Shown here: positions 1 to 64,000 of the stretch, piece by piece | How the letters are laid out: every line of letters begins with the position of its first letter | How positions within the stretch are numbered: position 1 is the stretch's first letter | From: a virus | Taxonomy: Duplodnaviria > Caudoviricetes | Length of the DNA stretch: 64,000 nucleotides | Direction: 5' to 3' (one strand) | IMG/VR virus record: IMGVR_UViG_3300028887_000080 | Span: 32,001 to 96,000 of that record | The notes under the pieces: generated by a model | Database searches by the model: none | What the model was told of the DNA's origin: nothing | Seen by the model: only the letters and a program-made list of their open reading frames with translations | Made by a program: the position numbers and the translations under genes

Positions 1-947
1 ACTCGGAGGATTCCAACCTGTTCAACGCACTCATCGACAGGGAACTCATCCAATTCCGTTATTTGGTTGACACCTTCGGACTCGGTATCGAGGAGATGTG
101 CAAGAAACAGTACACCAACCTCTGCAAGAACAGAAAATCTGCGTTCGCAATCGTCAACGCACCTTCCTGCAACGATTTCAAGAACAGCGAAGACCCGTCG
201 TTCGTAGACAAGAACAAGGCGGTTTCCGCAGAGTTCATTGCAAAGGGAGGCGACCCGAACACCAATCCTTCATTCCTGTTCTCACTTCCTGACAAGGTGA
301 ACGGTTCTACTTGGGGCGGTTATTACTACCCGTACCTCAAGGTGTATTCAAACTACACGACAATCAACGTTCCGCCCGCCGCATACGTTTCCAACAACTA
401 TGTCGCCAAATACGGTTCAGGTATGCCTTGGACTGTCGTGGCAGGTCAGAACAGAGGTGTGGTCAGCGGCAACAACGTTGTCGGTGTTGAAGCAAGTCTT
501 ATCCGCGACAACCGCGATTGGTTGGAACCTTTCGGAATCAACTCAATCATCTATGAAAACGGAGTGGGTTGCGTAATCTATGCGAACAAGACCGCACAGC
601 AGAACCCGCAGAGCGCATTGAGTTCAATCAATGTTCGCGAAGTGTGCATCTACATCCAAGACGGAATTGAGAAGATTTTGAGAAACTATCTGTTCGAGTC
701 CAACACCGCACAGACAAGACTTGAAATCAAGACCCTCGTTGACAACTTCCTCGACATTGTCAAATCAAACTTCGGCGTCTATGACTTCCATACCGTTATG
801 GATACGTCAAACAACACTAACGAGGTGATTGACAAGAATATGGGGGTCATCTCGGTCTATGTGGAGCCGGTCCGAGCAATGGAGATTTTGGTACAACAAC
901 TCACTATTCTCAAGACGGGTGCAATCGAAAGTGGAACATTTGAGTAG
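1..947 (+). CDS. Tail sheath protein (T4 gp18-like), 5'-truncated by window edge
   Basis: C-terminal sheath motifs: VAGQNRG, INSIIYENGVG..IYANKT, INVREV..YI, YLFESN, CDxxNN-like DTSNNT, VYVEPVRAMEIL. Confidence 0.92.
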   Translation, partial: SEDSNLFNALIDRELIQFRYLVDTFGLGIEEMCKKQYTNLCKNRKSAFAIVNAPSCNDFKNSEDPSFVDKNKAVSAEFIAKGGDPNTNPSFLFSLPDKVNGSTWGGYYYPYLKVYSNYTTINVPPAAYVSNNYVAKYGSGMPWTVVAGQNRGVVSGNNVVGVEASLIRDNRDWLEPFGINSIIYENGVGCVIYANKTAQQNPQSALSSINVREVCIYIQDGIEKILRNYLFESNTAQTRLEIKTLVDNFLDIVKSNFGVYDFHTVMDTSNNTNEVIDKNMGVISVYVEPVRAMEILVQQLTILKTGAIESGTFE

Positions 948-962
948 ACCTTTTTCAACTTG

Positions 963-970
963 TATAAATA
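963..970 (+). promoter_or_regulatory. T4-type late promoter TATAAATA (representative). Other + copies at ~3019, 3874, 5911, 10494, 12527, 13516, 38176, 48018, 51285, 58346, 61565. Minus-strand copies at ~14672, 21200, 23068, 31520, 47988, 50207, 50789, 51221, 54294, 57581, 58261
   Basis: Exact TATAAATA usually 20-100 bp upstream of structural/late ORFs; gp55-like sigma encoded at 48050. Confidence 0.85.
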
Positions 971-971
971 A

Positions 972-1003
972 AGGGAGAGCATTTTGTTCTCCCTTTATTT
1001 TTA
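972..1003 (+). terminator. Rho-independent terminator after sheath gene
   Basis: agggagagc-atttt-gttctccct followed by T-rich tract. Confidence 0.7.
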
Positions 1004-1015
1004 TGTTGTTTAATT

Positions 1016-2998
1016 ATGAAAAAAGACATTATTATTAAATTGTTGAACACTCCGTCAAAGGACGGCGGTATGCGAAACCTGACAGAAAAAGGCATTATGA
1101 ATAAATTTCCTGATTTATATGAATTTCTTATCGGATTTGATTTTCCAAAAGATTTTACAATAAAGCAAATGATTTATCATTACATCAATGATGATGTTGA
1201 ATGTAATATTGGTGTTTGTGACTGCGGAAAAAGGTGTAAGTTTTTAAGCATAAATGAAGGATATTGCAAACATTGTTCTGTAAAATGTTCAAGAAATTCA
1301 AAGGATGTCAATGAAAAGAGAAAGAACACCTGTTTGAAAAAGTATGGTGTGGACAGTCCTTCAAAATCAGATGTTGTAAAAGAAAAGAGGAAACAAACAT
1401 TTATAGACAAGTTTGGTGTTGAACACCCTATGCTGTTGGATGAAATTAAAGAAAAGATAAAGAATACCAATATGGAACGATATGGGGTTGAATGTGTTTT
1501 TCAATCAAATGAAATAAAAGAAAAGATAAAAGAAACAAACATAGAAAAATATGGTTGGGAGAATCCTATGTGTTCCGATGAAGTAAAAGAAAAGATAAAA
1601 GAAACCAATATGGAAAAATATGGTGTTTCACACCCTTTGCAATCGGATGAAATAAAAGAAAAGATAAAAGAAACCAATATGGAACGATATGGGGTTGAAA
1701 ATGTCGGTCAAACAGATGTAGTGCGTGAGAAGGCAAAGAAAACAAACATAGAGAAATATGGTGTGGAATGCCATTTTCAATCGGACGAAATCAAAGAAAA
1801 GATAAAGAATACCAATATGGAACGATATGGGGTGAAAAATGTTTTTCAATCGGATGAAATAAAAGAAAAGATAAAAGAAACCAATATGGAACGATATGGG
1901 GTGGAAAAACCAGCACAATGTGATTCTGTAAAGGCGAAGGCAATACAGACAACAGTTGAACGATATGGCGTGAAATATCCTATGCAGTCCGATAGAATAA
2001 AAGAAAAGGCAATGGAGACAAACGCCAAACGATATGGCGTGAAATATATAACACAATCAAATGAAATAAAAGAAAAGATAAAAAATACAAATCTTGAAAA
2101 ATATGGAGTGGAATGGTTTTGTCAAACAAGCGCGGCAAGGAATTATTCAAATGATTCAAAACCGAATTTAAGTTTTGCCGCCAGTCTTGATAAGTGCAAT
2201 ATAGTATATGACCGTGAGTATCCAATATCCCATTATTCCTATGATTTTATCGTTGGAAATTATTTGGTTGAAATAAACCCCACAATAACACACAACAGTC
2301 ATATAAGTATATTCAATGGAAAGGTAAAAAACAGTTCGTACCATTCGGATAAATCACAAACTGCTTTGAATAAAGGTTATTTCTGCATACACGTTTGGGA
2401 TTGGGATGACCAAGACAAAATTGTTAATATGCTTAAACCAAAAAATGTAGTATATGCAAGAAATCTTGAAATTCGTGACGTTTCCGTAGAATCGGCAAGT
2501 TTGTTTTTGAACACATATCATTTACAAAACACTTGTAAGGGTCAACGTGTAATATATGGTTTATATATGGACGATATGTTGGTTGAACTTATGTCATTCG
2601 GAAATCCGAGGTATAACAGGAACTATGAATGGGAACTTTTAAGACTTTGCACGCATAAAGACTACACTGTGGTTGGTGGTGCGGAAAGACTTTTCAAGCA
2701 TTTTATATTGACAAATAAACCGAAATCAATCATCAGTTATTGTGACAATTCAAAGTTCAGCGGACACGTCTATGAAAAACTTGGTTTCAAAATCCTTCGT
2801 TCATCCAAACCGACTTGTCATTGGTATAACTTGAAAACAAAACAGCACATTACAGATAATTTATTGAGACAACGTGGGTTTGACCAACTGTTCGGCACAA
2901 ACTATGGAAAGGGTACTTCAAATAAAGAACTTATGCTTGAATATGGGTTTCTTCCTGTATATGACTGCGGGCAGACAAGTTTTGTTTGGAATTTATGA
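1016..2998 (+). CDS. Hef-like putative homing endonuclease: Zn-ribbon + 12 x 23-aa YG repeats + PD-(D/E)XK domain + GNAT/Mom-like C-terminal domain
   Basis: CDCGKRC..CKHCSVKC; repeats TNxE(K/R)YGVxxxxQSDEIKEKIK; YDF..EINPTITH..CIHVWDWD; YHLQ..FGNPRYN..WELLRLC..VVGGAERL..SYCDNSKFSG.VY.KLGF. Confidence 0.7.
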   Translation: MKKDIIIKLLNTPSKDGGMRNLTEKGIMNKFPDLYEFLIGFDFPKDFTIKQMIYHYINDDVECNIGVCDCGKRCKFLSINEGYCKHCSVKCSRNSKDVNEKRKNTCLKKYGVDSPSKSDVVKEKRKQTFIDKFGVEHPMLLDEIKEKIKNTNMERYGVECVFQSNEIKEKIKETNIEKYGWENPMCSDEVKEKIKETNMEKYGVSHPLQSDEIKEKIKETNMERYGVENVGQTDVVREKAKKTNIEKYGVECHFQSDEIKEKIKNTNMERYGVKNVFQSDEIKEKIKETNMERYGVEKPAQCDSVKAKAIQTTVERYGVKYPMQSDRIKEKAMETNAKRYGVKYITQSNEIKEKIKNTNLEKYGVEWFCQTSAARNYSNDSKPNLSFAASLDKCNIVYDREYPISHYSYDFIVGNYLVEINPTITHNSHISIFNGKVKNSSYHSDKSQTALNKGYFCIHVWDWDDQDKIVNMLKPKNVVYARNLEIRDVSVESASLFLNTYHLQNTCKGQRVIYGLYMDDMLVELMSFGNPRYNRNYEWELLRLCTHKDYTVVGGAERLFKHFILTNKPKSIISYCDNSKFSGHVYEKLGFKILRSSKPTCHWYNLKTKQHITDNLLRQRGFDQLFGTNYGKGTSNKELMLEYGFLPVYDCGQTSFVWNL

Positions 2999-3047
2999 AT
3001 TTGATGTTGCGAGTATGGTATAAATATACCGAATATAATTTCCAACT

Positions 3048-3716
3048 ATGAAGAATGTTTTCAAATACGATGAGTTCGTAGGAACTGTGAACGAGAGCAG
3101 GTATGAGACAGGCAGGGTGGACAAGTACCACAACCGCGAATATAATTGGAAGGTCGTGTTTGACGACCTGAAAAAGGTTGTTCTCGGAAGAAAGAAGATG
3201 ACCAAACCCCTTTATCAGGCATTGTGCCATTTCACAATCGCACATTACAATATGTGGGGTTGGATTGATTACTATAACGGAAATTGGGGCGAACTCGCAA
3301 GCGAACTCAATCCCCATCCCTATGGTGACTTTGACGCATCCGACCGCGCCCCGTTTGATGACATTCAGAACTTTCTGAACCAACATAGCAGGAACACCAT
3401 ACAAAGCCCCTATGAGAGCGTGTCTAATGAAAACGGCGCAATCTTGAACGAGGGTCTCGTTTCAACCATCAAGGCGAAAAGCAGAATCACGAAGGTTCAG
3501 GCGGCGGTTTTTGACAAGGCGTCCGAACTCATTGAAAAGAACCCGAAGAAATACAAGGACGGAAACGATGTGTTGAGAGACCTTGAAAACGACGCGAAGA
3601 AACTTTATGAAAAGGAACTTGGTGAGTTCATCAAGAACAAGGACATCATCACCGCTGACGAATGGTGGAAGAACTTTTCAAAAAGCGCGGCAATGGTGAT
3701 TGTTCCCGAAGTGTAG
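3048..3716 (+). CDS. Hypothetical late protein with capsid-targeting-like N-terminus
   Basis: 222-aa ORF after TATAAATA; begins MKNVFKYDEFVGTVNES. Confidence 0.7.
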   Translation: MKNVFKYDEFVGTVNESRYETGRVDKYHNREYNWKVVFDDLKKVVLGRKKMTKPLYQALCHFTIAHYNMWGWIDYYNGNWGELASELNPHPYGDFDASDRAPFDDIQNFLNQHSRNTIQSPYESVSNENGAILNEGLVSTIKAKSRITKVQAAVFDKASELIEKNPKKYKDGNDVLRDLENDAKKLYEKELGEFIKNKDIITADEWWKNFSKSAAMVIVPEV

Positions 3717-3743
3717 CGGTACATAATCACCCCAACAACCACA

Positions 3744-3771
3744 AAACCTTCCGAAATCGGAAGGTTTTTTT
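3744..3771 (+). terminator. Rho-independent terminator
   Basis: aaaccttccg-aaat-cggaaggttt + T tract. Confidence 0.75.
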
Positions 3772-3778
3772 CTGTCAA

Positions 3779-3797
3779 GATATATCACTGATATATC
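3779..3797. repeat. Dispersed 19-bp palindrome GATATATC-N3-GATATATC (copies at 3779, 9633, 12504, 16564, 23134, 31545, 36729, 39198, 46053, 52043)
   Basis: Six copies with both half-sites exact, four with one mismatch, read directly from the sequence. Confidence 0.9.
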
Positions 3798-3973
3798 ATC
3801 ATTTTATACAAATGCCTGTTTTTCAGTCGTTACGGTAGAAATGTTATTTTTAGGTGTGTTGTAAAACAGCACATATAAATATATAACAGGAATGCGGAAA
3901 TCTTTTGGATTATAGAAGAAAAGAATCCGCCGAAAAAGATTAGCATTCACACAAAGAATATACTTTAAGTATT

Positions 3974-5794
3974 ATGTACAATATGGCTATCAATGAAAGT
4001 CAGGTTGTTGCTACTTGGGGACAGCACATTAAGGAATCCCTCGGTATCACTGACGAATCAAAACTCCAATGGATGTCGAAATATGCTTATCTTCACGATT
4101 TGCACGACAAGAAGATGATTGCGGAGTCTGTTGACGGACACGCACACCTCAACCCGAATATGAACATCGGCGGTATGGGCGCCATCAATTTCCCTGGTGC
4201 TGCCACCAACAACACCTATGACCGTTCACTCGCAGGTTCAGGTGACAATGTGTACAGCGTTCTTCCTTTGGCACTCCAAGTCGCTGCACAGACCATCGCT
4301 CTTGACTTGGTTCCTGTGGTTCCGATGCAAGGTCCTCACGGTCTGCTCCAATACCTTGACTATGTGTATGAAGGCGGTCGTCTGAACAATATGGGTGGAA
4401 GCGAATACACCTCTCCGTTGTATAACGGCAAACCTGAAAACTTCGCTTCTCCTTATATGATTAAGGCAAACATCACCGCTATGGACGGTGCTGGTACCGA
4501 CGCTGAAAAATTCATTTTCCGTCCGAACTCAACCTATCACTTCAAAGGCAACGATGATTATGAACTGACCTACATCTATCCTAACCGTATTGACGGTAAA
4601 CCGTTGTTCCGCGTGATTGAAAAATCACACTATGCAGGTCAGAAGATGGTCGGTGGAGAAAACGCTTCAACTCCGATTTACGTTCTCTTCGACAATCTTA
4701 TGTCAGACGGTTCCAACAAGACCACTCTCGTCTGCGATGAGTACATTGACAAAGACAATGTTAAGCACACTGACTTTGAAATGACCATCACAGCCGCCAA
4801 CGGTATTGAAAACGTCCGTGCATTTGAAGACCACGTCACTTCATTCAGCGGTGAAGGTTTCCTGAAGAAAACCGTCACAAGCAACAATCCTTACACCCGT
4901 GAAATGGGCGAGGCAACCCCAGGTCGTAAAATCGGTCTCAAGTCCTACACTTTGGACATCAAGGCAATGACCCTGAAAGTTGACTCCGCTATCACCCGTG
5001 AGCAGGTTCAAGACCTCAAGCAGTTCGGTATCGACGCTATTTCCCAAGCAGAAGCTGCACTCGTGAACGAACTCACACAGGGCATCAACAAAATCATCCT
5101 TGAAAAGATGTTCAACCTTGGTGCTCTCAATGCAGTTCAACTTCAAGAAGTTGAAGGTCGCAACCTTATCTCCGCTTGGTTCGTGAATGGTGAACCCGCT
5201 TCCACTACTGACAAAACCACTAACATTTGGTTGGGTGACAAATACAACAAAGAAACAGGCGAACTTGAAGGTAAATATGTTGCCGAAAACATTCCTTACA
5301 CCAACGTCACAGGCGGCGGTGAAGTGATGGGCACCATCCAACGTCGTATTATGACCAAAATCATCGCTGCTTCCAACGTGATTGCAGTCCGTGGTCGTAG
5401 AGGCGCAGGTACCTTCGCAGTCTGCTCCGGCACCATCGGTACCGCTCTCCAAGATTGCGCAGGTTTTATGCCTTATCCGCTTTCTAACACCATCTCCGCT
5501 AACGGCAACAGTCTGTATCCGATTGGCGCACTTGCTGGCATCAGCATCTACGTCGACCCGAATATGGCATTCAACGATATGCGCGTTGTGGTCGGTCGCA
5601 AGGGTAAAGAGAACGAACCAGGCATCGTGTTCTGCCCTTACCTTATGGCAGACAAAGTCGAAACTACAAGCGAGTTCACGATGGCACCTGTCATCTCCCT
5701 CCAATCTCGTTTCGCTTGTGTTGAGGCAGGTATCTACCCGCAGACGCAGTACTACACTTTCAGTATCAAACTCGACGGTGTAAGTCTTGTCTAA
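3974..5794 (+). CDS. Major capsid protein (T4 gp23-like)
   Basis: DLVPVVPMQGPHG, TREQVQDLKQ.GIDA..E..LVNEL..INK.I, RGRRGAGTF, G.LAG.SIYVDP, GIVFCPY, TMAP...SRF. Confidence 0.95.
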   Translation: MYNMAINESQVVATWGQHIKESLGITDESKLQWMSKYAYLHDLHDKKMIAESVDGHAHLNPNMNIGGMGAINFPGAATNNTYDRSLAGSGDNVYSVLPLALQVAAQTIALDLVPVVPMQGPHGLLQYLDYVYEGGRLNNMGGSEYTSPLYNGKPENFASPYMIKANITAMDGAGTDAEKFIFRPNSTYHFKGNDDYELTYIYPNRIDGKPLFRVIEKSHYAGQKMVGGENASTPIYVLFDNLMSDGSNKTTLVCDEYIDKDNVKHTDFEMTITAANGIENVRAFEDHVTSFSGEGFLKKTVTSNNPYTREMGEATPGRKIGLKSYTLDIKAMTLKVDSAITREQVQDLKQFGIDAISQAEAALVNELTQGINKIILEKMFNLGALNAVQLQEVEGRNLISAWFVNGEPASTTDKTTNIWLGDKYNKETGELEGKYVAENIPYTNVTGGGEVMGTIQRRIMTKIIAASNVIAVRGRRGAGTFAVCSGTIGTALQDCAGFMPYPLSNTISANGNSLYPIGALAGISIYVDPNMAFNDMRVVVGRKGKENEPGIVFCPYLMADKVETTSEFTMAPVISLQSRFACVEAGIYPQTQYYTFSIKLDGVSLV

Positions 5795-5816
5795 CCTTTA
5801 ATTAGGACTGATATTT

Positions 5817-5851
5817 AAGGGGTTGTGATTTCACAACCCCTTTTTTATTTT
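5817..5851 (+). terminator. Rho-independent terminator after capsid gene
   Basis: aaggggttgtg-attt-cacaacccctt + T tract. Confidence 0.8.
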
Positions 5852-5940
5852 TAGGAACTCATTGAAACCAATTCATAACAACAACGGCAAATCTCGATTG
5901 AAAAAAAATCTATAAATAAAGTGATGTGACATTTTTTTTG

Positions 5941-5950
5941 TATTTTTGCA
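5941..5950 (+). promoter_or_regulatory. Bacteroidetes-type -7 promoter element TAnnTTTG(CA)
   Basis: tatttttgca 17 bp upstream of the ATG at 5967. Confidence 0.5.
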
Positions 5951-5966
5951 AAGTGAAAATCAGACT

Positions 5967-7910
5967 ATGAACAGAGATGAATTGAAACGATTGTTGCTGC
6001 TTCCGAAATCGGAAGGCGGTATAAACCAAATCCAAGAAAGCGGGTTTGCGAAAATGTTTCCTGAAGAATATGCCGAATTGTGCGGCATTGACTTTCCGAA
6101 CGGGTTTACATTCAGGCAGAAACTTTATCATTGGTTGAACGGTGATTTTGGTCTTGCGCTCGGATTCTGCAAGAAATGCGGAAAGCGTTGTTCATTCAAG
6201 AACCTGTCAAAAGGTTATTTTGATTATTGCAGCAATTCCTGTGCGCAGAGTTCCGATGAGAACATAAAAAAAGTGAAAGCGACCAAACTTGAAAGGTACG
6301 GTGAAGAGAACTACAACAACAGGGAAAAATCAAAACGTACTTGTATGGAGGCGTATGGTGTTGACAATCCGTTGAAATCCGGCGATGTTGTGGAAAAGGG
6401 AAAACGCACCAAACTTGAAAGATACGGCGATGAGAATTACAACAACAGAAAAAAGGCGTCGGACACAAAACTTGAAAAGTATGGTGATTCGGCATATAAC
6501 AACCAACAGAAATACAAACAAACCTGCATTGAGAAATACGGAGTGGAAAACGTGTTCCAACTTCAGTCGGTGAGTGAGAAAATACACGACACTATGATGG
6601 ACAAATATGGTGTCGGGCATTCGATGCAGTCTCCTGTTTTTCAAGAAAAGGCGAAAGACACGAACCGCAAGCGATACGGGAGCGACTATGTTATGCAGAA
6701 TGATGAGGTGAAGCATAAGTCCCGTGACACCAATATTGAGAAGTACGGTCACCCTTGCAGTTTGCAGAATGACGAAGTTAAGGAAAAGGCGAGGAACACT
6801 ATGATTGAAAAGTATGGTGTCGAGCACAATTCGCAGACGAAGGAGTTTTGGGAGAAATACAAAGACACTTGTGTGGAGAAATACGGCGTGGAGCACCCTT
6901 CTATGAGCGAAGACGTCAAGGACAAGATGAAGCATACTTGTATTGAACGCTACGGCGTGGAGTATGCGTCGCAGAGCGATGAGTTCAAGAAAAGGGTGAT
7001 GGAGACGAACCGCAGGCTGTACGGGGTTGATTGGTATTGTATGACTTCGGAGTGCAGGTTGCACGGAAACGACAGCAAGGTGAACCTGAATTTCGCCAAG
7101 ACGCTTGAGGATTCAACAATACCGTTCGAGCGTGAATTTCCGTTGGAAGGGTATTCTTACGATTTCAAGGTCGGAAATGTGCTTATAGAACTCAACCCGA
7201 CCATAACCCACAATTCAGCGGTCAACATATATGGTGGGAACCCGAAAGACGAGAACTATCACTTTGCGAAATCGAACACTGCGGAATTGCACGGACTCTC
7301 CTGCATTCATATTTGGGATTGGGACGACAAGGCGAAGATAGTCCGTATGCTGAAACCCAAAACAATTCTGTATGCAAGGAAGTTGGTTCTGCGTGAAGTC
7401 GACGCCGTTTCCTGCGACCGTTTTTTGAACGAGCACCATTTGCAGAATACTTGCAAGGGGCAGTCTGTCTGCTTGGGTCTGTATATGGACGATGTGTTGG
7501 TTGAGGTTATGACATTCGGCAAACCGAGATACAACAAGAATTACGAATGGGAACTTTTGAGGCTTTGCACACATTGCGATTACAAGATTGTAGGCGGAGC
7601 GGAACGATTGTACAGTCATTTTGTGAAGTCATACATCCCGAAATCAATCATAAGTTATTGCGACAACAGCAAGTTCAACGGCGGAGTGTACAAAAGACTC
7701 GGAATGTCGTTGCTGCGCCTGTCCAAACCGAGCAAACATTGGTGGAACGGAAAACGGCATATCACGGACAACTTTTTGAGGCAGCGCGGGTTTGACCAAC
7801 TGTTCGGCGCCAACTACGGAAAGGGGACGGACAACAACGAACTTATGCTTGAACACGGTTTTTTGCCAATCTATGATTGTGGACAGATGACTTTTGTTGT
7901 TGAATTTTAA
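5967..7910 (+). CDS. Hef-like repeat nuclease paralog 2 (~12 YG repeats)
   Basis: Same architecture as 1016..2998; ATG start at 5967 chosen. Confidence 0.7.
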   Translation: MNRDELKRLLLLPKSEGGINQIQESGFAKMFPEEYAELCGIDFPNGFTFRQKLYHWLNGDFGLALGFCKKCGKRCSFKNLSKGYFDYCSNSCAQSSDENIKKVKATKLERYGEENYNNREKSKRTCMEAYGVDNPLKSGDVVEKGKRTKLERYGDENYNNRKKASDTKLEKYGDSAYNNQQKYKQTCIEKYGVENVFQLQSVSEKIHDTMMDKYGVGHSMQSPVFQEKAKDTNRKRYGSDYVMQNDEVKHKSRDTNIEKYGHPCSLQNDEVKEKARNTMIEKYGVEHNSQTKEFWEKYKDTCVEKYGVEHPSMSEDVKDKMKHTCIERYGVEYASQSDEFKKRVMETNRRLYGVDWYCMTSECRLHGNDSKVNLNFAKTLEDSTIPFEREFPLEGYSYDFKVGNVLIELNPTITHNSAVNIYGGNPKDENYHFAKSNTAELHGLSCIHIWDWDDKAKIVRMLKPKTILYARKLVLREVDAVSCDRFLNEHHLQNTCKGQSVCLGLYMDDVLVEVMTFGKPRYNKNYEWELLRLCTHCDYKIVGGAERLYSHFVKSYIPKSIISYCDNSKFNGGVYKRLGMSLLRLSKPSKHWWNGKRHITDNFLRQRGFDQLFGANYGKGTDNNELMLEHGFLPIYDCGQMTFVVEF

Positions 7911-7921
7911 TTCTGTTGTTT

Positions 7922-9655
7922 ATGATGAATGCGGAATGTGACACTACTATGGAAGAACTCAAAAATTTTCTCAATGCCAAACCCGTGTACTTGCAGGAAA
8001 GCAAATTTGCAGTGAAGTTTCCCGATGAGTATGTCACATTGTGCAGTTGGAAGTTTCCCGACGGGTTCACATTCCAGCAGAAACTTTATCATTATGTCAA
8101 TGGCGACAATATATTCAGACTTGGATTGTGTCCCACTTGTGGAAAGCGTTGCAGGTTCAAGTCATTTGGCAGAGGTTACTTTGAGTATTGCAGCAAATCC
8201 TGTATCTATACAAAGGAGCGTTCCGAAAAGTGCAAGGAGACAAAACTTGAACGATATGGTGACTCCAACTACAATAACATAGAAAAGGCGAAGCGTACTT
8301 GTATTGACAGATATGGTGTGGAGAACGTCTCGCTTGTTGAGAGCATATCGGAGCAGAAATCGGAAACAAGACGTAACAGGACATCGGATGAGAAAGCGGC
8401 GACAAGGGAGAAAATAGCACGGACGTGGGCGGCAAAGACAGATGATGACGTAAACAGGCATATAGAGAGTATCCGACAGGGAAAACTTGAAAAGTATGGG
8501 GACGTCAATTTTTCAAATCCGCAAAAGACAAAGGATACTAAACTTGAAAGATATGGGACACCAACCTATGTGAACCCTGAAAAAATGGTCGCGACAAAGC
8601 GTGCGAAGGCATTGGATGCAGACCCGAACATAATCAGTTTCAATACTGACGGCAGCGTGGTCAGGAGATGTGATAATCCATCCTGTGACAGGTGTGATGA
8701 AAAGTGCTATACCACATTCACGAGACTTCATTATGACAGAATCAGACTTGGGTGTATCACCTGCACCAAACTAAATCCCATTGACAGGCACACGAGCGGA
8801 GGTGAGAATGAGTTGTATGAATATGTCAGGGGGGTGTACGGAGGAACCATAGTGAAGAATGACAGGGGTGTCCTCGGAGGTCAGGAACTTGACATCTATC
8901 TTCCTGACAAGAAACTCGCATTTGAGTTCAACGGGTTGTATTGGCACAGTGATTTATACAAGGACAAGAACTATCACTTTGAGAAATCAAAATCCTGTAT
9001 GGAGAAAGGTGTGAGACTTGTCCATATATGGGAGGATGATTGGCGTTACAGGAGGGATATTGTGGAGAACCTCATATCAGGAATATTGGGAAAGCACAAT
9101 ACTTACATAAACGCAAGGAAATGTTCGGTGGGAAAGGTGGATGCAAAAACAGCGCGAGTGTTTTGTGATAAATACCATATACAGGGTTATGTGAACTGTG
9201 CTGTCAGATATGGTATTTTCTATAATGGAGAACTTGTGATGGTCTCGTTATTTGGAAAGCGCAGGCGGATTTGCGGAGGTGTCCCGAAAGAGAATGTTTG
9301 GGAACTTTACAGGATGTGTTCGGTGTTCGGAACGAGAGTTCGCGGAGGTGCGAGCAGATTGCTTGTGCATTTCATCAATGATGTCAGACCGAACTCCATA
9401 GTAACTTTTGCCGACTCCTGTATTTCTGACGGTGGAGTCTATGAGAAAATGGGTTTTGTGAAGGACGGTGTTGTGCCGCCATCCTACTATTGGGTTGTTG
9501 GCATTGAACGTGTGCCGAGATATAGGTTCCAAAAGTCAATGCTTGAGGAGTGCAAGGACAACTCTGACCTTACGGAGGATGAGGTGATGCGGTCAAGAGG
9601 ATGCCTCAAAATATGGGATGCGGGAAAAGTGAGATACATCATTGATATATCGTAA
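7922..9655 (+). CDS. Hef-like nuclease paralog 3 (fewer repeats, second Zn site, ELDIYLP..AFEFNGLYWHS nuclease variant)
   Basis: CPTCGKRC; YG repeats; ELDIYLPDKKLAFEFNGLYWHS..HIWEDDW; YHIQG..WELYRMC..GGASRL..TFAD..G.VYEKMGF..IWDAG. Confidence 0.7.
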   Translation: MMNAECDTTMEELKNFLNAKPVYLQESKFAVKFPDEYVTLCSWKFPDGFTFQQKLYHYVNGDNIFRLGLCPTCGKRCRFKSFGRGYFEYCSKSCIYTKERSEKCKETKLERYGDSNYNNIEKAKRTCIDRYGVENVSLVESISEQKSETRRNRTSDEKAATREKIARTWAAKTDDDVNRHIESIRQGKLEKYGDVNFSNPQKTKDTKLERYGTPTYVNPEKMVATKRAKALDADPNIISFNTDGSVVRRCDNPSCDRCDEKCYTTFTRLHYDRIRLGCITCTKLNPIDRHTSGGENELYEYVRGVYGGTIVKNDRGVLGGQELDIYLPDKKLAFEFNGLYWHSDLYKDKNYHFEKSKSCMEKGVRLVHIWEDDWRYRRDIVENLISGILGKHNTYINARKCSVGKVDAKTARVFCDKYHIQGYVNCAVRYGIFYNGELVMVSLFGKRRRICGGVPKENVWELYRMCSVFGTRVRGGASRLLVHFINDVRPNSIVTFADSCISDGGVYEKMGFVKDGVVPPSYYWVVGIERVPRYRFQKSMLEECKDNSDLTEDEVMRSRGCLKIWDAGKVRYIIDIS

Positions 9656-9704
9656 AAAATACATTGTTTTTTGTTATATTTAATAATAACAAAATTTATT
9701 GAAT

Positions 9705-10208
9705 ATGCCTGATTTTTCTTTTACATACAAAAATGGCGCGGTGCTTGAGTACGACGTTGGAAATTTTGACGCTTGGTGTGTATATCTGACAAGACCTGAC
9801 GGCAAGCGGATTGCTCCGAGAGACAGGGAGTATTTTTCAAGGATAAAGGATTATGACAAGGTGATTGGAGGCGGTGCTGTCTACAAAGACCTTGTCAGGA
9901 TATACAACAAGACAAACAATGTCCCGAACCCACTTGTGCTTGAGAAAATAGAGGAGTATTGCCACAGGCGCTATGACGCTTGCTGTGGAAGCGATTATGC
10001 AACTTCAATGGCAATAGACTATGGAATAATCTATATGGGTATGGTCGCGGAGGAAAACAAGAAAAACTCCGTGCTCGGAAAACGTGTCAAAAGACTTGGT
10101 TTTCATCAGGTTCTTGTTGAGAATATGGATTGCAGTTGTGCCGCGTCATACAGCAAAGGAGTCAAATCGGACGAACTTGACAAACTTTGTAAAAAATATG
10201 GTTTTTGA
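9705..10208 (+). CDS. Hypothetical protein
   Basis: ORF behind TTATATT promoter motif; G.FD.WCVY and Y.GMVAEENK..LGKRVKRLG motifs. Confidence 0.65.
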   Translation: MPDFSFTYKNGAVLEYDVGNFDAWCVYLTRPDGKRIAPRDREYFSRIKDYDKVIGGGAVYKDLVRIYNKTNNVPNPLVLEKIEEYCHRRYDACCGSDYATSMAIDYGIIYMGMVAEENKKNSVLGKRVKRLGFHQVLVENMDCSCAASYSKGVKSDELDKLCKKYGF

Positions 10209-10210
10209 TT

Positions 10211-10498
10211 ATGGAACAAAGTGAATTGGAAACGAATGTGTGTGTTTTTGCACACGAGAACAATGTATCGCCTGAAAACGTGCGTGTTATAAAAAAGTCA
10301 GAACTTGTTGTCGGGCAGACCTACAACGGCGTATGCAGAAACGCAGACCACGCAGTATGGAAAGGCGAGTGCTTTGAGTATTACAGATACAAGTTCGGAA
10401 GTTGGTTCAAGGAGGAAATCAACCATTTCGAGGATGACGACGGGTATGATGTGTTTGTGCCTATGGAGGTTGTTTCTGCGAAAGACGCCTGCATATAA
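10211..10498 (+). CDS. Hypothetical phage protein
   Basis: ORF directly following the previous gene. Confidence 0.6.
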   Translation: MEQSELETNVCVFAHENNVSPENVRVIKKSELVVGQTYNGVCRNADHAVWKGECFEYYRYKFGSWFKEEINHFEDDDGYDVFVPMEVVSAKDACI

Positions 10499-10521
10499 AT
10501 ATAGGAAACATAACACATTGG

Positions 10522-12492
10522 ATGGTTGACGGAAACAGAACTACGGCGAATGGAGACCAACTGCTTGTCAGCGTGAAGGAACCATATCTCAACCTGATGG
10601 AGATTTCGGGTTACGAGTATGTGGCTAAAGGCGAGACTGAAACATTGTACTATACAAAGGAGTTCAGGTGGTCTACGGACGGAATCCTCTACAACGATTG
10701 GAAACCCCTGACCAATGAAAACCTGAAGAATATACTCCTAACACCTGACAAACCTTTCTATCCCCAATACCGCCTCACGCAGAACGGCGACGGAGAACTG
10801 ACGTTCGAGAGCATCGCGCTCGAAACCGTCACGGAGGAAGGTCTTGTCACCTCAATACCGTTGTGCGGCATTGACGACAACAGCAACTGCTGTGGACGGC
10901 AGAACCTCGTGTTCGAGTGCTGCGGCGGCGGGTTCAATCCCTATTCGGTCGGAAACTCCTCCTATGTCTATACCCAACTCTCGCAGGTGGTTTCCAATAT
11001 GTTCGGTTTCTGCGTGCAATACTTCAAGACAAGCGCAGACCAACGCTCGAAGGACGTCATCCTGCACGAATACTCATTGCTCAACGTGATTGCGGAGGGG
11101 AATGTGAAGATTGTCGTGCCCGACAACCAACTGCCGACGAGGGAGATAAACTTCAACCCCCTTATGATGGACTATCCAGTGGTGTTCGAGGTGCATATCG
11201 TCAAGCAGGGGTTCAGGAGCGCTTTCGGTCAGGACGCCAAACCCGAAGTGGGGGACTATCTCTATTTCGAGCAGTATGTGAACAAGATGTACGAAGTGAA
11301 CGCTGTGTCCGAAACCGACGACTATCTTTACACAGGAGCGTATTGGAGGGTCAGTCTCGCGCAGTATCAGAAACGGAGCGCGGTCAAGTTCGAGACTCCA
11401 GAAATTGAACTTGCCACCGACACCCTCATATTCAACACCGACAAGTTCAACATCGAGGTCGAGAAACAGGAGGAGGATGTACGCAAACCTGAACAGTACA
11501 ACACGATAGGCAAGGTCGAGAACGACTATGTGCGCAGGATACTCGACAAGCGCCTGAAAATCGAAACGGAGAGTATATACAACAACTGGACGGTCATCTC
11601 CAAGCACCATTACGCGCTGAAGTCCATACCTCGCGGGCAGACCGCCATACAGTACAGGTATGACAGTGGGTGGGGTGAAAGTGACGACAGGATGTTCACT
11701 ATGTGGTTCAGACCGAAATACGCGAACCCGAATTTCATAGACTCTTCCAACAAGACCTATGCGGACTCGCAGTTTCCAAAGACCGATGTGATGGAAATAC
11801 TGAACGACGGCGGTTATGCCGTGTTCAGGGTTGAAAGTGTGAAAAACATATCGGAGGGTATGCTTGTCCGAGTGAACGGAACCAACTATCCGAAGGTTAT
11901 GAAAGTTGTGTCGGTGGACTATGAAAACAATCTGTTCAAGGTTAACAACAGGTATATTGACAACTGCATTGTGGTTAACGCCTGTGTCCTGCCTTCGCAA
12001 ACCAATGAGTTCCTTGTTTCGGAAGGAGGGTTTGCATTGTCATACGCATTCAAGTCCGTGTGTGTGTCGTTGGGCGGGAAAGACATTCTGTTCGACCTCA
12101 AGAAAAACGGGGCGGACGGTTTCGGAGGTCTTTTGGCGGACAGGTGGTGGGCGTTCGTCGTTATGGTGAAACCGTCGGAAAAGAAATGCGCATTGTGGAT
12201 ATACTCGTTGAGTTCGGGGAATCCGAACCTCCGCACGATGGATTCCGCAATCAGTCAAGTCTATTATTCTATGCAGGAAGTCCACGGAGACCTCACCGTC
12301 GGCGACGGGCATTTCGGTTTGCGTTCCTGTGCTATGGACATAACGAACATAAGGATATGGAACGAACTGTGCGAGGAAGACAAGCACAATCTCATTCTGT
12401 CGCAGTATGTCGTGAAGGATAGTCACAAGTGCGAACTCGTGGACAATGCACAACCTGAACTTATGCTCGACAAGGTAACCAATCCGAGATAG
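10522..12492 (+). CDS. Neck/head-completion protein (T4 gp14-like core) with N- and C-terminal extensions
   Basis: FEVHI.K..F...FG....PEVGDYLYF....KMYEVNAV resembles gp14; late promoter upstream; beta-rich C-terminus. Confidence 0.6.
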   Translation: MVDGNRTTANGDQLLVSVKEPYLNLMEISGYEYVAKGETETLYYTKEFRWSTDGILYNDWKPLTNENLKNILLTPDKPFYPQYRLTQNGDGELTFESIALETVTEEGLVTSIPLCGIDDNSNCCGRQNLVFECCGGGFNPYSVGNSSYVYTQLSQVVSNMFGFCVQYFKTSADQRSKDVILHEYSLLNVIAEGNVKIVVPDNQLPTREINFNPLMMDYPVVFEVHIVKQGFRSAFGQDAKPEVGDYLYFEQYVNKMYEVNAVSETDDYLYTGAYWRVSLAQYQKRSAVKFETPEIELATDTLIFNTDKFNIEVEKQEEDVRKPEQYNTIGKVENDYVRRILDKRLKIETESIYNNWTVISKHHYALKSIPRGQTAIQYRYDSGWGESDDRMFTMWFRPKYANPNFIDSSNKTYADSQFPKTDVMEILNDGGYAVFRVESVKNISEGMLVRVNGTNYPKVMKVVSVDYENNLFKVNNRYIDNCIVVNACVLPSQTNEFLVSEGGFALSYAFKSVCVSLGGKDILFDLKKNGADGFGGLLADRWWAFVVMVKPSEKKCALWIYSLSSGNPNLRTMDSAISQVYYSMQEVHGDLTVGDGHFGLRSCAMDITNIRIWNELCEEDKHNLILSQYVVKDSHKCELVDNAQPELMLDKVTNPR

Positions 12493-12560
12493 CGGAAAGC
12501 GCTGATATATCAATGATATATCCGCATATAAATATATGCGGAGCAATCATAGACATAATT

Positions 12561-13139
12561 ATGGCAGAGATAAAGAAAGCGAACCTTACATTTCCAAAAT
12601 CTTTCACGAAAAGGAAGAAAACCACTGAAATCATACTCCATTGCGCGGCAACGAAGGAGGGCGTGAACTACAGCGTGAACGCAATACACAATATGCACAT
12701 CAAGAAAGGGTGGAACGGAATTGCTTACAACTACTACATAGACCTCTACGGCACGATTTGGGAAGGTCGTCCCGAAGACTGCGTCGGGGCGCACACTACC
12801 GACCACAATTCAATCTCAATCGGCATCTGCTATTGCGGCGGCGTCGACAAGAACAACAAGGCGAAGGATACAAGGACGCCCGCGCAGACCGCCGCTATGA
12901 TTTGGCTGTGCAGATATTTGCACAAGAAATACCCGAACGCGACGTTCCACGGGCACAGGGAGTTCGCGAACAAGGCGTGCCCGTCTTTCGATGTCAAGAC
13001 TTGGATTAAGACGTTCGACCTGAATATGCCAGACAACGGATTGACGCCTGTCGTGAAGTCGACGGACAACGCAAAAAAAGTGGCGGACGCAACCACGAAG
13101 ATTATCGACAAGATTTCAAAACTGTTCAAGAAAAAATAA
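12561..13139 (+). CDS. N-acetylmuramoyl-L-alanine amidase endolysin (Amidase_2)
   Basis: IILHCAAT, GW.GIAY.YYI...G.IWEGR, GAH, SIGICY.GG, GHREFANKACPSFDV. Confidence 0.92.
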   Translation: MAEIKKANLTFPKSFTKRKKTTEIILHCAATKEGVNYSVNAIHNMHIKKGWNGIAYNYYIDLYGTIWEGRPEDCVGAHTTDHNSISIGICYCGGVDKNNKAKDTRTPAQTAAMIWLCRYLHKKYPNATFHGHREFANKACPSFDVKTWIKTFDLNMPDNGLTPVVKSTDNAKKVADATTKIIDKISKLFKKK

Positions 13140-13145
13140 ACGACT

Positions 13146-13520
13146 ATGAATACATTTTACCTATACACACCAATCTATATCAAAGACCTTTCAGAACACG
13201 GTTTCACGCTGAAGCGCGGACGCAAGTTCAACAGCACATTCCTTTTCCACAAGGAGTGCGCAATCGGTATGAACGCATATATCGACGAGGACGAAAACGG
13301 GGGATACATAGACACCCTGAACGTGACCGACGAGTGCGAGGGAGTGTTCGTCCGCCTGTACGAGGCGTTCAAACCTCAACTTATGGACGAGTTCTGGTTC
13401 ACTATGTGGAACTCCCTGAACGATGCGAACAAGACCGAAAGCGAATACAAAAGGGCATTGGACAATTCCGCATACACAGCAAGGCGTTTGGTTGAGAATG
13501 CAATGCGGAAAAACGTATAA
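13146..13520 (+). CDS. Hypothetical protein
   Basis: ORF contiguous with the endolysin gene. Confidence 0.6.
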   Translation: MNTFYLYTPIYIKDLSEHGFTLKRGRKFNSTFLFHKECAIGMNAYIDEDENGGYIDTLNVTDECEGVFVRLYEAFKPQLMDEFWFTMWNSLNDANKTESEYKRALDNSAYTARRLVENAMRKNV

Positions 13521-13544
13521 ATACAAAAAATAAATTTTGGAACT

Positions 13545-13943
13545 ATGACACACATAATGAGAATTGACGAGATGTCTGATGGTATAAAAAAATCTGAAAT
13601 TACATTTGAAGAATTGATTTCAATGACGGATAATTTTACAGTCAGGTGTTCTTTACGGAGTCGGTATGATTTTGTAATCAAAAGGGATTTTCTGTTTGAT
13701 ATTGTAAGAAAAAATGGAAATACAATCGACGCTACAATAGAGGAAATGGATTCCATTGAAGGTGAAACTAAAAAAATGGGTGTTCGTTACAAAAAGGATG
13801 TAAAAATGACATTTGATGAAACTGAAATGTCAATTTCGGCAAATGTTGTACTCGCTGATATTTTGAAAGACTTTGACAATGAATTTTTTAGGAAGAATGA
13901 ACTCATATCAATCGACATAATAGTAGGTGACGATGTTTTTTAG
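13545..13943 (+). CDS. Hypothetical late protein with capsid-targeting-like N-terminus
   Basis: MTHIMRIDEMS, near-identical to the N-terminus of 56977..57558; TATAAATA at 13516. Confidence 0.65.
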   Translation: MTHIMRIDEMSDGIKKSEITFEELISMTDNFTVRCSLRSRYDFVIKRDFLFDIVRKNGNTIDATIEEMDSIEGETKKMGVRYKKDVKMTFDETEMSISANVVLADILKDFDNEFFRKNELISIDIIVGDDVF

Positions 13944-13957
13944 ACATTCGATACAAT

Positions 13958-14006
13958 TTTGAAACAAAAAAGGGGAGCACATTGTGCCCCCTTTTTTGTT
14001 TCAAAA
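13958..14006. terminator. Bidirectional terminator between convergent units
   Basis: ttttgaaacaaaaaaggggagcac-att-gtgccccctttttttgtttcaaaa inverted repeat. Confidence 0.75.
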
Positions 14007-14130
14007 AATCCAAATTGGCAGATAAGCAGAAATCGCCGCTTTTACGGCATTTTATCTTTTTTATGTACACAGATACCATTTTTTGAACATAGTGTCCAAA
14101 ACAGGCGAAAACACGCCTAAAATTAAAAAT

Positions 14131-14643
14131 CTATACCCAAGTTATCTTTTTGTATTCTCCGTCTTCGTAGTAACCGAACGAAAAGCACATCGGGGTTAGG
14201 AAAACTGGTTCTGTGATGATGTTCTTTTTGTATTTGTCCGCATACCCCTTGTTCATATATGCGATTGTGATATGGGGTTTGTAGGTCGTGAACTCCGTGT
14301 GGAGGGTGTAGTTCGCCTTTATCGCGGAGTTTGTCGTATGAAGCGCTTGGCATACCACGCCGCATTTCAGGACGTCGTAGTTGTCGTTGCTGAACACGCT
14401 CACGTCTGAAAGCATTGTCTTGTAGTCGTTGAGAGGAAGCAGGTGCTTTTTCAACTGTTCAAGGTTGACGTCGTTGTCGAGACAGGGAGCGAGCGTGACG
14501 TGCGTCTCGGTTTCAAGTCCATAGACGAACGGTGAATCTGGGTCGCTCGGTTTGTACAGTTCATAGTCCTTGATGCTGTTTTGGATTCCCTTTATGTAGT
14601 CAGGTGTTTGGAAGTCCACCATCAAAAATGCGTATTTGTCCAT
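14131..14643 (-). CDS. 2H phosphoesterase (Acb1/gp57B-like or RNA 2',3'-cyclic phosphodiesterase)
   Basis: Two HxT motifs: THVTL and PHITI; 170 aa; located at the end of the tRNA operon. Confidence 0.8.
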   Translation of the reverse strand: MDKYAFLMVDFQTPDYIKGIQNSIKDYELYKPSDPDSPFVYGLETETHVTLAPCLDNDVNLEQLKKHLLPLNDYKTMLSDVSVFSNDNYDVLKCGVVCQALHTTNSAIKANYTLHTEFTTYKPHITIAYMNKGYADKYKKNIITEPVFLTPMCFSFGYYEDGEYKKITWV

Positions 14644-14695
14644 ATCTGTTTTTTTTATTATTGTCGGTTTGTATTTATAAACCGCTGCTTGTTAG

Positions 14696-14768
<73 letters not shown>

Positions 14769-14769
14769 T

Positions 14770-15069
14770 TTACACGTCCTTTGACATAAGGACGCCTATT
14801 TTTCCTTCCGTGAAAAGTCTTGCCTGTTCGAGCGTGCAAAAGATTGCGGGTCGTTCGTTGAACTCATTGTCTATGCAGATTGCGACTCTCGGTTCGGACG
14901 GTTCCTCCACATCCTCAAACCAACCGCTTCCGTTCATACAGACCTCGCTTTCATCATCGACCTCATATACGACATAGCGTTTTGCCGTTGAAATTTCAAT
15001 GCTTCCGTCAATGGCGGTTCCGAAAATATAGTTCACGCTTTCTTCTTTGATAATGTATTTGCTTTCCAT
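14770..15069 (-). CDS. Hypothetical protein within the tRNA operon
   Basis: 99-aa ORF with A-rich leader. Confidence 0.6.
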   Translation of the reverse strand: MESKYIIKEESVNYIFGTAIDGSIEISTAKRYVVYEVDDESEVCMNGSGWFEDVEEPSEPRVAICIDNEFNERPAIFCTLEQARLFTEGKIGVLMSKDV

Positions 15070-15095
15070 ATTCTTGATTTTTGTTTTTTAATTTG

Positions 15096-15166
15096 TTGTC
15101 GGTCAGAGGGTCGAACTCCGATTAGCGGAACCAGAATCCGCTGTGCTGCCATTACACCAACCGACA
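15096..15166 (-). tRNA. tRNA-Gln(CTG)
   Basis: gcgga-TT CTG GT-tccgc. Confidence 0.9.
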
Positions 15167-15168
15167 TT

Positions 15169-15369
15169 ACAAGACCATTTGAGACAATGCCGCCAACTCT
15201 TCCACGTCGTTTCCGATACGCTTAAACAAGGGGTTACATCAATGCTCACCCCCCAACGGACAGTACGTCCGCTGTATCCGACCCGTATCTCAAATCTTGG
15301 GGTGACGTCACTTCCCCGTGAGGACACGTTGTTCTCGGCATAGTCGTCATTGCCCACTTTGGTCATTGT
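15169..15369 (-). ncRNA. Putative ~200-nt structured RNA between tRNA-Gly and tRNA-Gln
   Basis: Ends pair (acaagacca / tggtcattgt, one bulge); internal atttgaga/tctcaaat and cggac/gtccg helices. Confidence 0.5.
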
Positions 15370-15370
15370 G

Positions 15371-15442
15371 AGCGGTGGACGGGATTTGAACCCGCAACCC
15401 CGACCTTGGCAAGGTCGTATTCTGCCGTTGAACTACCACCGC
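15371..15442 (-). tRNA. tRNA-Gly(GCC)
   Basis: cgacc-TT GCC AA-ggtcg. Confidence 0.93.
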
Positions 15443-15588
15443 ATCGTCTCTTTTCATCAGACTTCCTTGCAATATCCGAATCTTGTACTACCGGGCATCA
15501 ATAAGCACATCCGTCCTATTGACATTTTGAGACACACCCGTTTAATTGTTGTCTATCGTGAAACAATCTAAAGACCGCCTATGTGTTT

Positions 15589-15661
15589 GCAAGACCATAG
15601 GATTTGAACCTCCATTTCATCATTGGACGGATGATATTCTACCAAATTGAACTATCGCCGC
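15589..15661 (-). pseudogene. Degenerate tRNA-like element (loop CC GTC CA)
   Basis: D-loop agttcaatttggtagaa and GGTTCAAATCC present, but acceptor and T stems are mismatched. Confidence 0.55.
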
Positions 15662-15688
15662 CGGACGAAATTTTGGACATTTCGTTTG

Positions 15689-15759
15689 CAGGAGTGGAAG
15701 GACTCGAACCTCCGTCTACGGTTTTGGAGACCGTCGTTCTACCACTGAACCACACTCCT
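15689..15759 (-). tRNA. tRNA-Trp(CCA)
   Basis: acggt-CT CCA AA-accgt. Confidence 0.93.
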
Positions 15760-15785
15760 ATTCACCGTTGAACTACAGACTCAAG

Positions 15786-15868
15786 TGCGGACGGTGAGAG
15801 TCGAACTCACACGGGGATACCCCCACCACCCCCTCAAGGTGGCGCGCCTGCCATTTCGCCACGTCCGC
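15786..15868 (-). tRNA. tRNA-Leu(GAG)
   Basis: ccacc-TT GAG GG-ggtgg; long variable arm. Confidence 0.92.
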
Positions 15869-15879
15869 ATAATCTCATA

Positions 15880-16046
15880 GATGCAACCAATCACTTTCCG
15901 CTTTGGCGGTGTATTCGGACTACGGGTCGATTACCTCCGACGTCCTAATTACGTCCATTCTCTCTAACGGGCACTCGATGTCCATCAGTGAAGTTCTATT
16001 CGGGGCGTCGTCACGTTTCCCGCTACGGGTCTATATTGGTTGCATC
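15880..16046 (-). ncRNA. Putative ~167-nt structured RNA
   Basis: Perfect 12-bp closing stem gatgcaaccaat / attggttgcatc. Confidence 0.55.
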
Positions 16047-16187
16047 CGTTTAAGAAATTCGGCAAACGAGTTTTGTATCGTCATCTTAAACTAAATGTTG
16101 ACACAACCGCATCGCATTCTGCGGTCGCTTTGAAACGCCAACAATGTGCCCACAACGAAGGGTCACAAATCTTGCCGTATCCCATTG

Positions 16188-16261
16188 TACCGGCAGGTGG
16201 ATTTGAACCACCGTCTCCGCCTTATGAGGGCGGCGCAAGAAACCGACTCCGCTATGCCGAT
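16188..16261 (-). tRNA. tRNA-Met/Ile2(CAT)
   Basis: ccgcc-CT CAT AA-ggcgg. Confidence 0.88.
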
Positions 16262-16266
16262 GTTTT

Positions 16267-16432
16267 GAAAACAAAAACCAACAGGTGTTTTGATTAAACT
16301 ATGTATTCCTTTTTCTTGCTTATCGGGTCTCGATGACCCGTGGAACCCACCTCTGATTTGCCTTGCAGCGTCAGTGATTCTCTGTTGTCAATGCACGGAA
16401 CAGTTATGCCCTATCGCAATGTTTTTGTTTCC
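16267..16432 (-). ncRNA. Putative ~165-nt structured RNA
   Basis: Closing stem aaacaaaaac / gtttttgttt; internal cgggtc/gacccg hairpin. Confidence 0.4.
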
Positions 16433-16435
16433 AAG

Positions 16436-16524
16436 CGGAGGGGGTAGGATTTGAACCCACGGAACCCTTGCGGGTTCGGCGGTTTTCAAGACCGCTGCAA
16501 TAAACCAGACTCTGCCACCCCTCC
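16436..16524 (-). tRNA. tRNA-Ser(TGA)
   Basis: gcggt-CT TGA AA-accgc; long variable arm. Confidence 0.93.
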
Positions 16525-16587
16525 AAAAATACTCCTGCTTTAAGGCAAGTCAGGTGAACCTTTGATATATCATTGATATATCGCTTG

Positions 16588-16661
16588 TGGAGCGTGGGGG
16601 AGTCGAACCCCCGACCCCCTGCGTGCAAAGCAGGTGTTCTGGCCAACTGAACTAACGCCCC
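16588..16661 (-). tRNA. tRNA-Ala(TGC)
   Basis: cctgc-TT TGC AC-gcagg; G3:U70. Confidence 0.94.
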
Positions 16662-16774
16662 GTTTACAACCTTTACAGACCGTATGGTTACACACGGGAA
16701 GTATAACCGAACCATACGTCGGTGTGCGCTGAACCCGTATCCGCAAACGGCAGCAACCGTTCCTAATCGGACAT

Positions 16775-17160
16775 CACGGACTTTACTTTTTTATGCACCT
16801 CGCCTTTACAGCGGCACGCACACCATTTCACGCAAACCATAAAGATTGTGGACAGACTCTTTGGTGTTTATCGCTTTGTCTCCGACTTGCATCGTCGCAC
16901 TTGCGGTGTGCGAGACCGTGCCTTCTTTTTTATATATGTCATCCCTTCGGGCATTGGGCAGAAAGGAAAACATAATATATTTGAGAATTTCTCTCTCACG
17001 CGCTTGCGTGGTTCCTGTCGGAATGCTCCTTTCCAATACATTGCAGGGAACACGTCCCCGCGACCGACAGTGGTCGCCCATATATCATTTCAGGGCATTG
17101 CTCCGACAACGGGATGAAAAAGCAAGCGAATCTTATGTTCGCCAAAAAATAAAGTCCGTG
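16775..17160 (-). ncRNA. Putative ~386-nt large structured RNA
   Basis: 11-bp perfect closing stem cacggacttta / taaagtccgtg; several GNRA-capped hairpins on the minus strand. Confidence 0.6.
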
Positions 17161-17166
17161 TCGGAA

Positions 17167-17244
17167 TGGTAGCGCGGACGGGACTCGAACCCGCAATCTC
17201 CACCTTGAAAGGGTGGCGACTTAAACCAGTTTGTCCACCGCGCC
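17167..17244 (-). tRNA. tRNA-Glu(TTC), CCA encoded
   Basis: ccacc-CT TTC AA-ggtgg. Confidence 0.93.
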
Positions 17245-17397
17245 GTTCAGTGCGGTATAACCCGCACGTCCAACTGTTTGTTCATCTTGGAAAGTTGTCA
17301 ACCTGCACGACTTCCTTTTTTGAGTTTTCCGCGCACTGCCGAGTTGTACGGACGAAACTTGAGAATGAAAAAAAAATAGTCAAATAAAAAAACATTG

Positions 17398-17471
17398 GGT
17401 GGAGAGTGGGACTCGAACCCACGACCTACGGAACCACAATCCGCCGTTCTGCCAACTGAACTATCCCCACC
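17398..17471 (-). tRNA. tRNA-His(GTG) with encoded G-1
   Basis: gcgga-TT GTG GT-tccgt; G-1:C73. Confidence 0.93.
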
Positions 17472-17475
17472 AAAT

Positions 17476-17898
17476 AAGTGATTGATGTGTTGTTACACCA
17501 AATTCTCCGACGGCGGTTTCACGGACATCTCAACGGGCGACTAACTTGGCAACTACGCCCTGCGCCGAACTTTTCTTCATAGTTCGGACACCCCCGCTTT
17601 CGCGGTGAAGATTAAGAGCAATCTCCTCTCGTACTGTCGCTCCTTATCCGTCGTACCTGTCTCCGACACCGAATTGCACTTGCGCCACATCAAGGAGACA
17701 CCCGTGTTTCAACGGGATTTTAATTGAGGACAACCGTGTATTCGTGCTTGTGACTCCGTGAGGTTGCCCATACCGCACCAAGTTCGCTGGTATGGTGTTC
17801 TTGTGACGTAAATCAACTATGCGCATAGTAGTATGTAGTCACTACCTCTTGAAACTCTTTAGAGGATGGACACTATCAGTCCCACCTTTCAATCACTT
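17476..17898 (-). ncRNA. Putative ~423-nt large structured RNA
   Basis: 10-bp perfect closing stem aagtgattga / tcaatcactt filling the Ser-His spacer; many internal hairpins. Confidence 0.65.
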
Positions 17899-17899
17899 G

Positions 17900-17987
17900 C
17901 GGAGAGTGAGGGACTTGAACCCCCGCGCCGTTTTCACGACCTATCTGTTTAGCAAACAGACCCCTTCACCGACTTGGGTAACTCTCC
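17900..17987 (-). tRNA. tRNA-Ser(GCT)
   Basis: tctgt-TT GCT AA-acaga; long variable arm. Confidence 0.92.
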
Positions 17988-17992
17988 AAAAA

Positions 17993-18152
17993 AGCAAAAT
18001 CTTACACAAGACGAGTTGCGCTTTAACTCTCTTGTCCTTCGCTGTGGCGAGACCACGGATTGCTCCGCACTTTTGTTGTTAAACTTCCACAGACCCCATT
18101 CTCATCGGAATCCCAAGCGGAAAAGATTTTATCCGCACCCTTTGATTTTGCT
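17993..18152 (-). ncRNA. Putative ~160-nt structured RNA
   Basis: 9-bp closing stem agcaaaatc / gattttgct; internal gcgga/tccgc and acaaga/tcttgt helices. Confidence 0.5.
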
Positions 18153-18155
18153 ATG

Positions 18156-18299
18156 CTGTTATGGCGGGACTCGAACCCGCAGTACCGCAGTAATCCTGAA
18201 CCGCGGGCAACCTTTACGTCTCACTCCCAAGACTTCTAATCTGACCGACAATGGTGACGGTTTCAAGCGAGGGTTTGCCAATTCCCCTTCACATAACAG
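18156..18299 (-). ncRNA. Expanded tRNA-like RNA (~144 nt) with insertions in the anticodon and variable regions
   Basis: Acceptor ctgttatg/cataacag, Leu-like D-loop aattggcaaa, perfect T arm gcgggTTCGAGTcccgc; ~85 nt between the D and T arms. Confidence 0.7.
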
Positions 18300-18318
18300 T
18301 TGTGTGTTGATGAATTTG

Positions 18319-18397
18319 TAGGGGAGGTGGGACTCGAACCCACATACACCAATTACAGAATTAACGACTGTATATAAGACAGGACTGATACACCCCT
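18319..18397 (-). tRNA. Atypical tRNA-Ile(TAT)-like with truncated D arm and long variable region
   Basis: aggggtg/ctcccct acceptor; ctgt-CT TAT AT-acag; intact T arm. Confidence 0.7.
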
Positions 18398-18485
18398 ATG
18401 CGATGCCGAGAATCCCTGTCATAAATTTGCCCGCCAACGGCGGACACCCATCAACAGATGGGGCAAGGCATTGCTTGTGAAAGAG

Positions 18486-18559
18486 TGCTCCCAGCAGGAC
18501 TTGAACCTACGACCCCCTGATTATGAGTCAGGCGCACTAACCAACTGTGCTATGGGAGC
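18486..18559 (-). tRNA. tRNA-Met/Ile2(CAT)
   Basis: cctga-CT CAT AA-tcagg. Confidence 0.9.
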
Positions 18560-18565
18560 ATAGAA

Positions 18566-18927
18566 ACAAGGCGGTTTTTTTAGCGAGTACAAATTAACGG
18601 TTTGTTGCTTGAAAATAGTGGTTTGCGGAATCCGCCTTTATATGTTCAGTATTATGGAAAAAGAGAAAATTCAAAAAAACAAGGCAGGGGTTGTTAGCGA
18701 GTACAAATTAAAAGTTTGTTGCTTGGATAGGTTTGCTGCACCTGCCTTTATTATTCAGTATTATGGAAAGAGAAGATTCAAAAAAAAAACAAGGGAGATT
18801 TGTTGCGTTTCAAAGTTACAGTTTGATGCCTACAATGTTTGCTGAACCTCCCTTTAGATACAAGGTGATTTTTTTGCTTGGTTGAATTTGGATTTCACTT
18901 TGCAATGCGTTTGCTGCAATCACCTTT
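18566..18927 (-). ncRNA. Tandem array of four small covarying hairpin RNAs carrying anticodon stem-loop mimics (18566-18639, 18679-18749, 18789-18855, 18860-18927)
   Basis: Minus-strand consensus AAAG-stem-nnCAGCAAA...ASL...stem'-CTTGT; stems differ in sequence but keep pairing. Confidence 0.75.
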
Positions 18928-18939
18928 TTGTTTTAATTG

Positions 18940-19012
18940 TATCCCCGCAGGGACTCGAACCCCAATCTTGAGTTCCGTGGACTCACATTCTAATCCATTG
19001 AACTACGGGGAC
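18940..19012 (-). tRNA. tRNA-Arg(ACG)
   Basis: tgagt-CC ACG GA-actca (C33). Confidence 0.88.
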
Positions 19013-19117
19013 TTATATGGGCGGGGTTATCGTCATACCTTACTATAGTTATACGCCGAATATGATGTTATCCCCTGCGTAAACTTGTTCCAATGTACGG
19101 TTGGAGTTTACGTTTAG

Positions 19118-19190
19118 TGGGAAGGGGTGGAGTCGAACCACCATCATCGGATTTTCAGTCCGCTGCATAGACCTGCTTTGCTACCTTCCC
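19118..19190 (-). tRNA. tRNA-Phe(GAA)
   Basis: cgga-CT GAA AA-tccg. Confidence 0.9.
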
Positions 19191-19269
19191 GTTTTGCGGA
19201 TGTGTGTCTCGCGACAGGCGTCCGCAACTGATAAATATAAAAAAACACAAATAAAATGATTATCACAAG

Positions 19270-19340
19270 AGCGGCATATCAGAATCGAACTGACATATCC
19301 AGATTGGAAGTCTGGCGCACTGCCTTTGTGCTAATGCCGC
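19270..19340 (-). tRNA. tRNA-Gly(TCC)
   Basis: ccaga-CT TCC AA-tctgg. Confidence 0.9.
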
Positions 19341-19363
19341 GTGAGGCGCGCGTCCGCGCCCGT

Positions 19364-19427
19364 ACAAGAGGCGTGATGAAATGACTTATCCCAAAAGTTT
19401 TTCTTGTTTTTTGCCGAATGCCTCTTT
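19364..19427 (-). ncRNA. Fifth copy of the CAGCAA hairpin RNA family (ASL loop TT GGG AT)
   Basis: acaagaggc...ttgccgaatgcctcttt on the + strand. Confidence 0.65.
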
Positions 19428-19432
19428 TTTTG

Positions 19433-19546
19433 CCGCGGAGATTGGAGTCGAACCAATGTCAGGAGTTCCCAATAGCGAAAATTGCTGATAGGTTCTTTGA
19501 ACAAGAATCATTTGCTACTCCCGTTCTGCCGTTAAACTACTCCGCG
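19433..19546 (-). tRNA. tRNA-like gene with ~43-nt anticodon-loop insertion (Pro TGG if excised)
   Basis: cgcggag/ctccgcg acceptor, normal D and T arms, ggagt/actcc stem enclosing a 50-nt loop that ends TTGGGA. Confidence 0.7.
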
Positions 19547-19551
19547 ATGTT

Positions 19552-19885
19552 CCGACATAATGTGGTGTGAACCGCTGAAACCACAATCGCACTTTCGCTG
19601 TCGGGGCGAACTCCGCTTTGTTTCTCCGGAGCGGAAAACCATCACTGCATTCGTTTTGATTAACAATATACAGCATCACGGTATCGCACCGTGCTCTCTC
19701 CGCAGGGTCGCGGGCGTGTCACTTGACACCTATGTTGCAGTGATTGTATGTCCTCCCGCCCGTGCCTTTGCACATTATCTGCGGATTTGTATGGACACGT
19801 TTCAAGGTTGTGCTGAAACCCGACGCCATTCTAAATGTTATTTTAAGGAAGCGTTTAACTCTCCTAAAACTATGTGCGGCATAGT
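19552..19885 (-). ncRNA. Putative ~330-nt pseudoknotted RNA
   Basis: Helix 19641-49/19736-44 crosses helices 19699-705/19779-85 and 19710-16/19757-63. Confidence 0.55.
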
Positions 19886-19890
19886 CTTTG

Positions 19891-19961
19891 TTGAACTTGG
19901 AGGACTCGAACCTCCACCAACAGAACCAAAATCTGTTGTGCTGCCATTACACCAAAGTTCA
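19891..19961 (-). tRNA. tRNA-Gln(TTG)
   Basis: acaga-TT TTG GT-tctgt. Confidence 0.93.
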
Positions 19962-19966
19962 ATATG

Positions 19967-20038
19967 TGGGTCGGGCGGGACTCGAACCCGCAGTCCCCTG
20001 ATTAAGAGTCAGGTGCAGTGCCATTTTGCTACCGACCC
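19967..20038 (-). tRNA. tRNA-Lys(CTT)
   Basis: cctga-CT CTT AA-tcagg. Confidence 0.93.
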
Positions 20039-20042
20039 GATG

Positions 20043-20198
20043 TGGGCAGGGAAGGATTTGAACCTCCGAACCCGAATGGGAGCGGATTGGCAATGTGGGA
20101 AATTACGAATTTCCGAAACTTCATTATTCACATTGCGGTTTAACGTGTAACCTTCACGTAGTACAGTCCGCCGCGTTTAACCACTTCGCTACCTGCCC
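20043..20198 (-). tRNA. tRNA-Tyr(GTA) interrupted by a 73-nt intron-like insertion (20089-20161)
   Basis: gcgga-CT GTA [73 nt] AA-tccgc; otherwise canonical Tyr body with variable arm. Confidence 0.85.
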
Positions 20199-20210
20199 TT
20201 ATAGAATTTG

Positions 20211-20281
20211 TGGACATTACGGGAATCGAACCCGCTTTCACGCCTCCCGTTGCAGTGGGACACGCTACTGCCGTTATGCCC
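20211..20281 (-). tRNA. Atypical tRNA-Cys(GCA)-like with shortened D arm
   Basis: tccc-a CT GCA A c-ggga; intact T arm; imperfect acceptor. Confidence 0.6.
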
Positions 20282-20292
20282 TTGTTGTTATG

Positions 20293-20364
20293 TGTCACGG
20301 ATGAGACTCGAACTCACAATCCCCTGATTAAAAGTCAGGTGCATCGCCATTATGCTACCGTGGC
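20293..20364 (-). tRNA. tRNA-Lys(TTT)
   Basis: cctga-CT TTT AA-tcagg. Confidence 0.92.
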
Positions 20365-21189
20365 ATTTTTTATTTTTTGTATTATATTTTTAATGAATCG
20401 TTCTTTACATTCTTTTGGCATTTTTTTATACCGAGACCATCTTATTCTAAATAAACACGTCCATCCATTTTTTTGTAATACTTCAGTTCGTTTTTTGTCG
20501 TGTTTAACAATACGCTTGTCCAAATAATGTTGTTCCCCATCAACTTCAAAATATGTTTTTGTTATTGGAAATGCAAAATCCAAAAAATACCCAAATTGAT
20601 AATAATTTTGTTCATATTCAATATGTTCATCATTCAAAATTTGCTTAAAATACTTTTCACAATAACTATCACCGTGTGAATGATGATTTAATACATAAGG
20701 AACTTTATTCGGGTGCTTTTTCAAATACTTTTTTCTAATATCAGAAAGGTGCTGTTTTTCTTGTTCAGTATGCTTTATTCCTTTTTGTGGACTTTTTAAT
20801 TCACCGTTTTCATAACGGAGTTTAAGTGAAATTGCTGCTTGTTTAACACGCTCATCTGTCTCTTTTGTTAAACCTTTGTTCCACGGACGCTTACCCATCA
20901 TACCATTACGATATACTCTATTTTTGTTTTGTGGACACTTACATTCGTGTGCTTTAAGTGATTTTACACTATAACATTGTTTTCCACAGTATTTACAAAC
21001 AAGACTTTCATCTTTGTCGTAATGATAATTTTCATTACTATGTTTTTTTGAATATACCGCATAACCACAAACGTGATTTTCCAAAGGTTTTCTATTTGGA
21101 TTCAACTTACAAGTTCTTTCGTGAATACCCAATGCACAAGAACGTTTTAACATTTTGTTACAATACCTACAAATATACATCATTTCCAA
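20350..21189 (-). CDS. Free-standing putative homing endonuclease (C2H2-like Zn fingers + NUMOD-like segment + DUF559/Vsr-like nuclease)
   Basis: CRYC..HERTC, CKYCGK..HECKC, PWNKGLTKETD, KHTEQEK, YFLDFA..YFEVDGEQHY..D..R...L...GW..FRIRW; much lower GC than neighbours. Confidence 0.75.
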   Translation of the reverse strand: MEMMYICRYCNKMLKRSCALGIHERTCKLNPNRKPLENHVCGYAVYSKKHSNENYHYDKDESLVCKYCGKQCYSVKSLKAHECKCPQNKNRVYRNGMMGKRPWNKGLTKETDERVKQAAISLKLRYENGELKSPQKGIKHTEQEKQHLSDIRKKYLKKHPNKVPYVLNHHSHGDSYCEKYFKQILNDEHIEYEQNYYQFGYFLDFAFPITKTYFEVDGEQHYLDKRIVKHDKKRTEVLQKNGWTCLFRIRWSRYKKMPKECKERFIKNIIQKIKNATVA

Positions 21190-21236
21190 TATATTATTAT
21201 ATTTATAAGTACGCTAACATTGAGTTATCATCATTG

Positions 21237-21309
21237 TAGCGGGAGCAGGACTCGAACCTGCGATTACGAGATTATGAGACTCGTGAGATGACCACTTCTC
21301 CATCCCGCT
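21237..21309 (-). tRNA. tRNA-Met(CAT), initiator-like body
   Basis: agcgggatggagaagtgg 5' end; CT CAT AA loop. Confidence 0.85.
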
Positions 21310-21315
21310 ATGTTT

Positions 21316-21386
21316 ACAAGGTGGCATAACCATTAACCTTAAATTAAATAAATACTATGGAAACTGTTTTGCTGAAAACCACCTTT
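21316..21386 (-). ncRNA. Sixth copy of the CAGCAA hairpin RNA family
   Basis: acaaggtgg...ttttgctgaaaaccaccttt. Confidence 0.65.
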
Positions 21387-21390
21387 CTTG

Positions 21391-21464
21391 CTGGGATGGA
21401 GGGACTTGAACCCCCGACTTACGGATTAACAGTCCGCCGTTCTGACCAACTGAACTACATCCCA
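21391..21464 (-). tRNA. tRNA-Asn(GTT)
   Basis: gcgga-CT GTT AA-tccgt. Confidence 0.93.
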
Positions 21465-21470
21465 TTGTTG

Positions 21471-21545
21471 TGGGCAAGGCAGGACTTGAACCTGCGACCC
21501 CCGCCTTATCAGAGCGGTGTTCTGACCAAACTGAACTACTTGCCC
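21471..21545 (-). tRNA. tRNA-Ile(GAT)
   Basis: ccgct-CT GAT AA-ggcgg. Confidence 0.93.
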
Positions 21546-21623
21546 GTGAAAATTGAGTTGGTTTATGGTCTAACTCAAGACTAACGACCGCTCTTATTAT
21601 GAAAAACAATAATATGGTTTTTG

Positions 21624-21707
21624 TGGTCGGGGCGGGAATTGAACCCGCACGTCCTTTCGGACAAAGGTTTTTGAGACCTTCGCGTCTACCAATTCCGCCA
21701 CCCGACC
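21624..21707 (-). tRNA. tRNA-Leu(CAA)
   Basis: aaggt-CT CAA AA-acctt. Confidence 0.93.
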
Positions 21708-21750
21708 GCAGGCGTCAATGCGGCAAAGAGAGCGTAAAAAGGATTTATAG

Positions 21751-21831
21751 TGCGTCAGAAAGGACTCGAACCTTCACGCCTCTCGGCATCGGTTCCTAAA
21801 ACCGACGTGTCTGCCATTCCACCACAGACGC
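21751..21831 (-). tRNA. tRNA-Leu(TAG)
   Basis: tcggt-TT TAG GA-accga. Confidence 0.92.
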
Positions 21832-21836
21832 ATTTT

Positions 21837-21891
21837 ACAAGATACTTAAAATTTCCTATAATTTTTTTAATAGATTGCTGAATGTATCTTT
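21837..21891 (-). ncRNA. Seventh copy of the CAGCAA hairpin RNA family
   Basis: acaagatac...ttgctgaatgtatcttt. Confidence 0.65.
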
Positions 21892-21899
21892 ATTTCTCG

Positions 21900-21977
21900 C
21901 GTACCGTACGGGACTCGAACCCGCATTTACCTCCGTCACGATGACAGCGTGCTTACCGCTATTACACCAAACGATAC
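21900..21977 (-). tRNA. Atypical tRNA with ambiguous anticodon arm (Asp GTC or Arg TCG)
   Basis: gtatcgt/acggtac acceptor, G73, intact T arm; cacgCTGTCATcgtg versus ctgtCATCGTGacgg folds. Confidence 0.6.
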
Positions 21978-22053
21978 TGACGGGAGATTGAACGCTAAAG
22001 AATGCGGTATCGCGATTACCGCGAAGCGTCTTGTACAACCTTTGTCCCGTTTG

Positions 22054-22125
22054 CGGTCACACTGGGAATCGAACCCAAATCTCGTGATAGACAGTCACGC
22101 ATCTTAACCTTTAGACGATGCGACC
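22054..22125 (-). tRNA. tRNA-Asp(GTC)
   Basis: cgtga-CT GTC TA-tcacg. Confidence 0.92.
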
Positions 22126-22135
22126 GTTTGTCGGT

Positions 22136-22538
22136 TTATGTCCGCGCCTCTCCACGACGCTTCCAATCTTTTGCATAATTTCAGCGATTTATACACGCAG
22201 TTCCGACTACTTTGCGTGTGCCCCGTAAAAATGTGGAACATACATCTACGGACATAACTCCCCGCAGCGGAGCAGGCGTTTTTTCACGCAACGCCCCTTG
22301 CGTACCATTACGGCGGTATTGGAGACGCCGCAAGGAATTTGACCGTTTTTATGGAGACCGCCACCTGACAGGCGGTTTGTCCAATTTCTTTTTAGAATGC
22401 GGATTTCCGATAACCTTGCATTCCATTTTAAGCGTTTTTAACTTGTCAGGATTTTTGGCGCGTGTTACGCCGTTTTTGGCGCGTGTTACGCCCACGCCTT
22501 ACGACCGCGACGCGAACTTATAAGAACGCACCGGGGGA
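22136..22538 (-). ncRNA. Two adjacent putative structured RNAs (~22136-22257 and ~22259-22538)
   Basis: ttatgtccg/cggacataa and tccccg/cggggga closing stems; internal cctgaca/tgtcagg; 20-nt tandem duplication at 22452-22492. Confidence 0.45.
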
Positions 22539-22542
22539 TTTG

Positions 22543-22615
22543 AGCCGCAGGGGAGACTTGAACTCCCAACTTTCGGTTTACAAAACCGATACTCTACCAG
22601 TTGAGTTACAGCGGC
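22543..22615 (-). tRNA. tRNA-Thr(TGT)
   Basis: tcggt-TT TGT AA-accga. Confidence 0.93.
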
Positions 22616-22726
22616 ATTTGAAGGGGTGGATGCTCACTGATGGTGGGACGCCGCTGAATTTTGTGCGTATATGCCCGACCTGTTCGTTTTACATACACCC
22701 CTTTTAGGTGTTTGCTTTCTGCCAAT

Positions 22727-22782
22727 ATGTCAAAGAACTTTCGTTCGTCGGCGGCGTTAAGACCGCCTGCATTTGAATATAA
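22727..22782 (-). promoter_or_regulatory. tRNA-operon leader: TTATATTCAA promoter motif, hairpin and boxA-like antiterminator AGTTCTTTGACAT
   Basis: + strand atgtcaaagaact (22727-39), ggcgg..ccgcc hairpin, ttgaatataa (22773-82). Confidence 0.65.
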
Positions 22783-23158
22783 TAAAAAAAATCAACTTTT
22801 TTACAGATATTGAAAAAAATCTCAAAAAAAAATCGGAGGTTGCTTTCACATACCTCCGATTCTATTTGGTTTCAGTGGGGTATGGTCATTCTTCCTTTGA
22901 GTATTCATTATCTTGTTTCTGTCCGAAACTTGCACCATTGCCGTCAAAAATGCCGCAATACGCCTGTTTCGGGGATATGTGCTTCCCTGTTTTTGGCGTG
23001 CGGTTGTCGGTTGCGATGTTTGTTTTGGAAAGAATCATTGAGTTCTTTTTATTATTTTTTCGGAATATATTTATACAAGTGTTTTTGCACTGTTTCCAAT
23101 GGGTGTGAAAATGGTGCAAAACCTCTGAAAATGAATATATCGCAGATATATCTGACAT

Positions 23159-23190
23159 AAAAAAAGCGTGTGGGTGCACACACGCTTTTT
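23159..23190. terminator. Terminator at the end of the vWA operon
   Basis: aaaaagcgtgtg-ggtg-cacacacgcttttt. Confidence 0.75.
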
Positions 23191-23211
23191 GTCTTGTTTT
23201 GGAAGTTTTTG

Positions 23212-25542
23212 TTACTTTTCAGTGTCGTTGAGTTCTATGTAGCATTTTTTCAGTTGGTCGTAATCCGGTTCAATGCACCAAGACAGGTATCCAAGTAGTT
23301 GTTCTTTGATGTCGTGCTCGTATATGACAAACATAATTTTGTTTTTCATAGGCAGTAGTTTCTTCAAAGGAGTGACGTCCCAAAAGCCGCCGTCAGTCAA
23401 AAACAACCATACTGAATTTCTGTCGCTCTGTCTTGTTTTCAAGATATAGTCAACACAGTCTTTCACTTCGGTTCCACCACCTGCGTCGTTGTTCGTTGCC
23501 ATTTCGATGACAAGTTTCATTGCTGCCTCCTTGTTTTTCTTCACCTCATCGGCAACCATATATATACCTGATTTGAGGTCTATTGTGTCTGCGAACGGGA
23601 TGAGTGTGATTCCGCTGTATTGGAGTTTTGTACAGCAATTCACCAAAGTGTCGGCAAAGAGTTCAACAACGTCAAGGTTGACAGACCCTGATGTATCCAC
23701 AAACACGTTGATGTTTTGTGGGGCGGCGTCTCCCTTCGGGTGATATGGGCGCATAAGGTCGTGTGCAAGCACTCGCTTGTCACCCCATCTTGTACGGGTG
23801 TTGTCTTTGAGTTTGTGTTTTCTGTTGGCATAGATTGTGTTTGCTTCAAGGAATATCTTTACGATTTCATCCCACATTTTATGGATAGTGGTATCGTTCA
23901 TCTTTATCCTTCTGCAAATTTTCCCGATTGCTGATTTGGGTTTTTGTCTGATGATGTTGTTTCGCAATTCTTTCACCTCTTCCCTTGAAATGACGTTCTT
24001 TGAAGCGACTTCGGTGAGTGTTTCTTCAATTTCCCTGTCGCTGAAACCGCTGTTTTTCAAAGCGCCTTTCAGTTTCTCCTTAACTTCGGACTGCTTTACG
24101 ATTTTTCCGACTGCTGTCGGTTTGAATTTATAATCACCCCTTATTTGCGGACGAAGTTCCTTGCGCTTTTGGTTTTTGTTTTTTCTTGCGGCAGACCTGT
24201 TTATTTTTCCGCCGCCGCCTGCACCAAGTCCTTTTTCACCGTAATTCTTTGAATTTCCACCGCTTCCGCCGTTTGTGCGTTTGCCGTCACGATTGCCTTC
24301 TTTGTTTTGTTGACTGCCTTGACTTCCCTGTTGGTCGCTTTGCTGACTGCCTTGCTGACCGCCTTGTTGGTTGTCTTGCTGACCGCCTTGCTGACTGCCT
24401 TGCTGACTGCCTTGTTGGTTGTTTGAAAAATCACCCATAGCGTTGTCGGCGGAATTTACGGCGTCGTCTGCCGATTGTTGTGCATTTTCATTTTCATCGC
24501 GTGCTTTCTGTGCTTCCCGTCTTGCCTTGTTTACATCGCCGTTTTCAGACGCTTCAAATGCCTTGTCCGCGGCTTCTTGTGCGGCGTTTGCTGCATCCTG
24601 CGCCTTGTCAGCGAGTTCCTGTGTTTTATCGGCGAGTTCCTGTGCCTTGTCCGCTTTGTTTTTTGCATCTTTGTATTTGGGGGAATCTTCGCCGAAACGG
24701 GATTTCGCCTTTCTTGCATTGTCTCTTGCGTCATCGGCAAGTTCCTGTGCGTCGTTTGCCGCGTCCTGTGCGTCGTTTGCCGCGTCCTGTGCTGCGTTGG
24801 CTGCGTTCTGTGCTGCACTTGCGGCATCCTGTGCATTCATTTTTGAAACATCCCTGTTGTCGGAGTCGCTTCCGTATTTTTCAAGGGATTCCTTTGCCGC
24901 GTCCTGTGACATCCAAGATTCCATAGCGGCGTCCTGTGCTGCGTTTTTCGCATCCTGTGCTGCATTCTGCGCGTTCTTCGCTTCTTTTCTTGCAGTTTCG
25001 TCGTCACCGTTTTGTGCGGCGGATTTTGATTTGTTTGCTGCATTCTGCGCAGCGTTTGCTGCGTCCTGTGCTTCTTGTGCTGCTTTTTTTGCATCTTTTG
25101 CCGATTCGTTTGCTTCATCGGCAAGTGCCTTTGCGTCTTTATACTCATCGGAGCTTTCGCCAAATTCAGACTTGATTTCCTCTGCTGTGTTCTGTGCGTT
25201 CTCGGCTGCGTTCTTTGCGGACTGTGCTGCGTTGGATGCCTTGTCAGCATCTTTCTGCGCCCTGTCCGCTGCATTCTGTGCCTCGTTTGCTGCGTCGTCC
25301 GCGTTCATTTCCGAAACATCGGCGTCGTTGACGTCGTTGCTTTCACCCTGACCATTTTGTGGAACGATTGGTTTTTCCTTGTCTGTTTCTGGTTTTGGTT
25401 CGTTGTTTTGGTCTTCGTTGGAACCTCCGCCAAGCAATGCGTTTTGAAGTTCACTCACGGCATCGTCAAACCCCTGTTCGAGACCACTTTCGTATGTCGA
25501 GTATTCTTTTGGTGCAACTGAATTTTCATTTATTATTTTCAT
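23212..25542 (-). CDS. vWA (MIDAS) domain protein with long Ala/Gln-rich coiled coil and QQGS low-complexity linker
   Basis: VFVDTSGSV, GGGT, FLTDGG; ~300-aa A/Q/D/N heptad repeats. Confidence 0.85.
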   Translation of the reverse strand: MKIINENSVAPKEYSTYESGLEQGFDDAVSELQNALLGGGSNEDQNNEPKPETDKEKPIVPQNGQGESNDVNDADVSEMNADDAANEAQNAADRAQKDADKASNAAQSAKNAAENAQNTAEEIKSEFGESSDEYKDAKALADEANESAKDAKKAAQEAQDAANAAQNAANKSKSAAQNGDDETARKEAKNAQNAAQDAKNAAQDAAMESWMSQDAAKESLEKYGSDSDNRDVSKMNAQDAASAAQNAANAAQDAANDAQDAANDAQELADDARDNARKAKSRFGEDSPKYKDAKNKADKAQELADKTQELADKAQDAANAAQEAADKAFEASENGDVNKARREAQKARDENENAQQSADDAVNSADNAMGDFSNNQQGSQQGSQQGGQQDNQQGGQQGSQQSDQQGSQGSQQNKEGNRDGKRTNGGSGGNSKNYGEKGLGAGGGGKINRSAARKNKNQKRKELRPQIRGDYKFKPTAVGKIVKQSEVKEKLKGALKNSGFSDREIEETLTEVASKNVISREEVKELRNNIIRQKPKSAIGKICRRIKMNDTTIHKMWDEIVKIFLEANTIYANRKHKLKDNTRTRWGDKRVLAHDLMRPYHPKGDAAPQNINVFVDTSGSVNLDVVELFADTLVNCCTKLQYSGITLIPFADTIDLKSGIYMVADEVKKNKEAAMKLVIEMATNNDAGGGTEVKDCVDYILKTRQSDRNSVWLFLTDGGFWDVTPLKKLLPMKNKIMFVIYEHDIKEQLLGYLSWCIEPDYDQLKKCYIELNDTEK

Positions 25543-25619
25543 AATTGTCTCCTTTTATTGAATCTAATGGAAACGTGGATGTTTCCGTTGTTTTCTCTGT
25601 GTGTTTGCTAATGGCAGGG

Positions 25620-26507
25620 TTATTCTTCGCTGACAATCCCCTTGATTTCGTCGATTGACTTCATTATGTCGCCGTTGTTGTTTGCGGTTATGTTGTCGAT
25701 TTCTGTCAAGGTTCCTGAAACGTTGCGGTTGTTTTTTCTGTACAGTTTGCGTATGAGTTCCCTTGCTTCTTTGTGACCTTTTTTCCAATCACTCGTTGTA
25801 GGTATTTTCCCCTGTTGCTTCCGTTGCTGATTTTGTTTCTGATTTTGTTGTTGCTGCGACCTTGGTGAAATTGATTTTTCCTTTTTGAATTGGTCTACAA
25901 TGTTTCTGTAGTATTCAATTATGGTTTCAAACGGGCGACCGATGACATTTTCATCATAGCAACCTTTTTGCTTTATCCAAAAATCCTTTGTACACACTTT
26001 GTCCGTGACCATCATAGTGTTTATTTCCAAATCACCTGCAATGTTCATATCTTCCCACGTCGCTTTCTGCATACTGTGCTCATTCCACATTTTCATTCTA
26101 TGAATGTGTTCGAGCATAGCGTGCATTGCCTCGTGGTACAATATGTTGAAAACATTCATCATATTCATACCCAATCCATAAGGTGACGGAAGGTACAGGA
26201 AACTTATGTTGATGTAATACACCATATTTGCGTCCACCATCATAGTCGGGCAAAATTCAAGGTCGCTGACGTATATGATTGTGGCGTTTCTGAAGAACGT
26301 GTATTCGTCAGGATATTTGTTTTTGAAATATGCGAGGGCGCCGTTCACCAAGTCCACGAAATCGTGTCCTTCCACGAGTTTGCCGTCAAGCATCTGTATT
26401 TTTCCGAGTCTTATCAACGCCTTTGCATTCCCGCCTTCGATGTTGTTGTAACTTTCCAATATCGCGGAATACTGCGTTGTGTTGAATATGTAATTTTTCA
26501 TAATCAT
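25620..26507 (-). CDS. Putative zinc metallopeptidase (DUF2201-like N-terminal domain)
   Basis: PTMMVD..YYIN..F, ILYHEAMH..LEH..R, NIAGDLEIN. Confidence 0.8.
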   Translation of the reverse strand: MIMKNYIFNTTQYSAILESYNNIEGGNAKALIRLGKIQMLDGKLVEGHDFVDLVNGALAYFKNKYPDEYTFFRNATIIYVSDLEFCPTMMVDANMVYYINISFLYLPSPYGLGMNMMNVFNILYHEAMHAMLEHIHRMKMWNEHSMQKATWEDMNIAGDLEINTMMVTDKVCTKDFWIKQKGCYDENVIGRPFETIIEYYRNIVDQFKKEKSISPRSQQQQNQKQNQQRKQQGKIPTTSDWKKGHKEARELIRKLYRKNNRNVSGTLTEIDNITANNNGDIMKSIDEIKGIVSEE

Positions 26508-26563
26508 TCCTTTTATTTGACAGGAAACGGGGTTCTTGAAGGAACCCCGTTCATTCCGTTCCG

Positions 26564-29464
26564 TTATTTTTTGTTTTGACGTGATTTTGGTTGTGATGAA
26601 ATCAAGACTTGCATATTGTCTTTCGGATGGTTTTTGCCGAAGTCAATCAAAATCTTCGTGTATTCTGGTTTCGAGTTTGTGTTCATCAGGTCGCAGTATG
26701 CGTATATGCCTGCGATGAGGTTCACAACTCTTCCGCCGTCCGCTTGGTCTGAATAGTTGTTCTCAAGGAACTGTATGATTTTTTCGAGTTCATACGGCGG
26801 GATTGGCTTGCGTATGCTGTATCTGTTTTCAATTTCTTTTCTCAATGTGTTGGTGCATACGACTGCTGTTGCATCGACCTGCATAGTCGGGTTCTTTATG
26901 ACATCGTCGTAGTCGAGGTCGAAGAATGCGCCGTTCACATTGTCGAGGTATGCACTTACATAGTCGTCTGCGATGTTTGCAGGAAGGTACATACCGACGA
27001 TACGGCGGAAGATGTTCGTTCCCTTGAGTTGGTCGTACGTTTTCACACCCTGTCGTTTGCATTCCCTGTTGAGTGCCGCGATGCAGTTAGTCCAGTTTCT
27101 CGGAGTGCATTTTCTCACACCCTTTCTGTCTCGCAATGCCTCTGGGTCGATGTTGTGCCAACGTGACTTCGGACCGTCTGCGTCGAATTGGAGGTATTGG
27201 AGGGTGAAGTCGTCGAATCCGCCTTTGTCCTTTGCCCATTTGCGCCATTCTTGGAATTTCGGCACAAAGTTGCAGGCACAGGTTCTGTCTGAAAGTGCGG
27301 CAGGCATTCTCTCGAAGTTTTCCTCAACTTTAAGGTCGTCCGTAGGACGGTTGGAACATCCCATACAGAACCATTTTGAACCGAGTTTGTAACCTGACGC
27401 CGTTTCACGTTCCATCATAATCTGGGCGATGCCGAACAGTGTGTCGGGGTCGCAACGCAGGAACTCGTCGAAGATGATGATTCCGCCACCGCCGCGCACT
27501 TCAGTTTTAATGAGATTTTTGTTTTCATCGTAAATGGCGTTGACGTGTCCGTTTGCGACGTCGTTTCTAACCTTGTCGGTTTCATCGTCGCCTGTCGGGA
27601 TGAACATCGGCAACCAAGTTTTCGGCGCGTCCGATGATTTGGCACTGACGATTTTCACCAATTCGCTTGTCTTTGTAATGCCTGTTGCTTTCATCCATCT
27701 TTGAATGACAGGGTTGTTCGCTGCTTCGGCGATGTTGTTTTCGTCTATTTTGACGGGCATAGGCATAGAAAGGTCGCCCGCCTGCAAGGATGAGCAGTCT
27801 ATTACGATGATTGACATCTTATCACCTTCGTCACCGCCGTTCTTTTCAATTTCCGCATTCACTTCTTTGATGATTGTCTTCGGGATTGTGGTCTTTCCGA
27901 TACCAGGCGCTCCCCATACGATGAACGGGTTTTCCTGCGACGCTCCGTATTTAACCACATCGTCGAGGCAGGTTCTGATATGTTCGGTGAGTTCTTCAGT
28001 GTTCCAATCGTCGAGGTCGATGTTGTAGTATTCTTGGTCGTCAATGTCATCCGTTGCGTGGAGACCGACACGTCTTTCGTTGACTTCGACGGATTCCTTG
28101 AGACTTCTGCGGGTTCCTTTCGGTTTGAACACTTCAAGGAATTTGATGAAGTTGCTGTATTCTTGACTTCCGTCTTTCATTTCTTCGTAATACCCCTGTT
28201 TGTCAGGATAGTTTACGCCCTTTCCATATTCGGCATATACACCGTTGATTGGATTTTCTTTGAGAGATGTCACGATGTTTTGAGGAAGGTTGGCGCCGAA
28301 CAAGTCCATAGTCTTGTCGAATAACATTATGAAACCGTCTTTCAGTTTGATACCGACGCTTTTCAAAGATTCTTTGATTTTATTGAATGCTTTTTTGGCG
28401 AAATCACCGATTTTGCCTTCGTTCACACCGTAGCGTTCGTTAATGAACTGTGATGTTGACATCACATATTTGTTGTTGCTTTCTTCCTGTTTCATTGCTG
28501 CTTGAAGTCTATATTGTTTGTTTTGTTGAAGTTTTTGTTTCATTTCATCCGGGTTTCCGAATATGACTTGGAAATGTTTCTTTCCTACTTCTGCGTCATC
28601 CGACGCGGACTGCCCGATTATGGGAAGGTATCCAAGTTGCGGGTTTATTGTATCTTCCCATCCGTCGATTATGTATTGCTTGTCGAAATCGCAGGCACAG
28701 AACATATTTACAATGTTTGTCGCCCTTTTAAGTTCCCAATCCTTGATGCTGTCATTGTTGAATGTCGATTTATAGAACATACCTTCAAAGATTGTTCCTT
28801 TCGACACGTTCCAATCGCTCAAGTCGACATTCGGGAGGTCTTTGAAAGCAAAGACCGCGGTAAAGTCCCTGACGTCTGTCACATCGAACAATGAATACGG
28901 AAGTATTGCGTCTTGGGTTGTGAGTCCAGGATATTCTCCGTTGATGAGCATATTGTATGTCAAATCCGATGCGTAGTTGATGTCGTCATAGTCGCCTTTT
29001 ATGTATGCGCTTCCGTTTTTGTCGGTGTTGATGACGCGTTTTGATTGCTGCGGTGCCACTGTTGTGTTTCGCTTGCTTGTTGAATTTTGTTTTTTCACCT
29101 GCGACTTTTCAATGTCGTCCGTTGTGTTGTATTCCTTTTCGTCATCATCATCGTCATTTTCAGTTTCATCGTCAGGGATGTCGTCTTCAAATTCGGACAT
29201 TGCCTTCTGATAGTCGCTCCAAGCGTCCTCGTTGATTGGCTCCCCGAATGGTTTTGAGTTCAACATTTCATTGACAGAAACTGTCACTTCGTTTTCATTT
29301 TCTGAAATAAACTGCTCATACAGTTTTTTTATTTCTGAAAGCGGAAGGGTTTTGTCGATTTTCCCCCAAAAGTTCTCCGCCACGAACTTTGTGGCGTGTG
29401 ACATATTGTAGATGTTTGCGTTCATATCTTTGTCTTTATTATATTGTATGTTAAGGTTATTCAA
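26564..29464 (-). CDS. MoxR/dynein-related AAA+ ATPase with N-terminal BspA/DUF285-like repeats
   Basis: WGAPGIGKT, GGIIIFDEF.R, G.SNR..D, MPAALSDR, TPRNW; DLSDWNVS...FEGMF...FN...I.DW repeats. Confidence 0.85.
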   Translation of the reverse strand: MNNLNIQYNKDKDMNANIYNMSHATKFVAENFWGKIDKTLPLSEIKKLYEQFISENENEVTVSVNEMLNSKPFGEPINEDAWSDYQKAMSEFEDDIPDDETENDDDDDEKEYNTTDDIEKSQVKKQNSTSKRNTTVAPQQSKRVINTDKNGSAYIKGDYDDINYASDLTYNMLINGEYPGLTTQDAILPYSLFDVTDVRDFTAVFAFKDLPNVDLSDWNVSKGTIFEGMFYKSTFNNDSIKDWELKRATNIVNMFCACDFDKQYIIDGWEDTINPQLGYLPIIGQSASDDAEVGKKHFQVIFGNPDEMKQKLQQNKQYRLQAAMKQEESNNKYVMSTSQFINERYGVNEGKIGDFAKKAFNKIKESLKSVGIKLKDGFIMLFDKTMDLFGANLPQNIVTSLKENPINGVYAEYGKGVNYPDKQGYYEEMKDGSQEYSNFIKFLEVFKPKGTRRSLKESVEVNERRVGLHATDDIDDQEYYNIDLDDWNTEELTEHIRTCLDDVVKYGASQENPFIVWGAPGIGKTTIPKTIIKEVNAEIEKNGGDEGDKMSIIVIDCSSLQAGDLSMPMPVKIDENNIAEAANNPVIQRWMKATGITKTSELVKIVSAKSSDAPKTWLPMFIPTGDDETDKVRNDVANGHVNAIYDENKNLIKTEVRGGGGIIIFDEFLRCDPDTLFGIAQIMMERETASGYKLGSKWFCMGCSNRPTDDLKVEENFERMPAALSDRTCACNFVPKFQEWRKWAKDKGGFDDFTLQYLQFDADGPKSRWHNIDPEALRDRKGVRKCTPRNWTNCIAALNRECKRQGVKTYDQLKGTNIFRRIVGMYLPANIADDYVSAYLDNVNGAFFDLDYDDVIKNPTMQVDATAVVCTNTLRKEIENRYSIRKPIPPYELEKIIQFLENNYSDQADGGRVVNLIAGIYAYCDLMNTNSKPEYTKILIDFGKNHPKDNMQVLISSQPKSRQNKK

Positions 29465-31463
29465 AATCTTCTGTGTCCTTTCTTACGATTATCGAATCGC
29501 GGAGCGGTTCTCTCCAATCCCTTCCGCATTTGAAGTATTGTTCAAGCGTACCGCTTGTGAAAGTACCCCAGTTGACACTGACTTGCTCGTCATTCACCTT
29601 TGCCTCTTCAAATGTCTTTTCGATGATTTCGATGACTTCATCAACGCATTCAGGCGGAACAACCCAACCTTCATCGTTAGTGTCCCTTATCTGTATGAGT
29701 TTGTCCTTTATTTTAGACCAAATTGCAAGGACAGGAGGTGCGATTCTGACAAAATACGTCCTTCTTTTGATTGCTTCCCATTGACCGCCCATCATCTTTG
29801 CAAGTTCTTTCTGTGTCATATTCGTCATTATAATGAACCTGCTCATAACTTCGGTTTCATTTGGAACCTTGCGTTCAACCGTAGTTTGGTTCTCTTCGGT
29901 GTCATCGTCGGATGTGTGTCTTTTTGAAGAGCTTTTCGCTTTGTTTATTTTGCCAGGGCATTCTTTGAAGTATCTTTTTTTGCAGTTCATAATGTCGCCG
30001 TTTGTCACTTCACGCATACTGTAGAAACCTCCGCCGCCGCCTTCGTTTGCGTTCGGTGCCTCGATGGTCACAAAATCATCACCCTTTGCCTCAAGGACGT
30101 GCAGCCACAAAGACCGTTGGTATGCCGTTTTGAACAAGTCGGCTGTGTCGTCGAACACAAGAACCCTTCCGTTGTTATGGTATATGAAACTGTAGAGTTC
30201 CTTTGCGTTGCAGGCGCCGCTCCCCCTTTCTGCATAGTCTTTCACCTTTTTCAGACCCATACTGTCCTTGATGCTTTCCCAAGTGTAGGATTTTCCGATA
30301 CCGCCAGTTCCAGAAACAAAGACGGCTGAAGCACCGACGTGAAGGTCTTTGAGTTTTTCGGGTCTTGTCTTTTTGCAGAATTTCACAAGTTCCTCGATTT
30401 GGAAATGAAGTTCGTCCAAATCTTTGAAATATCTGTCCGTAAGTTTTTTGAACTGCTTGAAGTCCATATTGAAATATTGGAGCATAGACGTGTCTATTCC
30501 CCTGTATGTCGCAGGTGTCTGCAACTCTGTGATGTAGTTGCATTCTTGGACTTCAACTTCGCTGTGTTCTTCCGTTTCAACATCCATACCGAATTTGTCC
30601 ATATCAAATATGCAGCGTACTATTGCCGTGCAGGTTTCAAGACCAGCGCCTTTCCAACCTTTCGGTACGGATTCCAAATTTGCGATTATTCTTTTGTAAT
30701 CTTTCGCCTGATTGTCTTTTCTTTGGAAAATCTGCACCAAAATCGCAGGGTTCGTCACCTTTTCCTGTCTTATGATTTCTGCAAATTTCTTAATACCTTC
30801 AATGGTTACTGCGTCTGCGCTGACACGTCCCTCCCTTTCTTTTCCGTCAGTTCTTATGAACCTTTCAATCGGAGCGAATATATCGGATTTTTTTATTTCG
30901 CGATAATATTGCGAAGCGTTTGTGTATTCAAGTTTTTCATTGATTGAACCCTCGAAACCTGTATTGTTGTTTTCGTAAACACCTTTGAGATAAATGTCCG
31001 GATTGTTTATGATTTCAAACATAAACGAGAACATCCTGACAAGTCCCATTTTGTTTGAACTTACCGTATAGTCTGCGGTCTGCTCCTTTTTCGTGGTGTC
31101 GAATTTCGTATAATATCTTATGATTGCCGATGTTCCATTCTGTGTGGGCGATATTGAAACCGCGCTTTCGTCCTTTCCGCTGAAAACCAAAATGGTGTCA
31201 AGACCGTCAATGCTTTTGAAAAATGTGTGTGTGTATGCGTTCCAACCGCATTTTCTGTTTACAAGCGAAACAAATTCATCCGCGATTTTTTTCATTTTCG
31301 GATTGTCCGCAACAACGAGTTTGGGGTTCGTTTCACTCCCTGAATTGATGAAATCATTGAGTATGGTGTCAACGTCAACTCCGTCATCACCGTTCGCTTC
31401 CATAACAGGTTGTGTATAGTCGGCGAATTTTTTCGAGTCGATTATCTCTGAAAATTTTTTCAT
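29457..31463 (-). CDS. Second P-loop AAA+ ATPase
   Basis: GTGGIGKS Walker A, VLVFDD Walker B, FIIMTN sensor 1, AIKRR arginine finger. Confidence 0.8.
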   Translation of the reverse strand: MKKFSEIIDSKKFADYTQPVMEANGDDGVDVDTILNDFINSGSETNPKLVVADNPKMKKIADEFVSLVNRKCGWNAYTHTFFKSIDGLDTILVFSGKDESAVSISPTQNGTSAIIRYYTKFDTTKKEQTADYTVSSNKMGLVRMFSFMFEIINNPDIYLKGVYENNNTGFEGSINEKLEYTNASQYYREIKKSDIFAPIERFIRTDGKEREGRVSADAVTIEGIKKFAEIIRQEKVTNPAILVQIFQRKDNQAKDYKRIIANLESVPKGWKGAGLETCTAIVRCIFDMDKFGMDVETEEHSEVEVQECNYITELQTPATYRGIDTSMLQYFNMDFKQFKKLTDRYFKDLDELHFQIEELVKFCKKTRPEKLKDLHVGASAVFVSGTGGIGKSYTWESIKDSMGLKKVKDYAERGSGACNAKELYSFIYHNNGRVLVFDDTADLFKTAYQRSLWLHVLEAKGDDFVTIEAPNANEGGGGGFYSMREVTNGDIMNCKKRYFKECPGKINKAKSSSKRHTSDDDTEENQTTVERKVPNETEVMSRFIIMTNMTQKELAKMMGGQWEAIKRRTYFVRIAPPVLAIWSKIKDKLIQIRDTNDEGWVVPPECVDEVIEIIEKTFEEAKVNDEQVSVNWGTFTSGTLEQYFKCGRDWREPLRDSIIVRKDTEDFE

Positions 31464-31561
31464 ATCTTTGTGTTTATTTTTTTATTCAAAAACAAAAATG
31501 CGGCACATTGTGCCGCATATATTTATATGATTTGAAAATTCAGAGATATATCAGTGATATA

Positions 31562-32485
31562 TCAATCCTTTTTGGACTGCCTTCGCTCTGACAACCAATC
31601 CATATAGTCGTCAAGTGCTGTGGGACAGTATTTTTCGATGAGGTCTTTGCTCCACCATTGGAAGTGACCGCTCTGCGGCATAGGTTCGTTGAATGAAACC
31701 TCTATGCCCATTTCGTTGTAGAGTTCATCGAACCCCTCAAGACCGAAGTCGTATCCGAGTCTCGCCGCCACCATAAACTTTTGGATGAGGTCGAACAGTT
31801 TCGGTTTTGAGTTCTCGGAAGGAACGCCTCCGCAGTAGTAACGCCAATCGAGCATAAGTTTGTAGTCCTTCTGTGTATACTTCATCTGCGTGATATACTC
31901 GAACGCAAGTCCAAGTCTGTTGAGCATTTCCTTGTGCACTTTCGTCGCCTTGATGCTCCGCTCGACCGACGTGTTCAGGATTTTGTCGAACTCTTCGTCG
32001 TCGGTGCCCTCAAGTTCTATGTTCATATTCCTTGTCCATTCAGGTATCGGCATAGTGTCGTCGTATGAATTGATGACGCTGTCAAGGAACTTTTCCCTCA
32101 TACATTGGTCAAACATTTTCTGCTTGACGTTTTCTTCATACTTTTCCCTGTTCTTGTCTGTGAACTCGCCCATCCTAATTTTAGTCATAATGGTGACAAT
32201 TTCCTTGTACTGCTGTTTCGACACATTGATACCGAGCATATCGCTGACGGTCGTGTAATCCTCCTCCATAATGGCATTGGTCTCGTCAAGCATCGCCTGC
32301 ATCTCCTCAATGCCGACTTTGAGAAGGACTTGGACTTTCATACGCCAATCCATTTCGTCAGGAATACCGACCTTGTTGGACACGTCAAGGTATGCTTCCA
32401 TCGCCTTGGTAAGCCGTTTGTTTGTTTTTTTGTTTTCCTTTTTGTCTTTTTTATCTTTCATAGTATGGTTGTTTTGTTTATTCAA
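31562..32485 (-). CDS. Hypothetical protein
   Basis: 307-aa ORF on the coding strand. Confidence 0.7.
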   Translation of the reverse strand: MNKQNNHTMKDKKDKKENKKTNKRLTKAMEAYLDVSNKVGIPDEMDWRMKVQVLLKVGIEEMQAMLDETNAIMEEDYTTVSDMLGINVSKQQYKEIVTIMTKIRMGEFTDKNREKYEENVKQKMFDQCMREKFLDSVINSYDDTMPIPEWTRNMNIELEGTDDEEFDKILNTSVERSIKATKVHKEMLNRLGLAFEYITQMKYTQKDYKLMLDWRYYCGGVPSENSKPKLFDLIQKFMVAARLGYDFGLEGFDELYNEMGIEVSFNEPMPQSGHFQWWSKDLIEKYCPTALDDYMDWLSERRQSKKD

Positions 32486-32488
32486 AAA

Positions 32489-32920
32489 TCACTTGACAAA
32501 AGTCCTTTCCCCGTATAGATGCTTCAGCGACACAACAAGGTACAGTTTCATAGGAAACGATGATGAATAGTGGGGGTTTTTCATATATGCGCACACAGGC
32601 GCCTTGTCTGCAATGTCTTTGCCATAGGTCTTGACAACAGTCCCCTTTGAGACAAGTTCAAGTTTTTCCACATTTTCCCTGACAACTCTTGCAGCGTCGT
32701 TTCTTGCCTTTTTTGTATCCTTTTCGACAAATACACTTGTGAGAAGCATCCAACTTTTTTTCAACCTTTCGTTGGTTATGAGTATCTTGTCGTTTTCAAG
32801 GTCTGCAACTGCCATATATACTCCGACAGGCAACTCCATCAATTCATCCCTTCGCCATTTGTATTCTATGCAAATAACTTCTGATAATTGCTCTGCAAAG
32901 TCCGAATCGCTGAACCTCAT
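32489..32920 (-). CDS. Hypothetical protein (KNPHY..PMKLY motif)
   Basis: Start re-assigned to MRFSDSD at 32920 to avoid overlap with 32934..33449. Confidence 0.6.
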   Translation of the reverse strand: MRFSDSDFAEQLSEVICIEYKWRRDELMELPVGVYMAVADLENDKILITNERLKKSWMLLTSVFVEKDTKKARNDAARVVRENVEKLELVSKGTVVKTYGKDIADKAPVCAYMKNPHYSSSFPMKLYLVVSLKHLYGERTFVK

Positions 32921-32933
32921 TTCGGTTGTTTTA

Positions 32934-33449
32934 TTAGTTTCCTTTTCTGAATGTGATGTAGTCCCCTGAACTTTCCTTCGCGTCAAGTTCATTTTTGAAC
33001 GGAAGGTCGTCATAATCCATATTGTCGTTGTATGTATATACAACACTGCCGTCGCCGAAAAGATAGTTGAGCAATGTCTCTTTGGACTCAAGAACCGCTC
33101 CGACAAAGTTGCTTGTTCCGCCGCCGTGGTCAATGTAGTGCCAATCGCCGCTTTGCGGTTTTACAAACACCGCTTCGCAACCGTTTTCGGCAAGCGTGTT
33201 TTTGATAAAGTCCATACCCGTTGTGGTGATGTCTCCGATTACACACCCGTCCACACTGTACATTGCGGTGTAGAGATAGGAACCCCTTTCAACAGGTGTC
33301 GAAAGTTTTTCCACTTCCCATCCGTATTCACCCATATAAAATTCAAAGCATTTGGGGATTTCCATTTTTTGCGGTGCCGCGGCAATCGCGATTGTATGCA
33401 CTGAACTTGAATTGGTCTCGAAGACCGATTTTCTGATTTGCTGTTTCAT
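32934..33449 (-). CDS. 'FETNSSS' family protein
   Basis: N-terminus MKQQIRKSVFETNSSSVH; YIDH motif. Confidence 0.75.
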   Translation of the reverse strand: MKQQIRKSVFETNSSSVHTIAIAAAPQKMEIPKCFEFYMGEYGWEVEKLSTPVERGSYLYTAMYSVDGCVIGDITTTGMDFIKNTLAENGCEAVFVKPQSGDWHYIDHGGGTSNFVGAVLESKETLLNYLFGDGSVVYTYNDNMDYDDLPFKNELDAKESSGDYITFRKGN

Positions 33450-33470
33450 AATTTAACGGAATTTAATAGT

Positions 33471-34004
33471 TTAACTGTGATAATAGTTGCCGATGATATG
33501 AATGCCCTGTTCTGTGGAATCGTGCTCGAACGGTGAATCGCAGTCGTTGTTCCTGATGTAACTGTTGTAGAACTCGTCGTATGTCATCCACATCCCGTCG
33601 TCAATGCTCATTTCGGTTTCCTTGTAAAGGTCAAGACCCATATTTTTCCATTTCGCGGTTTCACTGTTGTAGTGTTTTTCCTCGAATGTATAGCAATCGT
33701 AGTCTTTGTCGCGGTTCTCGAAACTTTTTTTGTATAGTTCGAGCGATTTCACCCGTTCGTCCACGATTTTCTGCAACAATAACGCATTCTCCATTGCCGC
33801 ACTGCTGTTGTCTTCGGTGAACTCAAGTTCGTACATATAACTCCAAAAGTTCCCCCAAGTGTTGATGTCCTCACTGTGTGCCTTCACACGGGCGAGAAGG
33901 TCGCCGTTTTTCCACTTTCGGTAGTTTTCACGGTTCATCAACACAAGCGAGTGCTCGCTTGATGAGTTCGTTTCAAATATGCCGTTTCTGACCTTCGTTT
34001 TCAT
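33471..34004 (-). CDS. 'FETNSSS' family protein (paralog)
   Basis: N-terminus MKTKVRNGIFETNSSSEH. Confidence 0.75.
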   Translation of the reverse strand: MKTKVRNGIFETNSSSEHSLVLMNRENYRKWKNGDLLARVKAHSEDINTWGNFWSYMYELEFTEDNSSAAMENALLLQKIVDERVKSLELYKKSFENRDKDYDCYTFEEKHYNSETAKWKNMGLDLYKETEMSIDDGMWMTYDEFYNSYIRNNDCDSPFEHDSTEQGIHIIGNYYHS

Positions 34005-34007
34005 AGT

Positions 34008-34916
34008 TTATTTCTTTTGGTTGTTTGCAGATTGTTTTCTGACATCGTTGAACATTTCAACGACATCCATATTTCCGATTGGTTTTCTTTCTGTGGACAA
34101 TGAGTTCATCGCATACTCGTTCTTCACGAGGTCTGCATAGAAGGTGTAGTTGCCGTCGTCTCCCATATAGAACTCCTCCCATTCCTTGTCGGACATAATG
34201 CGCTTCACGTCCAACTGCTTTATGGCAAGGTTGTCAAAACTGACCACCTTGAACCACTCGGTCATTTTCGGAAGGACTGTATAGAGGTACATCCTGTTCG
34301 CCTGCATCTCGTCCGCGTTCTCCTCCTTGAAGGACACCCCGCGACCCAAGTCTTTGTAACCGAGTATGAGGATTTTTATTCCCCTGTCCTTCAATTTGTC
34401 AATGTCCGTCTTTGACAGCACGCCGCAGATGGTGTGCAGCACGCAGTTCTTCAACTGTGACATCATATCAATCAGTTCGTCATTCGCCTCAACCAATGAA
34501 ACCCCGATTCCGTACAGTAGGTTTCTTTCCTGAAAGTCCTTTATCTTTTCAAGGTTGTTCGCCAACTGCTTTTGGTTGACCGTGATGTTGGTGATGATGT
34601 GCTTTCCTTTCAGGAACACAAGAAGTTCCTCAAGTTGGGGATGGTTCATATCGTTTCCGTTCAGAGCGAGTTCCGTGTACGGGCGCAGTGAATTTAGAAA
34701 CCTGCTGTTGAAGTCAATGCGTGAGTGTTCCCCGTTCGGCGTGCAGTTCTCATAACAAAATTGGCAACTGATTTGGCAGTTGTCTGTAATTTTTACGTCA
34801 ATGTTCTCTGGAAATTCGGGGACAAACTCATCATCCTCCGTGCGGCGGATTTTTGTGCCGTCATCATAGATGGTCACACGATAGTTTCCGTTCTTGTATG
34901 CTCCAAGTCTTTTCAT
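34008..34916 (-). CDS. Radical SAM enzyme
   Basis: DVKITDNCQISCQFCYE (CxxxCxxC); NITVNQ; SFDNLA. Confidence 0.9.
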   Translation of the reverse strand: MKRLGAYKNGNYRVTIYDDGTKIRRTEDDEFVPEFPENIDVKITDNCQISCQFCYENCTPNGEHSRIDFNSRFLNSLRPYTELALNGNDMNHPQLEELLVFLKGKHIITNITVNQKQLANNLEKIKDFQERNLLYGIGVSLVEANDELIDMMSQLKNCVLHTICGVLSKTDIDKLKDRGIKILILGYKDLGRGVSFKEENADEMQANRMYLYTVLPKMTEWFKVVSFDNLAIKQLDVKRIMSDKEWEEFYMGDDGNYTFYADLVKNEYAMNSLSTERKPIGNMDVVEMFNDVRKQSANNQKK

Positions 34917-34926
34917 ATTACTGTTG

Positions 34927-35934
34927 TTAAATGGATAATTCCGAAATTGTATAATGTCCTATAATCTCTATTGCGTATGGGGGTATGTTGTCCGCAGAAA
35001 AAACGGACAGCGGTGCAAAATTGTAGTCTATTGAAAAGTTCACGTTATTCGGTATTTTTGATATGTCAATCCTGTAAAACGTATATTCCTTGTCATTCAC
35101 ATAGGGTGTCCTGCTTTTTGTCTTTCCTGCATACAGCATATCCGCCACACTTTGCAGACCTTCATTTATGTTTATGATTTCCTCATTCAGCATATACACT
35201 CTGTCTGGGTATCCGAACTGCTCGTTCTTTGATTTCGGAACGAGTCCGTTTTTCAGTATTTTGTGTTCCTTTGAAGTGGGTGAAACGTGATACAGATATG
35301 TCTGTTGTCTTATTTTGTCATTTATGAACTCCTGTACCCTCTGCTCATATTGCAGCACCACCCATTCGTCCATATTTCCGATTTTGGGAAACAATGCTTT
35401 CACATCAACATTGCACGAGCGGTAATAACCGAAACACTTCATAGATTCGTCCATAAGAAGGATGTTGTCGTTAATGTTCGGTATTATTGCAAGGACATAG
35501 GTGTATGTGCCGTCAGGGTTCTGCGGTGTCTGTATCTGCCAATCTTCAAGGTCATAGAACGGAACTATTGCATTGTATGCGTTGATTGCCGACGCGGATA
35601 TGTTCAGCACCCATTTTGCATTTCCGTCCAACACCTGTCGGATTTGTTTCGGCAACACCTTGTATTTGATGGACGGTTCGTATTTTTTGGATATGTGTTT
35701 CTTTACCGATATTGGTTTCAATGATGAGGTCACACCTTCAAGAAGACATTTGTCGTTACCTATATTCCCACTCAAAGGATTTCCGAACACCTTGTGCGTG
35801 TTGAATACAGAGAGGTCTTTCGTCTGTTTCACGATTACCTCTGTCGGTATTTGCGCAAGGTCATTCTGCGTGATTGCAGAAGAAATCACAGCATTCACAT
35901 CATAGTATTCGTTTATTCTTTTTATGTGTTCCAT
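34927..35934 (-). CDS. Protein with C-terminal ADP-ribosyltransferase/Tpt1-like domain
   Basis: YLYHVS....KILKNGLVP....YPDRVY...YRID...NIPP. Confidence 0.55.
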   Translation of the reverse strand: MEHIKRINEYYDVNAVISSAITQNDLAQIPTEVIVKQTKDLSVFNTHKVFGNPLSGNIGNDKCLLEGVTSSLKPISVKKHISKKYEPSIKYKVLPKQIRQVLDGNAKWVLNISASAINAYNAIVPFYDLEDWQIQTPQNPDGTYTYVLAIIPNINDNILLMDESMKCFGYYRSCNVDVKALFPKIGNMDEWVVLQYEQRVQEFINDKIRQQTYLYHVSPTSKEHKILKNGLVPKSKNEQFGYPDRVYMLNEEIININEGLQSVADMLYAGKTKSRTPYVNDKEYTFYRIDISKIPNNVNFSIDYNFAPLSVFSADNIPPYAIEIIGHYTISELSI

Positions 35935-35952
35935 AATTGAATATAATAAAAA

Positions 35953-38097
35953 TCACTTCATTTCTTCAATTCTTATTTTTAATGTGTTCCTGAAATACCA
36001 TTCCCCGCGAACGCTCTCCTTCCGTTTTTCTTCAGGGACTCCGTTCAGGATTTCCTCCATAACCGATTTCGGCATAGCGATGTTGCAGGACAGCCACTCG
36101 GATGACTTCAGGAGCATACGCTCCCAATCCTCGTCCTTGAATGTTTCCTTTACGAAGTCCATTGCCTTTTCGATAATCTCGTTGATTTTCTTGTTCACGG
36201 AATCATTGTCATCCGTTCGCATAAGCATTCCGCCATTCGTCCCGAACGGGTCTGTGAGGTATGTCGTGACGCAGGGGGTTCCCGTTGCGCCGAGCACGCT
36301 CATACCGCATTCCCTCACCATTCTCGAAGCGAGTGACGTGGCGCGCATTATGTCCTGCGAGGCGCCTGTCGTTATGTGTTTATTTCCGAACACCTCGCAT
36401 TCCGCGGCATAGCCAGCGAGACAGACCGCGATTTCCTTCACGCAGTCCAAAACGGTCATAAACTCCGTTTCCTCCGTGTTGTCTTCCTGCATAAATCCGT
36501 TCGCTTTCTGCGACACGGTTCCTGACACGAGTTTGGCGGGAAGTTTGCCGAAGAGTTTGGCATACATAACGAAATGCCCGCTTTCGTGAACCGCCGTCAA
36601 TGCTTGGTTTTCGTCCGCCTTGTTTTTCCGTTTCCCTTCAAGTCGCAACTGCTGCGGGAATTTCATCTCGTCTTTCATTACAGATTTGTATTCCCAAGAC
36701 GCAATCACATTTCCGTCCTCATAGGTGAAATATATCGTTGATATATCACCCTTTCCGCTCGACATAGCGTGCATTATGATTGACGGGAGTTTGGTCTGTA
36801 TGATTTCATAGGCGGATGAGAACACGGGTCTCGTCCCGTGAGTCGGGAAAACGCCGTCCCTGTATATGATGTCGTATATGCTGTCGTCGTATTTTATCTC
36901 TATGCCGTATTTCTCTTTCACGGTTTGGGCATAGTTTCCGAGATAGAGTTTGATGATGTCCTCGAAGTTCTTTTTCGAGAACGACGGGTAGAGAACCATA
37001 ATGTTTCCGAGTCTTGCAATCTGCTCGTTCCTGAACCTCACGCCGAGCGCCTCCTTGATGTCCACGAGTGTCATTCTCTCCGTCTTTATCCTGAATTGGT
37101 CGGGTTCCATATCGGGGTCGACGTTGTACGCCATCTCGTATGCCTCGTCTATGTTCCCCATAACGAAGACGAGCGACTTGCTGAAGTTCACGTCATACCC
37201 GCCGCGCATAGACTTCTGTATTCTTTGGACATACTTGTATAGGTCGTCCGCGTTCATATCCCGCATAGAATCCATATATTCCTCGTATGTCATATCGTGC
37301 TCTCCTGATATGCACGTCACCTCGTAGATTGGACCGAGCAGGTCGCTCGACACCCAAAACGTTATGTCGTTGTTGCAGGCGCAGTCGAAATGGTCGCACC
37401 AATACTTCCTGTTTCCGCACTTGTAGTCCTCGAACTCTCCGAGGTTGCCCGACACATTGAAGTTCGCCGCGAAGTCGCCTTTTTTATCTATGGGGAGTAT
37501 ATTGAATATGTGCTCGCCGTTTTTGAGGACGCCTTTCTCTACAACGCCTCCGAGTTCGCATACCATCTTCAGGATGGACGCCGCGTTGGTCATCTTGTTC
37601 TTGAAGTAGTTGCTGAACGTCCTGTGGAACTTTCCCGTGTCAATCACTTCCCATATCGTTTTCAGGGAGGTTTTGTTGTCCTTTTCCTTCCCTTCCGAAT
37701 CTATGGTGGCGGCGAATTGAAACTCGTCGAACACGAACACCCTGTTGGATTTCGTGTTGCCCATATTTTCAAGTATCTTGTCTTCTATGTCCTCCGAATC
37801 CTCCTCCCCGATTTTGGCGAGGTTGTAGACGCACATATCCTCTTTTATGTCGAGAAGTTCGCAAAGTCTGTTCACAAGACTTGTCTTTCCGCAACCAGTC
37901 AGTCCCCACAGGCATATAGTTATCGGTTTCGTCTGTAGGTCAGGAAACACATACCATCCCCTCACGTTGTCTATTATGGTGTCTATAACACCGTCTATTC
38001 CGACAAACTCTTTCTTGAGTTGCAGTTTTGCATCCTCAACTGCCTTGAATTTGTTTCTGATTTCTTCGTTCTGCATAGTTCGCCTGTTTTGGTACAA
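35953..38097 (-). CDS. Soluble AAA+ ATPase fused to an FtsH-type (M41) zinc protease
   Basis: WGLTGCGKT, FVFDEFQ, QIARLG; TAVHESGH, LAGYAAE..FG, TTGASQDI..AT; no transmembrane segments. Confidence 0.85.
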   Translation of the reverse strand: MYQNRRTMQNEEIRNKFKAVEDAKLQLKKEFVGIDGVIDTIIDNVRGWYVFPDLQTKPITICLWGLTGCGKTSLVNRLCELLDIKEDMCVYNLAKIGEEDSEDIEDKILENMGNTKSNRVFVFDEFQFAATIDSEGKEKDNKTSLKTIWEVIDTGKFHRTFSNYFKNKMTNAASILKMVCELGGVVEKGVLKNGEHIFNILPIDKKGDFAANFNVSGNLGEFEDYKCGNRKYWCDHFDCACNNDITFWVSSDLLGPIYEVTCISGEHDMTYEEYMDSMRDMNADDLYKYVQRIQKSMRGGYDVNFSKSLVFVMGNIDEAYEMAYNVDPDMEPDQFRIKTERMTLVDIKEALGVRFRNEQIARLGNIMVLYPSFSKKNFEDIIKLYLGNYAQTVKEKYGIEIKYDDSIYDIIYRDGVFPTHGTRPVFSSAYEIIQTKLPSIIMHAMSSGKGDISTIYFTYEDGNVIASWEYKSVMKDEMKFPQQLRLEGKRKNKADENQALTAVHESGHFVMYAKLFGKLPAKLVSGTVSQKANGFMQEDNTEETEFMTVLDCVKEIAVCLAGYAAECEVFGNKHITTGASQDIMRATSLASRMVRECGMSVLGATGTPCVTTYLTDPFGTNGGMLMRTDDNDSVNKKINEIIEKAMDFVKETFKDEDWERMLLKSSEWLSCNIAMPKSVMEEILNGVPEEKRKESVRGEWYFRNTLKIRIEEMK

Positions 38098-38202
38098 GTT
38101 TAATATAACAAAAAACGAAGGTTTTTTTAAGCGAATGGATGAAAATTATCTGAAATACTATTCGGTCTTGTTGATTATAAATATATTGAAAATAATTTTG
38201 CA

Positions 38203-38751
38203 ATGGAGCGTATTCTTAACTATGATGAATTTGTGAGTGTGAACGAGAAACTCGTTTATTCCGACGGCAAGAAGAAAACCGCGAAGAAAAAGTCTTCAAA
38301 CATAGTCGGTTATCTTGAGATGGTCACTGTGCCTGACGTCGGTGATTTTGTCGCAAAGTTCGACAGCGGAAACGGTTCGGTCAGTTCAATCACATACGAC
38401 AGTTATGAAATAGACGGCGAATATGTGGTATGGAAACTCAACGGAAGGTCTATGCGATGCAAAAGAACAAAGACGTCCATTGTAGCGAACAAGGGGAACG
38501 AGGAGAGAATCGGGATAGAACTCGACATCGTGTTCAACGGGGTTAGGTATGAAAAGATACCGTTCACATTGGCAGACCGCTCGAAGAACTATGCGAAGAT
38601 GCTCGTGAACAGGACGTTCATCAACACGATACACGGAGTGGTTGACACCTCCGCGTCGTTTATGGTGACTGAAAGACCAGACGGGTTTTCGGTGAACAAA
38701 AAAGACAGATACAGCGGAATTGTTTTCCAAACAAACGACGAGGAGGAGTGA
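38203..38751 (+). CDS. Retropepsin-like (RimK-associated type) protease with capsid-targeting-like N-terminus
   Basis: AKFDSGN, ER..IELDI.F.G, FTLADRS....LVNR.F. Confidence 0.7.
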   Translation: MERILNYDEFVSVNEKLVYSDGKKKTAKKKSSNIVGYLEMVTVPDVGDFVAKFDSGNGSVSSITYDSYEIDGEYVVWKLNGRSMRCKRTKTSIVANKGNEERIGIELDIVFNGVRYEKIPFTLADRSKNYAKMLVNRTFINTIHGVVDTSASFMVTERPDGFSVNKKDRYSGIVFQTNDEEE

Positions 38752-38752
38752 T

Positions 38753-39199
38753 ATGAAAATAATAGAGAGTTTCGCGGTTTTTGAAAAACTGCTGCACAAG
38801 GAGAAAAGCATACGCAAGGCGCTCGACAGCAATTTCTGCGTGTTCCAATACATAAAGAAGGACGGTGAGAAACGCAAGGCGTTCGGCACATTGAAGTCCG
38901 ACTTCATATCTAAATGGTGGAAACCATCGGGTGAGGAGTCACCGTCGATAGACGCGCTGCGACTTCAGGGTTATATACAGTATTGGGACATCGAGCGCAA
39001 GAACTTCAGGCAGTTCACTATGGACGAGGGTGTGCACCTTCTTGAGGAATATGCGACCGCAGAGGAAATGGCGGAAAAATACCCTGAATTGAGAAAGAAA
39101 CTCGGACTTCCCAAGTATGACGAGAAGAAAAAGGAGAAAAACGGTGACGAGAAAACCGACAAAGGGAATGACGAAAGTGGAGATGATGGAAAAAAGTGA
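38753..39199 (+). CDS. SH3/WYL_2-like (DUF2693-type) protein
   Basis: FQYIKKDGEKRKAFGTL...YWDIE..NFRQF. Confidence 0.7.
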   Translation: MKIIESFAVFEKLLHKEKSIRKALDSNFCVFQYIKKDGEKRKAFGTLKSDFISKWWKPSGEESPSIDALRLQGYIQYWDIERKNFRQFTMDEGVHLLEEYATAEEMAEKYPELRKKLGLPKYDEKKKEKNGDEKTDKGNDESGDDGKK

Positions 39200-39225
39200 T
39201 ATATCATTGATATATCGCAAAAAAC

Positions 39226-39253
39226 AAAAAGGGAGGCATTGCCTCCCTTTTTC
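39226..39253. terminator. Bidirectional terminator
   Basis: aaaaagggaggc-att-gcctcccttttt. Confidence 0.75.
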
Positions 39254-39258
39254 TGTTT

Positions 39259-39864
39259 TCAGTCGATGTTTCCGATGTACTTCTTGAGTTTTTTCTGCGC
39301 GGAGATGAACTTCGCCCTTGCCCTGTGCATAGGTATTCCGAGCGTGTCTCCGATTGAGGCGAAGTCGGTCTTGCCGTTGTTCGTCGGGATAATACCTATT
39401 CTCATCTTCACGACCTTCGACTGCATTTCGTTCAGTTTTTCAAGAGCGTTCTTGATGTCAATCATAAGATTCACGTCGTTCTGTTTGTATTCAAGCGGCA
39501 TAAGGTGTCCGTCAGGCATAATCAGGTCTTCGTATTTGTGCTTGATTTTCTCATACTCCTTGAACCCTCCGTTTGTTCGGTTGTATGGGAGATGCACCAC
39601 GTTTTTTTGGTTGTTGAGTTCGCGTTTCGCGTACTCCGTCATAAAAGGTTTCGCGTATGACCAAAATCGGTCGTTCAGGTCGGGGTCGTACTGCTCAATC
39701 AACCGCACGACGACGATTGAGCATATCTGTCTTATGTCGTCCTTTATGTCGCTCTGCATTTTGCCGAACTCATAGATGATGACATTCACAATGTTGTTGA
39801 AATCTTTTGATTTCAGGAGGTCGTCAACTGTCAGTTTTTCATTTGTGCCTTTTTCATTGTCCAT
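39259..39864 (-). CDS. Sigma70-family-like phage sigma factor
   Basis: Region 2-like DD.RQ......LIEQYDP....FWSYA; region 4-like ALEKL...Q..VV.MR.G.....DFASIG..LGI...R. Confidence 0.7.
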   Translation of the reverse strand: MDNEKGTNEKLTVDDLLKSKDFNNIVNVIIYEFGKMQSDIKDDIRQICSIVVVRLIEQYDPDLNDRFWSYAKPFMTEYAKRELNNQKNVVHLPYNRTNGGFKEYEKIKHKYEDLIMPDGHLMPLEYKQNDVNLMIDIKNALEKLNEMQSKVVKMRIGIIPTNNGKTDFASIGDTLGIPMHRARAKFISAQKKLKKYIGNID

Positions 39865-39920
39865 AGGTTTTGTTCATTAAAGATTATTCGGTATGTTCAA
39901 ATATCATTGCGTACACCGTA

Positions 39921-39957
39921 AGGCGTTTTCAGGCGTTTTCAGGCGTTTTCAGGCGTT
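39921..39957. repeat. Tandem 10-mer (aggcgttttc) x3.7
   Basis: Read directly; intergenic, upstream of the sigma factor gene. Confidence 0.85.
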
Positions 39958-40252
39958 ATTTTTGAAAAACCGTGGCGACGGTGTTTCCGTCGGAGAAGTT
40001 GTCCAAAACGTCACGTTTGTAGGTTTCACGCAAGGAATCGTCTATGTATTCGTCGAGTATCCGAAGAAGTTCGATACGCTCGAACACGAAATTTTGCGTG
40101 ATTTGGTGAATCGAGTCGTTTGCAAAATCGTCATTCACGCTGAACGTGGATGATGACAAGAGGTTGCCGCATTTCCTGTGTATTTCGTCAGCGGTTGCGG
40201 TTTCAGGGTTCACGCTCTCTTGGAGCACATAAATGTTGATTGATATGTCCAT
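39956..40252 (-). CDS. Hypothetical protein
   Basis: Start MDISINIY at 40252. Confidence 0.55.
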   Translation of the reverse strand: MDISINIYVLQESVNPETATADEIHRKCGNLLSSSTFSVNDDFANDSIHQITQNFVFERIELLRILDEYIDDSLRETYKRDVLDNFSDGNTVATVFQK

Positions 40253-40265
40253 ATTGCACAGATGT

Positions 40266-40901
40266 TTATGAATCGTATTTTTTGTATTCGGGGTATTCCT
40301 TGAAAAACACGTCGTCGAACATCCTGTCCTCAAGCACCCAAGACCAAAAGTCGTCGCCCTCTTTCGTGAGGTTCCAATCGAACCCGCCCTCGCTTCTGTC
40401 CGCGCACAGGTTTGCCGCGAACACATACAGGTTTTCCTTTCCCTGCTGCTCGCGCTGCCGTTGGAGCATTTTGATTACGACGCCGAGAGGTATTCCGGCA
40501 AGTTCACCCACGAGTTGGGAACTTGTCACGTTCGACGGGTTCTCCGTTTCGTCCACGATGACGCCGAAATCCCCCTTGTCGGAAATGTACGGAACAGTGA
40601 GGACTGTATGGGAATCCTCGCTTTCATCGTTCACGCAGTCCCACAATTTGTTTTCGGCGAACACAAGGCATTGTCCCCCGCCATAGACTATAAGTCTCTC
40701 AATCGGGAGTTCCCCCTGAATGATTTTCGCGTTCTGCTCTATTTCGTCCAAGATTGGGTTGATGCCGCTTTCCTGATACACCTTCCCCCACCGCTGCGAC
40801 TTGATGTTCTCTGTCGCCCTGTATGTTACATAGTAGGCGTTCGCATTGTTGCCCGCCTCTACGAAGTCGTCGAATGTTTGTGTGAAATGTTCTCTTTTCA
40901 T
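40266..40901 (-). CDS. Hypothetical protein
   Basis: Tightly packed minus-strand operon. Confidence 0.65.
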   Translation of the reverse strand: MKREHFTQTFDDFVEAGNNANAYYVTYRATENIKSQRWGKVYQESGINPILDEIEQNAKIIQGELPIERLIVYGGGQCLVFAENKLWDCVNDESEDSHTVLTVPYISDKGDFGVIVDETENPSNVTSSQLVGELAGIPLGVVIKMLQRQREQQGKENLYVFAANLCADRSEGGFDWNLTKEGDDFWSWVLEDRMFDDVFFKEYPEYKKYDS

Positions 40902-40902
40902 A

Positions 40903-41127
40903 TCATTGCAGTTCTATAACACGCCAAGCGTCGATATGTTCAACGCGTTTCGCGTTTTTTGTGTTCTGTTCCTTGAAAATGTTGTCCACGGCGTCATACC
41001 AAACCGTACGGACACTTTTGCGCTCGCTTTCACTGATGTCCTCGAACATATTGAGTTGCACGCGAACCTTTACTTCATAATAACCGGAATATGTCGGTTT
41101 TGTGAGATTGATTGGTATCCATTCCAT
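40903..41127 (-). CDS. Hypothetical small protein
   Basis: MEWIP...KP...G.Y.V ... IDAW pattern. Confidence 0.6.
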   Translation of the reverse strand: MEWIPINLTKPTYSGYYEVKVRVQLNMFEDISESERKSVRTVWYDAVDNIFKEQNTKNAKRVEHIDAWRVIELQ

Positions 41128-41129
41128 AG

Positions 41130-41888
41130 TTATTCCCCCTTTATGATTTCAACATTTGAATAGTCGATAGGTTTGAAATTCCCCGCGTTCATAATCAGAC
41201 TTCCCGCCTCGTCGTATCTTGAATTGAACTCGTCTTCCGCGATTGGCGTGATTTCCTCTTCGTCGAAGTCCGCCTTGTTGAGCGTGCCTATGGTGTTGAT
41301 GGAGGTGTTCCCGTAGTTCTGCATATCAATGTTGATGAACACCCGCTCGCCCTCTGAATTGTATCCATAGCAGCGGACAAACATATACGACGGGGTTTTG
41401 ACCTCGAAGTATGGCGGAAGTCCGTCGTCTCCGATTTCCTTTTTGTGTCTGCCGCCCCTTGTTTGGACAGGCGGTTTCGCCTGTACCTTATGCTCCGTCT
41501 TGGCGGTCGGTTGCTGTGCGCAGACCGCCCCCCAAATTACGTTCCCGCTTTCATCGGTTTCGATTGACGACATTGCGTCGGTGCAGAGTTTGACTATGTT
41601 CTCTATGATTTTTCTTGGCGACTCCCCGTATTGCGAATCGACTTCCTGCGCGGTTTCGGCGATTTTTTTCACTACGCCGTACAGCTTCTCCGCGATGTGC
41701 TTCGGGTCTTTCGTCTTCGCATACCATTGTAGCAGGTTCTCCACCGCGTGTTCGATTGTGTCACCGCGCTCCGTGTGCTCGTCCGCGCCGCTATTGTATG
41801 TGGCGACCCAATGGTTTCCGTTGAAGTTGAAGGACACATATTTCGCGTGCCCCCCGAACTGTGCCATAAGTTCATTGGTTGTTTTCAT
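41130..41888 (-). CDS. Hypothetical protein
   Basis: Operon continuity. Confidence 0.65.
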   Translation of the reverse strand: MKTTNELMAQFGGHAKYVSFNFNGNHWVATYNSGADEHTERGDTIEHAVENLLQWYAKTKDPKHIAEKLYGVVKKIAETAQEVDSQYGESPRKIIENIVKLCTDAMSSIETDESGNVIWGAVCAQQPTAKTEHKVQAKPPVQTRGGRHKKEIGDDGLPPYFEVKTPSYMFVRCYGYNSEGERVFINIDMQNYGNTSINTIGTLNKADFDEEEITPIAEDEFNSRYDEAGSLIMNAGNFKPIDYSNVEIIKGE

Positions 41889-42201
41889 CTTCGATATTTT
41901 CTATTTGTTCTATTTTCTTGTCTATGAGTGCGCGGAACGATTTCCACTGCGTTTCGATAAGGTCTTTGCAGCACGCGTGTTCTCGGTTTCCGAAAAGAAG
42001 GGACAGGAACTTCTTCCACCCCCTGTATTCGTCGAGGTGCTCCTTGTGCAGGGAAAGGGTTTTCCAGTTGTCGATGTAGTTGGCGGCACTTTCCCATTGC
42101 GCGACTGTCTTGCAGTCCTTGATATGCTCGTATGCGATGACTGCACTGCTGCACAGCAGCGTCAGGTTGTGCTCCATCTTTACAAACTCCATAGTTTTCA
42201 T
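41872..42201 (-). CDS. Hypothetical protein
   Basis: Overlapping start/stop coupling. Confidence 0.6.
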   Translation of the reverse strand: MKTMEFVKMEHNLTLLCSSAVIAYEHIKDCKTVAQWESAANYIDNWKTLSLHKEHLDEYRGWKKFLSLLFGNREHACCKDLIETQWKSFRALIDKKIEQIENIEDENNQ

Positions 42202-42584
42202 AGGTCGATGTGGTTTACGATTGTGTAAAGGTTTTCGTTGAACGGGAGTCCAGAGTCATTGTCATTGTTTCCAAAAGCGCCTCTCGGTGCTAAAATCCCG
42301 TCTATGTTGCACTTTTTCGATATGTAGTACACATCCCCGTTCTTGTTGGTGCGGGTCTCGGTGATGAGGTCGTAGTTCCACTCGTTGTCCTTGAACGGGT
42401 TTTCCTCGTCGTAATTGTAGATGAGGATGTCCCCCTTCTTTGGTTTGGGGTTGTTCTCCGCCACTTTTGCTTTCCGTTTCTTTGTGATGTGGTCGGCAAT
42501 CAGATTGACCACGGAAACGAAAAAACCTGCCGTGAGGATGAGTGCGAAAATAAAGAGAAATAGTCCGTATTTGTCCATTTCCAT
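42198..42584 (-). CDS. Hypothetical membrane-anchored protein
   Basis: N-terminal hydrophobic helix; TTATATTCAA motif upstream at 42605. Confidence 0.65.
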   Translation of the reverse strand: MEMDKYGLFLFIFALILTAGFFVSVVNLIADHITKKRKAKVAENNPKPKKGDILIYNYDEENPFKDNEWNYDLITETRTNKNGDVYYISKKCNIDGILAPRGAFGNNDNDSGLPFNENLYTIVNHIDL

Positions 42585-42634
42585 AATTGAAAGTTTTTTG
42601 TTTATTGAATATAATGTAATTTATGTTTTTTTTT

Positions 42635-43216
42635 TCAGATTTTTTTCCAATACTTTTTGTGGATTTTCTCACCGTCTATGTTCCCCCATTTGCAGGGTTT
42701 GATGCAGGGATAGCAGTTGAGGTCGCAGATGAGTTCGTCCACAATGTCTTTGTGCCTCGCACACACCTCTTGGAACACCCTGTTTATTTTCGCCGCCTGC
42801 CTGCCGTTCACGAATTTCGTCAGACCGATTCTGCCGTTTATGCGGACGAGACCTTTCCACAGTCTTTTCTCATAGCGCTTTGCGTATTCGGAGAACGTTT
42901 CATCTTTCTTTTGCGAAATGGCGCCTGCGTCTATTTTGAAATTGACGAAACGTCGGAACCTGTTCCAAAGGTTCCGTATGGGTTTGTACTTCAGAAGCCA
43001 CTTTTCGCTATGGGTGTCCACGTTCAGTCCGTAACCGAACAGGAGTTGGAAAAGACCTCCGTTCCAAAGGTTCACGACCTCATCCCGCACGCAACCGTTT
43101 TTTTCGGAAACATAGATATGCAACCTGTGTTTCTTGAACCCCGCTTTCAGTTCGGAGATTGCGTCATAGAGTTCGTCACCGTACAAGGCGAACCAATCGT
43201 CATAGTATTCGTGCAT
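42635..43216 (-). CDS. Hypothetical protein
   Basis: Operon continuity. Confidence 0.6.
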   Translation of the reverse strand: MHEYYDDWFALYGDELYDAISELKAGFKKHRLHIYVSEKNGCVRDEVVNLWNGGLFQLLFGYGLNVDTHSEKWLLKYKPIRNLWNRFRRFVNFKIDAGAISQKKDETFSEYAKRYEKRLWKGLVRINGRIGLTKFVNGRQAAKINRVFQEVCARHKDIVDELICDLNCYPCIKPCKWGNIDGEKIHKKYWKKI

Positions 43217-43228
43217 ATCGTAAAGGTG

Positions 43229-43861
43229 TTAGAATTCGCACTCGATTTCCTCCGACATTTTCTCGAACTCCGCCACGCACTTTTTCAGGATTGACACATA
43301 ATATGTGCTCGTGACGAGTTCGGGTTCAGCGTCGGCGTCGAAGTTGAGGAGTTCCTTGAACCCGTTGCACCAATTCCCTTGGAACACGCCGTTGTCGACG
43401 GGTTCCTGTTCGCGACCGCTGTCTTGGTTCGGTGTTTCGTCCTGTTTCGTGTACAACTTTTCGTCAACTCTTCTTTTGTGTTCGTGCCGCCAAATGATTT
43501 CGCGCATATAGATTACGGTGTGCAGACCGATTTGACCGTCGAAGTAGTTCACGTTGTATGTGATGCAGTTCATAAGGTGTGCGTCGGACATATTGCACAG
43601 CGGAACCCAAATGCGGTTTCTGTTCTCGTCGAACGTTCCCCTGCATACGTTCTCCCTGATTTCCTCGAACGGTGAGTCGTAGTAGACGCACATATTGGTC
43701 ATCTTTTCATTGTTCTTCGACATACGCACATAGGACGAACCTCCGTCGACGAAATAGTATTCGCCGTTTTTGTCCGTGTGTGATACATAGTCGTGTGTGC
43801 TGTATGAGGTCAGCACCGTCCCGTCAGGCGTTTTCCACCTGTTCAGTAATAGAGTTTTCAT
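43229..43861 (-). CDS. Conserved hypothetical phage protein
   Basis: S...HDYV.H.....YFVDGG..Y.R and RGT motifs. Confidence 0.65.
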   Translation of the reverse strand: MKTLLLNRWKTPDGTVLTSYSTHDYVSHTDKNGEYYFVDGGSSYVRMSKNNEKMTNMCVYYDSPFEEIRENVCRGTFDENRNRIWVPLCNMSDAHLMNCITYNVNYFDGQIGLHTVIYMREIIWRHEHKRRVDEKLYTKQDETPNQDSGREQEPVDNGVFQGNWCNGFKELLNFDADAEPELVTSTYYVSILKKCVAEFEKMSEEIECEF

Positions 43862-44276
43862 TGCTCTCGTTTTTTGGTTTTTCTACTTTGATGTTGTTGA
43901 GGACACTTGACAGCGTGTGCTGTATGTTGCCCCTGTATTCGTTTTCCATTTCCTGCCTGCGTTTTTCGACCACTGTCGTGAAATTCCCGACGACATACTT
44001 CAGAACCCTTGCATTCTTCATCTTTATGTCGTAACCGAACTTGTGGTTGATGACGGACGCAATGTTGGTGTTGAAGTCCGCCACAACGAATATCCCGTTC
44101 TCCTCCGACTTGATGTAGAACTTGCTCATATCGGGAACCATAAGCAGTTCGCTTTCCTGCGAGTTCAACAGTTTTCTCACGATAATCATAAGATAGCGTT
44201 CCTCTCGTTCGATTTTGATATTGCGCGACCCGATGAAGAGTATTTTCAGTCTGTGTTTGATTCTTCTGATGCTCAT
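43824..44276 (-). CDS. Hypothetical protein
   Basis: Operon continuity. Confidence 0.6.
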   Translation of the reverse strand: MSIRRIKHRLKILFIGSRNIKIEREERYLMIIVRKLLNSQESELLMVPDMSKFYIKSEENGIFVVADFNTNIASVINHKFGYDIKMKNARVLKYVVGNFTTVVEKRRQEMENEYRGNIQHTLSSVLNNIKVEKPKNESNENSITEQVENA

Positions 44277-44279
44277 AAT

Positions 44280-44468
44280 TTAATTATTTGTTGTTTTCGC
44301 TTTGTTTTCCGAATAGTGCTCGCATTTCCGTCCGCCCGTGCAACCGACAATGTTGTAGCGTTTTGGATTGTGACCGACAAGCGGGTGAACGCGCTCTGCG
44401 CATTTGCACACCCCGCAGTTCTTGATGTTGGTCTTTTCAAAGTGAAGGCAGTTCGTACACATCCTCAT
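44280..44468 (-). CDS. Small Cys-rich protein
   Basis: CTNCLHF..G.C..C..CEHY. Confidence 0.55.
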   Translation of the reverse strand: MRMCTNCLHFEKTNIKNCGVCKCAERVHPLVGHNPKRYNIVGCTGGRKCEHYSENKAKTTNN

Positions 44469-44947
44469 TTTTCCACCTTTCCCTTCAAGTGGTGTTCAAT
44501 AGCGTATTCAATCGCCTTGTCCTCCGCTTTCTCGTATGATGTGAAGTAATCCCTGCAATCAAACATCTTCCGCGTTTTTGTGTCGGTGACCGAGAACGTG
44601 TATTCAACGTCTCCGTTGTTCTTGTATGCGTAGCGTATCTGTATGATGATGCCGTGCTTGTCTCGGAACCATTTCTCAACGAGCGGTAGCGTCGGGGCGG
44701 AGCAGGTGTCACCATTCATCCATTCACAGGAGTTCCTGTTGGCGTGGAGTCCGATACGACCGCCCTTGATTTCAACAATCTTATCCTCATTCATTGCGCT
44801 GATGAGGTCAAGTCGCTCCTCAAAGGATATTGACCGTCCCTCATATTGGAAGTCGCTTGAAAAATACAGTTCGCAGGGTTCGTCAAACCCGTACTTTTTC
44901 AGGAGCATACCTGTCTCATAGGTCACGTTTTCAAGTTCAATACTCAT
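44465..44947 (-). CDS. Hypothetical phage protein
   Basis: LLKKYGFDEPC..SAPT...V.KWFRDKHGI.I..YE.AE..AI. Confidence 0.7.
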   Translation of the reverse strand: MSIELENVTYETGMLLKKYGFDEPCELYFSSDFQYEGRSISFEERLDLISAMNEDKIVEIKGGRIGLHANRNSCEWMNGDTCSAPTLPLVEKWFRDKHGIIIQIRYAYKNNGDVEYTFSVTDTKTRKMFDCRDYFTSYEKAEDKAIEYAIEHHLKGKVEK

Positions 44948-44953
44948 AGCGGT

Positions 44954-45991
44954 TTATTTGAATAAGTTTTCCGTAATTGTGTTCCCTTCGGCGTCGGCAA
45001 GCACGAAATTCTCGTTGAGAGTGCAGTCGAGTCCTTCATATACGAAATGCCTGTCGCATTCCTCGATTTTCTCGCCGTGCATAAGTTGCCATACAATCCC
45101 GTGATAGGTCTGCGGCACGCACATAATCTTCTTTCCGCCGCTTTCTATGTCCGTGCGCAGGAAAAACGTGCACACGTCCTTTCCGCTCGTGCCTTCCTTC
45201 GTGTGGGCGCGGAGGTGGTATTCGGTGCTTGTGAACAGGCTCACCTTCACATAAAAACCGTATTGTTCGAGAATTGTTGCCTCGATACGCTTGTGCATCC
45301 CAGACTTGATGAAAATGTCGGCGGTGTTCAAATCTGTCCTGAACACAAGTTCGTCAACCGACACCGCGCACAGGGAAAGTATGCCTCTGTCGATGAGTCC
45401 GCCGATTATGCCGTCTCTTGCAAGGTCTTCATATACGGTTCCCATAATGTTCCGTTCGACCGTCGTGTGGCGACTTGGGTTCAGTTGCCCGAATACGACC
45501 TGCCTGATGTATTTTGATTCTATGATGTACTCACAGTCGGTGAATTTTCGGCAGAACTCATCCCACGTCTTGCAGTTGAGCACAATGGCTGGATTGACGT
45601 ATGAGAGCGCTTGGAAGTTCGCTTTCTTCAGGTCGATTGAAATGAACACCCCTCCTGCGTTGGTGTGGTTCCATACACTTTTCGCCGCGCCGTTGAATGT
45701 GACGGGTTTGTATGCGAATATGTCCATATCGCAGTTGTTGAACGCTTCATAGTGTTCATTTTTCAACGCCTGAATCATTTCCTCGCGTTTCTGATAGTAA
45801 TAGTCAAGGAACTTGCTGGCGTCGCCTGAAAAGTCCTTGTTGACCATTTCAACAAACGCAACCCATTTGTCCCAATATCCGAGTTTGTTCATCTGTTTGA
45901 CGAACACTTCCTGTGACACCGTTTTAATCGGTATGTTGTTGTCGCTCAAAAACCGCGACACCACTTCAATTTCAAAATCGAGAACGTCCAT
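44954..45991 (-). CDS. Hypothetical protein with polymerase-palm-like motifs
   Basis: FISIDLKKANF, SKYIRQVVFG.LNP, SVDELVF. Confidence 0.55.
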   Translation of the reverse strand: MDVLDFEIEVVSRFLSDNNIPIKTVSQEVFVKQMNKLGYWDKWVAFVEMVNKDFSGDASKFLDYYYQKREEMIQALKNEHYEAFNNCDMDIFAYKPVTFNGAAKSVWNHTNAGGVFISIDLKKANFQALSYVNPAIVLNCKTWDEFCRKFTDCEYIIESKYIRQVVFGQLNPSRHTTVERNIMGTVYEDLARDGIIGGLIDRGILSLCAVSVDELVFRTDLNTADIFIKSGMHKRIEATILEQYGFYVKVSLFTSTEYHLRAHTKEGTSGKDVCTFFLRTDIESGGKKIMCVPQTYHGIVWQLMHGEKIEECDRHFVYEGLDCTLNENFVLADAEGNTITENLFK

Positions 45992-46096
45992 TTTAATTTT
46001 TTTGGTTTTCTTTATTTGAATATAATGGAATTTTTGAAGTTTTTGAACTCGTGATATATCAATGATATATCGTATGAAAAAAATATCTTCTGAAAT

Positions 46097-47962
46097 TTAT
46101 CGCAAAAGCGTGGAAACCTTGTCAATCTGCTCATACAGGTAGTGTTCCACCCCGTCCGCTTTTTTGTATTTGTCGCTGAAACGACCGCCATTGTCCTTTA
46201 TCTGCCCGTATTCTTCCACCGCCTTTGACGAGATGTGCATAGGGTCTCTCGACTTGTCTTTGATTTGGTCGGACACCAACTGTATGTCCCGTATAAATTC
46301 TTCAGGCAAATCGCTTTTCTTGAGGTCTGCGAGGAACGGGGTGTGCATAATCCTGCCCTTGCCTGCGTTGAACATAGACTCTATGTCCGCGGCGTCTCTC
46401 GGTTTGCCGTGTTCGATTTGGCAGGTGAACGCCACGTTCACGGGGAAGTCGTCGTATCCAAGTCCTTCGCCCATCTGCATTTCAACCTGCTTGCATATCA
46501 TATTTCCCATCATAGCGATTGGGTTGAGCGGGTTTCCGATGGTGACGTGCCAATACCCAGTCGGTTCCGACGACAGGATTGCGTTTGCAGGTTGTGTGAA
46601 ACCGAGTTGTCCGAGGTTTCCGTTTATAAGGGAACCAATCATATTTTGTATGGCGCCGTTGAATATGTTTTTCGCGAGGTCTACCCAATCCTTCAGCGAG
46701 GAGGGCCAACTTCCGTTGTTCTGTGACTTGATGAAGTTCGTTGCGTGTGCGACAAGACTTTTTCCGTATGTCGCGTAGTCGCCCTTTGCAAAGGCGGAAA
46801 GGTCTCCGGGTTGTTTGCCGAACCCTCCTCCGTTTCCGTAGTAACGGGTGGCGCCTCCCCAAAACGAACCCGTGCTTGTCCCCATAGTAATCATATTGCC
46901 TATGATGTCGAGCATAGCGATTTTGGGGTTCACATATTGCAGGGACTTCAATTCGTACTCGAATTTCAGATTGAAACTCTGCTCGAAGTTGAGACCCGTG
47001 TCGCGTATCTTCGTCTTTTTGATTACATCGACTGGACCCTGTGTGTACTTTTGGTATTTCTGCCACGGGTCAACCTGTGCGTACTGTCCTGCGACCTGCT
47101 GCTGTGCGGGTGTCAGACTTGTTCCTGCAAGAGCGTTGAACGCGCTCATAGAAAATCCCCTTGAGAACGGGTTTGCGCTTTTGTCGTTCACGGTGTTGAT
47201 TAACGTCGCCCCGACACCGAAACTTGAAGCGCCCGGTGTCCCTGACGTGAGAGATTGTATTTCGGAAGTCTGCTCCGCCCAATTCGTGCCCCAAGTGAAT
47301 TTAAGGAGGTCGTCCATTTTGTTCCCTGCCATCTCCGACATATAGGTTGTCGCTGTGGCGATTGGCAACAGGGCGTCCCTTGTGTTGAGTTTCGCGTGTA
47401 TCTCCTCACTGTATGCGAGGTTGAATGCCACGTCCCCGCAAGGCATACCGTATCTTCGCAATGTGATTAGGTAGTTCGGCGGTATGAACCCGTAGTATTT
47501 GTTGTAGATGAAGTCCTCTATCCTGTACCTTGCGGAGTCGATGTTCTTGTATGCCTCTATGATTTTTTGGTATGTGACACCGCCGCTTGTCCACATCCTG
47601 TTGGCGCGTGCGAGGTCATTGTCGAAATACCTCTGCATCAATTCAGGGTCGTTGCGCTTGAACATACCCATAATGCCTGTGTAGTCCACCATCTGCCATC
47701 TTGAGAACATACTGAACGGCGCTATCACGCCTACTGTCCGCACATCATAAATTGATGACGCCTTTCCTTGCGATTCGGGGTTCCCAGCGTCATCGGTCGT
47801 GAACACGACGTCGCCTGCGTACATATTCCCGTTTTCGTCAGGGGCGAACGCCCACGTCCACATAGGGGTGGACGTACCCGACACTTCCCACACATTAGAA
47901 TACGGGGAGAACATACTGTCATAAAGTTCGGGAATTTCGGGAATTTTGTTTTCCGGAGGCAT
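46097..47962 (-). CDS. Putative virion (baseplate/tail-associated) protein
   Basis: 621 aa; late promoter upstream; F.LKFEYEL and WHVTIGNP.NPIAMMGNMIC..V...G...DDFP resemble tube-fold baseplate proteins. Confidence 0.45.
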   Translation of the reverse strand: MPPENKIPEIPELYDSMFSPYSNVWEVSGTSTPMWTWAFAPDENGNMYAGDVVFTTDDAGNPESQGKASSIYDVRTVGVIAPFSMFSRWQMVDYTGIMGMFKRNDPELMQRYFDNDLARANRMWTSGGVTYQKIIEAYKNIDSARYRIEDFIYNKYYGFIPPNYLITLRRYGMPCGDVAFNLAYSEEIHAKLNTRDALLPIATATTYMSEMAGNKMDDLLKFTWGTNWAEQTSEIQSLTSGTPGASSFGVGATLINTVNDKSANPFSRGFSMSAFNALAGTSLTPAQQQVAGQYAQVDPWQKYQKYTQGPVDVIKKTKIRDTGLNFEQSFNLKFEYELKSLQYVNPKIAMLDIIGNMITMGTSTGSFWGGATRYYGNGGGFGKQPGDLSAFAKGDYATYGKSLVAHATNFIKSQNNGSWPSSLKDWVDLAKNIFNGAIQNMIGSLINGNLGQLGFTQPANAILSSEPTGYWHVTIGNPLNPIAMMGNMICKQVEMQMGEGLGYDDFPVNVAFTCQIEHGKPRDAADIESMFNAGKGRIMHTPFLADLKKSDLPEEFIRDIQLVSDQIKDKSRDPMHISSKAVEEYGQIKDNGGRFSDKYKKADGVEHYLYEQIDKVSTLLR

Positions 47963-48049
47963 TATTTTCTTCGATTTTTTTGTTATATTATTTATATGAT
48001 GGATATGACGGAAGGTTTATAAATAATATCTATTCAAAACTTATCCGTT

Positions 48050-48415
48050 ATGGGCAGAAAAAGAAGTGTAAATTACATAGACCCGAAAGAATTTTATGAC
48101 GAACTTGTCATTTCGCTTGAAAAGGACGAACTCACTCCGAGGGCGATTGAACTCTGCCAACTGCTTATCGACAGGGTTGCCAAGTGCAACCACTACAGTT
48201 GCATTGAGGACGAAGAGGACTGCAAGGCGCACGCTATGTTCAACATACTGCGGTATTGGAGGAATTTCGACCCGGAGAAATACGACAATCCCTTCTCATA
48301 TTTCACATCGTTCGCTTGGTCGGGTCTCGGACAGGGGTGGAATGTGATACATCCTGAAAAGGAAAGGGGTGTCCAAAAGATTTTCATATCAAGCATAGAG
48401 GACGCCAAAAAATGA
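48050..48415 (+). CDS. Late-transcription sigma factor (T4 gp55-like)
   Basis: NYID.KEFY, RNFDPEKYDNPFSYFT motif; consistent with TATAAATA promoters. Confidence 0.8.
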   Translation: MGRKRSVNYIDPKEFYDELVISLEKDELTPRAIELCQLLIDRVAKCNHYSCIEDEEDCKAHAMFNILRYWRNFDPEKYDNPFSYFTSFAWSGLGQGWNVIHPEKERGVQKIFISSIEDAKK

Positions 48416-48443
48416 AAAAGGTCGGTTTTGAACCGACCTTTTC
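48415..48443. terminator. Bidirectional terminator
   Basis: aaaaggtcggtt-ttg-aaccgacctttt. Confidence 0.75.
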
Positions 48444-48465
48444 TTTTTTGATACGCTTTGAACCT

Positions 48466-50169
48466 CTATTCCTTTTGGCAGTCGCAGACGAGTGTTTTCT
48501 TTTCCTTTCCGCAGGTCGGGCACACATCGCCGTCGCCGCAGGTCGGACACTCACCGTTGACCACTGTCACTCCGTCACCGTCCACAACAACCGTTTCGTG
48601 GTTGATGTCGAAGATGAGGTCGCTTTTGTTCACAACAACCGACGAACCTGTTTTGGGGTCGGTCACGGTGATTGTCGTGTATTCAGGTGCCTCCGCGAAT
48701 GCTGCGGCGTCGACATACACAATGTCGCCTGGGACGAGTGTTCCGACAATGTTTGCCACCTTGACGGGAACGCAGTTGCTGTCGCAGTCTGTTGTGTATG
48801 TGTCGGAAAGTGCGATTTCGTTGTTCTTGATTTCACATTCAAGGAGGTTGAGAGCTTCAACAAGGGAAGTTGTGTCAATGTTTTTCGGTGTCTTTTCGAT
48901 TTCAGACACGATTTTGCCGCGTTGCTCTTTCAGGAAGTCGATTCTGTCCTGAATGCTTGCACGTTCTTCCATAATCGCAGCCTTCTTGTCGCCTTCCGCC
49001 TTAAGTGCCTCTCGGAGTATGTTCGTGGCGTCGTAGTTGATGCTTTCCTTGATGTATTTGTTCGCTTCGGTTGCCGACTTGAAGAACTTCATCTCGTTCA
49101 TATAGGTGTTGTAGTTCACGTTGTTGACATAGAAACCTTCCTCGACGGAAATCAGGGTGAGGAACACGCCTGCGTTCACGTCGGAACGGAGGTTCACCAT
49201 ATTGTCAAGTTCACTAATCATATCGCGGGACTCGAACATTTTGACAAGCGTGTCGATATGATGCACATTGGTCTTGTTGAACAGACCGCTGATTGAGAGT
49301 GTGTCGCGGAGGTCGAGTGACGGGAGGTCTGTAAGGTCGTTGTTTCCTATGCAGATGCGGTTCTCGTCAATCTTGTATTCGAGTATTTTCCCGTTAACTC
49401 CGTAGTAGTCGAGCGTGTTTTCCTTTGCGTTGTAGGTCATAAGGGAAAGACCGTTCACCACGTTGTTGTAGCGTTCGTTTGAAACCTTTGTCTCAAGTAT
49501 TTTTCCGTTAGACAAGGCATAGTTCTTTCCATAGAGGTTGAACACAATGCTGTTGTTTTCGGAAATGAAAGGAGTGAACATCTTGACCATAGAGCAGCAG
49601 TGGTTTTCGACAACCGTCTTGTTCAGTTTGCTTGTGGTCTTGTATTCCTCGGATTCGATAAGGGCGATGACCTGTTTGGATTCGTTGCACCAAAATTCCG
49701 TGTCAACCGCCAATTTTTTGAGCGGTTCATAGACATCGTCGTTCAGAAGCACGTCATTGACCTGCTTGTAGAGGTCTGCATACATATTGTTGGACATCTT
49801 CTTCGCACAGGACTCCATAACCTTTGCCCCGACATATCCCCACTTGTCGATTTCCATTGTGGACTTGATGTATGCGCAAAGGGTTTTTACAGGAACGAGG
49901 AAACTCCCGTTCAGTGAGTTGTAGACATTCTCCGCAATCGAATACTTGATTGCAGGGTTCAGTTTTGATTCGTCAATCGGGATTCCAGCGTTTTTTCTTC
50001 CAATCATAACCGCAACCTCTGACGGGAATTGCTTGATTGCATTCTCGACGATTGCGTACGAACTCATTGCGGAATATGATGCACTGTCGTTTGACGCCGC
50101 GAAATCCTTGAGGTCTCTTGCTGCGCTTGCGAGATTCTCATATAATTGTATCAGATTAAATTTTCTCAT
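48466..50169 (-). CDS. Hypothetical late protein (coiled coil, C-terminal CPTCG repeats)
   Basis: 567 aa; TATAAATA upstream. Confidence 0.7.
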   Translation of the reverse strand: MRKFNLIQLYENLASAARDLKDFAASNDSASYSAMSSYAIVENAIKQFPSEVAVMIGRKNAGIPIDESKLNPAIKYSIAENVYNSLNGSFLVPVKTLCAYIKSTMEIDKWGYVGAKVMESCAKKMSNNMYADLYKQVNDVLLNDDVYEPLKKLAVDTEFWCNESKQVIALIESEEYKTTSKLNKTVVENHCCSMVKMFTPFISENNSIVFNLYGKNYALSNGKILETKVSNERYNNVVNGLSLMTYNAKENTLDYYGVNGKILEYKIDENRICIGNNDLTDLPSLDLRDTLSISGLFNKTNVHHIDTLVKMFESRDMISELDNMVNLRSDVNAGVFLTLISVEEGFYVNNVNYNTYMNEMKFFKSATEANKYIKESINYDATNILREALKAEGDKKAAIMEERASIQDRIDFLKEQRGKIVSEIEKTPKNIDTTSLVEALNLLECEIKNNEIALSDTYTTDCDSNCVPVKVANIVGTLVPGDIVYVDAAAFAEAPEYTTITVTDPKTGSSVVVNKSDLIFDINHETVVVDGDGVTVVNGECPTCGDGDVCPTCGKEKKTLVCDCQKE

Positions 50170-50224
50170 ATCTTATATAATATTTTCCTTGTGTTGTGAC
50201 ACCTTTTATTTATAAAGGACTCTT

Positions 50225-50785
50225 TCAGTCCTTGTTTTCCTTTTTAGTCTTTTCGGAAAGCGACTTCACATAGGCGTCGAAGTCAAGGACGTGACCGTTT
50301 CCTGCGTTTATCTTGCCGATGTTTTTGTCAACAGGAATGAGTTTTTCGTTTCCCTTTCCTTTCGGAGCGTCGAATTTCGGGGGCTTGTATCCACCCTTGC
50401 GCTCATCCTTCTTGAACTCCTTCTTGGTCTTGTCCGCCCTGTCGTTTGCAATGCTGTTCATATCGCCCGCATTGCCTTTTCCGCTTGTTATAACCTCCGT
50501 GTCGTCCTCGTTGGATTCCTTTATCTCGTCCTTGATGTTGACGGGTTTCCAAGCGGACGGGGTTATGATTGCAAAACCGTTCTTCGGCATAAGGTCTGGG
50601 TGCTGCATCGGGTTCGGGCATTCCGCGCATATCTCGTTGTATCTTGCGATGTGCGTGCGTGCGATTTCCTCGATGACACCCATTCCGAGAAGTATGCTCA
50701 AGACCTGCTCGTCGCTCAATCCGCATTTCTTCTGCGAATAAATCAGTCTCAATAAGTTGCTGTTCATAATAGGATAATTATTCAA
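50225..50785 (-). CDS. Hypothetical late protein
   Basis: ORF behind TATAAATA; charged C-terminus. Confidence 0.6.
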   Translation of the reverse strand: MNNYPIMNSNLLRLIYSQKKCGLSDEQVLSILLGMGVIEEIARTHIARYNEICAECPNPMQHPDLMPKNGFAIITPSAWKPVNIKDEIKESNEDDTEVITSGKGNAGDMNSIANDRADKTKKEFKKDERKGGYKPPKFDAPKGKGNEKLIPVDKNIGKINAGNGHVLDFDAYVKSLSEKTKKENKD

Positions 50786-50805
50786 CTATATTTATAAGGC
50801 AGGAT

Positions 50806-51195
50806 TTACCATCCATTGCCGTTTTTAATACGGATGCCCTCACGCCGCATATCCTGTGGGGTGATGTTTCCGAGTTTTCCAATCCAAAGTTCGTGTACGC
50901 TGTTGTATTCCTCCGTCCAACCCTTTTTCTCGTATGTGACGAGGATGCAACCATTGTCAAGCACCTCACAGGTCAGGTCGGCAACGTCAATGTCGGATTT
51001 TACTGCCGATTTGACAACATCATACACACTGTTGCCGGTGATGAGTTTGAGGTCTTTGTGCTGATAGTCTCCGTGTCTGACACTGTGTTCCTCGTGTTTC
51101 AGAAGCACATAGGGTTCGTATCTGTATCCTGTGGCGGTGGATGGCATTCTTGATTTACTGACACTCATTTCATCCACACTTTTGATATGTTCCAT
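50806..51195 (-). CDS. Hypothetical late protein with capsid-targeting-like N-terminus
   Basis: MEHIKSVDEMS; TATAAATA at 51221. Confidence 0.65.
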   Translation of the reverse strand: MEHIKSVDEMSVSKSRMPSTATGYRYEPYVLLKHEEHSVRHGDYQHKDLKLITGNSVYDVVKSAVKSDIDVADLTCEVLDNGCILVTYEKKGWTEEYNSVHELWIGKLGNITPQDMRREGIRIKNGNGW

Positions 51196-51313
51196 AATCG
51201 GTTGATATATTTTTTTACATTATTTATATTCGGTCTGTGAACTACCGCTTGGGTAAAGACATAGCGGTTTTTTTGAACAATTCGTATAAATATAGACAAA
51301 CAAAAACGGAATT

Positions 51314-52036
51314 ATGAGGATTAAAACACTTGACGAGTTCACAAACCGCGTAAACGAGGCGAAGGGTGACAACCTGCATCAATTCGTGGAGTATATGAAT
51401 GAATACGGAAAACAAGGTGAATTGGGACATTGTTCAACGACAGCGGAAAACGAGTTTTCAAAAAACAATTTTGTTTTCAGTGACGTGTCAGACACATTTG
51501 ACAATTATTCACTATGCGGTCTTGTGTTCGACTATCTTTGTGATATGGGTGAAGCGTGCGATTTGGACGAACTTAAACATTCGGACGACCCTGTTGTGGA
51601 GTACATAGAGGACGAAAACGACTTCAACGGTTATCTGATGGACGTCGCATACGATAGGATTCTGTCCAACTTGGAAACTGACAGCAGGGGGAACATCTAT
51701 ATAGAGCGTGAAATATCGGTTCCAAAATTCATAAACAAGGACAAGTTCTACAACTTGCTGAAAACCGACTACAGCGGAAAACTCGGTGTGTTCTGGACTT
51801 ATGCCAAAGGCAATGCGGAGGCGCAGTGGTCAAACCATCTTGACGGCGAATACATAACGCTGTACGGATATGTTTCACCGACCGATGTCGATTGGGACGA
51901 AACCATCAGGGCGAACCTCGATATGCCAGACGAACAGGAACTGACGTTGAAGAAAGGCGCGACAATAGAACTCGACAGGGTAAAAACAAAAAAAGGGCAC
52001 ACCATATTCCGTGGCAGTATGCTGTACAAGGCGTAA
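51314..52036 (+). CDS. Late protein with capsid-targeting-like N-terminus and ART-like C-terminal domain
   Basis: MRIKTLDEF..RVNEA; YIER..LGVFWT..EQEL motif order resembles R-S/T-ExE ADP-ribosyltransferases. Confidence 0.55.
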   Translation: MRIKTLDEFTNRVNEAKGDNLHQFVEYMNEYGKQGELGHCSTTAENEFSKNNFVFSDVSDTFDNYSLCGLVFDYLCDMGEACDLDELKHSDDPVVEYIEDENDFNGYLMDVAYDRILSNLETDSRGNIYIEREISVPKFINKDKFYNLLKTDYSGKLGVFWTYAKGNAEAQWSNHLDGEYITLYGYVSPTDVDWDETIRANLDMPDEQELTLKKGATIELDRVKTKKGHTIFRGSMLYKA

Positions 52037-52062
52037 CACCGCAATATATCAACGATATATCT

Positions 52063-52329
52063 ATGAAAGAAGACATCAACAGATACAAGGGGTTCGAGTT
52101 TCCGAACGACAAAGTCCGCACCTCCAACTGGGACATACAGAACACAGGGTACGACTACTCAAAGACGCTTATAAGCAACTCCCTTTCCAAATACCTCTAC
52201 GGCAACAAGTCGCTTGCAGGGTTCCTCGACACACTGAACGGCATAATGGTGCATCTCGTGGACTGCGTGAAATACATACGCAACTTCTACAACTACGCCG
52301 TGCCGAAAGACTACAAGAAAATCAATTAG
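52063..52329 (+). CDS. Hypothetical protein
   Basis: Start MKEDINRY directly after a palindrome copy. Confidence 0.6.
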   Translation: MKEDINRYKGFEFPNDKVRTSNWDIQNTGYDYSKTLISNSLSKYLYGNKSLAGFLDTLNGIMVHLVDCVKYIRNFYNYAVPKDYKKIN

Positions 52330-52338
52330 AAATCAGCG

Positions 52339-52656
52339 TCAGATTTCCGGGTCGACATAATAATCGACGATTATAGGGGCGCCTTCGCCCGCGTATGGCA
52401 GCGCCCGAAGCGTGTTGTACGATATGTAGTCATACGCCTCGTCCTCGTCCATACCGTCGGCGGTCATAAGTTGTCCGACCATCCTGAACATACTGTATAT
52501 GTAGCGCCCGTCTGTGTCGACGCCGACTATGCAGTTGTCGAACCCGTCGAGTTTTATCGACTCCGGATACATTTCAAACAGGTCGTCGAGAGATATTCTC
52601 ATCGGAGCGTCCTTGTCAAGCAGCGTTTTCCCGATTTTGCTTTCAGTGATTTTCAT
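52339..52656 (-). CDS. Conserved hypothetical phage protein
   Basis: DGFD.CIVG..YS..M..DEA.DY..YN....Y.GE..PI. Confidence 0.7.
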   Translation of the reverse strand: MKITESKIGKTLLDKDAPMRISLDDLFEMYPESIKLDGFDNCIVGVDTDGRYIYSMFRMVGQLMTADGMDEDEAYDYISYNTLRALPYAGEGAPIIVDYYVDPEI

Positions 52657-52752
52657 AATATTTCGGCAATTAGACCGCCTGAATGAAGTCAAAGCGGATG
52701 TTCAATTTGTTTATTTTATGTTTTCTGCAACGGAATTATCCCTTTCTGAAAT

Positions 52753-52790
52753 AATATAACAAAAAAATGGAAATTTTTTATTATATTCAA
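52753..52790. promoter_or_regulatory. Divergent pair of TTATATT(C/A/T)A promoter motifs. Other copies at ~9674+, 22773-, 35937-, 38100-, 42605-, 46016-, 47983+, 58297+
   Basis: T-tract + TTATATT recurring 10-40 bp upstream of non-structural ORFs. Confidence 0.6.
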
Positions 52791-52803
52791 TAAAAGGAAT
52801 GCT

Positions 52804-52998
52804 ATGGACATCAAATATAGAAAAGACCACGAATGGACTTCCACGCAGTGCGACCACATCCGCATCCTCGACAATGAGGGAAACGAATACCGCATAACCT
52901 GCAACAAGTTCGGGGGGATAGAGATTCTGTCGGAAGACGGAAGTGTGGCAATCGAACCGATTGTGTCAAACCATTTTGTCATCAAAAGAACGAAGTGA
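52804..52998 (+). CDS. Hypothetical small protein
   Basis: First gene behind the promoter motif. Confidence 0.6.
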   Translation: MDIKYRKDHEWTSTQCDHIRILDNEGNEYRITCNKFGGIEILSEDGSVAIEPIVSNHFVIKRTK

Positions 52999-53417
52999 TG
53001 CACACCTACAAGAAATTCACGAAAGACCAAAGAAGCACGTTCTCCTATTGGTTCGCCCATTGGCGGGCGTTCAACGAACTCGCACGCGAACTCGGCGTGT
53101 GGAAATTCCGCCACCTGTTCCACGATATAGAGAAACCGTTCCTGCGACTTTTTATGGACTACAGGAAAGTGCAGGAAATCCATCGCAGACACAACGCCCA
53201 CCATCTTGAATATCAAGGCAGGCGTAATTGGTTGGATATGTACCTTGATTGGGAGTGCTCCCGTTACACGAAAATCGCAAGTCCGAGAACCGCCGTGGAG
53301 GAGGCGAACGCGAAGTTGCAGGACGGAACTATGTCATACAACGACTACTGCGAGTTTATGCGTGTGGCGAGAAACATAAGTAGAAAGGACTATGAAAAAG
53401 GAAGCGGACAAGAATAA
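52995..53417 (+). CDS. HD-domain-like protein
   Basis: H...HDIEK...HRRHNAHH.EY...DW. Confidence 0.6.
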   Translation: MMHTYKKFTKDQRSTFSYWFAHWRAFNELARELGVWKFRHLFHDIEKPFLRLFMDYRKVQEIHRRHNAHHLEYQGRRNWLDMYLDWECSRYTKIASPRTAVEEANAKLQDGTMSYNDYCEFMRVARNISRKDYEKGSGQE

Positions 53418-53643
53418 ATTCCCGATTGAGTTCGAGTTCTTGTTTATGAACCATTGGGGCGGCATTTACATTCTCCCTTGTATGAAGTTGTGCGTCAATT
53501 ACTCAATGCCGACACTCATATTACAGTGGTGGGTGTTTCGGTTGGATGTTAAAATATACAAGCATTTGCCGAATTGGTTTATGAAATATGTATGGAGCGT
53601 CCTCAACTTCGATTTTATTAAAAAGAAGAAGTATGACAAGTGA
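53392..53643 (+). CDS. Hypothetical protein
   Basis: Overlap-coupled ORF. Confidence 0.5.
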   Translation: MKKEADKNKFPIEFEFLFMNHWGGIYILPCMKLCVNYSMPTLILQWWVFRLDVKIYKHLPNWFMKYVWSVLNFDFIKKKKYDK

Positions 53644-54088
53644 AGAAAAAGATTTATTGCGAAAAGACCTCTGCGCGAGGTTGCCGTATGATACGATTGT
53701 AAGCGTTGACAATGGTAAATATCGTGAAGATACGAAACTTCGTACATATCATCTTGCAGATTTCAACACTTGGGACGTCAGACCTTATCTCCGCCCGATA
53801 AATACCATAACAAAATCGGAAATTGCCGATGCGATTAAGTATATTTGTGATACCGATAATGTTGTATGGGACGATGGAACATCTGGTGTAGGATTCTATT
53901 TTTATAAATCAGATGGAATTAAACGCCCATTTGATGATTTCAAATTCAGATTGGGATGTTACGGACCAAAAAATATTGATTGGTTTAATAAATTCCATTT
54001 TGACTATCGTGGATTGATACCGATGGGATTGGCATTGCCATCACCTGAAGGAATGTATGAAACTAAAAGTGAACTAATTCCACCCTAA
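53633..54088 (+). CDS. Hypothetical phage protein; C-terminus altered by mini-IS insertion
   Basis: KDLCARLPY..PYLRP..HFDYRGLI..GLAL..PEGMY. Confidence 0.7.
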   Translation: MTSEEKDLLRKDLCARLPYDTIVSVDNGKYREDTKLRTYHLADFNTWDVRPYLRPINTITKSEIADAIKYICDTDNVVWDDGTSGVGFYFYKSDGIKRPFDDFKFRLGCYGPKNIDWFNKFHFDYRGLIPMGLALPSPEGMYETKSELIPP

Positions 54089-54381
54089 AGGGCGGAATCT
54101 TCGTGATTCAACGATGCTGTTTGCTTTGAATGTCCTATGGCATTCAAAATCATTTCCCGCATCTCCACACGCTTAAATTCGGTGTGTCCCACACCTACAT
54201 ATAAAACATCTGTTTTCTTGGTTTTACGGTCACAAACAGTCTGTTTTTGTTTCTGTGACCAACCACGATACCAATATTTCAAAGAACTTAATATATTTAT
54301 ATGAACCATTTTATAAACAACTTTATTCGTTCCGTTTCATATCCCACCTTGAAAGGAGGAATCTTTTCACGGAACATTTAT
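54069..54381 (-). mobile_element. Non-autonomous IS200/IS605 mini-element retaining the omegaRNA scaffold (no tnpA/tnpB)
   Basis: Minus strand: TTAC | LE hairpin ttcctcctttcaaggtggga ... ggtgtgggacacacc..gcgtgtggag..cgttgaatcacg, RE hairpin attccgccctttagggtggaat, ends TTCAC; removal restores ...ETKSK*. Confidence 0.8.
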
Positions 54382-54391
54382 GTAAATAGAT

Positions 54392-54667
54392 ATGACGAAC
54401 ATAGAAAAAGTAAGAGAACTAATCGAAGAAATATATCCATCAACCTCAATGGGTGATTATGGACTGAAAGAAATGCTATTGCTGGCGGCGATGAAATGGA
54501 AAGAACAGGAGATGATTGAGAAATTAAAAGAAATGGAAATTGAAGACGGAGATATAGAAGATTTTGCCAATGAGGAACAAAGTAGCAACTATGGGTTGAG
54601 TGAGAAGTTTATCTCACGTCTCAAAAAAGAAATGCAAATAACTGATAAACCATCACACTTAAATTGA
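54392..54667 (+). CDS. Hypothetical protein
   Basis: Operon continuity. Confidence 0.6.
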   Translation: MTNIEKVRELIEEIYPSTSMGDYGLKEMLLLAAMKWKEQEMIEKLKEMEIEDGDIEDFANEEQSSNYGLSEKFISRLKKEMQITDKPSHLN

Positions 54668-54674
54668 AAACAAT

Positions 54675-55013
54675 ATGAAAATCACAATCGTACACAACCC
54701 TGGATTCATTGAAGAGGAATTTTCGATTGAAATGAAAGGCGGGGAAATAAGCGCGGAATACGAAACCAATGACGGGGAACGTTATGTCATCGCCCGTGTA
54801 CCAAAAGGTCTCGTGAACGTTATTTACAATATGCAGAAAGGACTGCACAAAAACGACACCGTCATTGTGGAAACGGAAACTAAAACAGTAAGGGGAAAGT
54901 ATTATGCTCCTTCACAGATTGACGGCAACCCTCTTGTTTTATTGGACAACGGGATAGCAAAAGAAAAGAAAAGCAAGGAAACCCAAAGAATAAAACAAAA
55001 TAAAACAGAATAA
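54675..55013 (+). CDS. Hypothetical protein
   Basis: Operon continuity. Confidence 0.6.
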   Translation: MKITIVHNPGFIEEEFSIEMKGGEISAEYETNDGERYVIARVPKGLVNVIYNMQKGLHKNDTVIVETETKTVRGKYYAPSQIDGNPLVLLDNGIAKEKKSKETQRIKQNKTE

Positions 55014-55016
55014 AAT

Positions 55017-55916
55017 ATGGCAAACAAAGATTCTCTCGGCGACCGTATGAAAGAATACGAGGGTGTGTCGAGATACAAACTGACACGGCGTATGCCCGTT
55101 GTAATCCGCATCGACGGAAAATCATTCCATACATTCACAAGATGGTTCAACAAACCCTATGACGTCGTACTGTCCGACACGATGGGACGCACAATGAAAT
55201 ATCTCTGCGAGAATATTCAGGGATGCGTGTTCGGATACACGCAGTCCGACGAAATCACACTCGTCCTCGTGGACTATGAGAAACTGAACACCGCTGCGTG
55301 GTTCGACAACACAGCGCAGAAGATGTGCAGCATCGCCGCTTCTATGGCGACGATGGCGTTCAACAAGTTCTTCGGCGAGGAGGTCGGCAGGTTCTCAAGC
55401 AAAGTGTCCGACCCGCAATGGTATGACTATTACGGACTGCACCGCCTTGACGGAGGTATAGACCAAGAGCGAATCGCCAAACTCAATGTCACATACCGAA
55501 AGGCATACGAACGAGGAGCGATGTTCGACGCAAGGGTGTTCAACGTCCCGAAGGAAGATGTGACCAACTGCGTCCTGTGGAGGCAGCAGGACGCGACCCG
55601 CAACAGCATTGAGATGCTCGGACGCGCATTTTTCACGCACAATCAGTTGTTCAAGAAAAACTGCTCCGACATTCAGGATATGCTGATGACTTGGCACAAC
55701 ATCAACTGGAACGACGTTGACACGCGCTTCAAGCGCGGGTTTTCCTGCATAAGGAAAGAAATGGAGGTTTCTATGCCCGACACCTCAACCGCTTCGCCAA
55801 CGGCAACCGCATCCTGCGGAAAGACGACACGACGAGTGTGGGTGTTGGATATGGAGATGCCGATTATCACGCAGGACAGGGACTATATCGACAAACTTGT
55901 TTTCATCGGGGAATGA
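55017..55916 (+). CDS. tRNA(His) guanylyltransferase Thg1-like protein (3'-5' polymerase)
   Basis: DRMKEYE, IRIDGKSFH.FT, GYTQSDEI, QKM.S..AS, FDARV, WRQ.DATRNS. Confidence 0.93.
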   Translation: MANKDSLGDRMKEYEGVSRYKLTRRMPVVIRIDGKSFHTFTRWFNKPYDVVLSDTMGRTMKYLCENIQGCVFGYTQSDEITLVLVDYEKLNTAAWFDNTAQKMCSIAASMATMAFNKFFGEEVGRFSSKVSDPQWYDYYGLHRLDGGIDQERIAKLNVTYRKAYERGAMFDARVFNVPKEDVTNCVLWRQQDATRNSIEMLGRAFFTHNQLFKKNCSDIQDMLMTWHNINWNDVDTRFKRGFSCIRKEMEVSMPDTSTASPTATASCGKTTRRVWVLDMEMPIITQDRDYIDKLVFIGE

Positions 55917-56326
55917 GACTGACGGAAAGCAAAATCGTGGATGATATTAGGAGGGACGTCATCAAGGTGACGTTCGCTGTCGACGTGAAGGACAGGAGCG
56001 TCATAGATGAGCAATTCATACTCGGAAAGTACCCGTTCAACCTGTATTCCGAATACGACCCTGTTGAAAAGCGCAGGTATCTCGAAGCGTGCTTCATTTT
56101 CGACGTGAAGGGGTATGAACTCGCGGTTCCCGTCGGAAAGGGCGGTCTTTACAGAATGCGCGGGGAAGTCTATCCGAACCACGCCTGCACAGACGAGTGG
56201 TTAATCGAGGGGAGCAGGGCGGTGAACTTTATGTCATTCCTGCGGAAATCGAAAGGCACCACCTATCTGCGCATAATAAAGAACGACGGAAACCTTGAGT
56301 TTACATTGAACGGCGGTTTATATTGA
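55913..56326 (+). CDS. Hypothetical protein
   Basis: ATGA-coupled to the Thg1-like gene. Confidence 0.6.
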   Translation: MRLTESKIVDDIRRDVIKVTFAVDVKDRSVIDEQFILGKYPFNLYSEYDPVEKRRYLEACFIFDVKGYELAVPVGKGGLYRMRGEVYPNHACTDEWLIEGSRAVNFMSFLRKSKGTTYLRIIKNDGNLEFTLNGGLY

Positions 56327-56333
56327 AATTGAT

Positions 56334-56834
56334 ATGGCAAGACTTACGGACTCGGAAAATATCCGCGACATCCTCTGCGCGGAAACGCAGTACACCGAAC
56401 TGAAGTCGGAGTTCTACAAACGTGTTGTGAACAGTCACTTCAGGGATGTTATGTCCTATGTGAAGGACAGTCGGAACCGCAGGTTGGTGGATGAACTGTA
56501 TGGGGAACTGAAAGACCTGTGTTCCGCCTATGTCGGTGTGAACGGTATGGGGCGGAAGTTCGGACTCCTGTTCTACGACGATGGTTTCGGGAACGCAACT
56601 ATGGAGAGCGTGTTCGCATACCACGTCATCGCCAATGTCTGCATCATCCCCAAAAAGAAAGGTCACTACAACGAAACTTCGTTGAAGTCGGCGATGAAGT
56701 CCGACGTGCGGATTTTCGATGCCACACTGACGCGCTTGGTGAATTGGTACAAGAGGTGCGAACAGGAGTATTTCAGATGCGAGTGCACGGACATCGACGG
56801 CAACTTCTACCTGTTCGATGACTACTGCTTCTAA
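56334..56834 (+). CDS. Hypothetical protein
   Basis: Operon continuity. Confidence 0.6.
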   Translation: MARLTDSENIRDILCAETQYTELKSEFYKRVVNSHFRDVMSYVKDSRNRRLVDELYGELKDLCSAYVGVNGMGRKFGLLFYDDGFGNATMESVFAYHVIANVCIIPKKKGHYNETSLKSAMKSDVRIFDATLTRLVNWYKRCEQEYFRCECTDIDGNFYLFDDYCF

Positions 56835-56837
56835 AAC

Positions 56838-56869
56838 AAAAAACGCAGGGTTTGACGCCTGCGTTTTTT
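56838..56869. terminator. Bidirectional terminator
   Basis: aaaaacgcagg-gtttgacg-cctgcgttttt. Confidence 0.75.
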
Positions 56870-56976
56870 GTTTTGTTGATGTGTTCTGCTACCGCTTCAA
56901 CCACCGTGACATTGAAAGTGTTTGAAAACACTTGGTTTGGTTAGTGGTTCAATGGGTTGCAGCGTGAAGTTAATTA

Positions 56977-57558
56977 TTACTTTTGCTTTATCAAGCGAAC
57001 GGATACGTCAGCAGCATAAGGTTCATCTATGTCGTAAATTGCGCTAAACCCAGTTGATTTGTCATTGTTTCTAAATTCAAATGTATAAAACAAATATGCG
57101 TCTTTGCCATTTTTTCTGTATTTTTCAAATGTTGTTGTTAAATAAGTTGCAATTTCATCTTTATGAGGTTCATCTGCGGGTAAAAACAGCACGCCTCTAA
57201 AATCATTGGTATAAAAATACCGGCCATATCTTTCTATTATTGTTTTCTCGCCGTTCCATTCTACATAATCAAATGCAAACTTGCCCCAAATAGAATTGCA
57301 TTTCATAAGTTCTTCAAAGTTGCTCTTTGTTGGTAAATCTTCTTTTTTATAGCTGTTCATCGCCATATCATAAGTGATTGTTGAACCATAATACGGGTCA
57401 TATCCTTTTTTTTGTGAGAACTCTGGTTCATTTGTATTTTTCCAAAGCACAGTCCCTCCCATATCAACCCATTCCGAGTTGCTTTTAACTATATTTTCCA
57501 ATTTTGATATTAAATCATATTGTTTTGACATTTCGTCAATTCTCATTATATGTGCCAT
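56977..57558 (-). CDS. Late protein with capsid-targeting-like N-terminus and Bacteroidetes 'VDLG..W' (FISUMP/DUF1566-like) domain
   Basis: MAHIMRIDEMS; WVDMG..VLW..TN, LPT...FEEL, LFLPA, SVRL. Confidence 0.6.
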   Translation of the reverse strand: MAHIMRIDEMSKQYDLISKLENIVKSNSEWVDMGGTVLWKNTNEPEFSQKKGYDPYYGSTITYDMAMNSYKKEDLPTKSNFEELMKCNSIWGKFAFDYVEWNGEKTIIERYGRYFYTNDFRGVLFLPADEPHKDEIATYLTTTFEKYRKNGKDAYLFYTFEFRNNDKSTGFSAIYDIDEPYAADVSVRLIKQK

Positions 57559-57651
57559 AGGTTCAAATTTATATTTCCATTATTTATACGACAAAAAAAC
57601 AAACCCCGCGATTGCTCACGGGGTTTGCGGGTTTCCCATTCCGGCGGTCTG

Positions 57652-58206
57652 TTAGAGACCGATGAGTTGTTCGTCCCAATAGTCGCAGCGGAAAGTGAGT
57701 TGCGCCTCGGTTGCGTCGCTTGACGAATAGTCGAGGTCACCGCCGACCTGCAACTGACCTGTCGGGAACACGTCCTTGCAGATGATTTTGCGGTAGATGC
57801 TGCCGTCACGGTTGTACTGCACGATAATCATACTGCCGACGTACTGCGATTTCATTCCGCTCATACCTGTGAGGGGGTTCCAAATCACGTTGCACCATTT
57901 TCTCAATGTGGTGTAGATGTAGTTTTCGTTCGAGTCGTTCAAGTTCATAGTGAAAGTGACCTGCAAGTCCAAAGTGGTCTTGTCAGGGAACCCTGCGTAT
58001 GAACGCGTCGCCTGTTTGAATTTCTGTTCTGTCGTTGAAACCGACGGGTTGAGCCCGTCAAGTCCAGACACTTGTTTGACGTGTTCAAGCAGAAGAGCTT
58101 GGTCGCCTCCTGTCGGAGGGAATATCGTGACCTCGAACAATGCCTTGTAGACAGGTTCCCAATGTCTTGTACTTGGTACAGAGTTACTATAATGTGGTAA
58201 TGCCAT
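57652..58206 (-). CDS. Tail tube protein (T4 gp19-like)
   Basis: EP.Y..LFEV, RSYAG, TF..N, LRKW...I.NP.TG, YNRDG, VFP, LDYS, FRCDYW. Confidence 0.88.
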   Translation of the reverse strand: MALPHYSNSVPSTRHWEPVYKALFEVTIFPPTGGDQALLLEHVKQVSGLDGLNPSVSTTEQKFKQATRSYAGFPDKTTLDLQVTFTMNLNDSNENYIYTTLRKWCNVIWNPLTGMSGMKSQYVGSMIIVQYNRDGSIYRKIICKDVFPTGQLQVGGDLDYSSSDATEAQLTFRCDYWDEQLIGL

Positions 58207-58307
58207 AATCCATTTATATATTTTTCGGTTGGAACGCCTGTGTGGATTTCGTTCCGTTATTATTTATATGAGGTGTTTTTTTGTTCCATTTTTTTGTTAT
58301 ATTAAAT

Positions 58308-59599
58308 CGGAATTATCCCTTTTAGTCTTGTAAAAATGTGAGTGATATAAATATAGTACAGTATTTCAATCAGATGGAAAGAACGTACACATACAAGTTC
58401 AGGTTGTATCCGAACAAGGAGCAAGAGATTTATCTTGCCAATGTATTTGGATGTTGCAGACTTGTGTACAACCATTTCCTTGATGAGAAGAAACAACAAT
58501 ATGAAGAAACAAAAACAAGTGATTCATACAATGTTCAATCAGGTAAACTGACACTACTCCGCAAGACTGATGGGTATGAGTTTCTAAAAAATGTTCCTTT
58601 ACAAGTTTTGCAGTGTAGTTTACGAAATATGCACACTGCATACGAGAATTTTTATAAACACAGAAGTTCCTATCCGAAGTTCAAGAACAGAAGGGACAGA
58701 CAGTCGTTCAAACTACCACAGGAGCAATCCTTCAAAATAAAAGATAACAAACTTTACATCCCAAAACTAAAAAGCGGGATTGACATTGTAATGGAACGTG
58801 GGATTGTAGGCAAAATTTGCTTTGTAACCATCTCAAAAAACAAGGCAGGCAGATACCACATAGCAATTACTGTTAAACAGGATTACATACCTTATGGAAA
58901 GACCAATCGTTCAGTCGGTCTTGACCTCGGCATAAAGGATTTCGTCATCACAAGTGACGGAATGAAATACAAGAACCACAGGAGCATAATCAGGACATTA
59001 AAACGCAAACTAAAACATAACCAAAGGCATCTGTCAAGAAAGATACACGGAAGCAAGAGATACGAAAACCAAGTGTTGAAATGCAACCGAATCTATCAGA
59101 AGATAACAGATGTCAAGACCGATTACATACACAAAATCACTAATGAACTTGTCAGAAACTATGATGTGATAAAGGTTGAAGATTTGAACATCAGAGGGAT
59201 GATGAAGAACCACAAGTTGGCAGAGGCAATATCAGAATGTAATTGGTATCAGTTCATACAGACGCTTGAATACAAGTGCTTGTGGAATGAAAAGGAACTT
59301 ATAAAGATAGACCGTTTCTATCCGTCAAGTCAGATGTGCAGTGAATGTGGTTATGTTGAGAAAAAAGTCAGAAACCTAAATGTAAGGGAATGGACTTGCT
59401 GCAACTGCGGTTGTCATCACGACAGGGATGTCAATGCGGCAAGGAACATTTTGAAATATAATTCGGTGAGGAACACCGAAAACAGTCGTGGAGTTGTGAA
59501 ACAACTGAATGAAAAACCTAATTTGATTAGTGATTGTTCGGACAACTGTGAAGCGACTATTGAACTTGATAATTTACAAGATTAAAAGGGATAATTCCG
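58308..59599 (+). mobile_element. TIR-bounded non-autonomous transposon carrying tnpB (27-bp TIRs, 8-bp TSD TATTAAAT)
   Basis: Left TIR 58308-58334 and right TIR 59573-59599 (26/27 match); tattaaat at 58300-58307 and 59600-59607. Confidence 0.88.
58374..59585 (+). CDS. tnpB: RNA-guided endonuclease TnpB (IS200/IS605 type), RuvC triad intact
   Basis: YKFRLYPN.EQ, FGCCR.VYN, VGLDLGIK, VEDLN, PSSQMCSECG, WTC..CG..HDRDVNAARNI. Confidence 0.95.
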   Translation: MERTYTYKFRLYPNKEQEIYLANVFGCCRLVYNHFLDEKKQQYEETKTSDSYNVQSGKLTLLRKTDGYEFLKNVPLQVLQCSLRNMHTAYENFYKHRSSYPKFKNRRDRQSFKLPQEQSFKIKDNKLYIPKLKSGIDIVMERGIVGKICFVTISKNKAGRYHIAITVKQDYIPYGKTNRSVGLDLGIKDFVITSDGMKYKNHRSIIRTLKRKLKHNQRHLSRKIHGSKRYENQVLKCNRIYQKITDVKTDYIHKITNELVRNYDVIKVEDLNIRGMMKNHKLAEAISECNWYQFIQTLEYKCLWNEKELIKIDRFYPSSQMCSECGYVEKKVRNLNVREWTCCNCGCHHDRDVNAARNILKYNSVRNTENSRGVVKQLNEKPNLISDCSDNCEATIELDNLQD

Positions 59600-59618
59600 T
59601 ATTAAATAAATACGAAGT

Positions 59619-61514
59619 ATGGACAAATCGGAACTTTACAGCATAATCTTGGAGGACAGGCACATTCAGGAGAATAAATTCAGGATTGAGTATCCTGAAT
59701 TTTATGCAGAATTGTGCGATATTGAATTTCCTGAAGGTTTCACGTTCAGACAGAAACTTTACCATTACTTCAACGATGACATATCGTTTGGGCTTGGTGT
59801 ATGCGAATGCGGCAATCGCTGCGAGTTCATCTCGTTGAACGAAGGTTACAAGGCGCATTGTTCAAGGAGTTGTGCCACGAAGTCCTTGTCCGTGAAAGAG
59901 AAAAGAAAAAAAACCTGCCTTGAAAAATATGGGGTCGAGCACGAATCCAAATGCGAGGTGATAAAGGAAAAGAAACGGGAGACCTGCAAGTCGCATTACG
60001 GGGTTGAATATCCTATGCAGTCGGATGAGGTCAGAAAGAAATCAATGGAAACAAACATCGCCAATATGGGTGTTGCGTGTCCGTTTGAATCCGAAACGGT
60101 GAAGGAAAAGTCAAGAGAGACCTGTATGTCGAAATATGGCGTGGAACACCATTCAAAATCAGAGGAGATAAAAGAAAAGAAACGGAAGACGTCTATGGAA
60201 CATTATGGCGTGGACTGCCCGTTGAAATCGGATGAAGTGAAGGGAAGGATAAAGGAAACGGTTAAAGAGAAATACGGCGTGGAATACGTTATGCAGTCGG
60301 AGGATGTGAAAGGGCGTGCAAGGAAAACCAACCTTGAGCGATATGGAACCGACTGTGTCTTGAAACTTGACAGCACAAAGGAGAAAGCAAAAAGAACAAG
60401 TATTGAAAAATACGGGGTTGAACATCCTATGCAGTCGGAGGATGTGAAACGGAAAGTTTCGTCCACTTGCAAGAAACACTATGGCGTCGATTATCCCATA
60501 CAGTCGGACATAATAAAGGAAAGGACAAAGCATACCAACATTGAGAGATATGGTGTTGAATACGCAACGCAATCGGAGGAGTTCAAAAAGAAACTTATTG
60601 AAACGAACATTGAAAAATACGGTGTGCCGTACACCTGTATGCTCGATGGCGTCCGCAGACATTCAAACGATTCCAAACCGAACTTGAATTTCGCCGAACT
60701 TCTGTCGGAAAACGGGATTGGATACGAGCGCGAGTTTTCTGTCGGGAAATATGTATATGACTTCAAGGTCGGGGACACGCTTGTTGAAATCAACCCGACA
60801 ATCACGCACAATTCGTTTCTTGACATATTCGGCGGGAATGCAAAGGACAGGAAGTATCATTTTGATAAAACGTCGGTTGCTGCGGAAAACGGTTACCGTT
60901 GCATACACGTTTGGGATTGGGACGACTCCGCGAAGATAGTGAATATGCTGAAACCGAAGGAAACGCTATATGCAAGGAAACTGTCGGTGGCGGAGGTGAA
61001 CCCTGTGGAAGCGGACGTTTTCCTGTCAAAGCATCATATACAGGGAACCTGCAAGGGTATGTGCGTGTGCGTCGGACTTTATTTGGACGGCGCGATTGTC
61101 GAGATTATGGCTTTCGGGAAACCGAGATACAACAGGAAATGCGAATGGGAACTTCTGCGCCTGTGCACCGACGGCAACTATATCGTTGTCGGCGGGGCGG
61201 AGCGGTTGTTCTCGCACGCAGTCCGCGAGTACGGTATGCACAGCGTGGTGTCATATTGCGACAATTCAAAGTTCACAGGTGATGTGTATGCAAGACTCGG
61301 TTTCAAAAAAACTTCTTTTTCTTTCGGAAAGCATTGGTTCTGCAAAAAGGACAAACGCAGCCACATAACCGACAATATGCTTCGGCAGCGCGGGTTCGAC
61401 CAACTGTTCGGAACCGACTACGGAAAGGGCACGAGCAACGAAACCCTTATGCTTGAGCGGGGATTCCTTCCTGTGTACGACGCAGGTCAATACACCTTCC
61501 TGTGGACGGCATAG
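59619..61514 (+). CDS. Hef-like repeat nuclease paralog 4 (11 YG repeats)
   Basis: Same architecture as 1016..2998. Confidence 0.7.
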   Translation: MDKSELYSIILEDRHIQENKFRIEYPEFYAELCDIEFPEGFTFRQKLYHYFNDDISFGLGVCECGNRCEFISLNEGYKAHCSRSCATKSLSVKEKRKKTCLEKYGVEHESKCEVIKEKKRETCKSHYGVEYPMQSDEVRKKSMETNIANMGVACPFESETVKEKSRETCMSKYGVEHHSKSEEIKEKKRKTSMEHYGVDCPLKSDEVKGRIKETVKEKYGVEYVMQSEDVKGRARKTNLERYGTDCVLKLDSTKEKAKRTSIEKYGVEHPMQSEDVKRKVSSTCKKHYGVDYPIQSDIIKERTKHTNIERYGVEYATQSEEFKKKLIETNIEKYGVPYTCMLDGVRRHSNDSKPNLNFAELLSENGIGYEREFSVGKYVYDFKVGDTLVEINPTITHNSFLDIFGGNAKDRKYHFDKTSVAAENGYRCIHVWDWDDSAKIVNMLKPKETLYARKLSVAEVNPVEADVFLSKHHIQGTCKGMCVCVGLYLDGAIVEIMAFGKPRYNRKCEWELLRLCTDGNYIVVGGAERLFSHAVREYGMHSVVSYCDNSKFTGDVYARLGFKKTSFSFGKHWFCKKDKRSHITDNMLRQRGFDQLFGTDYGKGTSNETLMLERGFLPVYDAGQYTFLWTA

Positions 61515-61637
61515 TGGCTTTCCCGCGGTTGCCATTTTCTGAAACCCGTGCAAAAACATTCGTTATAAATATATTCCAGAGCAATGCCGTTTTTACAATG
61601 GCATTCTGGACTGAAAGAAAAATATTTTGCGCGAAAT

Positions 61638-63677
61638 ATGAAATCGAAAAACAAAACATTATTGATTGTCGAGCAGGCGATGAGCGACCTCAAAATGTCG
61701 AACAGCGGTTCCGATGTCATTTATCTTGAAGGCATATTCACGGAGTTCAAAGTAAGGAACCGCAATGGTCGCATATACGAGGCGTCGGATTTCATCCCGA
61801 AGATGAACGAACTGCTCCCGAAAATCGAGGGTCACACCCTTCTCGGAGAACTCGACCATCCTGTCAATTTCGACGTTTCCCTAAAGAACGCTTCACACGT
61901 CATCGAGAAATTGGAATACGATGAAAAGAACGACAGGGTAATCGGAAAAATCCGTCTTTTGAACACAGACGCTGGAAAGCAGGCACAGGCACTTGTCCGT
62001 GACGGCATTCCGTTGCACATCTCGTCCCGTGCCGCAGGTCAAATCAACCCGCAGACGGGTCGTGTGACGCTTGAAAAACTTTTCACATACGACCTTGTAG
62101 CCGACCCTGGTTTCGAGAACGCCGAACTCAAGCGTGTGAACGAAGCATACGGTTTCGGCAATATGGACAACGTTTACATCTATGAATGCGACTATGTTTC
62201 AGAAGAGGAAGCAACAGGTATAAATAAAGACAATAATAAAGTGAACAATATGAACATCAACGAATCCAAAACGCTCAATGTCGAGGACTTCCAAAAATAT
62301 ACCGAATACATTGCAGGCGTAATCGAAAATGTCAAAAAGAGCATCAATGAACTCAAGAACACGATTTCTGTGAACGAGAGTGTAAACGGAAAAATCGGAA
62401 AACCGAACGGAACGTTTGCCGACACCAAACAACTCGGCGAATATGTCAATTATCTCGCTGAACAACTTCAAAAGGTGAGCGACCACAGCGACTATCTCGC
62501 AAATGAACTCGAAAAAAGCAACCGCCACAACGACTATCTTGCAGAGAATCTCGAAAACGCAATCAACTACGGAAATTATCTTGCAGAAAAACTCGACGGA
62601 AACATCAGCCACAACGATTATCTTGCAGAGCAGTTGCAGAAAGTTGCAGACCACAGCGACTACCTCGCAGAGACGGTTCAGAAAACCGCCGACCACAGCG
62701 ACTACCTCGCAGAACAACTCGAAAAGGGAATCGCATATTCCGAATATGTTGCAGAAAAAGTGGCGACAACGGCGGATTATGCCGACTATCTTGCCGAAAA
62801 TGTGGAAAAGAGTATGAATTACAGCGAATATCTTGCGGAGGAATTGCAGAAAACCGCCGACCACAGCGACTACCTCGCAGAACAACTCGAACGCAACTAT
62901 GCACACAACGACTATCTCGCAGAGAAACTCAACGAGAATTATGCACACAACGACTATCTCGCAGAGAAACTCAACGAGAATTTCGACAGAACCGACAGCA
63001 TTGTGGAAAGTATGCAGCAGAACGGAATGCTTGTTGTGGAAAACAAAGCTGCATTGCAGGGAGGCGCAATCAATGAAAGCAGCGATTCTTTTGCAGCAAA
63101 CAAGTCTGTGGAAGAAACACGCAATGCGGCAGCACAAATCCGCAAGGGAATCAAATCGAACGATGAATACAAATCGTCAATCACTGAAAAAATCGACGCG
63201 CTTATCAACAAGCACAGCGGTCAGGTGAAACCCGACAATTTCCTCAACTTCCTCTCCGAAGGACGCAGAAACGAGTTCGAGTCGCTTGACGAAAACACAA
63301 AAGCCGTAATCACCGTCGCTATGAACACGGCAAATGTCGGTAACGAAGAACAGGCAAATGTTGTGTGGAAGAGCGTCTATGAGTCAAAGAAAGGTCTTGA
63401 CCTTGTCGAGAATATGCCAGCTGTCTACCGTGACAAATGGAATGGGCTTTCAGACAAGAGAAAACAGGAAATCCTGAACGAGTCCAAATTCTACAAAATC
63501 AACACGACCAACGAAATCGAATACTTCTGGTCAACCCGCGACCTCCGCGACAACACAATGGTTGTGGAACGCGTCGACACCGATTCGGCAAGAATGTGGT
63601 CGGAAGACAAAAAGCAGCAGGATGACCGTATCAGCAGCATCCTCGGACGCACAAAGAGAGGTATCTTGGGTTTCTAA
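61638..63677 (+). CDS. Prohead protease (T4 gp21-like) fused to a scaffold-like 14-aa repeat coiled coil
   Basis: LEGIF...NRNGRIY, LGELDHP, SHVI, T.AGK, ISSRAAG, TYDLVADPG; 13 repeats of xHxDYLAExL. Confidence 0.92.
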   Translation: MKSKNKTLLIVEQAMSDLKMSNSGSDVIYLEGIFTEFKVRNRNGRIYEASDFIPKMNELLPKIEGHTLLGELDHPVNFDVSLKNASHVIEKLEYDEKNDRVIGKIRLLNTDAGKQAQALVRDGIPLHISSRAAGQINPQTGRVTLEKLFTYDLVADPGFENAELKRVNEAYGFGNMDNVYIYECDYVSEEEATGINKDNNKVNNMNINESKTLNVEDFQKYTEYIAGVIENVKKSINELKNTISVNESVNGKIGKPNGTFADTKQLGEYVNYLAEQLQKVSDHSDYLANELEKSNRHNDYLAENLENAINYGNYLAEKLDGNISHNDYLAEQLQKVADHSDYLAETVQKTADHSDYLAEQLEKGIAYSEYVAEKVATTADYADYLAENVEKSMNYSEYLAEELQKTADHSDYLAEQLERNYAHNDYLAEKLNENYAHNDYLAEKLNENFDRTDSIVESMQQNGMLVVENKAALQGGAINESSDSFAANKSVEETRNAAAQIRKGIKSNDEYKSSITEKIDALINKHSGQVKPDNFLNFLSEGRRNEFESLDENTKAVITVAMNTANVGNEEQANVVWKSVYESKKGLDLVENMPAVYRDKWNGLSDKRKQEILNESKFYKINTTNEIEYFWSTRDLRDNTMVVERVDTDSARMWSEDKKQQDDRISSILGRTKRGILGF

Positions 63678-63722
63678 TCCCCTGACGCCTTCCTGTTTTG
63701 AAGAATATACCGCTTACAGGAA

Positions 63723-64000
63723 ATGACCGAACTAATCATAGCATTCTCAAGTCTCATAGCAGTAATACTTGGAACTGGCGGTGTTCTTTTCCACAAACAG
63801 AACAAACGCCTCAAAGCGGCGGAAGCGGAAGCGGCGGAAAAGGCGGTGATTGCAAAGGACTTGGAAAACCAAAAGACCGCAAGTGACGAATGGATACGCC
63901 TCTACAATGAGACAAAGGACGAATTGAACGATTGCAGAAAAAAGATGAGCGAATTGCAGAATAAACTCTATATGGCAATCGAAGTCGAGGCACAGCAGAG
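63723..64000 (+). CDS. Membrane-anchored coiled-coil protein (possible holin-like), 3'-truncated
   Basis: Open frame MTELIIAFSSLIAVILGTGGVLF... followed by coiled coil running off the window. Confidence 0.5.
   Translation, partial: MTELIIAFSSLIAVILGTGGVLFHKQNKRLKAAEAEAAEKAVIAKDLENQKTASDEWIRLYNETKDELNDCRKKMSELQNKLYMAIEVEAQQ

Follow-up and report, generated by a model that had tools for sequence, protein, structure and literature searches.

The window analysed here, a stretch of 64,000 nucleotides, comprises bases 32001-96000 of a 124,221-base IMG/VR virus record that is estimated to be 39% complete. The best DNA holders of this phage are bovine gut metagenomes from many studies, and the fragment belongs to an uncultured cattle-gut jumbo phage. 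Between 14695 and 22615, on the minus strand, it carries an array of 27 tRNA genes (found with ARAGORN and Rfam) that cover most amino acids, and ARAGORN adds three or four tRNA-like genes when insertions are allowed. Between tRNA-Ser(GCT) and tRNA-His(GTG) of this array lies a unit at 17472-17899 that is ORF-free and flanked by tRNA genes on the same strand. In a preliminary description of the DNA it had been singled out as a candidate large RNA at 17476-17898. These coordinates do lie between both tRNAs, but 17476 is the outer end of the 3' arm of a helix, and the gap between the tRNAs starts at 17471. In the reading direction of the minus strand, the features are:

17899-17987, minus: tRNA-Ser(GCT), directly upstream of the RNA (ARAGORN; Rfam tRNA model, 58.1 bits)
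17471-17898, minus: gap between tRNA-Ser(GCT) and tRNA-His, 428 nt
17472-17899, minus: candidate non-coding RNA of 428 nt, from a predicted RNase Z cut to a predicted RNase P cut, both ends being predictions
17397-17471 including G-1 (17397-17470 in ARAGORN), minus: tRNA-His(GTG), directly downstream (Rfam, 65.5 bits)
17359-17396, minus: U-rich tract AAUGUUUUUUUAUUUGACUAUUUUUUUUU right after tRNA-His, as read from the sequence; a possible terminator or processing site

Borders of the stretch and contents of the array

The discriminator of tRNA-Ser is the G at 17900, which is followed by CAA, and on reading the sequence no CCA is encoded after either tRNA-Ser or tRNA-His. RNase Z acts on precursors of tRNAs that lack an encoded CCA, cutting behind the discriminator; in the precursor of tRNA-His, RNase P cuts before G-1. 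The missing CCA after these two tRNAs therefore fits RNase Z-type 3' processing. At the other border, tRNA-His may have an encoded G-1 in the G at 17471, which is able to pair with its C73. The T4-type late promoter word TATAAATA occurs 24 times in the whole window, against 1.3 copies expected. Most copies are found shortly upstream of genes, and those on the strand of the array are at 23068-23075, 21200-21207 and 14672-14679. The copy at 21200-21207 belongs to a DUF559-type endonuclease gene located inside the tRNA array (20350-21189, minus), which has homologues in the arrays of two related phages (L002 and L003) and over which the RNA depth is about zero in the runs examined.

It is worth noting that the array holds further elements resembling tRNAs. 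With introns allowed, and only then, ARAGORN reports tRNA-like genes with insertions of 45-73 nt at 18155-18298, 19432-19546 and 20042-20198 (all minus), and therefore some of the 'spacers' hold interrupted or degenerate tRNAs. One of these genes also scores 47 bits with the Rfam tRNA model (as 20043-20198), and the spacer 19341-19889 holds such an insertion-bearing gene. The same ARAGORN setting finds no hidden tRNA in the stretch itself. At 20210-20592 ARAGORN calls a 'tmRNA' that overlaps tRNA-Lys(TTT); the Rfam tmRNA model reaches 16 bits (cut-off 47) on 20208-20281, and the element is probably a tRNA-like remnant, not a tmRNA. There is no suppressor tRNA among the 27 tRNAs of the array; the relatives L003, L010, L012 and L016 have a tRNA with anticodon CUA, which hints at amber recoding in those lineages and not in the present phage. 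The gene adjoining the array downstream (14131-14643, minus) encodes a 2H phosphoesterase of the 2'-5' RNA ligase superfamily (PF13563). In relatives, the 2H phosphoesterase is followed by an RNA ligase (PF09414/PF21189), suggesting that the array is linked to a module for the repair or splicing of tRNAs.

Transcription, closing helix and pairing of spacer ends

The stretch is transcribed, being covered by contigs from three metatranscriptome studies (assembled contigs, which are blind to strand, ends and processing):

17441-17838: RNA contig of X6, identical to the window, depth 26.1
17504-17881: RNA contig of X21, with 9 substitutions and 3 gaps
17507-17879: RNA contig of X20, with 32 substitutions and 8 gaps (375 nt), in addition to a deeper contig over 17641

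The X6 contigs that are identical to the window come from one strain and vary in depth from 2.8 to 26.1 along the array, with the highest value at 17472-17899. Depth is 22.7 over a neighbouring spacer of 505 nt (16662-17166), 12.6 over 22121-22460 and 9.65 over 19362-19913, the last from a slightly divergent contig, and the stretch and its 505-nt neighbour exceed some of the strain's other spacers in depth by a factor of 8-9. In X2, a DNA run, contigs of the phage have a flat profile, with depths of 7.8-10.9 across the array. Uneven depth in RNA together with flat depth in DNA argues for a real difference in RNA accumulation, and against DNA that was carried over. The X6 contig extends 30 nt into tRNA-His, and some unprocessed precursor or carried-over DNA must therefore be present. 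In two of the studies the contigs end at about 17505 and about 17880; these positions are most likely due to branching of the assembly graph between strains and are not RNA ends. A further spacer at 18560-18938 is AT-rich (35% GC) and has almost no RNA depth when compared with the GC-richer large spacers. It contains a tandem duplication of about 110 nt, with copies at 18577-18611 and 18691-18725 (91% identical) and at 18645-18679 and 18754-18788.

The preliminary description had been based on a perfect 10-bp terminal stem and a series of internal hairpins. The stem is indeed present, with a mean pair probability of 0.97, and the hairpins listed all occur in the minimum-free-energy fold, most of them at pair probabilities of 0.8-0.99. 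From the 5' to the 3' end, the predicted elements (P, pair probability) are:

17889-17898, minus: 5' arm of the closing helix, AAGUGAUUGA, 1 nt from the start of the tRNA-Ser trailer, mean P 0.97
17868-17882, minus: hairpin GGAC/GUCC, P 0.95
17845-17865, minus: hairpin CCUCU/AGAGG, P 0.92
17803-17842, minus: extended hairpin GUGAC/GUCAC with inner ACUAU/AUAGU, P 0.94 and 0.89; also a palindrome in the repeat search
17701-17716, minus: hairpin CCCGU/ACGGG, P 0.95
17659-17699, minus: hairpin GUCUCC/GGAGAC, P 0.82
17609-17649, minus: hairpin GGAU plus AGGAGCGA with UUGCUCUU plus AUCU, P 0.77-0.80; contains the variant site 17641
17594-17605, minus: tetraloop hairpin CCGC-GAAA-GCGG, P 0.98
17562-17591, minus: hairpin CCGAACU/AGUUCGG, extended by GUG/CGC, P 0.99 and 0.95
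17476-17485, minus: 3' arm of the closing helix, UCAAUCACUU; next come AUUU and G-1 of tRNA-His

The folding energy of the stretch has a z score of -2.24 against dinucleotide shuffles, about the same as that of the opposite strand (-2.58), and of -1.3 against 126 other 428-nt windows of the phage after correction for composition. Long-range helices are ill-determined, with pair probabilities of 0.2-0.5, and the remainder consists mostly of local hairpins and one closing helix. Since the stability of the fold is near the background of the phage, the number of hairpins is unremarkable by itself; what is remarkable is the terminal helix. The earlier proposal is partly supported, in that the stretch is non-coding, is transcribed and matches no known family, but the modest stability (z -2.2 and -1.3), the ill-determined long-range helices and the homologues that were not found do not bear out a multi-domain RNA of a new class. 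The pairing of the two ends amounts to -15.2 kcal/mol, stronger than 99.4% of mismatched 5' and 3' ends within the array of this phage.

This pairing of ends is not restricted to the stretch. It was evaluated for the 22 spacers of the array that have at least 60 nt, with 5' and 3' ends taken from different spacers as the reference. Seven of the 22 have ends whose pairing exceeds that of 98% of mismatched ends. The mean over the array is -9.1 kcal/mol compared with -6.1 kcal/mol for mismatched ends, and none of 2000 permutations was as strong (p<0.0005). In 39 spacers of related arrays the effect is weaker, at -6.8 against -5.4, and again none of 5000 permutations reaches it. The most special-looking feature of the stretch, its terminal stem, is therefore a general habit of the spacers of this array and not a signature of the stretch, which at 17472-17899 is the largest closed unit of the array. 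Four of the seven end-paired spacers have the size of a tRNA (75-93 nt), and of these four at least 20199-20291 has a T-arm-like element and looks tRNA-like. Two others of the seven are mid-sized ORF-free spacers; 15167-15369 (203 nt) and 16262-16434 (173 nt), both minus, have multi-branch folds with closing stems of about 20 bp that run from the first base after one tRNA to one base before the next. Their ends pair at -19.5 and -21.3 kcal/mol, above every mismatched pair, and the predicted stems are long enough for RNase III sites. The sequences of the closing stems are unrelated between spacers, which argues against the inverted ends of one family of mobile elements and for selection at the RNA level. 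The best-folding spacer of the array is the ORF-free 505-nt neighbour (16662-17166, minus), with z scores of -3.9 against shuffles and -2.6 against background and a long-range helix of 17 bp (16775-16791 with 17144-17160).

Proposed release from the tRNA precursor and alternative readings

We infer that the stretch is a non-coding cassette within a polycistronic tRNA precursor of a jumbo phage with T4-like promoters. In the reading that we put forward, and to which we give an even chance, it is a discrete, lineage-specific RNA that RNase Z and RNase P cut from this precursor and that is made stable by the helix between its ends. The stretch would be transcribed together with the flanking tRNAs. 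Judging from the anatomy of the locus, RNase Z would cut after the discriminator of the CCA-less tRNA-Ser(GCT) and free the 5' end of the RNA, and RNase P would cut before G-1 of tRNA-His and free its 3' end. The released RNA of 428 nt would have its ends locked in the 10-bp helix, with one unpaired nucleotide on the 5' side and four on the 3' side, and the helix should protect it against nucleases that require single-stranded ends. Such shielding would explain why the stretch accumulates above most other spacers. The position between tRNAs, the non-coding character, the RNA contigs, the closing helix and the same architecture in other spacers speak for an excised RNA. The modest stability of the fold, the ill-defined long-range helices and the homologues that were not found speak against it.

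It is also possible, if on the doubtful side, that the stretch is transcribed filler, in other words a fluid and functionless spacer in which the helix keeps neighbouring tRNAs folding independently and presents their ends to RNase P and RNase Z, and in which the interior drifts. The end pairing, which is common to the whole array and not particular to the stretch, and the stability of the interior, which is near background, would be expected of such a spacer, as would the pattern seen in relatives, where conservation does not reach beyond close strains and the arrays are quickly rearranged. A blastn search of 50,697 phage records (INPHARED) gave tRNA matches only, and exact words of 21-31 nt from the stretch were found neither in IMG/VR nor in JGI metagenomes or GTDB genomes, in searches that may pass over records very close to that of the window. 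Related arrays, chosen via homologues of the 2H phosphoesterase at 14131-14643, contain no homologue of the stretch according to nhmmer and blastn. Near-identical assemblies of the phage exist, and as no homologue was found outside such near-identical strains, the RNA is confined to close strains. A neighbouring protein of 776 aa likewise has no relatives in IMG/VR. Even among close strains the stretch is variable: there are strain variants in X2, X20 and X21, and strains differ by up to about 10% (the 32 substitutions and 8 gaps of X20), again as filler would. One variant, 17641 T>A, is found in the strains of both X20 and X21 and falls on a predicted A-U pair, the partner of which is at 17617.

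In the nearest array that was fetched, L002 (84% protein identity in the 2H phosphoesterase), the tRNAs are already in a different order and the contig breaks off within the 505-nt neighbour. In L003 (62% identity) tRNA-His and tRNA-Ser(GCT) are also separated by a spacer, of 466 nt, with the two tRNAs in reversed order; this spacer has no sequence similarity to the stretch and no closing helix. L014 has a gap of 422 nt upstream of tRNA-His, and here the sequence encodes a small protein and a tRNA-like gene. The 505-nt spacer at 16662-17166 is 84% identical to that of L002, a value equal to that of the adjoining tRNA-Ala. Compensatory change in its minimum-free-energy pairs, compared with L002, is not above that of shifted controls. 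In one local hairpin of this spacer, picked by eye, G-C is replaced by A-U at two pairs and one pairing is broken; this is not counted as evidence. What filler does not readily account for is the X6 depth of the stretch and of the 505-nt neighbour, many times that of other spacers of the same strain. In addition, an insulating hairpin needs far less than 428 nt, and several such large, ORF-free and expressed spacers are kept by the phage.

Another potential origin of such a stretch is an insert into the array that has since decayed. It may once have been the gene of a homing endonuclease, an intron or some small mobile element bounded by inverted ends. Genes for DUF559/HNH endonucleases and TnpB elements occur in tRNA arrays here and in relatives, and the terminal inverted repeat of 10 bp might be taken for the two termini of such an element. 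We nevertheless consider a remnant improbable. Six-frame ORFs of related loci, which do detect the 2H phosphoesterase and the DUF559 endonuclease in the array, reveal no protein-coding remnant in the stretch, the one weak match (E 6e-4) starting in tRNA-His. There is no second copy of the stretch in the 124-kb record, so that it is not a repeat; the unrelated closing stems of different spacers do not fit a single family of elements; and there is no match at E <= 10 to the core models of group I and group II introns or to RF01998, a group II intron domain.

The stretch might instead encode a small protein. The longest ORF on the tRNA strand, which is the transcribed strand in our model, starts with ATG and has 60 aa (17644-17826, minus), and genes for small proteins do occur in some spacers of related arrays, an example being L014 5923-6180 ahead of tRNA-His, with a protein of 85 aa that starts with MTHILRINE. 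Neither the 60-aa ORF nor other ORFs of the stretch have an exact match in a collection of 15 billion proteins, and the 60-aa ORF has no short words in common with any of 5.8 billion protein clusters. No ORF is opened on the tRNA strand by reading TAG as Q or TGA as W (codes 11, 4 and TAG=Q were tried). The ORF is not called in public assemblies, and in a 95-kb assembly of this phage made independently, 15069-19560 of the window is free of gene calls. It spans only 43% of the stretch, and we regard this ORF, or a shorter one, as a very improbable explanation. The earlier description of the stretch as non-coding has thus held, with a longest ORF of 60 aa, no gene call and no protein homologue.

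The earlier statements that the stretch lacks the features of tmRNA and the signature of RNase P were found to be correct as well. Rfam 15 (4227 models) was run over the window with gathering scores as the threshold, and over the array and the isolated stretch with a limit of E <= 10, in the latter case with relaxed filters; all three scans gave tRNAs and noise only. ARAGORN finds no tmRNA in 17471-17898, and the sole match to the Rfam tmRNA model, of 7.7 bits, is on tRNA-Ser. The bacterial RNase P models of type A and type B have no match at E <= 10. ROOL (RF03087, threshold 99.1 bits) has no match in the window, the array or the stretch at gathering score or E <= 10, and no Rfam family, GOLLD included, matches the stretch. 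ROOL was also absent from the whole 124-kb record, a search that is weakened by control genomes likewise giving none. YrlA-type Y RNA (RF02553) was considered and rejected, its weak matches overlapping tRNAs only (17301-17450 has 19.2 bits, with a cut-off of 69), and no gene for Ro60 (TROVE) is present in the 124-kb record, itself estimated to be 39% complete. The phage, tRNA-adjoining and rumen context that ROOL and GOLLD have (PMC5737381, PMC12286853) would suit a strongly diverged member of ROOL, GOLLD, RNase P RNA, tmRNA or Y RNA, but we find such a membership hardly credible: none of the 4227 models matches the isolated stretch, no ROOL was found in the record, there is no TROVE/Ro60 gene, and the stretch, at 428 nt, falls short of both ROOL (581 nt on average) and GOLLD (more than 800 nt).

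Known phage RNAs and the meaning of the array

Extra stable RNAs in the tRNA clusters of phages, such as RNAC and RNAD of T4, have been known for fifty years. The lengths of RNAC and RNAD are roughly 120-140 nt, so they are much shorter than the 428-nt stretch, and for the latter it should be kept in mind that processing is a prediction. Also called species 1 and 2 RNAs, they are non-coding, are encoded among phage tRNA genes, are transcribed from the tRNA region and have no known role (PMC3014915). The present stretch is similarly found in a phage tRNA region, in a phage that uses the T4-type late promoter word.

Two larger RNAs offer a comparison with regard to genomic context. ROOL is a large ORF-free RNA of phages and prophages that is often found beside tRNA islands and is abundant; it was first found in cow rumen metagenomes, and its function is not known (PMC5737381, PMC12286853). 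GOLLD, likewise a large RNA of phages or prophages, is located near tRNA genes and in some cases contains tRNAs itself (PMC12286853), and both ROOL and GOLLD form RNA-only cages (PMC5737381, PMC12286853). The stretch resembles them in being located within a 27-tRNA array of a viral contig. It differs from ROOL in having no covariance-model match and in its shorter length and is not a member, and it differs from GOLLD, whose members often exceed 800 nt and have a conserved 3' region, in its 428 nt and in the lack of any Rfam match.

With respect to the proposed mechanism, the leader-trailer helices of bacterial rRNA operons, which are the stalks cut by RNase III, provide another parallel. There too, the ends pair in a polycistronic precursor of stable RNAs, joining the processing sites and defining the unit to be excised. 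However, from what is established about classical RNase III sites the 10-bp helix of the stretch would be too short for one, and the flanking cuts, located where the stretch adjoins the tRNAs, would instead be the work of RNase Z and RNase P.

A more far-reaching proposal concerns four spacers of the array, 16662-17166, 17472-17899, 19341-19889 and 22126-22541, which are 416-549 nt long, ORF-free and strongly expressed. These could represent new, fast-evolving classes of large structured phage RNAs that are released by tRNA processing, sealed at their ends and comparable in role to ROOL and GOLLD, for example as assemblies or as decoys against host translation or tRNA-targeting defences. We offer this tentatively and think it rather unlikely.

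As it stands, the stretch is a single orphan case and provides one more expressed example. If the reading as an RNA excised by tRNA processing is true, the tRNA arrays of uncultured jumbo phages would be platforms for the expression and processing of many lineage-specific large RNAs, in which the tRNAs serve as punctuation and the terminal helix as a device for stability. A simple rule would then be sufficient to search for others, namely sequences that are ORF-free, bounded by tRNAs, paired at their ends and abundant in metatranscriptomes, and there would be more large natural RNAs worth solving.

What the first reader, a model, noticed from the sequence alone, without database searches (positions are those of the whole stretch)
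18566..21891. Family of small RNAs displaying anticodon stem-loop mimics on a conserved covarying scaffold (candidate tRNA decoy system)
Seen: seven 55-75 nt elements in the tRNA operon (18566, 18679, 18789, 18860, 19364, 21316, 21837) share the minus-strand frame AAAG-[stem]-nnC(A/C/G)GCAA...[stem']-CTTGT. The stems differ in sequence yet keep pairing: GGCGG, GGCAGG, GGGAG, GGTGA, GAGGC, GGTGG, GATAC. Five carry an internal 4-5 bp hairpin with a 7-nt loop shaped like an anticodon loop: acaaa-CC GTT AA-tttgt (Asn), acaaa-CT TTT AA-tttgt (Lys), tcaaa-CT GTA AC-tttga (Tyr), tgaa-AT CCA AA-ttca (Trp) and actt-TT GGG AT-aagt (Pro). Copies 1 and 2 are near-duplicates with the same ASL stem but different anticodon loops. 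Copies 6 and 7 have no clean ASL. Known: tRNA-Lys(UUU) is cleaved by PrrC and PARIS AriB, tRNA-Tyr by the retron Ec78 effector, and Tyr/Asn by colicin E5-type nucleases. Inference: these RNAs are decoys or inhibitors of host anticodon nucleases or tRNA-modifying enzymes. The invariant CAGCAA may be a protein-binding site, for example for a Ro60/TROVE-like partner encoded elsewhere.
Basis: partly seen in the sequence, partly recalled or inferred. Interest (0 to 1): 0.93.

Follow-up and report, generated by a model that had tools for sequence, protein, structure and literature searches.

The report
Phage small RNAs displaying tRNA anticodon arms
Seven small folded RNAs hidden among this rumen phage's tRNA genes share one conserved "handle" and each hold out a copy of a tRNA anticodon hairpin; in related phages the same handle travels with a gene for a ring-shaped Ro60-like protein, so they look like an uncatalogued relative of the Ro60/Y-RNA particle, whose function is unknown.

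Summary
All seven elements are at the stated places on the minus strand (9 pattern matches against 0.48 expected). An eighth copy lies outside the window. Each has a closing helix that varies in sequence but keeps pairing, a single-stranded (A)CAGCAA, and a CUUGU end. Five carry hairpins whose 7-nt loops match this phage's own tRNA anticodon loops at 6-7 of 7 positions.

No Rfam family matches. The family is widespread in viral contigs and nearly absent from bacterial genomes. Members usually sit 3-9 nt upstream of a tRNA gene. Longer relatives carry a circularly permuted tRNA body, the YrlA topology. One odd tRNA in this window carries the handle in place of its anticodon loop.

I tested a lead from earlier notes of this scan, which found the same handle on other DNA. 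A DUF2828+vWA protein is encoded in 16 of 18 handle-bearing records against 1 of 16 controls. All 63 model hits around 80 such genes lie on the gene's strand. Its predicted fold matches Ro60 best. The gene is missing from this 39%-complete record but present in a close relative.

Most likely these are Y-RNA-like partner RNAs that mimic tRNA parts. The decoy function is untested. This is a new variant of a known kind.

The parts
18566..18639 (-). Handle RNA copy 1. Closing helix AAGGCGG/CCGCCUU, then UCCGCAA. Payload hairpin ACAAA-CCGUUAA-UUUGU (about 18589-18605), Asn-like. Ends 6 nt before tRNA-Met (18485-18559).
   Evidence: (R2 50.9 bits, E 4.5e-8). The payload loop differs at one position from the phage tRNA-Asn loop CUGUUAA.
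18679..18749 (-). Handle RNA copy 2, a near-duplicate of copy 1. Helix AAGGCAGG/CCUGCCUU, then GCAGCAA. Payload ACAAA-CUUUUAA-UUUGU, whose loop is identical to that of the phage tRNA-Lys(UUU). Followed by a U-run.
   Evidence: (51.9 bits). The tRNA-Lys loop was read.
18789..18855 (-). Handle RNA copy 3. Helix AAGGGAGGUU/AAUCUCCCUU, then CAGCAA. Payload UCAAA-CUGUAAC-UUUGA, Tyr-like. Followed by a U-run.
   Evidence: z -2.4; 49.5 bits. A natural DNA variant, 18798 A>G, turns a G.U pair of the helix into G-C.
18860..18927 (-). Handle RNA copy 4. Helix AAGGUGAUU/AAUCACCUU, then GCAGCAA. Payload UGAA-AUCCAAA-UUCA, Trp-like; the phage tRNA-Trp loop is CUCCAAA. Lies 11 nt after tRNA-Arg and 4 nt before copy 3.
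   Evidence: z -2.4; 45.3 bits. A contig of an RNA library, X12, covers 18830-18984.
19364..19427 (-). Handle RNA copy 5. Helix AAGAGGC/GCCUCUU, then UUCGGCAA. The payload contains UUUGGGA, the anticodon loop of the phage tRNA-Pro(UGG). Lies 5 nt after the odd tRNA and 23 nt before tRNA-Gly(UCC).
   Evidence: 43.3 bits; missed by the narrower model R1. RNA-library contig X12 covers 19362-19913.
21316..21386 (-). Handle RNA copy 6. Helix AAGGUGG/CCACCUU, then UUCAGCAAA. AU-rich payload with no clean anticodon arm. Lies 3 nt after tRNA-Asn and 6 nt before tRNA-Met.
   Evidence: 36 bits, E 5.8e-5.
21837..21891 (-). Handle RNA copy 7, the shortest at 55 nt. Helix AAGAUAC/GUAUCUU, then UUCAGCAAU. 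The payload hairpin has a 10-nt loop. Lies 7 nt after tRNA-Asp and 5 nt before tRNA-Leu(UAG).
   Evidence: z -2.4; 44.7 bits.
19433..19546 (-). tRNA-shaped gene with acceptor, D and T arms intact. Its anticodon loop is replaced by about 50 nt carrying the same handle in the other circular permutation (UUCUU-GUUCA-AAGAA hairpin, then UAUCAGCAAU), followed by AUUGGGA.
   Evidence: fold; the only such closed handle in the 124-kb record. Not called by ARAGORN or Rfam.

Best explanation
These are small structured non-coding RNAs of a phage-specific family built from two modules. The first module is a handle: a closing helix whose outer three pairs, AAG/CUU, are conserved while the inner pairs covary. 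The helix is followed by a conserved single-stranded (A)CAGCAA and ends in GU. The second module is a variable payload that copies a piece of a tRNA. In this window the payloads are the anticodon arms of Asn, Lys, Tyr, Trp and Pro tRNAs. Relatives also carry a circularly permuted tRNA body.

The RNAs are transcribed with the tRNA array. I infer that they are released by the enzymes that trim the flanking tRNAs, RNase P at the 3' side and tRNA 3' processing at the 5' side.

The handle most likely docks the RNA on a phage-encoded Ro60-like ring protein (DUF2828 plus a vWA domain), giving a particle analogous to Ro60 with Y RNA. This step is supported by association only.

The displayed tRNA parts would then engage proteins that read tRNAs, such as host anticodon nucleases, modification enzymes or translation factors, as baits or tethers. 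This last step is inference.
For: Reality of the elements:
- The window has 9 frame matches against 0.48 expected.
- Model R2 finds exactly the 8 copies in the window and L001.

Closing helix, tested without circular selection:
- 99 distinct IMG/VR matches to a linear pattern fix only AAGG/CCUU. Of these, 32 have a stem of at least 7 bp, against 5.2 expected.
- 13 of those 32 have a tRNA gene starting 3-9 nt downstream, against 0 of 67 short-stem matches.
- Pair counts on 48 members: 90.9% paired against 74.8% shuffled, covariation 0.488 against 0.177, 0 of 500 shuffles as high.

Phage-specific distribution:
- A strict pattern over 596 Gb of bacterial and archaeal genomes gave about one convincing member.
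- No Rfam family matches.

Payload mimicry:
- 50 of 128 members carry an anticodon-like 7-nt loop, against 7.4 +/- 2.5 in shuffles.
- CUUUUAA recurs on six different stems.
- The window's loops match the phage's own tRNA loops.
- Longer members enclose a T arm, a closed acceptor hairpin and a D arm. They are the only non-tRNA Rfam hits to YrlA: 37.9 and 30.8 bits, below the threshold of 69.

Partner protein:
- PF11443 is present in 4 of 4 and 12 of 14 handle-bearing records, including all 7 that are at least 95% complete. It is present in 1 of 16 control records.
- Handles directly flank the gene on its strand in 7 of 16 loci.
- Around 80 protein-anchored loci there are 63 R2 hits, all on the gene's strand and mostly just upstream.
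- 59 of those 80 loci hold tRNAs, and 463 of the 467 tRNAs are co-oriented with the gene.
- The AF2 model (pLDDT 79.7) has Ro60 structures as all of its listed top PDB matches with E up to 1e-4: 1YVR, 1YVP, 2I91, 2NVO and phage phiLo 9L5Y.
- The MIDAS residues DxSxS are invariant.
- The relative G001, whose major capsid protein is 80% identical, encodes the protein.
Against: - No DUF2828 or TROVE gene is found in this 124-kb record. The record is only 39% complete, so the partner in this phage is unproven.
- Binding of handle to protein is not shown anywhere.
- Only 34 of 80 DUF2828 loci have a handle within 5 kb at E <= 0.01.
- Two handle-bearing records lack the gene; both are incomplete.
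- The handle does not resemble the known Ro60-binding helix or the CGAA motif of Y RNAs (PMC12135203).
- Copies 6 and 7 display no anticodon arm.
- Folding energies of copies 1 and 2 are unremarkable (z -0.4 and -0.9).
- Transcript evidence is only contigs from RNA libraries, which cannot show ends.
- The displayed anticodons are diverse and not limited to known nuclease targets.
Confidence: 0.6

Rival explanations
1. The handle binds some other partner, such as host Ro60, a host RNA chaperone or nuclease, or no protein at all. The RNAs then act on their own as anticodon-arm decoys or sponges, and the link with DUF2828 is only shared residence in tRNA arrays.
For: DUF2828 is absent from this record. 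DUF2828 genes themselves sit in tRNA arrays, so co-location could partly be indirect. Many handles lie far from the gene; in the 413-kb relative G164 the distance is about 200 kb.
Against: Handles flank the gene even where no tRNA is near (L062, L064, L090-type loci). Co-occurrence is 16 of 18 against 1 of 16. Host TROVE was found in only 5 of 151 sampled Bacteroidales genomes, with no handle beside it.
Confidence: 0.15
2. These are cis-acting punctuation of the tRNA operon: leader hairpins that guide RNase P, RNase E or RNase III processing, or act as terminators or attenuators, with no function as free RNAs.
For: Tight packing between tRNAs, 3-11 nt from the upstream tRNA and 4-6 nt to the next gene for most copies. 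There is a U-run after copies 2, 3 and 8, and copy 8 sits in a 5' leader before an ORF.
Against: A conserved unpaired ACAGCAA and conserved tRNA-like payloads are not needed for punctuation. Most copies have no U-run. Only a minority of tRNAs in each array have one. Members occur beside DUF2828 genes without tRNAs. The permuted form inside a tRNA body cannot be a leader.
Confidence: 0.08
3. This is an intron-like splicing module. The helix brings together halves of split or permuted tRNA genes, as the bulge-helix-bulge does in Cyanidioschyzon merolae or archaea, and is removed to give working tRNAs. The short copies would be relics.
For: The handle sits at the anticodon position of a tRNA body in this window. 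Relatives have 3' half then 5' half order with perfectly complementary acceptor strands, some with an encoded CCA.
Against: No cut-and-join position regenerates a canonical 7-nt loop in the cases inspected (by eye). The most common members carry only a hairpin. No splicing endonuclease was looked for or seen. The same topology, kept unspliced, is known from YrlA (PMC4201824).
Confidence: 0.07
4. These are DNA-level sites: structure-specific recombination or mobility sites, like integron attC or MITEs, that shuffle tRNA cassettes.
For: Variable sequence with conserved pairing and conserved outer core recalls attC. Tandem copies and near-duplicates exist (copies 1 and 2). Circular permutations exist.
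Against: Strict co-orientation with transcription: 63 of 63 hits and 98 of 98 descriptor hits on the gene's strand. G.U pairs occur in the helix. The arms lie 40-100 nt apart. The attC core motifs are absent. No recombinase is consistently nearby.
Confidence: 0.03

Closest known systems
Bacterial and phage Y RNAs of the YrlA type with Ro60/Rsr (Rfam RF02553; Chen et al. 2014, PMC4201824)
   Same: Both are modular RNAs in which a terminal 5'-3' helix serves as a protein handle and a second module mimics tRNA. Long members of this family have the same T arm, closed acceptor hairpin and D arm order, and are weakly hit by the YrlA model. The candidate partner has a Ro60-like fold with a vWA/MIDAS domain.
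   Different: The handle motif (AAG helix plus ACAGCAA ... CUUGU) is unrelated to the YrlA or Y RNA Ro-binding helix. No member reaches the Rfam threshold. The protein is DUF2828, not detected by the TROVE model. The commonest payload is an isolated anticodon arm, which YrlA lacks. There are many copies per genome, embedded in tRNA arrays.
Thermus phage phiLo Ro60 with Yrl1/Yrl2 (PMC12135203; PDB 9KOP, 9L5Y)
   Same: A phage-encoded Ro60-type ring protein with small partner RNAs encoded just upstream of its gene. These structures are the top structural matches of the DUF2828 model.
   Different: The phiLo RNAs carry the canonical CGAA bulge and no tRNA parts. The protein there is a recognisable TROVE protein. 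Sequence identity to DUF2828 is about 14%.
Phage tRNAs that counter anticodon nucleases (from my own knowledge: T5 tRNA-Lys against PARIS, T5 tRNA-Tyr against retron Eco7 PtuAB, T4 repair against PrrC)
   Same: Located in phage tRNA arrays, with emphasis on anticodon loops such as Lys UUU and Tyr GUA.
   Different: Those are complete, decoding tRNAs that replace cleaved host tRNAs. These RNAs have no acceptor end or elbow and cannot decode.
Permuted and split tRNA genes (C. merolae, Nanoarchaeum)
   Same: Some relatives have the 3' half placed before the 5' half, with leader and trailer pairing in a helix.
   Different: No bulge-helix-bulge was recognised. Bacterial hosts lack the splicing endonuclease. 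Most members have no tRNA body.

Membership tests
YrlA / Y RNA (RF02553, RF00019) | Scores at or above the Rfam gathering threshold | tested here: not met
   No hit on the seven elements. Long relatives score 37.9 and 30.8 bits against a threshold of 69.
YrlA / Y RNA (RF02553, RF00019) | Encoded next to a Ro60/TROVE gene | tested here: inconclusive
   The TROVE model finds nothing in the own record or in 5 related phages. A Ro60-fold DUF2828 gene accompanies the family in relatives but is not in this record.
YrlA / Y RNA (RF02553, RF00019) | Conserved Ro-binding bulged helix (CGAA-type motif) in the terminal stem | tested here: not met
   The handle is an AAG/CUU helix plus ACAGCAA. The YrlA model aligns only the tRNA-like domain.
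YrlA / Y RNA (RF02553, RF00019) | tRNA-like domain with T arm, closed acceptor hairpin and D arm | tested here: not met
   None of the seven window copies has it; they carry anticodon arms. It is present in long relatives (L124, L137, L143).
YrlA / Y RNA (RF02553, RF00019) | Physical binding to Ro60 | not testable with these tools
   No RNA-protein binding tool was available.
Ro60/TROVE proteins (for the candidate partner DUF2828) | HEAT-repeat ring plus vWA domain with MIDAS | tested here: met
   AF2 model with pLDDT 79.7. The listed top PDB matches with E up to 1e-4 are all Ro60 over 506-581 columns, TM 0.40-0.53. DxSxS is invariant. PF25043 and weak VWA_2 hits.
tRNA (RF00005) | Cloverleaf with acceptor, D, anticodon and T arms | tested here: not met
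   ARAGORN and Rfam do not call the elements. Only the anticodon arm is present.
Intrinsic terminator | GC-rich hairpin with a short loop followed directly by a U-run | tested here: not met
   The loop is 40-55 nt. A U-run follows only copies 2, 3 and 8.
Known self-cleaving ribozymes (Rfam classes) | Match to a ribozyme covariance model | tested here: not met
   No hit at E <= 5 in 18200-22200.
Integron attC sites | R''/R' core RYYYAAC ... GTTRRRY, with no fixed orientation to transcription | tested here: not met
   The core motifs are absent (read by eye). The elements are strictly co-oriented with genes.

The most novel reading that the evidence does not exclude
Phages with tRNA arrays deploy a previously undescribed ribonucleoprotein: a Ro60-like DUF2828 ring loaded with interchangeable handle RNAs. 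Each RNA presents a different tRNA anticodon arm or tRNA body as bait, capturing or neutralising host tRNA-targeting defences such as anticodon nucleases, or tRNA-modifying enzymes, during infection.
Probability: 0.3. Interest if true: 0.92.

Novelty: new variant of a known kind. Interest (0 to 1): 0.8.

Why it matters
What Ro60 and Y RNAs do in bacteria and phages, and why bacterial Y RNAs mimic tRNA, is still unclear. This family gives an unusually clear view of the design. One conserved handle carries many different payloads, each a recognisable tRNA part, and the RNAs are spread through hundreds of large phages together with a Ro60-shaped protein of unknown function (DUF2828). If the particle baits tRNA-reading proteins, it would be a new kind of phage counter-defence. 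It would also assign a function to a protein family shared with plants and other eukaryotes. The handle is a ready-made search key for annotating "empty" spacers in phage tRNA arrays.

Tried and rejected
- **Rfam.** Gathering and E-value modes found only tRNA-related hits.
- **Promoter reading** (Bacteroidota -33/-7 boxes, hairpin promoters). Rejected by eye: the box spacing is variable, the stem covaries, and TATAAT-like sequences lie upstream of some relatives.
- **Known ribozymes.** No model match.
- **A pseudoknot between GCAA and the payload loop.** It holds only for two members.
- **Model R1,** built from five copies. It was too narrow and missed copies 5 and 7.
- **Relative G001.** It has no tRNAs and no R1 hits, so it says nothing about the array. 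Its DUF2828 region (106-121 kb) has no counterpart in this record.
- **Lak-A1 megaphage tRNA region (43 kb).** No R2 hit.
- **TROVE/Ro60.** Absent from the own record and from five related phages. It is rare in sampled Bacteroidales (5 of 151), with no handle next to it.
- **Public reads.** Only contigs were available. RNA-library contigs cover copies 4 and 5, but transcript ends cannot be read from them and DNA carry-over cannot be excluded. There is no cover of copies 1-2 in any RNA run.
- **Conserved third protein next to DUF2828.** None was found.
- **Literature.** Searches for permuted tRNAs in phages, anticodon decoys, tRNA-array ncRNAs and DUF2828 found no description of this family.

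Full report
**Source and setting.** The window is bases 32001-96000 of a 124-kb IMG/VR virus record. CheckV rates the record 39% complete. The DNA comes from bovine gut or rumen samples. A large tRNA array of 26 ARAGORN tRNAs, all on the minus strand, occupies about 14.7-22.6 kb. The finding lies inside that array.

**Observation.** All seven elements are present at the stated coordinates on the minus strand, the strand of the tRNAs.
- The linear frame AAAG-N7-11-GCAA-N25-55-CTTGT occurs 9 times in the window, against 0.48 +/- 0.64 in shuffles. Seven of the nine are the elements.
- Each has a closing helix of 7-10 bp, counting the conserved AAG/CUU, with a different inner sequence. It is followed by (U)UC(A/C/G)GCAA, a 35-50 nt interior, the complementary strand, and then GU.
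- An eighth copy lies outside the window at G000:16220-16291(+). It sits between a promoter-like sequence and a small zinc-ribbon ORF and is followed by a run of 11 U.
- The copies are packed between tRNAs. Copies 4-7 start 3-11 nt after the preceding tRNA or tRNA-like gene. Copies 1, 4, 6 and 7 end 4-6 nt before the next tRNA or element. Copy 5 ends 23 nt before the next tRNA, and copies 2 and 3 end 39 nt before the next element.

**Payloads in the window.**
- Their loops match this phage's own tRNA anticodon loops. CUUUUAA is identical to tRNA-Lys(UUU).
- CCGUUAA compares with CUGUUAA (Asn), CUGUAAC with CUGUAAA (Tyr), and AUCCAAA with CUCCAAA (Trp).
- Copy 5 contains UUUGGGA, identical to tRNA-Pro(UGG). 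Pro(UGG) therefore fits copy 5 better than GGG.
- The mimic stems are AU-rich and unrelated to the tRNA stems.
- Folding energies are modest (z from -0.4 to -2.4). MFE structures show the payload hairpin in copies 1, 2 and 4 only.

**Not a known RNA family, and not a host feature.** Rfam gives nothing but tRNA-related hits. Pattern scans of IMG/VR returned many relatives. A stricter pattern over 596 Gb of bacterial and archaeal genomes gave 62 matches, of which about one is convincing: a contig with five tRNAs binned with a Saccharibacteria MAG.

**The helix is selected.** I tested this on matches that were not chosen for pairing.
- 99 distinct IMG/VR matches to a linear pattern fix only AAGG and CCUU. 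The stem-length distribution among them is bimodal.
- 32 of the 99 have at least 7 bp, against 5.2 expected.
- 13 of those 32 have a tRNA gene starting 3-9 nt downstream. None of the 67 short-stem matches does.
- On an alignment of 48 distinct members, the eight helix pairs are 90.9% paired against 74.8% in shuffles and 28-59% when slid. The covariation score is 0.488 against 0.177 (0 of 500). Those members were chosen with a stem filter, so this count describes the helix rather than proving it.
- A natural DNA variant in another sample changes a G.U pair of copy 3's helix to G-C.
- The sharper consensus is A-AAG-(4-7 bp)-N-(A/U)ACAGCAA(A/U) ... CUU-GU.

**Payloads across the family.**
- Of 128 non-redundant short members, 50 have a stem of at least 4 bp with a 7-nt loop of the form Y-U-NNN-R-N, against 7.4 +/- 2.5 (maximum 14) in shuffled interiors.
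- CUUUUAA is the commonest loop and sits on at least six different stems, so the loop is conserved while the stem covaries.
- Thirty different triplets occur. The sequence flanking the arms (AAGCA ... CGC) resembles tRNA positions 22-26 and 49-51.
- Of the 33 members longer than 95 nt, 23 contain a T-loop motif.
- Several long members enclose a variable loop, a T arm, a 3' acceptor strand (sometimes with CCA), a short loop, a 5' acceptor strand, a D arm and an anticodon-stem strand. This is a circularly permuted tRNA body whose anticodon stem points at the handle.
- These are the only non-tRNA Rfam hits in their loci. They hit YrlA at 37.9 and 30.8 bits, below the threshold of 69, and only the tRNA-like domain aligns.
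- The topology is that described for YrlA (PMC4201824).
- In this window a tRNA-shaped gene at about 19433-19546 carries the handle in the other permutation. The helix is closed by a GUUCA loop, followed by UAUCAGCAAU, in place of the anticodon loop.

**Partner protein.** After I had reached the handle-plus-tRNA-part and YrlA-like reading, earlier notes of this scan reported the same handle on other DNA, next to a Ro60-like DUF2828 gene. I treated this as a lead and tested it.
- PF11443 is found in 4 of 4 related handle-bearing phages.
- It is found in 12 of 14 further handle-bearing records of at least 50 kb, and in 1 of 16 control records brought in by chance pattern matches.
- All seven handle-bearing records that are at least 95% complete have it. 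The two that lack it are 42% and 70% complete.
- In 7 of 16 loci the handles directly flank the gene on its strand.
- Anchoring on the protein instead, at least 526 relatives exist in IMG/VR. Among the best 80 loci, model R2 finds 63 handles at E <= 0.01 in 34 loci. All 63 are on the gene's strand, and most lie within a few hundred bases upstream.
- 59 of the 80 loci hold tRNAs, and 463 of the 467 tRNAs are co-oriented with the gene. No other conserved neighbouring protein appears.
- The protein is DUF2828 plus DUF7788, which is vWA-like, with an invariant DxSxS.
- Its AlphaFold model (pLDDT 79.7, pTM 0.74) has Ro60 structures as all of its listed top PDB matches with E up to 1e-4, over nearly full length: Xenopus 1YVR/1YVP/2I91, Deinococcus 2NVO, human 9NEN and Thermus phage phiLo 9KOP/9L5Y. 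E-values run from 9e-7 to 1e-4 and TM from 0.40 to 0.53.
- The Pfam TROVE model itself finds nothing in these phages.
- Host Ro60 is rare in sampled Bacteroidales (5 of 151), with no handle beside it.

**Limits for this window.** No DUF2828 homologue is present in the 124-kb record, by family model or by a profile of 14 homologues. The close relative G001, whose major capsid protein is 80% identical, encodes one, but in a region with no counterpart in this record. In the 413-kb relative G164, which carries very similar handles, the gene lies about 200 kb from the tRNA array. The partner may therefore lie in the missing 60% of this genome, but that is not shown. Transcript evidence is weak: contigs from an RNA library cover copies 4 and 5.

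**Interpretation.**
- Shown: this is a real, phage-specific, structured RNA family with a covarying helix and a conserved single strand. Its payloads copy tRNA parts. It has a strong genomic link in position and orientation with a Ro60-fold protein gene and with tRNA arrays.
- Inferred: the handle docks on that protein, and the RNAs are released by tRNA-processing enzymes.
- Speculative: the displayed tRNA parts bait or tether tRNA-reading proteins. The diversity of anticodons argues against a single nuclease target, although Lys UUU is the commonest loop and Tyr, Asn and Asp loops also occur.
- Rivals: another partner, cis-acting punctuation, a splicing module, or DNA-level sites. They are listed with their evidence in the rival explanations.

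**Comparison and novelty.** The closest known system is Ro60 with Y RNAs, especially YrlA and the phage phiLo Ro60 with its Yrl RNAs (PMC4201824, PMC12135203). This family differs in four respects: the handle motif, the protein family, the isolated anticodon-arm payload, and its multiplicity inside tRNA arrays. I found no description in Rfam or in the papers searched. I class it as a new variant of a known kind. The scan has met the same handle on other DNA before.

Noticed in passing
window 20043-20198 (-), insert 20089-20161: tRNA-Tyr(GUA) carries a 73-nt insert in its anticodon loop. DNA contigs from two other samples (X2, X4) join 20088 directly to 20162, so the insert is optional in the population. 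It may be a small mobile intron-like element.
   Followed up: partly
window 19560-19880, 17480-17890, 16680-17160, 15870-16180 (-): Long GC-rich, apparently structured spacers lie inside the tRNA array, with no Rfam match and no convincing ORF. RNA-library contigs cover 19362-19913 (X12) and 19529-19870 (X22). They are candidates for large unknown RNAs; GOLLD and ROOL are known to sit near phage tRNA arrays.
   Followed up: no
window 20350-21189 (-): A 279-aa ORF with DUF559/REase_MTES_1575 endonuclease domains sits inside the tRNA array between tRNA-Met and tRNA-Lys. It is probably a homing endonuclease.
   Followed up: partly
window 1016-2998, 5946-7910, 7916-9655, 59619-61514 (+): Four paralogous 580-660 aa genes match the homing-endonuclease/HNH families phrog_3339 and phrog_559. 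Three of them surround the major head protein gene (3974-5794).
   Followed up: partly
window 14131-14643 (-): A 170-aa ORF at the edge of the tRNA array gives weak hits to the 2'-5' RNA ligase/2H phosphoesterase family and to anti-CBASS Acb1.
   Followed up: no
window 20210-20281 (-): A tRNA-like sequence between tRNA-Lys(UUU) and tRNA-Tyr is not called as a tRNA. ARAGORN folds it into a dubious 'tmRNA' (20210-20592), and Rfam gives a weak tmRNA hit (16.4 bits).
   Followed up: no
window about 22770-22790 (-) and L001:3960-3985 (+): The motif TTTTTTATTATATTCAAATG is shared upstream of the tRNA array and upstream of the leader that holds copy 8. It is probably a phage promoter.
   Followed up: no
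L124:7286-7356, L071, L137, L143 (relatives): Several handle-bearing phages encode a suppressor tRNA with anticodon CUA right after a handle RNA. This suggests TAG recoding in those lineages.
   Followed up: no

Follow-up and report, generated by a model that had tools for sequence, protein, structure and literature searches.

To our knowledge, the only introns thought to occur in the tRNA genes of bacteria and their viruses are self-splicing ones. The group I introns of cyanobacterial tRNA-Leu and tRNA-fMet and of Azoarcus tRNA-Ile interrupt the anticodon loop of bacterial-type tRNAs and are patchily distributed and mobile. These introns are about 200 nt or more in length, splice themselves, follow a U and end in G; the U at the end of the 5' exon forms a U-G pair in P1, and the P3-P7 core is conserved. 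The introns of archaeal and eukaryotic tRNAs are small, lie next to the anticodon, are typical of tRNA-Tyr and are removed by proteins (EndA or TSEN for cutting, with RtcB or Trl1). Phage T4 reseals an anticodon loop that has been cut by PrrC, using Pnkp and Rnl1. The tRNA genes of Lak megaphages contain introns termed "enigmatic" (Devoto et al., 2019; PMC6784885, Fig. 4 and Table S6), which lie one nucleotide away from the canonical position, are nearly identical across cohorts and are missing in some relatives. No later published account of the excision mechanism for Lak-type tRNA introns was found in the literature.

An interrupted tRNA-Tyr(GUA) gene of bacterial class II was compared with these systems. 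The gene (156 nt) lies at 20043-20198 on the minus strand of the window, the stretch of 64,000 nucleotides that was analysed. This stretch comes from a virus record of 124 kb in IMG/VR that is estimated to represent 39% of its genome, which gives a phage of about 300 kb. A gp23-like capsid gene is present in the record, and DNA of this T4-like-capsid phage (~44% G+C) was found in runs labelled bovine gut metagenome. The interrupted gene belongs to a minus-strand cluster at 14.7-22.6 kb that also holds 26 ordinary tRNA genes, and the tRNA genes of the phage do not encode CCA. Besides 20043-20198(-), ARAGORN found no Tyr tRNA in the window or in the 124-kb record, which extends to the whole record the first-pass annotation's statement that this is the sole Tyr tRNA in the window.

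The Rfam tRNA model matched the gene with 47.1 bits (E 6e-7 for the whole window), and 76 nt replaced three loop positions in the alignment. ARAGORN made no call here in default mode; with introns allowed it found a 73-nt intron but labelled the tRNA Gly(gcc), because it placed the junction elsewhere. When positions 20089-20161 were removed in silico, an 83-nt tRNA remained that ARAGORN called Tyr(gta), with the long variable arm, G1-C72, A73 and GUA anticodon that are features of bacterial tRNA-Tyr. The canonical Tyr loop was obtained only from a junction between tRNA positions 36 and 37, and the two other sensible junctions would place a Gly or an Asp anticodon in a class II tRNA. The 5' exon (37 nt, 20162-20198) contains the 5' strand of the acceptor stem, the D arm, the 5' strand of the anticodon stem and loop nucleotides 32-36, ending with the anticodon; its final base is A. 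The insert between positions 36 and 37 (73 nt, 20089-20161) ends in C. The 3' exon (46 nt, 20043-20088) provides loop nucleotides 37-38, the 3' strand of the anticodon stem, the long variable arm, the T arm, the 3' strand of the acceptor stem and A73, with no encoded CCA. Rfam and ARAGORN, the latter on the spliced form, agree with the initial identification of a tRNA-Tyr(GTA) with an insert directly 3' of the anticodon.

Natural alleles that lack the insert were found when the region was compared with contigs from four public runs; parts of the region that were uncovered in single runs were excluded from the evidence. The joined form in these runs skips exactly 20089-20161, joining 20088 to 20162 with no positional ambiguity. 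DNA run X2 contained the joined form in a close strain, with zero depth inside the insert, and this strain is identical to the window over 19700-20088 except for a 1-nt deletion at 19841. Intronless tRNA-Tyr genes with the predicted loop were also detected in L034 and L035, which were reached via a neighbouring gene family and which match the window exons at 79 of 83 positions (95%; counted from the sequences), and L029-L031 carry further intronless class II tRNA-Tyr genes. The boundaries of the insert are exact and are fixed by these natural intronless alleles, which skip the same stretch whose removal had been said to restore a canonical loop. The insert is optional, since close relatives carry an intact intronless gene, and it is therefore dispensable for the phage.

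The computed fold of the insert contains both of the hairpins that the first-pass annotation had described. Hairpin 1 (20143-20159) has a 5-bp stem and a 7-nt loop and begins 2 nt past the 5' splice site. A 6-nt linker (20137-20142) separates it from hairpin 2 (20090-20136), which is predicted to consist of an acceptor-like outer stem of 8 bp (20129-20136 with 20090-20097), a 14-nt bulge on the 5' strand only (20115-20128) and an inner hairpin of 7 bp (20098-20114); the inner hairpin has a 3-nt loop in place of a T-loop. The 3' strands of the outer and inner stems are contiguous, with all extra nucleotides bulged on the 5' strand, and the only nucleotide separating the outer stem from the 3' splice site is an unpaired C (20089), which occupies the place of a tRNA discriminator base. 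As modelled, hairpin 2 shares its topology with the acceptor/T-arm stack of tRNAs. Folded by itself, the insert reaches -17.7 kcal/mol (z -2.7; equalled by 5 of 200 shuffles), and the fold of the full precursor, at -51.9 kcal/mol (z -3.1), accommodates the cloverleaf stems together with the insert hairpins. Both splice sites fall in strands of one three-way junction formed, in the computed fold, by the anticodon stem and the two hairpins. A pseudoknot between the hairpin 1 loop and the linker was unsupported, as two of the four pairs possible in the window are lost without compensation in the distant phage fragment L010, and a hammerhead-like three-way junction was rejected, its core nucleotides being missing.

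The Lak introns resemble the window insert in several respects. Both interrupt the anticodon loop of a phage tRNA one nucleotide 5' of the canonical 37/38 site (Devoto et al., 2019, Fig. 4), and both occur as near-identical copies that are present or absent among relatives. By-eye comparison with the Lak Thr, Phe and Gly introns in Table S6 revealed a small hairpin 2-3 nt past the 5' splice site, as in the window insert, and an A/U-rich linker with the same short end motif as that of the window insert. In these three Lak introns the linker is followed by an acceptor-like stem of 7-9 bp, a T-arm, one C and the 3' splice site. The 3' splice site directly follows a single C in the window insert, in Lak Thr, where the junction is fixed by intronless alleles, and in Phe and Gly as read. 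The Lak introns have a T-loop, whereas the inner hairpin of the window insert has its 3-nt loop, and the middle arms of the window insert are reduced to the 14-nt bulge. Sequence likeness between the two, compared by eye, is limited to short motifs. The host gene is, unlike those of Lak, an unambiguous bacterial class II tRNA-Tyr, and the phage itself, with its T4-like capsid and ~44% G+C, is not a Lak phage. The window insert belongs to the Lak-type structured anticodon-loop inserts, a class described since 2019 and not a new kind. The genes listed as "Tyr GTA" in Lak A1, C1, B1 and B9 (PMC6784885, Table S6) have a short variable loop and a discriminator G, unlike bacterial tRNA-Tyr; their spliced anticodon would be GUU (Asn) if the insert ends one C past the acceptor-like stem.

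The first-pass annotation left the excision route unassigned because the insert is too short for group I or II introns, shows no clear bulge-helix-bulge and is accompanied by no evident splicing endonuclease in the window. That part of its view stands, as the insert fits none of the known routes. The insert is not a one-off, as the Lak introns share its architecture, and it is optional and apparently mobile. Exclusion of groups I and II by small size was borne out by the ends of the insert, which are wrong as well. Rfam intron and ribozyme families gave zero matches up to E 10 over 19900-20700. A group I intron was rejected on this result, on a 5' exon that ends in A rather than U and on an insert that ends in C rather than G; the size, self-splicing and U/G ends of group I tRNA introns have no match in the window insert. 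Covariance models for self-cleaving ribozymes (hammerhead, twister, pistol, hatchet and HDV-like) were likewise unmatched up to E 10 over 19900-20700.

An archaeal/eukaryotic-type intron, in which a bulge-helix-bulge is cut by a splicing endonuclease, is hardly credible at this locus, even with an insert near the canonical site and in tRNA-Tyr, the classic intron carrier of eukaryotes. The required 4-bp helix between two 3-nt bulges could not be drawn around the splice sites in either register, the insert is at 36/37 and not 37/38, the tRNA is of bacterial type, and EndA, which had not been evident in the window, was not found anywhere in the 124-kb record. As far as sequence analysis reaches, this reading is refuted.

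The three-way junction also raises the prospect of a new minimal self-splicing or self-cleaving RNA, whose active site would be the junction of the anticodon stem and the two hairpins. The location of both splice sites in the junction strands and the near invariance of the unpaired parts of the insert between distant phages would suit such an RNA. We nonetheless consider it quite improbable: no Rfam ribozyme or intron family matched up to E 10, the A and C at the ends of exon and insert do not indicate group I chemistry, and in the Lak relatives the central part of the insert is quite dissimilar in sequence. A length of 73 nt is also too small, being far below that of any self-splicing intron that we know of.

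Copies of the insert in other samples showed how gene and insert have changed. L024 and L033, two close strains, carry the insert between exons identical to those of the window; their insert differs from that of the window by three changes, two of which form one compensatory pair in hairpin 1 (C-G to U-A). A 151-nt variant contig from run X22, about 89% identical, keeps the insert; in it A-U replaces G-C as the closing pair of hairpin 2 (20090/20136), and one C-G pair of the variable arm has become U-A. L010 also has the insert, with a 4-nt insertion in the linker and with a hairpin 1 pair, other than that of L024 and L033, changed on both sides. In an alignment of the window, L024 and L010, 99.2% of cells pair. 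Double-sided changes occur at four pairs: hairpin 1 has two of them, and the D stem and the variable arm have one each, both in L010. This outcome was reached by 1 of 500 shuffles and by none of the slid controls, and it is modest given an alignment of three sequences. Hairpin 2 is invariant in its inner hairpin and over most of its outer stem, and these parts so yield no covariation signal. Both halves of the anticodon loop are intact in every insert-bearing copy. The data are consistent with compensatory change in every stem that varies, modest as three sequences must leave this, and structural selection evidently continues to act on the tRNA around the insert. The possibility, raised initially, that the insert is not conserved is contradicted by the copies in L024, L033, L010 and the X22 variant, in which the stems covary.

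Other searches for relatives were less productive. A search with the exact 5' junction returned chance coding sequences only, and the exact 3' exon end had zero matches. An insert-internal pattern matched only L019 in the metagenome collection, which is the same contig as L010, and a blastn comparison with 50,697 phage records returned no match to the insert. The neighbouring 776-aa protein, used as a query, retrieved no relatives, and the capsid protein retrieved one, L022, whose 121-kb record contains neither the insert nor any tRNA. BLAST and a covariance model built from the insert found no further copy in the window phage's record. A miniature element derived from IS200/IS605, an idea prompted by TnpB elements elsewhere in this genome, was rejected on this single copy.

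The insert and its exons have diverged discordantly. Over 73 aligned positions the insert of the window shares 93% identity with that of L010, compared with 82% for the exons and 55-87% for other pairs of same-anticodon tRNAs from these phages. The window exons are nearer to the intronless L034 gene (95%) than to the insert-bearing L010 gene. Among close strains the insert diverges faster than the exons, for which reason transfer of the insert between tRNA-Tyr genes best explains its long-range conservation. On these identities the insert is apparently mobile; it may have been lost from some lineages.

RNA libraries were also searched for the gene. The only clean RNA-library contig over it (X9, 197 nt) retains the insert and may represent precursor RNA or contaminating DNA. 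A joined form in RNA run X21 was rejected as a sign of splicing, as it shares the 1-nt deletion at 19841 with the intronless DNA strain in X2, and spliced RNA was not seen in the runs examined. The search for RtcB, Rnl and EndA-like genes that the first-pass annotation had recommended found no RtcB, Rnl1, Rnl2-type ligase or EndA in the 124-kb record, which covers 39% of the genome.

A retained insert and a record in which no splicing enzyme was found are also what a dead gene would give, in which a selfish DNA insert is never removed and the loss is tolerated because the host supplies tRNA-Tyr. The intronless alleles of close relatives agree with this explanation, as does the fact that distant phages differ less in the insert than in its exons, which a mobile parasite would lead one to expect. 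A dead gene is nevertheless rather unlikely in view of the substitutions: the tRNA stems stay paired through double changes, in the D stem of L010 and in the variable arm of both L010 and the X22 variant, the covarying stems of the insert point to selection on RNA and not on DNA alone, and both anticodon loop halves are intact in all copies.

The reading that we favor, and that we regard as an evenly balanced proposition, is that the insert is a spliced, protein-processed, optional and horizontally mobile intron of the Lak family in an otherwise functional tRNA-Tyr. In the precursor a normal cloverleaf would form, and the insert would stand on the anticodon stem as a domain of its own with two hairpins; its removal would be the work of proteins and not of the RNA itself. 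RNase Z cuts tRNA precursors after the single base that follows the acceptor stem, and RNase Z-type 3' processing is expected in the host from what is known of bacterial tRNA maturation, because the phage tRNAs lack an encoded CCA. Hairpin 2, as a mimic of the acceptor/T-arm stack followed by one unpaired C, could set the 3' cut, so that cleavage by an enzyme of the RNase Z type would coincide exactly with the 3' splice site and exon 2 would begin with a 5' phosphate. The 3-nt loop in place of a T-loop would make the mimicry weaker for RNase Z. Were RNase P to cut where the acceptor-like stem begins on its 5' side, the cut would lie 25 nt within the insert, and a model based on tRNA trimming thus accounts for only one of the two cuts. 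Since RNase P does not explain the 5' site, a second nuclease and then a ligase would be needed. The second nuclease would presumably read hairpin 1 and cut 2 nt before it, and the anticodon loop would be resealed by an RNA ligase of the host or from the other 61% of the phage genome. T4 demonstrates that phage enzymes can religate an anticodon loop, as in the final step of the proposed route; T4, however, repairs damage and removes no insert, and a Pnkp- or Rnl-type gene was not found in the 124-kb record.

The tRNA-like shape of hairpin 2, which resembles what tRNA end-processing enzymes release, also bears on an explanation in which the interrupted RNA or its fragments are the product. Such an RNA might act as a decoy against host anticodon nucleases, or a small acceptor-stack RNA might be released with tRNA halves as by-products. 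tRNA-Tyr is the target of a retron defence, and phage tRNAs can counter it, as reported in PMC11555353; this target and the irregular tRNA look-alike 10 nt upstream of the gene lend the explanation some appeal. An RNA product of this kind is unlikely, given that the canonical Tyr loop halves are kept exactly in all copies, that the intronless alleles are ordinary tRNA-Tyr genes and that the cluster has no other Tyr tRNA.

If inserts such as this one are removed, as we favor for the tRNA-Tyr insert, then the bacterial world has a tRNA splicing pathway that is based on proteins, and this pathway could explain why bacteria retain orphan RNA repair enzymes, among them RtcB, LigT/ThpR and KptA. More broadly, and tentatively, it is possible that bacterial phages own a form of protein-dependent tRNA splicing, in which a mobile RNA homes into anticodon loops, its mimic of the acceptor stack is cut by the tRNA 3'-end endonuclease, and a second nuclease and a ligase complete the reaction. 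The window insert is a good test object, being short, in an unambiguous tRNA-Tyr and with ends fixed by intronless alleles. Its missing T-loop narrows what the cutting enzyme can recognise and, with the intronless alleles, would make it a minimal substrate for dissecting such a pathway.

Interrupted tRNAs are not confined to the Tyr gene, and the further cases in the window and in L010 count toward a general capacity that suits the favored reading. A second one in the window, at 19433-19546(-), was matched by the Rfam tRNA model with 44.3 bits and was missed by larger scans; 50 nt replace its 7-nt anticodon loop. Its insert, about 43 nt long, is located at the loop's 5' edge and represents another type, made up of a hairpin, a short conserved motif and a second small hairpin. 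This type recurs in interrupted tRNAs of L024, L032, L034 and L010 (3826-3958), and the L024 counterpart is 96% identical with the middle anticodon base changed. L010 contains two interrupted tRNAs besides its tRNA-Tyr. The one at L010 6645-6791(-) matched with 50.1 bits and a 77-nt gap, and its insert has a 5' pseudoknot-like element, an acceptor-like stem and a true T-loop; its product would be tRNA-Lys(UUU), and not a UUA suppressor, if the 3' cut lies one C past the stem. Two ARAGORN "intron" calls in the window (15589-15726 and 18155-18298) had no Rfam tRNA support. Default bacterial tRNA finders overlook such interrupted genes, and phage tRNA sets are consequently under-counted.

Several other genes of the cluster and of related phages were noted. 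The cluster is closed by a gene for a 2H phosphoesterase (14131-14643, minus strand) with two HxT motifs, which is LigT/ThpR-like or Acb1-like. L026 (4469-6696) encodes a homologue of this protein (57% identity) followed by a 536-aa protein, whose N-terminal domain matched the Rnl5-type RNA ligase OB fold in Pfam (E 8e-9) and had a weak PDB match to a Naegleria RNA ligase. This candidate Rnl5-type ligase has no counterpart in the window phage's 124 kb, and it is a lead rather than evidence for that phage. A tRNA with a CUA anticodon, of the amber suppressor type, lies beside the 2H gene in L026 (4377-4449), and TAG may be recoded in the L026 phage.

A free-standing endonuclease gene (20350-21189, minus strand), encoding a C2H2 zinc finger and a DUF559/Vsr-like nuclease, lies inside the tRNA cluster, and most of its 189 homologues were from gut and rumen assemblies. 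The gene is just 5' of tRNA-Lys(UUU) in the window, L025, L026 and L032, and tRNA-Lys(UUU) is directly 5' of the gene in L027 and L029-L031. It was rejected as a splicing or homing partner of the Tyr insert, its association with tRNA-Lys(UUU) being independent of that insert. The tRNA look-alike upstream of tRNA-Tyr (20208-20282, minus strand) is identical in L024, and a spurious ARAGORN tmRNA call starts from it. Its T arm is good, its acceptor stem has 6 bp and its D arm is tiny; the anticodon stem has 4 bp and closes a loop of 8 nt in which GCA is displayed.

Follow-up and report, generated by a model that had tools for sequence, protein, structure and literature searches.

A tnpB gene in the genome of a large cattle-rumen phage lies between inverted repeats and is flanked by a short direct duplication. 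This arrangement raises the questions of which kind of transposon moves the gene and how its guide RNA (omegaRNA) is fitted to such ends. The element resembles the IS1341 group of IS200/IS605 in its protein family, in an omegaRNA that overlaps the gene at its 3' end, and in its hairpin and pseudoknot architecture. However, IS200/IS605 elements have asymmetric hairpin ends and insert without a scar beside a fixed tetra- or pentanucleotide, whereas the element described here has 27-bp inverted repeats and an 8-bp duplication. The window, that is, the whole 64-kb stretch of DNA that was analysed, corresponds to positions 32001-96000 of an IMG/VR phage record of 124 kb, which is estimated to be 39% complete. 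A gene for a T4-type prohead protease is located near the element in the window.

Structure of the tnpB cassette

The element occupies positions 58308-59599 of the window (1292 bp). The left terminal inverted repeat (58308-58334, plus strand, 27 nt) begins with CGGAATT, and the right repeat (59573-59599, minus strand, 27 nt) differs from it by one mismatch. The target-site duplication, to which no strand is assigned, reads TATTAAAT at 58300-58307 on the left and at 59600-59607 on the right, and the two copies match at 8/8 positions. Both the 27-bp repeats with a single mismatch and the perfect 8-bp direct repeat had been claimed in the sequence-only reading, and both were found as claimed; in a pattern search of the 64-kb window the two arms were the sole matches, and 0.00 matches were expected from shuffles. 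In an end-to-end alignment of three sibling copies, homology extends to the outermost base of each repeat and no further. The mobile unit runs from one repeat to the other, and its insertion makes an 8-bp duplication.

The sole long ORF between the arms is tnpB (58374-59585, plus strand, 403 aa), with the ATG at 58374 and the stop codon at 59583-59585. An intact tnpB as the only gene and a stop codon supplied by the right repeat (59573-59599) had both been proposed, and this ORF bears out the two proposals. The ATG follows the left repeat by 39 bp, leaving no space for a left-end hairpin of the IS605 type, and the stop codon precedes the end of the element by 14 bp (13-32 bp in all copies with intact ends). 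The protein matched the Pfam models HTH_OrfB_IS605, OrfB_IS605 and Cas12f1-like_TNB, all above cut-off, and the NCBIfam model guided_TnpB (NF040570) with 321.9 bits (cut-off 100), and its domain set (N-terminal HTH/REC, RuvC and zinc-ribbon TNB) is complete. The RuvC residues D184, E269 and D352 and the four cysteines of the CxxC..CxxC zinc ribbon are invariant in 19 aligned sequences, comprising the clade bounded by terminal inverted repeats (TIRs) and its canonical relatives. Judged by this alignment, the window TnpB retains its catalytic residues.

A T4-type late promoter motif, TATAAATA, is located at 58346-58353 (plus strand), inside the element and 20 nt upstream of the tnpB ATG, where an internal phage late promoter had been predicted. 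The window contains 24 copies of the motif, where 1.28 are expected, and many of these copies sit immediately upstream of listed ORF starts; this excess and this position indicate a genuine promoter-like signal of the window phage. Every tnpB sibling in the end-to-end alignment retains the motif.

Elements with the same ends and an empty site

An exact scan of IMG/VR with the repeat returned 13 loci. On a 387-kb phage contig (G001), a 3388-bp element has the same ends with a perfect duplication (ATTTTAAA), and its repeat is identical to that of the window over the first ~25 bases. This element encodes, besides three passenger ORFs, a 310-aa protein that matches PF12762 (DDE_Tnp_IS1595) with 117 bits and, over its full length, the NCBIfam IS1595 transposase model NF033547 with 181.6 bits (cut-off 75). 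Two cassettes occur on this contig as well, one of 1285 bp with tnpB (duplication AGTGATTT) and one of 592 bp (TTTTTAAA). The genome of the window phage itself contains a second bounded element outside the window (G000:C1, ~20569-21601), which is 1033 bp long, has a perfect duplication (TATTTTTT) and encodes, in place of tnpB, a 298-aa protein with a weak match of the phosphoribosyltransferase (PRTase) type.

In a scan of prokaryotes with one genome per species, the repeat turned up in 53 stretches, almost all of them from rumen or horse-gut MAGs labelled Bacteroidales; the scan yielded 17 paired elements, including 5 with perfect duplications and 3 with 7/8. Two transposase-encoding copies were matched by phmmer at E 1e-192 or lower: L258 (2687 bp), which fills its whole MAG contig and has no flanks to reveal a duplication, and L270 (2396 bp), which has a perfect duplication (TTTTTTTA) on a Bacteroidales MAG contig. 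On either side of L270, and of L251, an element without TnpB, lie genes for FolD, a Na/H exchanger, a restriction-modification methylase, AbiH and a radical-SAM protein; by this gene content the flanks are bacterial chromosomes. The element family occupies both Bacteroidales-labelled genomes and large phages. Bacteroidales hosts for these phages would fit, the labelling and binning of MAGs being weak evidence.

Among the same-ended elements overall, at least 12 perfect 8-bp duplications were found at separate sites (window, L003, L009 with two, the 3.4-kb element of G001, L221, L223, L237, L251, L266, L270 and L271). Unrelated cargo also occurs in these shells, for example the PRTase-like protein and small proteins whose N-termini are conserved. 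The 124 kb of the window phage (estimated 39% complete) yielded no transposase, and no tnpB was found at E <=1e-30 in five same-ended Bacteroidales MAGs, whose genomes are incomplete. Judging by the IS1595 transposases that lie between the same ends in other genomes, the window copy would have to be moved in trans. The sequence-only reading had suggested looking for a cognate transposase, and IS1595-family DDE transposases were recovered between the same ends with 8-bp duplications (G001, L270).

About a dozen tnpB siblings were found at other sites, so the check for same-ended copies at different loci also succeeded. In a protein search, ~90 clusters showed at least 64% identity to the window TnpB, many of them on contigs of 100-400 kb; below 64% there was a gap, followed by a group of TnpBs at ~54%. 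Every member at or above 64% with examined DNA (L029, L030, L031, L032, L033, L115, L213, L221, L223, L229 and L022) bears the same ends or remnants thereof. The TnpB of L028 shows 56% identity and its ends are diverged, and canonical 3' ends of the IS605 type, without the repeat, are seen in L027, representing the 54% group, and in other relatives at 45-53%. Perfect duplications flank the tnpB cassettes of the window, L029, L221 (AAACTTAT) and L223 (AACAAATA); duplications in the remaining copies are partial or absent, and 7 of 12 tnpB copies have no clear duplication. One or both ends are gone in L216, L222 and L225, in which the gene and the RNA core are still present; such losses suggest that many copies are no longer mobile. 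Neither the element nor its flanks had a close relative in the GenBank phage collection, which returned only short TnpB-coding matches in Bacillus and Lactococcus phages. Scans of IMG/VR and metagenome contigs with a profile of the TnpB alignment returned mostly generic TnpBs and added one clade member, L115.

Public contigs were compared with window positions 57000-60900. Two of them, one of 1249 nt (run X2) and one of 402 nt (run X7), from different and independent bovine-gut studies, join 58303 to 59606 and lack the element. Three other letters lie at the joint, and the site is TATT-TGT-AT; the empty allele reads TATTTGTAT instead of the duplicated 8-mer, and is not the exact pre-insertion sequence. 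These alleles represent either a diverged allele or a footprint. They lack both repeats, tnpB and one 8-mer, which contradicts the possibility, named in the sequence-only reading as counter-evidence, that related genomes without tnpB keep both repeats and both 8-mers. A further joint, from 58332 to 59577 in run X1, was considered as an excision product and rejected, as it is an assembly join through the inverted repeat with a 26-letter side. The downstream 631-aa protein had relatives of at most 47% identity in an IMG/VR scan, too distant for an empty-site comparison. The upstream 184-aa protein occurs in identical form on two contigs, one from the window's own sample and broken at the repeat. 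On the other of these contigs, the neighbouring gene lies 167 bp away and no tnpB is present, an observation that is suggestive only.

An ordinary IS200/IS605 tnpB of the IS1341 type, with repeats and 8-mers that arose by chance or serve phage regulation, was also weighed. The best model of the window TnpB is the IS200/IS605 TnpB (401.6 bits, below the 425 cut-off of that model), and the canonical ends of the nearest TIR-less relatives (45-54% identity) would suit this explanation. However, chance does not account for the repeats (0.00 expected), the identical repeat bounds IS1595 transposase genes, perfect 8-bp duplications recur at 12 or more different sites and the empty site is precise. 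This explanation is refuted by the same-ended IS1595 transposase elements together with the empty site, and we give it hardly any weight. We therefore read window 58308-59599 as a non-autonomous, transposase-less derivative of the IS1595 family whose sole cargo is tnpB with its omegaRNA, at a probability of about 0.72. The IS1595-like assignment made at the outset has thus held, given the transposase genes between the same ends, the siblings and the empty sites.

The ends of the window element read CGGAATT, and passenger genes occur in the same-ended elements. The ISNha5 subgroup is listed with CGGnnTT ends (ISfinder table), and a tentative assignment to this subgroup would fit the sequence. 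ISNha5 itself belongs to the IS1595 family and carries passenger genes (Siguier et al. 2009, cited in PMC11891212). The window element likewise resembles the "transporter IS" of the IS1595 family in its inverted ends, its 8-bp AT-rich duplication and the passengers found beside or instead of a transposase.

Predicted guide RNA scaffold, guide boundary and candidate TAM

The predicted omegaRNA scaffold extends over 59462-59599 (plus strand), with a 5' end that possibly lies further upstream, and overlaps the 3' end of tnpB. The omegaRNA-like core motifs noted earlier were located within it, at 59464-59478, 59484-59493 and 59550-59558. The 3' regions of 14 clade members were aligned and folded using RNAalifold, which predicted a hairpin at 59462-59480, a long-range stem of 59485-59489 with 59553-59557 and a central stem of 59505-59512 with 59534-59541 (all plus strand). 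Across the alignment, 97.3% of the cells in the 29 pairs can pair, compared with 87.7% after shuffling and 26-45% after sliding, and 11 of the 29 pairs show a compensatory change. The excess of pairing and the compensatory changes indicate that the scaffold is under selection as RNA. An Rfam scan of 58200-59750 (E <=1) gave no match.

The position at which the scaffold gives way to the guide was approached through the canonical relatives. In these relatives, similarity between copies ceases right after ..GT[TC]CA[CT], where the guide follows, and the first hairpin has a loop, G[GA]AC, that is able to pair with the terminal GT[TC]C; one relative carries a doubly changed pair (GGAGC / GCTCAC). 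In the TIR-bounded clade, the loop reads AGGA[AG] and the element ends in ..TTCCG (..TTTCG in two members). Sequence comparison thus proposes a pseudoknot between the loop GGAA at 59470-59473 and TTCC at 59595-59598 (plus strand), in the tip of the right repeat. This loop-tip pairing is possible in 100% of the cells of the clade, where its four pairs show one-sided wobble changes only, and both of its sides have changed relative to the canonical form. RNAalifold offers as an alternative a local mini-hairpin of three pairs in the repeat tip. Solved complexes of ISDra2 TnpB have a pseudoknot of like kind adjoining the guide. We infer that the TTCC of the right-repeat tip stands in for the canonical 3' pseudoknot strand.

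The stretch from the conserved GTGAAG motif to the end of the element measures 40-48 nt in the clade and ~40 nt in its canonical relatives. Taken together, the length of the scaffold and the loop-tip pairing place the predicted end of the scaffold at the outermost base of the right repeat (59599), and the guide would then probably begin in the flank, from 59600 onward, with the duplicated 8-mer followed by flank. The predicted guide segment (59600-59617, plus strand), composed of the duplication and the right flank, has its own site as its sole perfect match in the window. A scaffold that stops before the right repeat, which would make the repeat itself the guide and direct TnpB to sibling ends, either in competition or as an aid to excision, is a far less probable arrangement, in our view very unlikely. 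A 6-nt indel between the conserved GAAGCGAC..TTGAAC motif and the repeat could mark such a boundary, and the repeat is the one sequence common to all copies. However, canonical scaffolds run ~40 bases past the equivalent motif, which is the distance to the outer end here, the loop-tip pairing would be left without a use, the element's own guide would have a perfect target at both ends of every copy, and the TTA beside the duplication, described below, would be left without an explanation.

A guide that starts with the duplication puts the TAM of the empty site in the bases immediately left of the duplication. In the window copy, TTA occupies this expected position (58297-58299). TTA immediately precedes the duplication in 4/4 tnpB copies with perfect duplications and in 5/6 with at least 6/8 duplicated bases, compared with 2/24 half-sites of TnpB-less elements (Fisher p = 0.0008) and 1/6 right half-sites of the tnpB copies, in a small sample of copies as they were returned by the databases. 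The A adjoining the duplication is common to all elements and for this reason probably reflects a preference of the transposase, while the preceding TT is specific to the tnpB copies. TTA may therefore be regarded as a candidate TAM. The left ends of the canonical relatives were also compared for a TAM, and none was readable, with too few copies sharing ends. Both the scaffold comparison and the TTA favour the proposal of a guide taken from the right flank and a TAM to the left of the duplication; these are indications and fall short of proof.

The gene could also be a mere passenger of an IS1595-type shell, either performing another service for the phage through a guide unrelated to the insertion or decaying. 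Shells that carry unrelated cargo show that the shell needs no TnpB, several tnpB copies without ends still keep the gene and the RNA core, and a clean duplication is absent in most tnpB copies, all of which suit a passenger. By contrast, a passenger would not be expected to have a scaffold conserved to the outer base of the repeat with a hairpin loop that fits the repeat tip, a TTA that is specific to tnpB copies and to their left side, or a stop codon held at 13-32 bp from the end in every intact-ended copy. We consider a mere passenger unlikely, and a functional fit between the omegaRNA and the IS1595-type end is the reading followed below.

Precedents and a possible homing cycle

The principle of a TnpB carried by a DDE transposon is already published. 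Altae-Tran et al. (PNAS 2023, PMC10691335) describe six DDE-associated branches of TnpB (DDE-1 to DDE-6), each of which has inverted terminal repeats, together with solo TnpBs whose almost identical ends suggest mobilisation in trans, and tnpB 3' ends at most 250 bp from the end of the transposon. The window element is comparable to those elements, with a TnpB between symmetrical ends that are common to DDE-transposase elements and a 3' end 14 bp from the end of the transposon. The main text of that paper names IS630 alone, for DDE-6, and a 2026 review (PMC13565253) lists ISL2, IS630 and IS1031 as DDE types linked to TnpB; IS1595 is named neither in the main text of the former nor in the latter. 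The literature containing both "TnpB" and "IS1595" described no such element, and no TnpB was found among the listed IS1595 passengers. What appears to be new here is the partner family, IS1595, and the setting: compared with the branches in the main text of PMC10691335, the window element is in a tailed phage, has a late promoter and has a pseudoknot that has seemingly been rebuilt from the tip of the repeat.

A second comparison is offered by Fanzor1, which occurs in TIR/TSD transposons of eukaryotes and viruses with the repeat and the duplication in the guide-RNA scaffold (Yoon et al., NAR 2023, PMC10711439). Like Fanzor1 elements, the window element is non-autonomous, has inverted ends and a duplication, encodes a nuclease as its sole product and resides in a virus genome (PMC10711439). 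In Fanzor1, however, a short fixed duplication belongs to the scaffold and no pseudoknot is predicted (PMC10711439), whereas the 8-bp duplication of the window element family is variable, the pseudoknot is seemingly kept and the protein is an ordinary prokaryotic TnpB. The repeat of the window element would likewise form part of the scaffold; the 8-mer, which varies, cannot do so and would belong to the guide.

The following cycle may be proposed from these features. The tnpB gene would be transcribed as a phage late gene. With a scaffold extending to the outermost base of the right repeat, each insertion would give the omegaRNA a new guide, consisting of the duplicated 8-mer and the right flank. 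TnpB would then cut alleles without the element (TTA followed by the target), in the genomes of co-infecting phages or after excision, and repair by recombination, with the occupied copy as template, would spread the cassette or restore it, much as with a homing endonuclease. A restorative or homing role has been demonstrated for IS605-type elements (cited in PMC10691335 and PMC13565253), and the proposed cycle would transfer this role to a DDE carrier in a phage. The three changed letters of the empty alleles fall at positions 5-7 of the predicted target, within the predicted seed; alleles altered in this way would fit resistant homing-site alleles, by analogy and at one site only. The element would accordingly be read as a prokaryotic counterpart of Fanzor1/TIR transposons, in which the IS1595 tip serves as a pseudoknot strand and a TnpB reprogrammed by insertion (TAM TTA) homes between co-infecting phages, a reading that we put forward tentatively and at less than even odds.

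It has been argued in print that TnpB brings little gain to cut-and-paste DDE transposons (PMC13565253), and the benefit is still debated. The family described here is a compact natural test case of ~1.3 kb for this question: its partner transposase is known, it has inserted independently many times, empty alleles exist, and a guide boundary has been predicted along with a candidate TAM. The family also points to a way in which the guide RNA of an IS605-type element can be adapted to the ends of a foreign transposon, the same step that gave rise to the eukaryotic Fanzors, and to one IS1595-type family that shuttles cargo between rumen Bacteroidales and large phages.

Surroundings of the cassette and its empty site

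The gene adjoining the tnpB cassette (window 58308-59599) on the right (window 59619-61514) encodes a 631-aa protein, of which four stretches matched DUF7487 (228 bits) and whose relatives in IMG/VR were found at ≤47% identity. A 299-aa ORF is located at window 55017-55916. The neighbouring 184-aa protein is also encoded, in identical form, on another contig, where the equivalent position among the genes is occupied by a 299-aa product; a Pfam hit to Thg1 (tRNA-His guanylyltransferase-like) was recorded for the product of that contig.

The empty allele at window 58303/59606, recovered in runs from two different bovine-gut studies (X2 and X7), carried TATT-TGT-AT in place of the duplicated TATTAAAT. 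Compared with TATTAAAT, three letters were changed and one was extra, and the rest of the flank was about 97% identical. The difference may reflect a footprint, resistance of the allele or simple divergence.

Late-promoter-like motif and tnpB copies lacking inverted ends

The motif TATAAATA was present at 24 sites in the window (e.g., 963, 3019, 5911, 10494 and 61564), approximately 19-fold over-represented, and many copies were located directly upstream of listed ORF starts with matching strand, a pattern as for a T4-type late promoter. The same motif was detected directly upstream of tnpB in the closest relatives without inverted ends (about 53-54% identity; L027:2900-3000 and L038:1400-1500), and L038 is on a viral contig. 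An IS605-type ancestor of the window tnpB may have been resident in phages of this kind before gaining IS1595 ends.

Within the clade of the window tnpB, one or both inverted ends were lost from the copies at L216:1201-2355, L222:1201-2430 and L225:601-1824. The RNA core persists in them, together with a remnant that reads TTCC or TTTC. These copies look immobilised, and the L216 copy adjoins an intein-containing phage gene for DNA polymerase B.

Other cargo between the same inverted ends

Outside the window, the same phage genome contains another cassette that shares the inverted ends of the tnpB cassette and has a perfect duplication, TATTTTTT (G000:C1 about 20569-21601, equivalent to L003:1502-2534). 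The protein that it carries is 298 aa long and showed weak phosphoribosyltransferase-type similarity (35.9 bits at best, under the cut-off).

Cargo proteins of TnpB-less cassettes were located at L008:9348-10262, L009:8579-9064 (minus strand), L010:3129-3488, L270:4115-4447, L251:4144-4782 and L263:4833-5300. Their lengths were unrelated, yet a similar ten-residue leader was often observed at the N-terminal start, in forms such as M-x-H-I-K-R-[ILV]-[ND]-E-M or ..F-x-E-F-I-x-E; TnpB lacked such a leader. The capsid-targeting sequences of T4 end in a prohead-protease site, (L/I)-x-E, and the leader is reminiscent of these sequences. The phage head may be the destination of proteins delivered by these TnpB-less cassettes.
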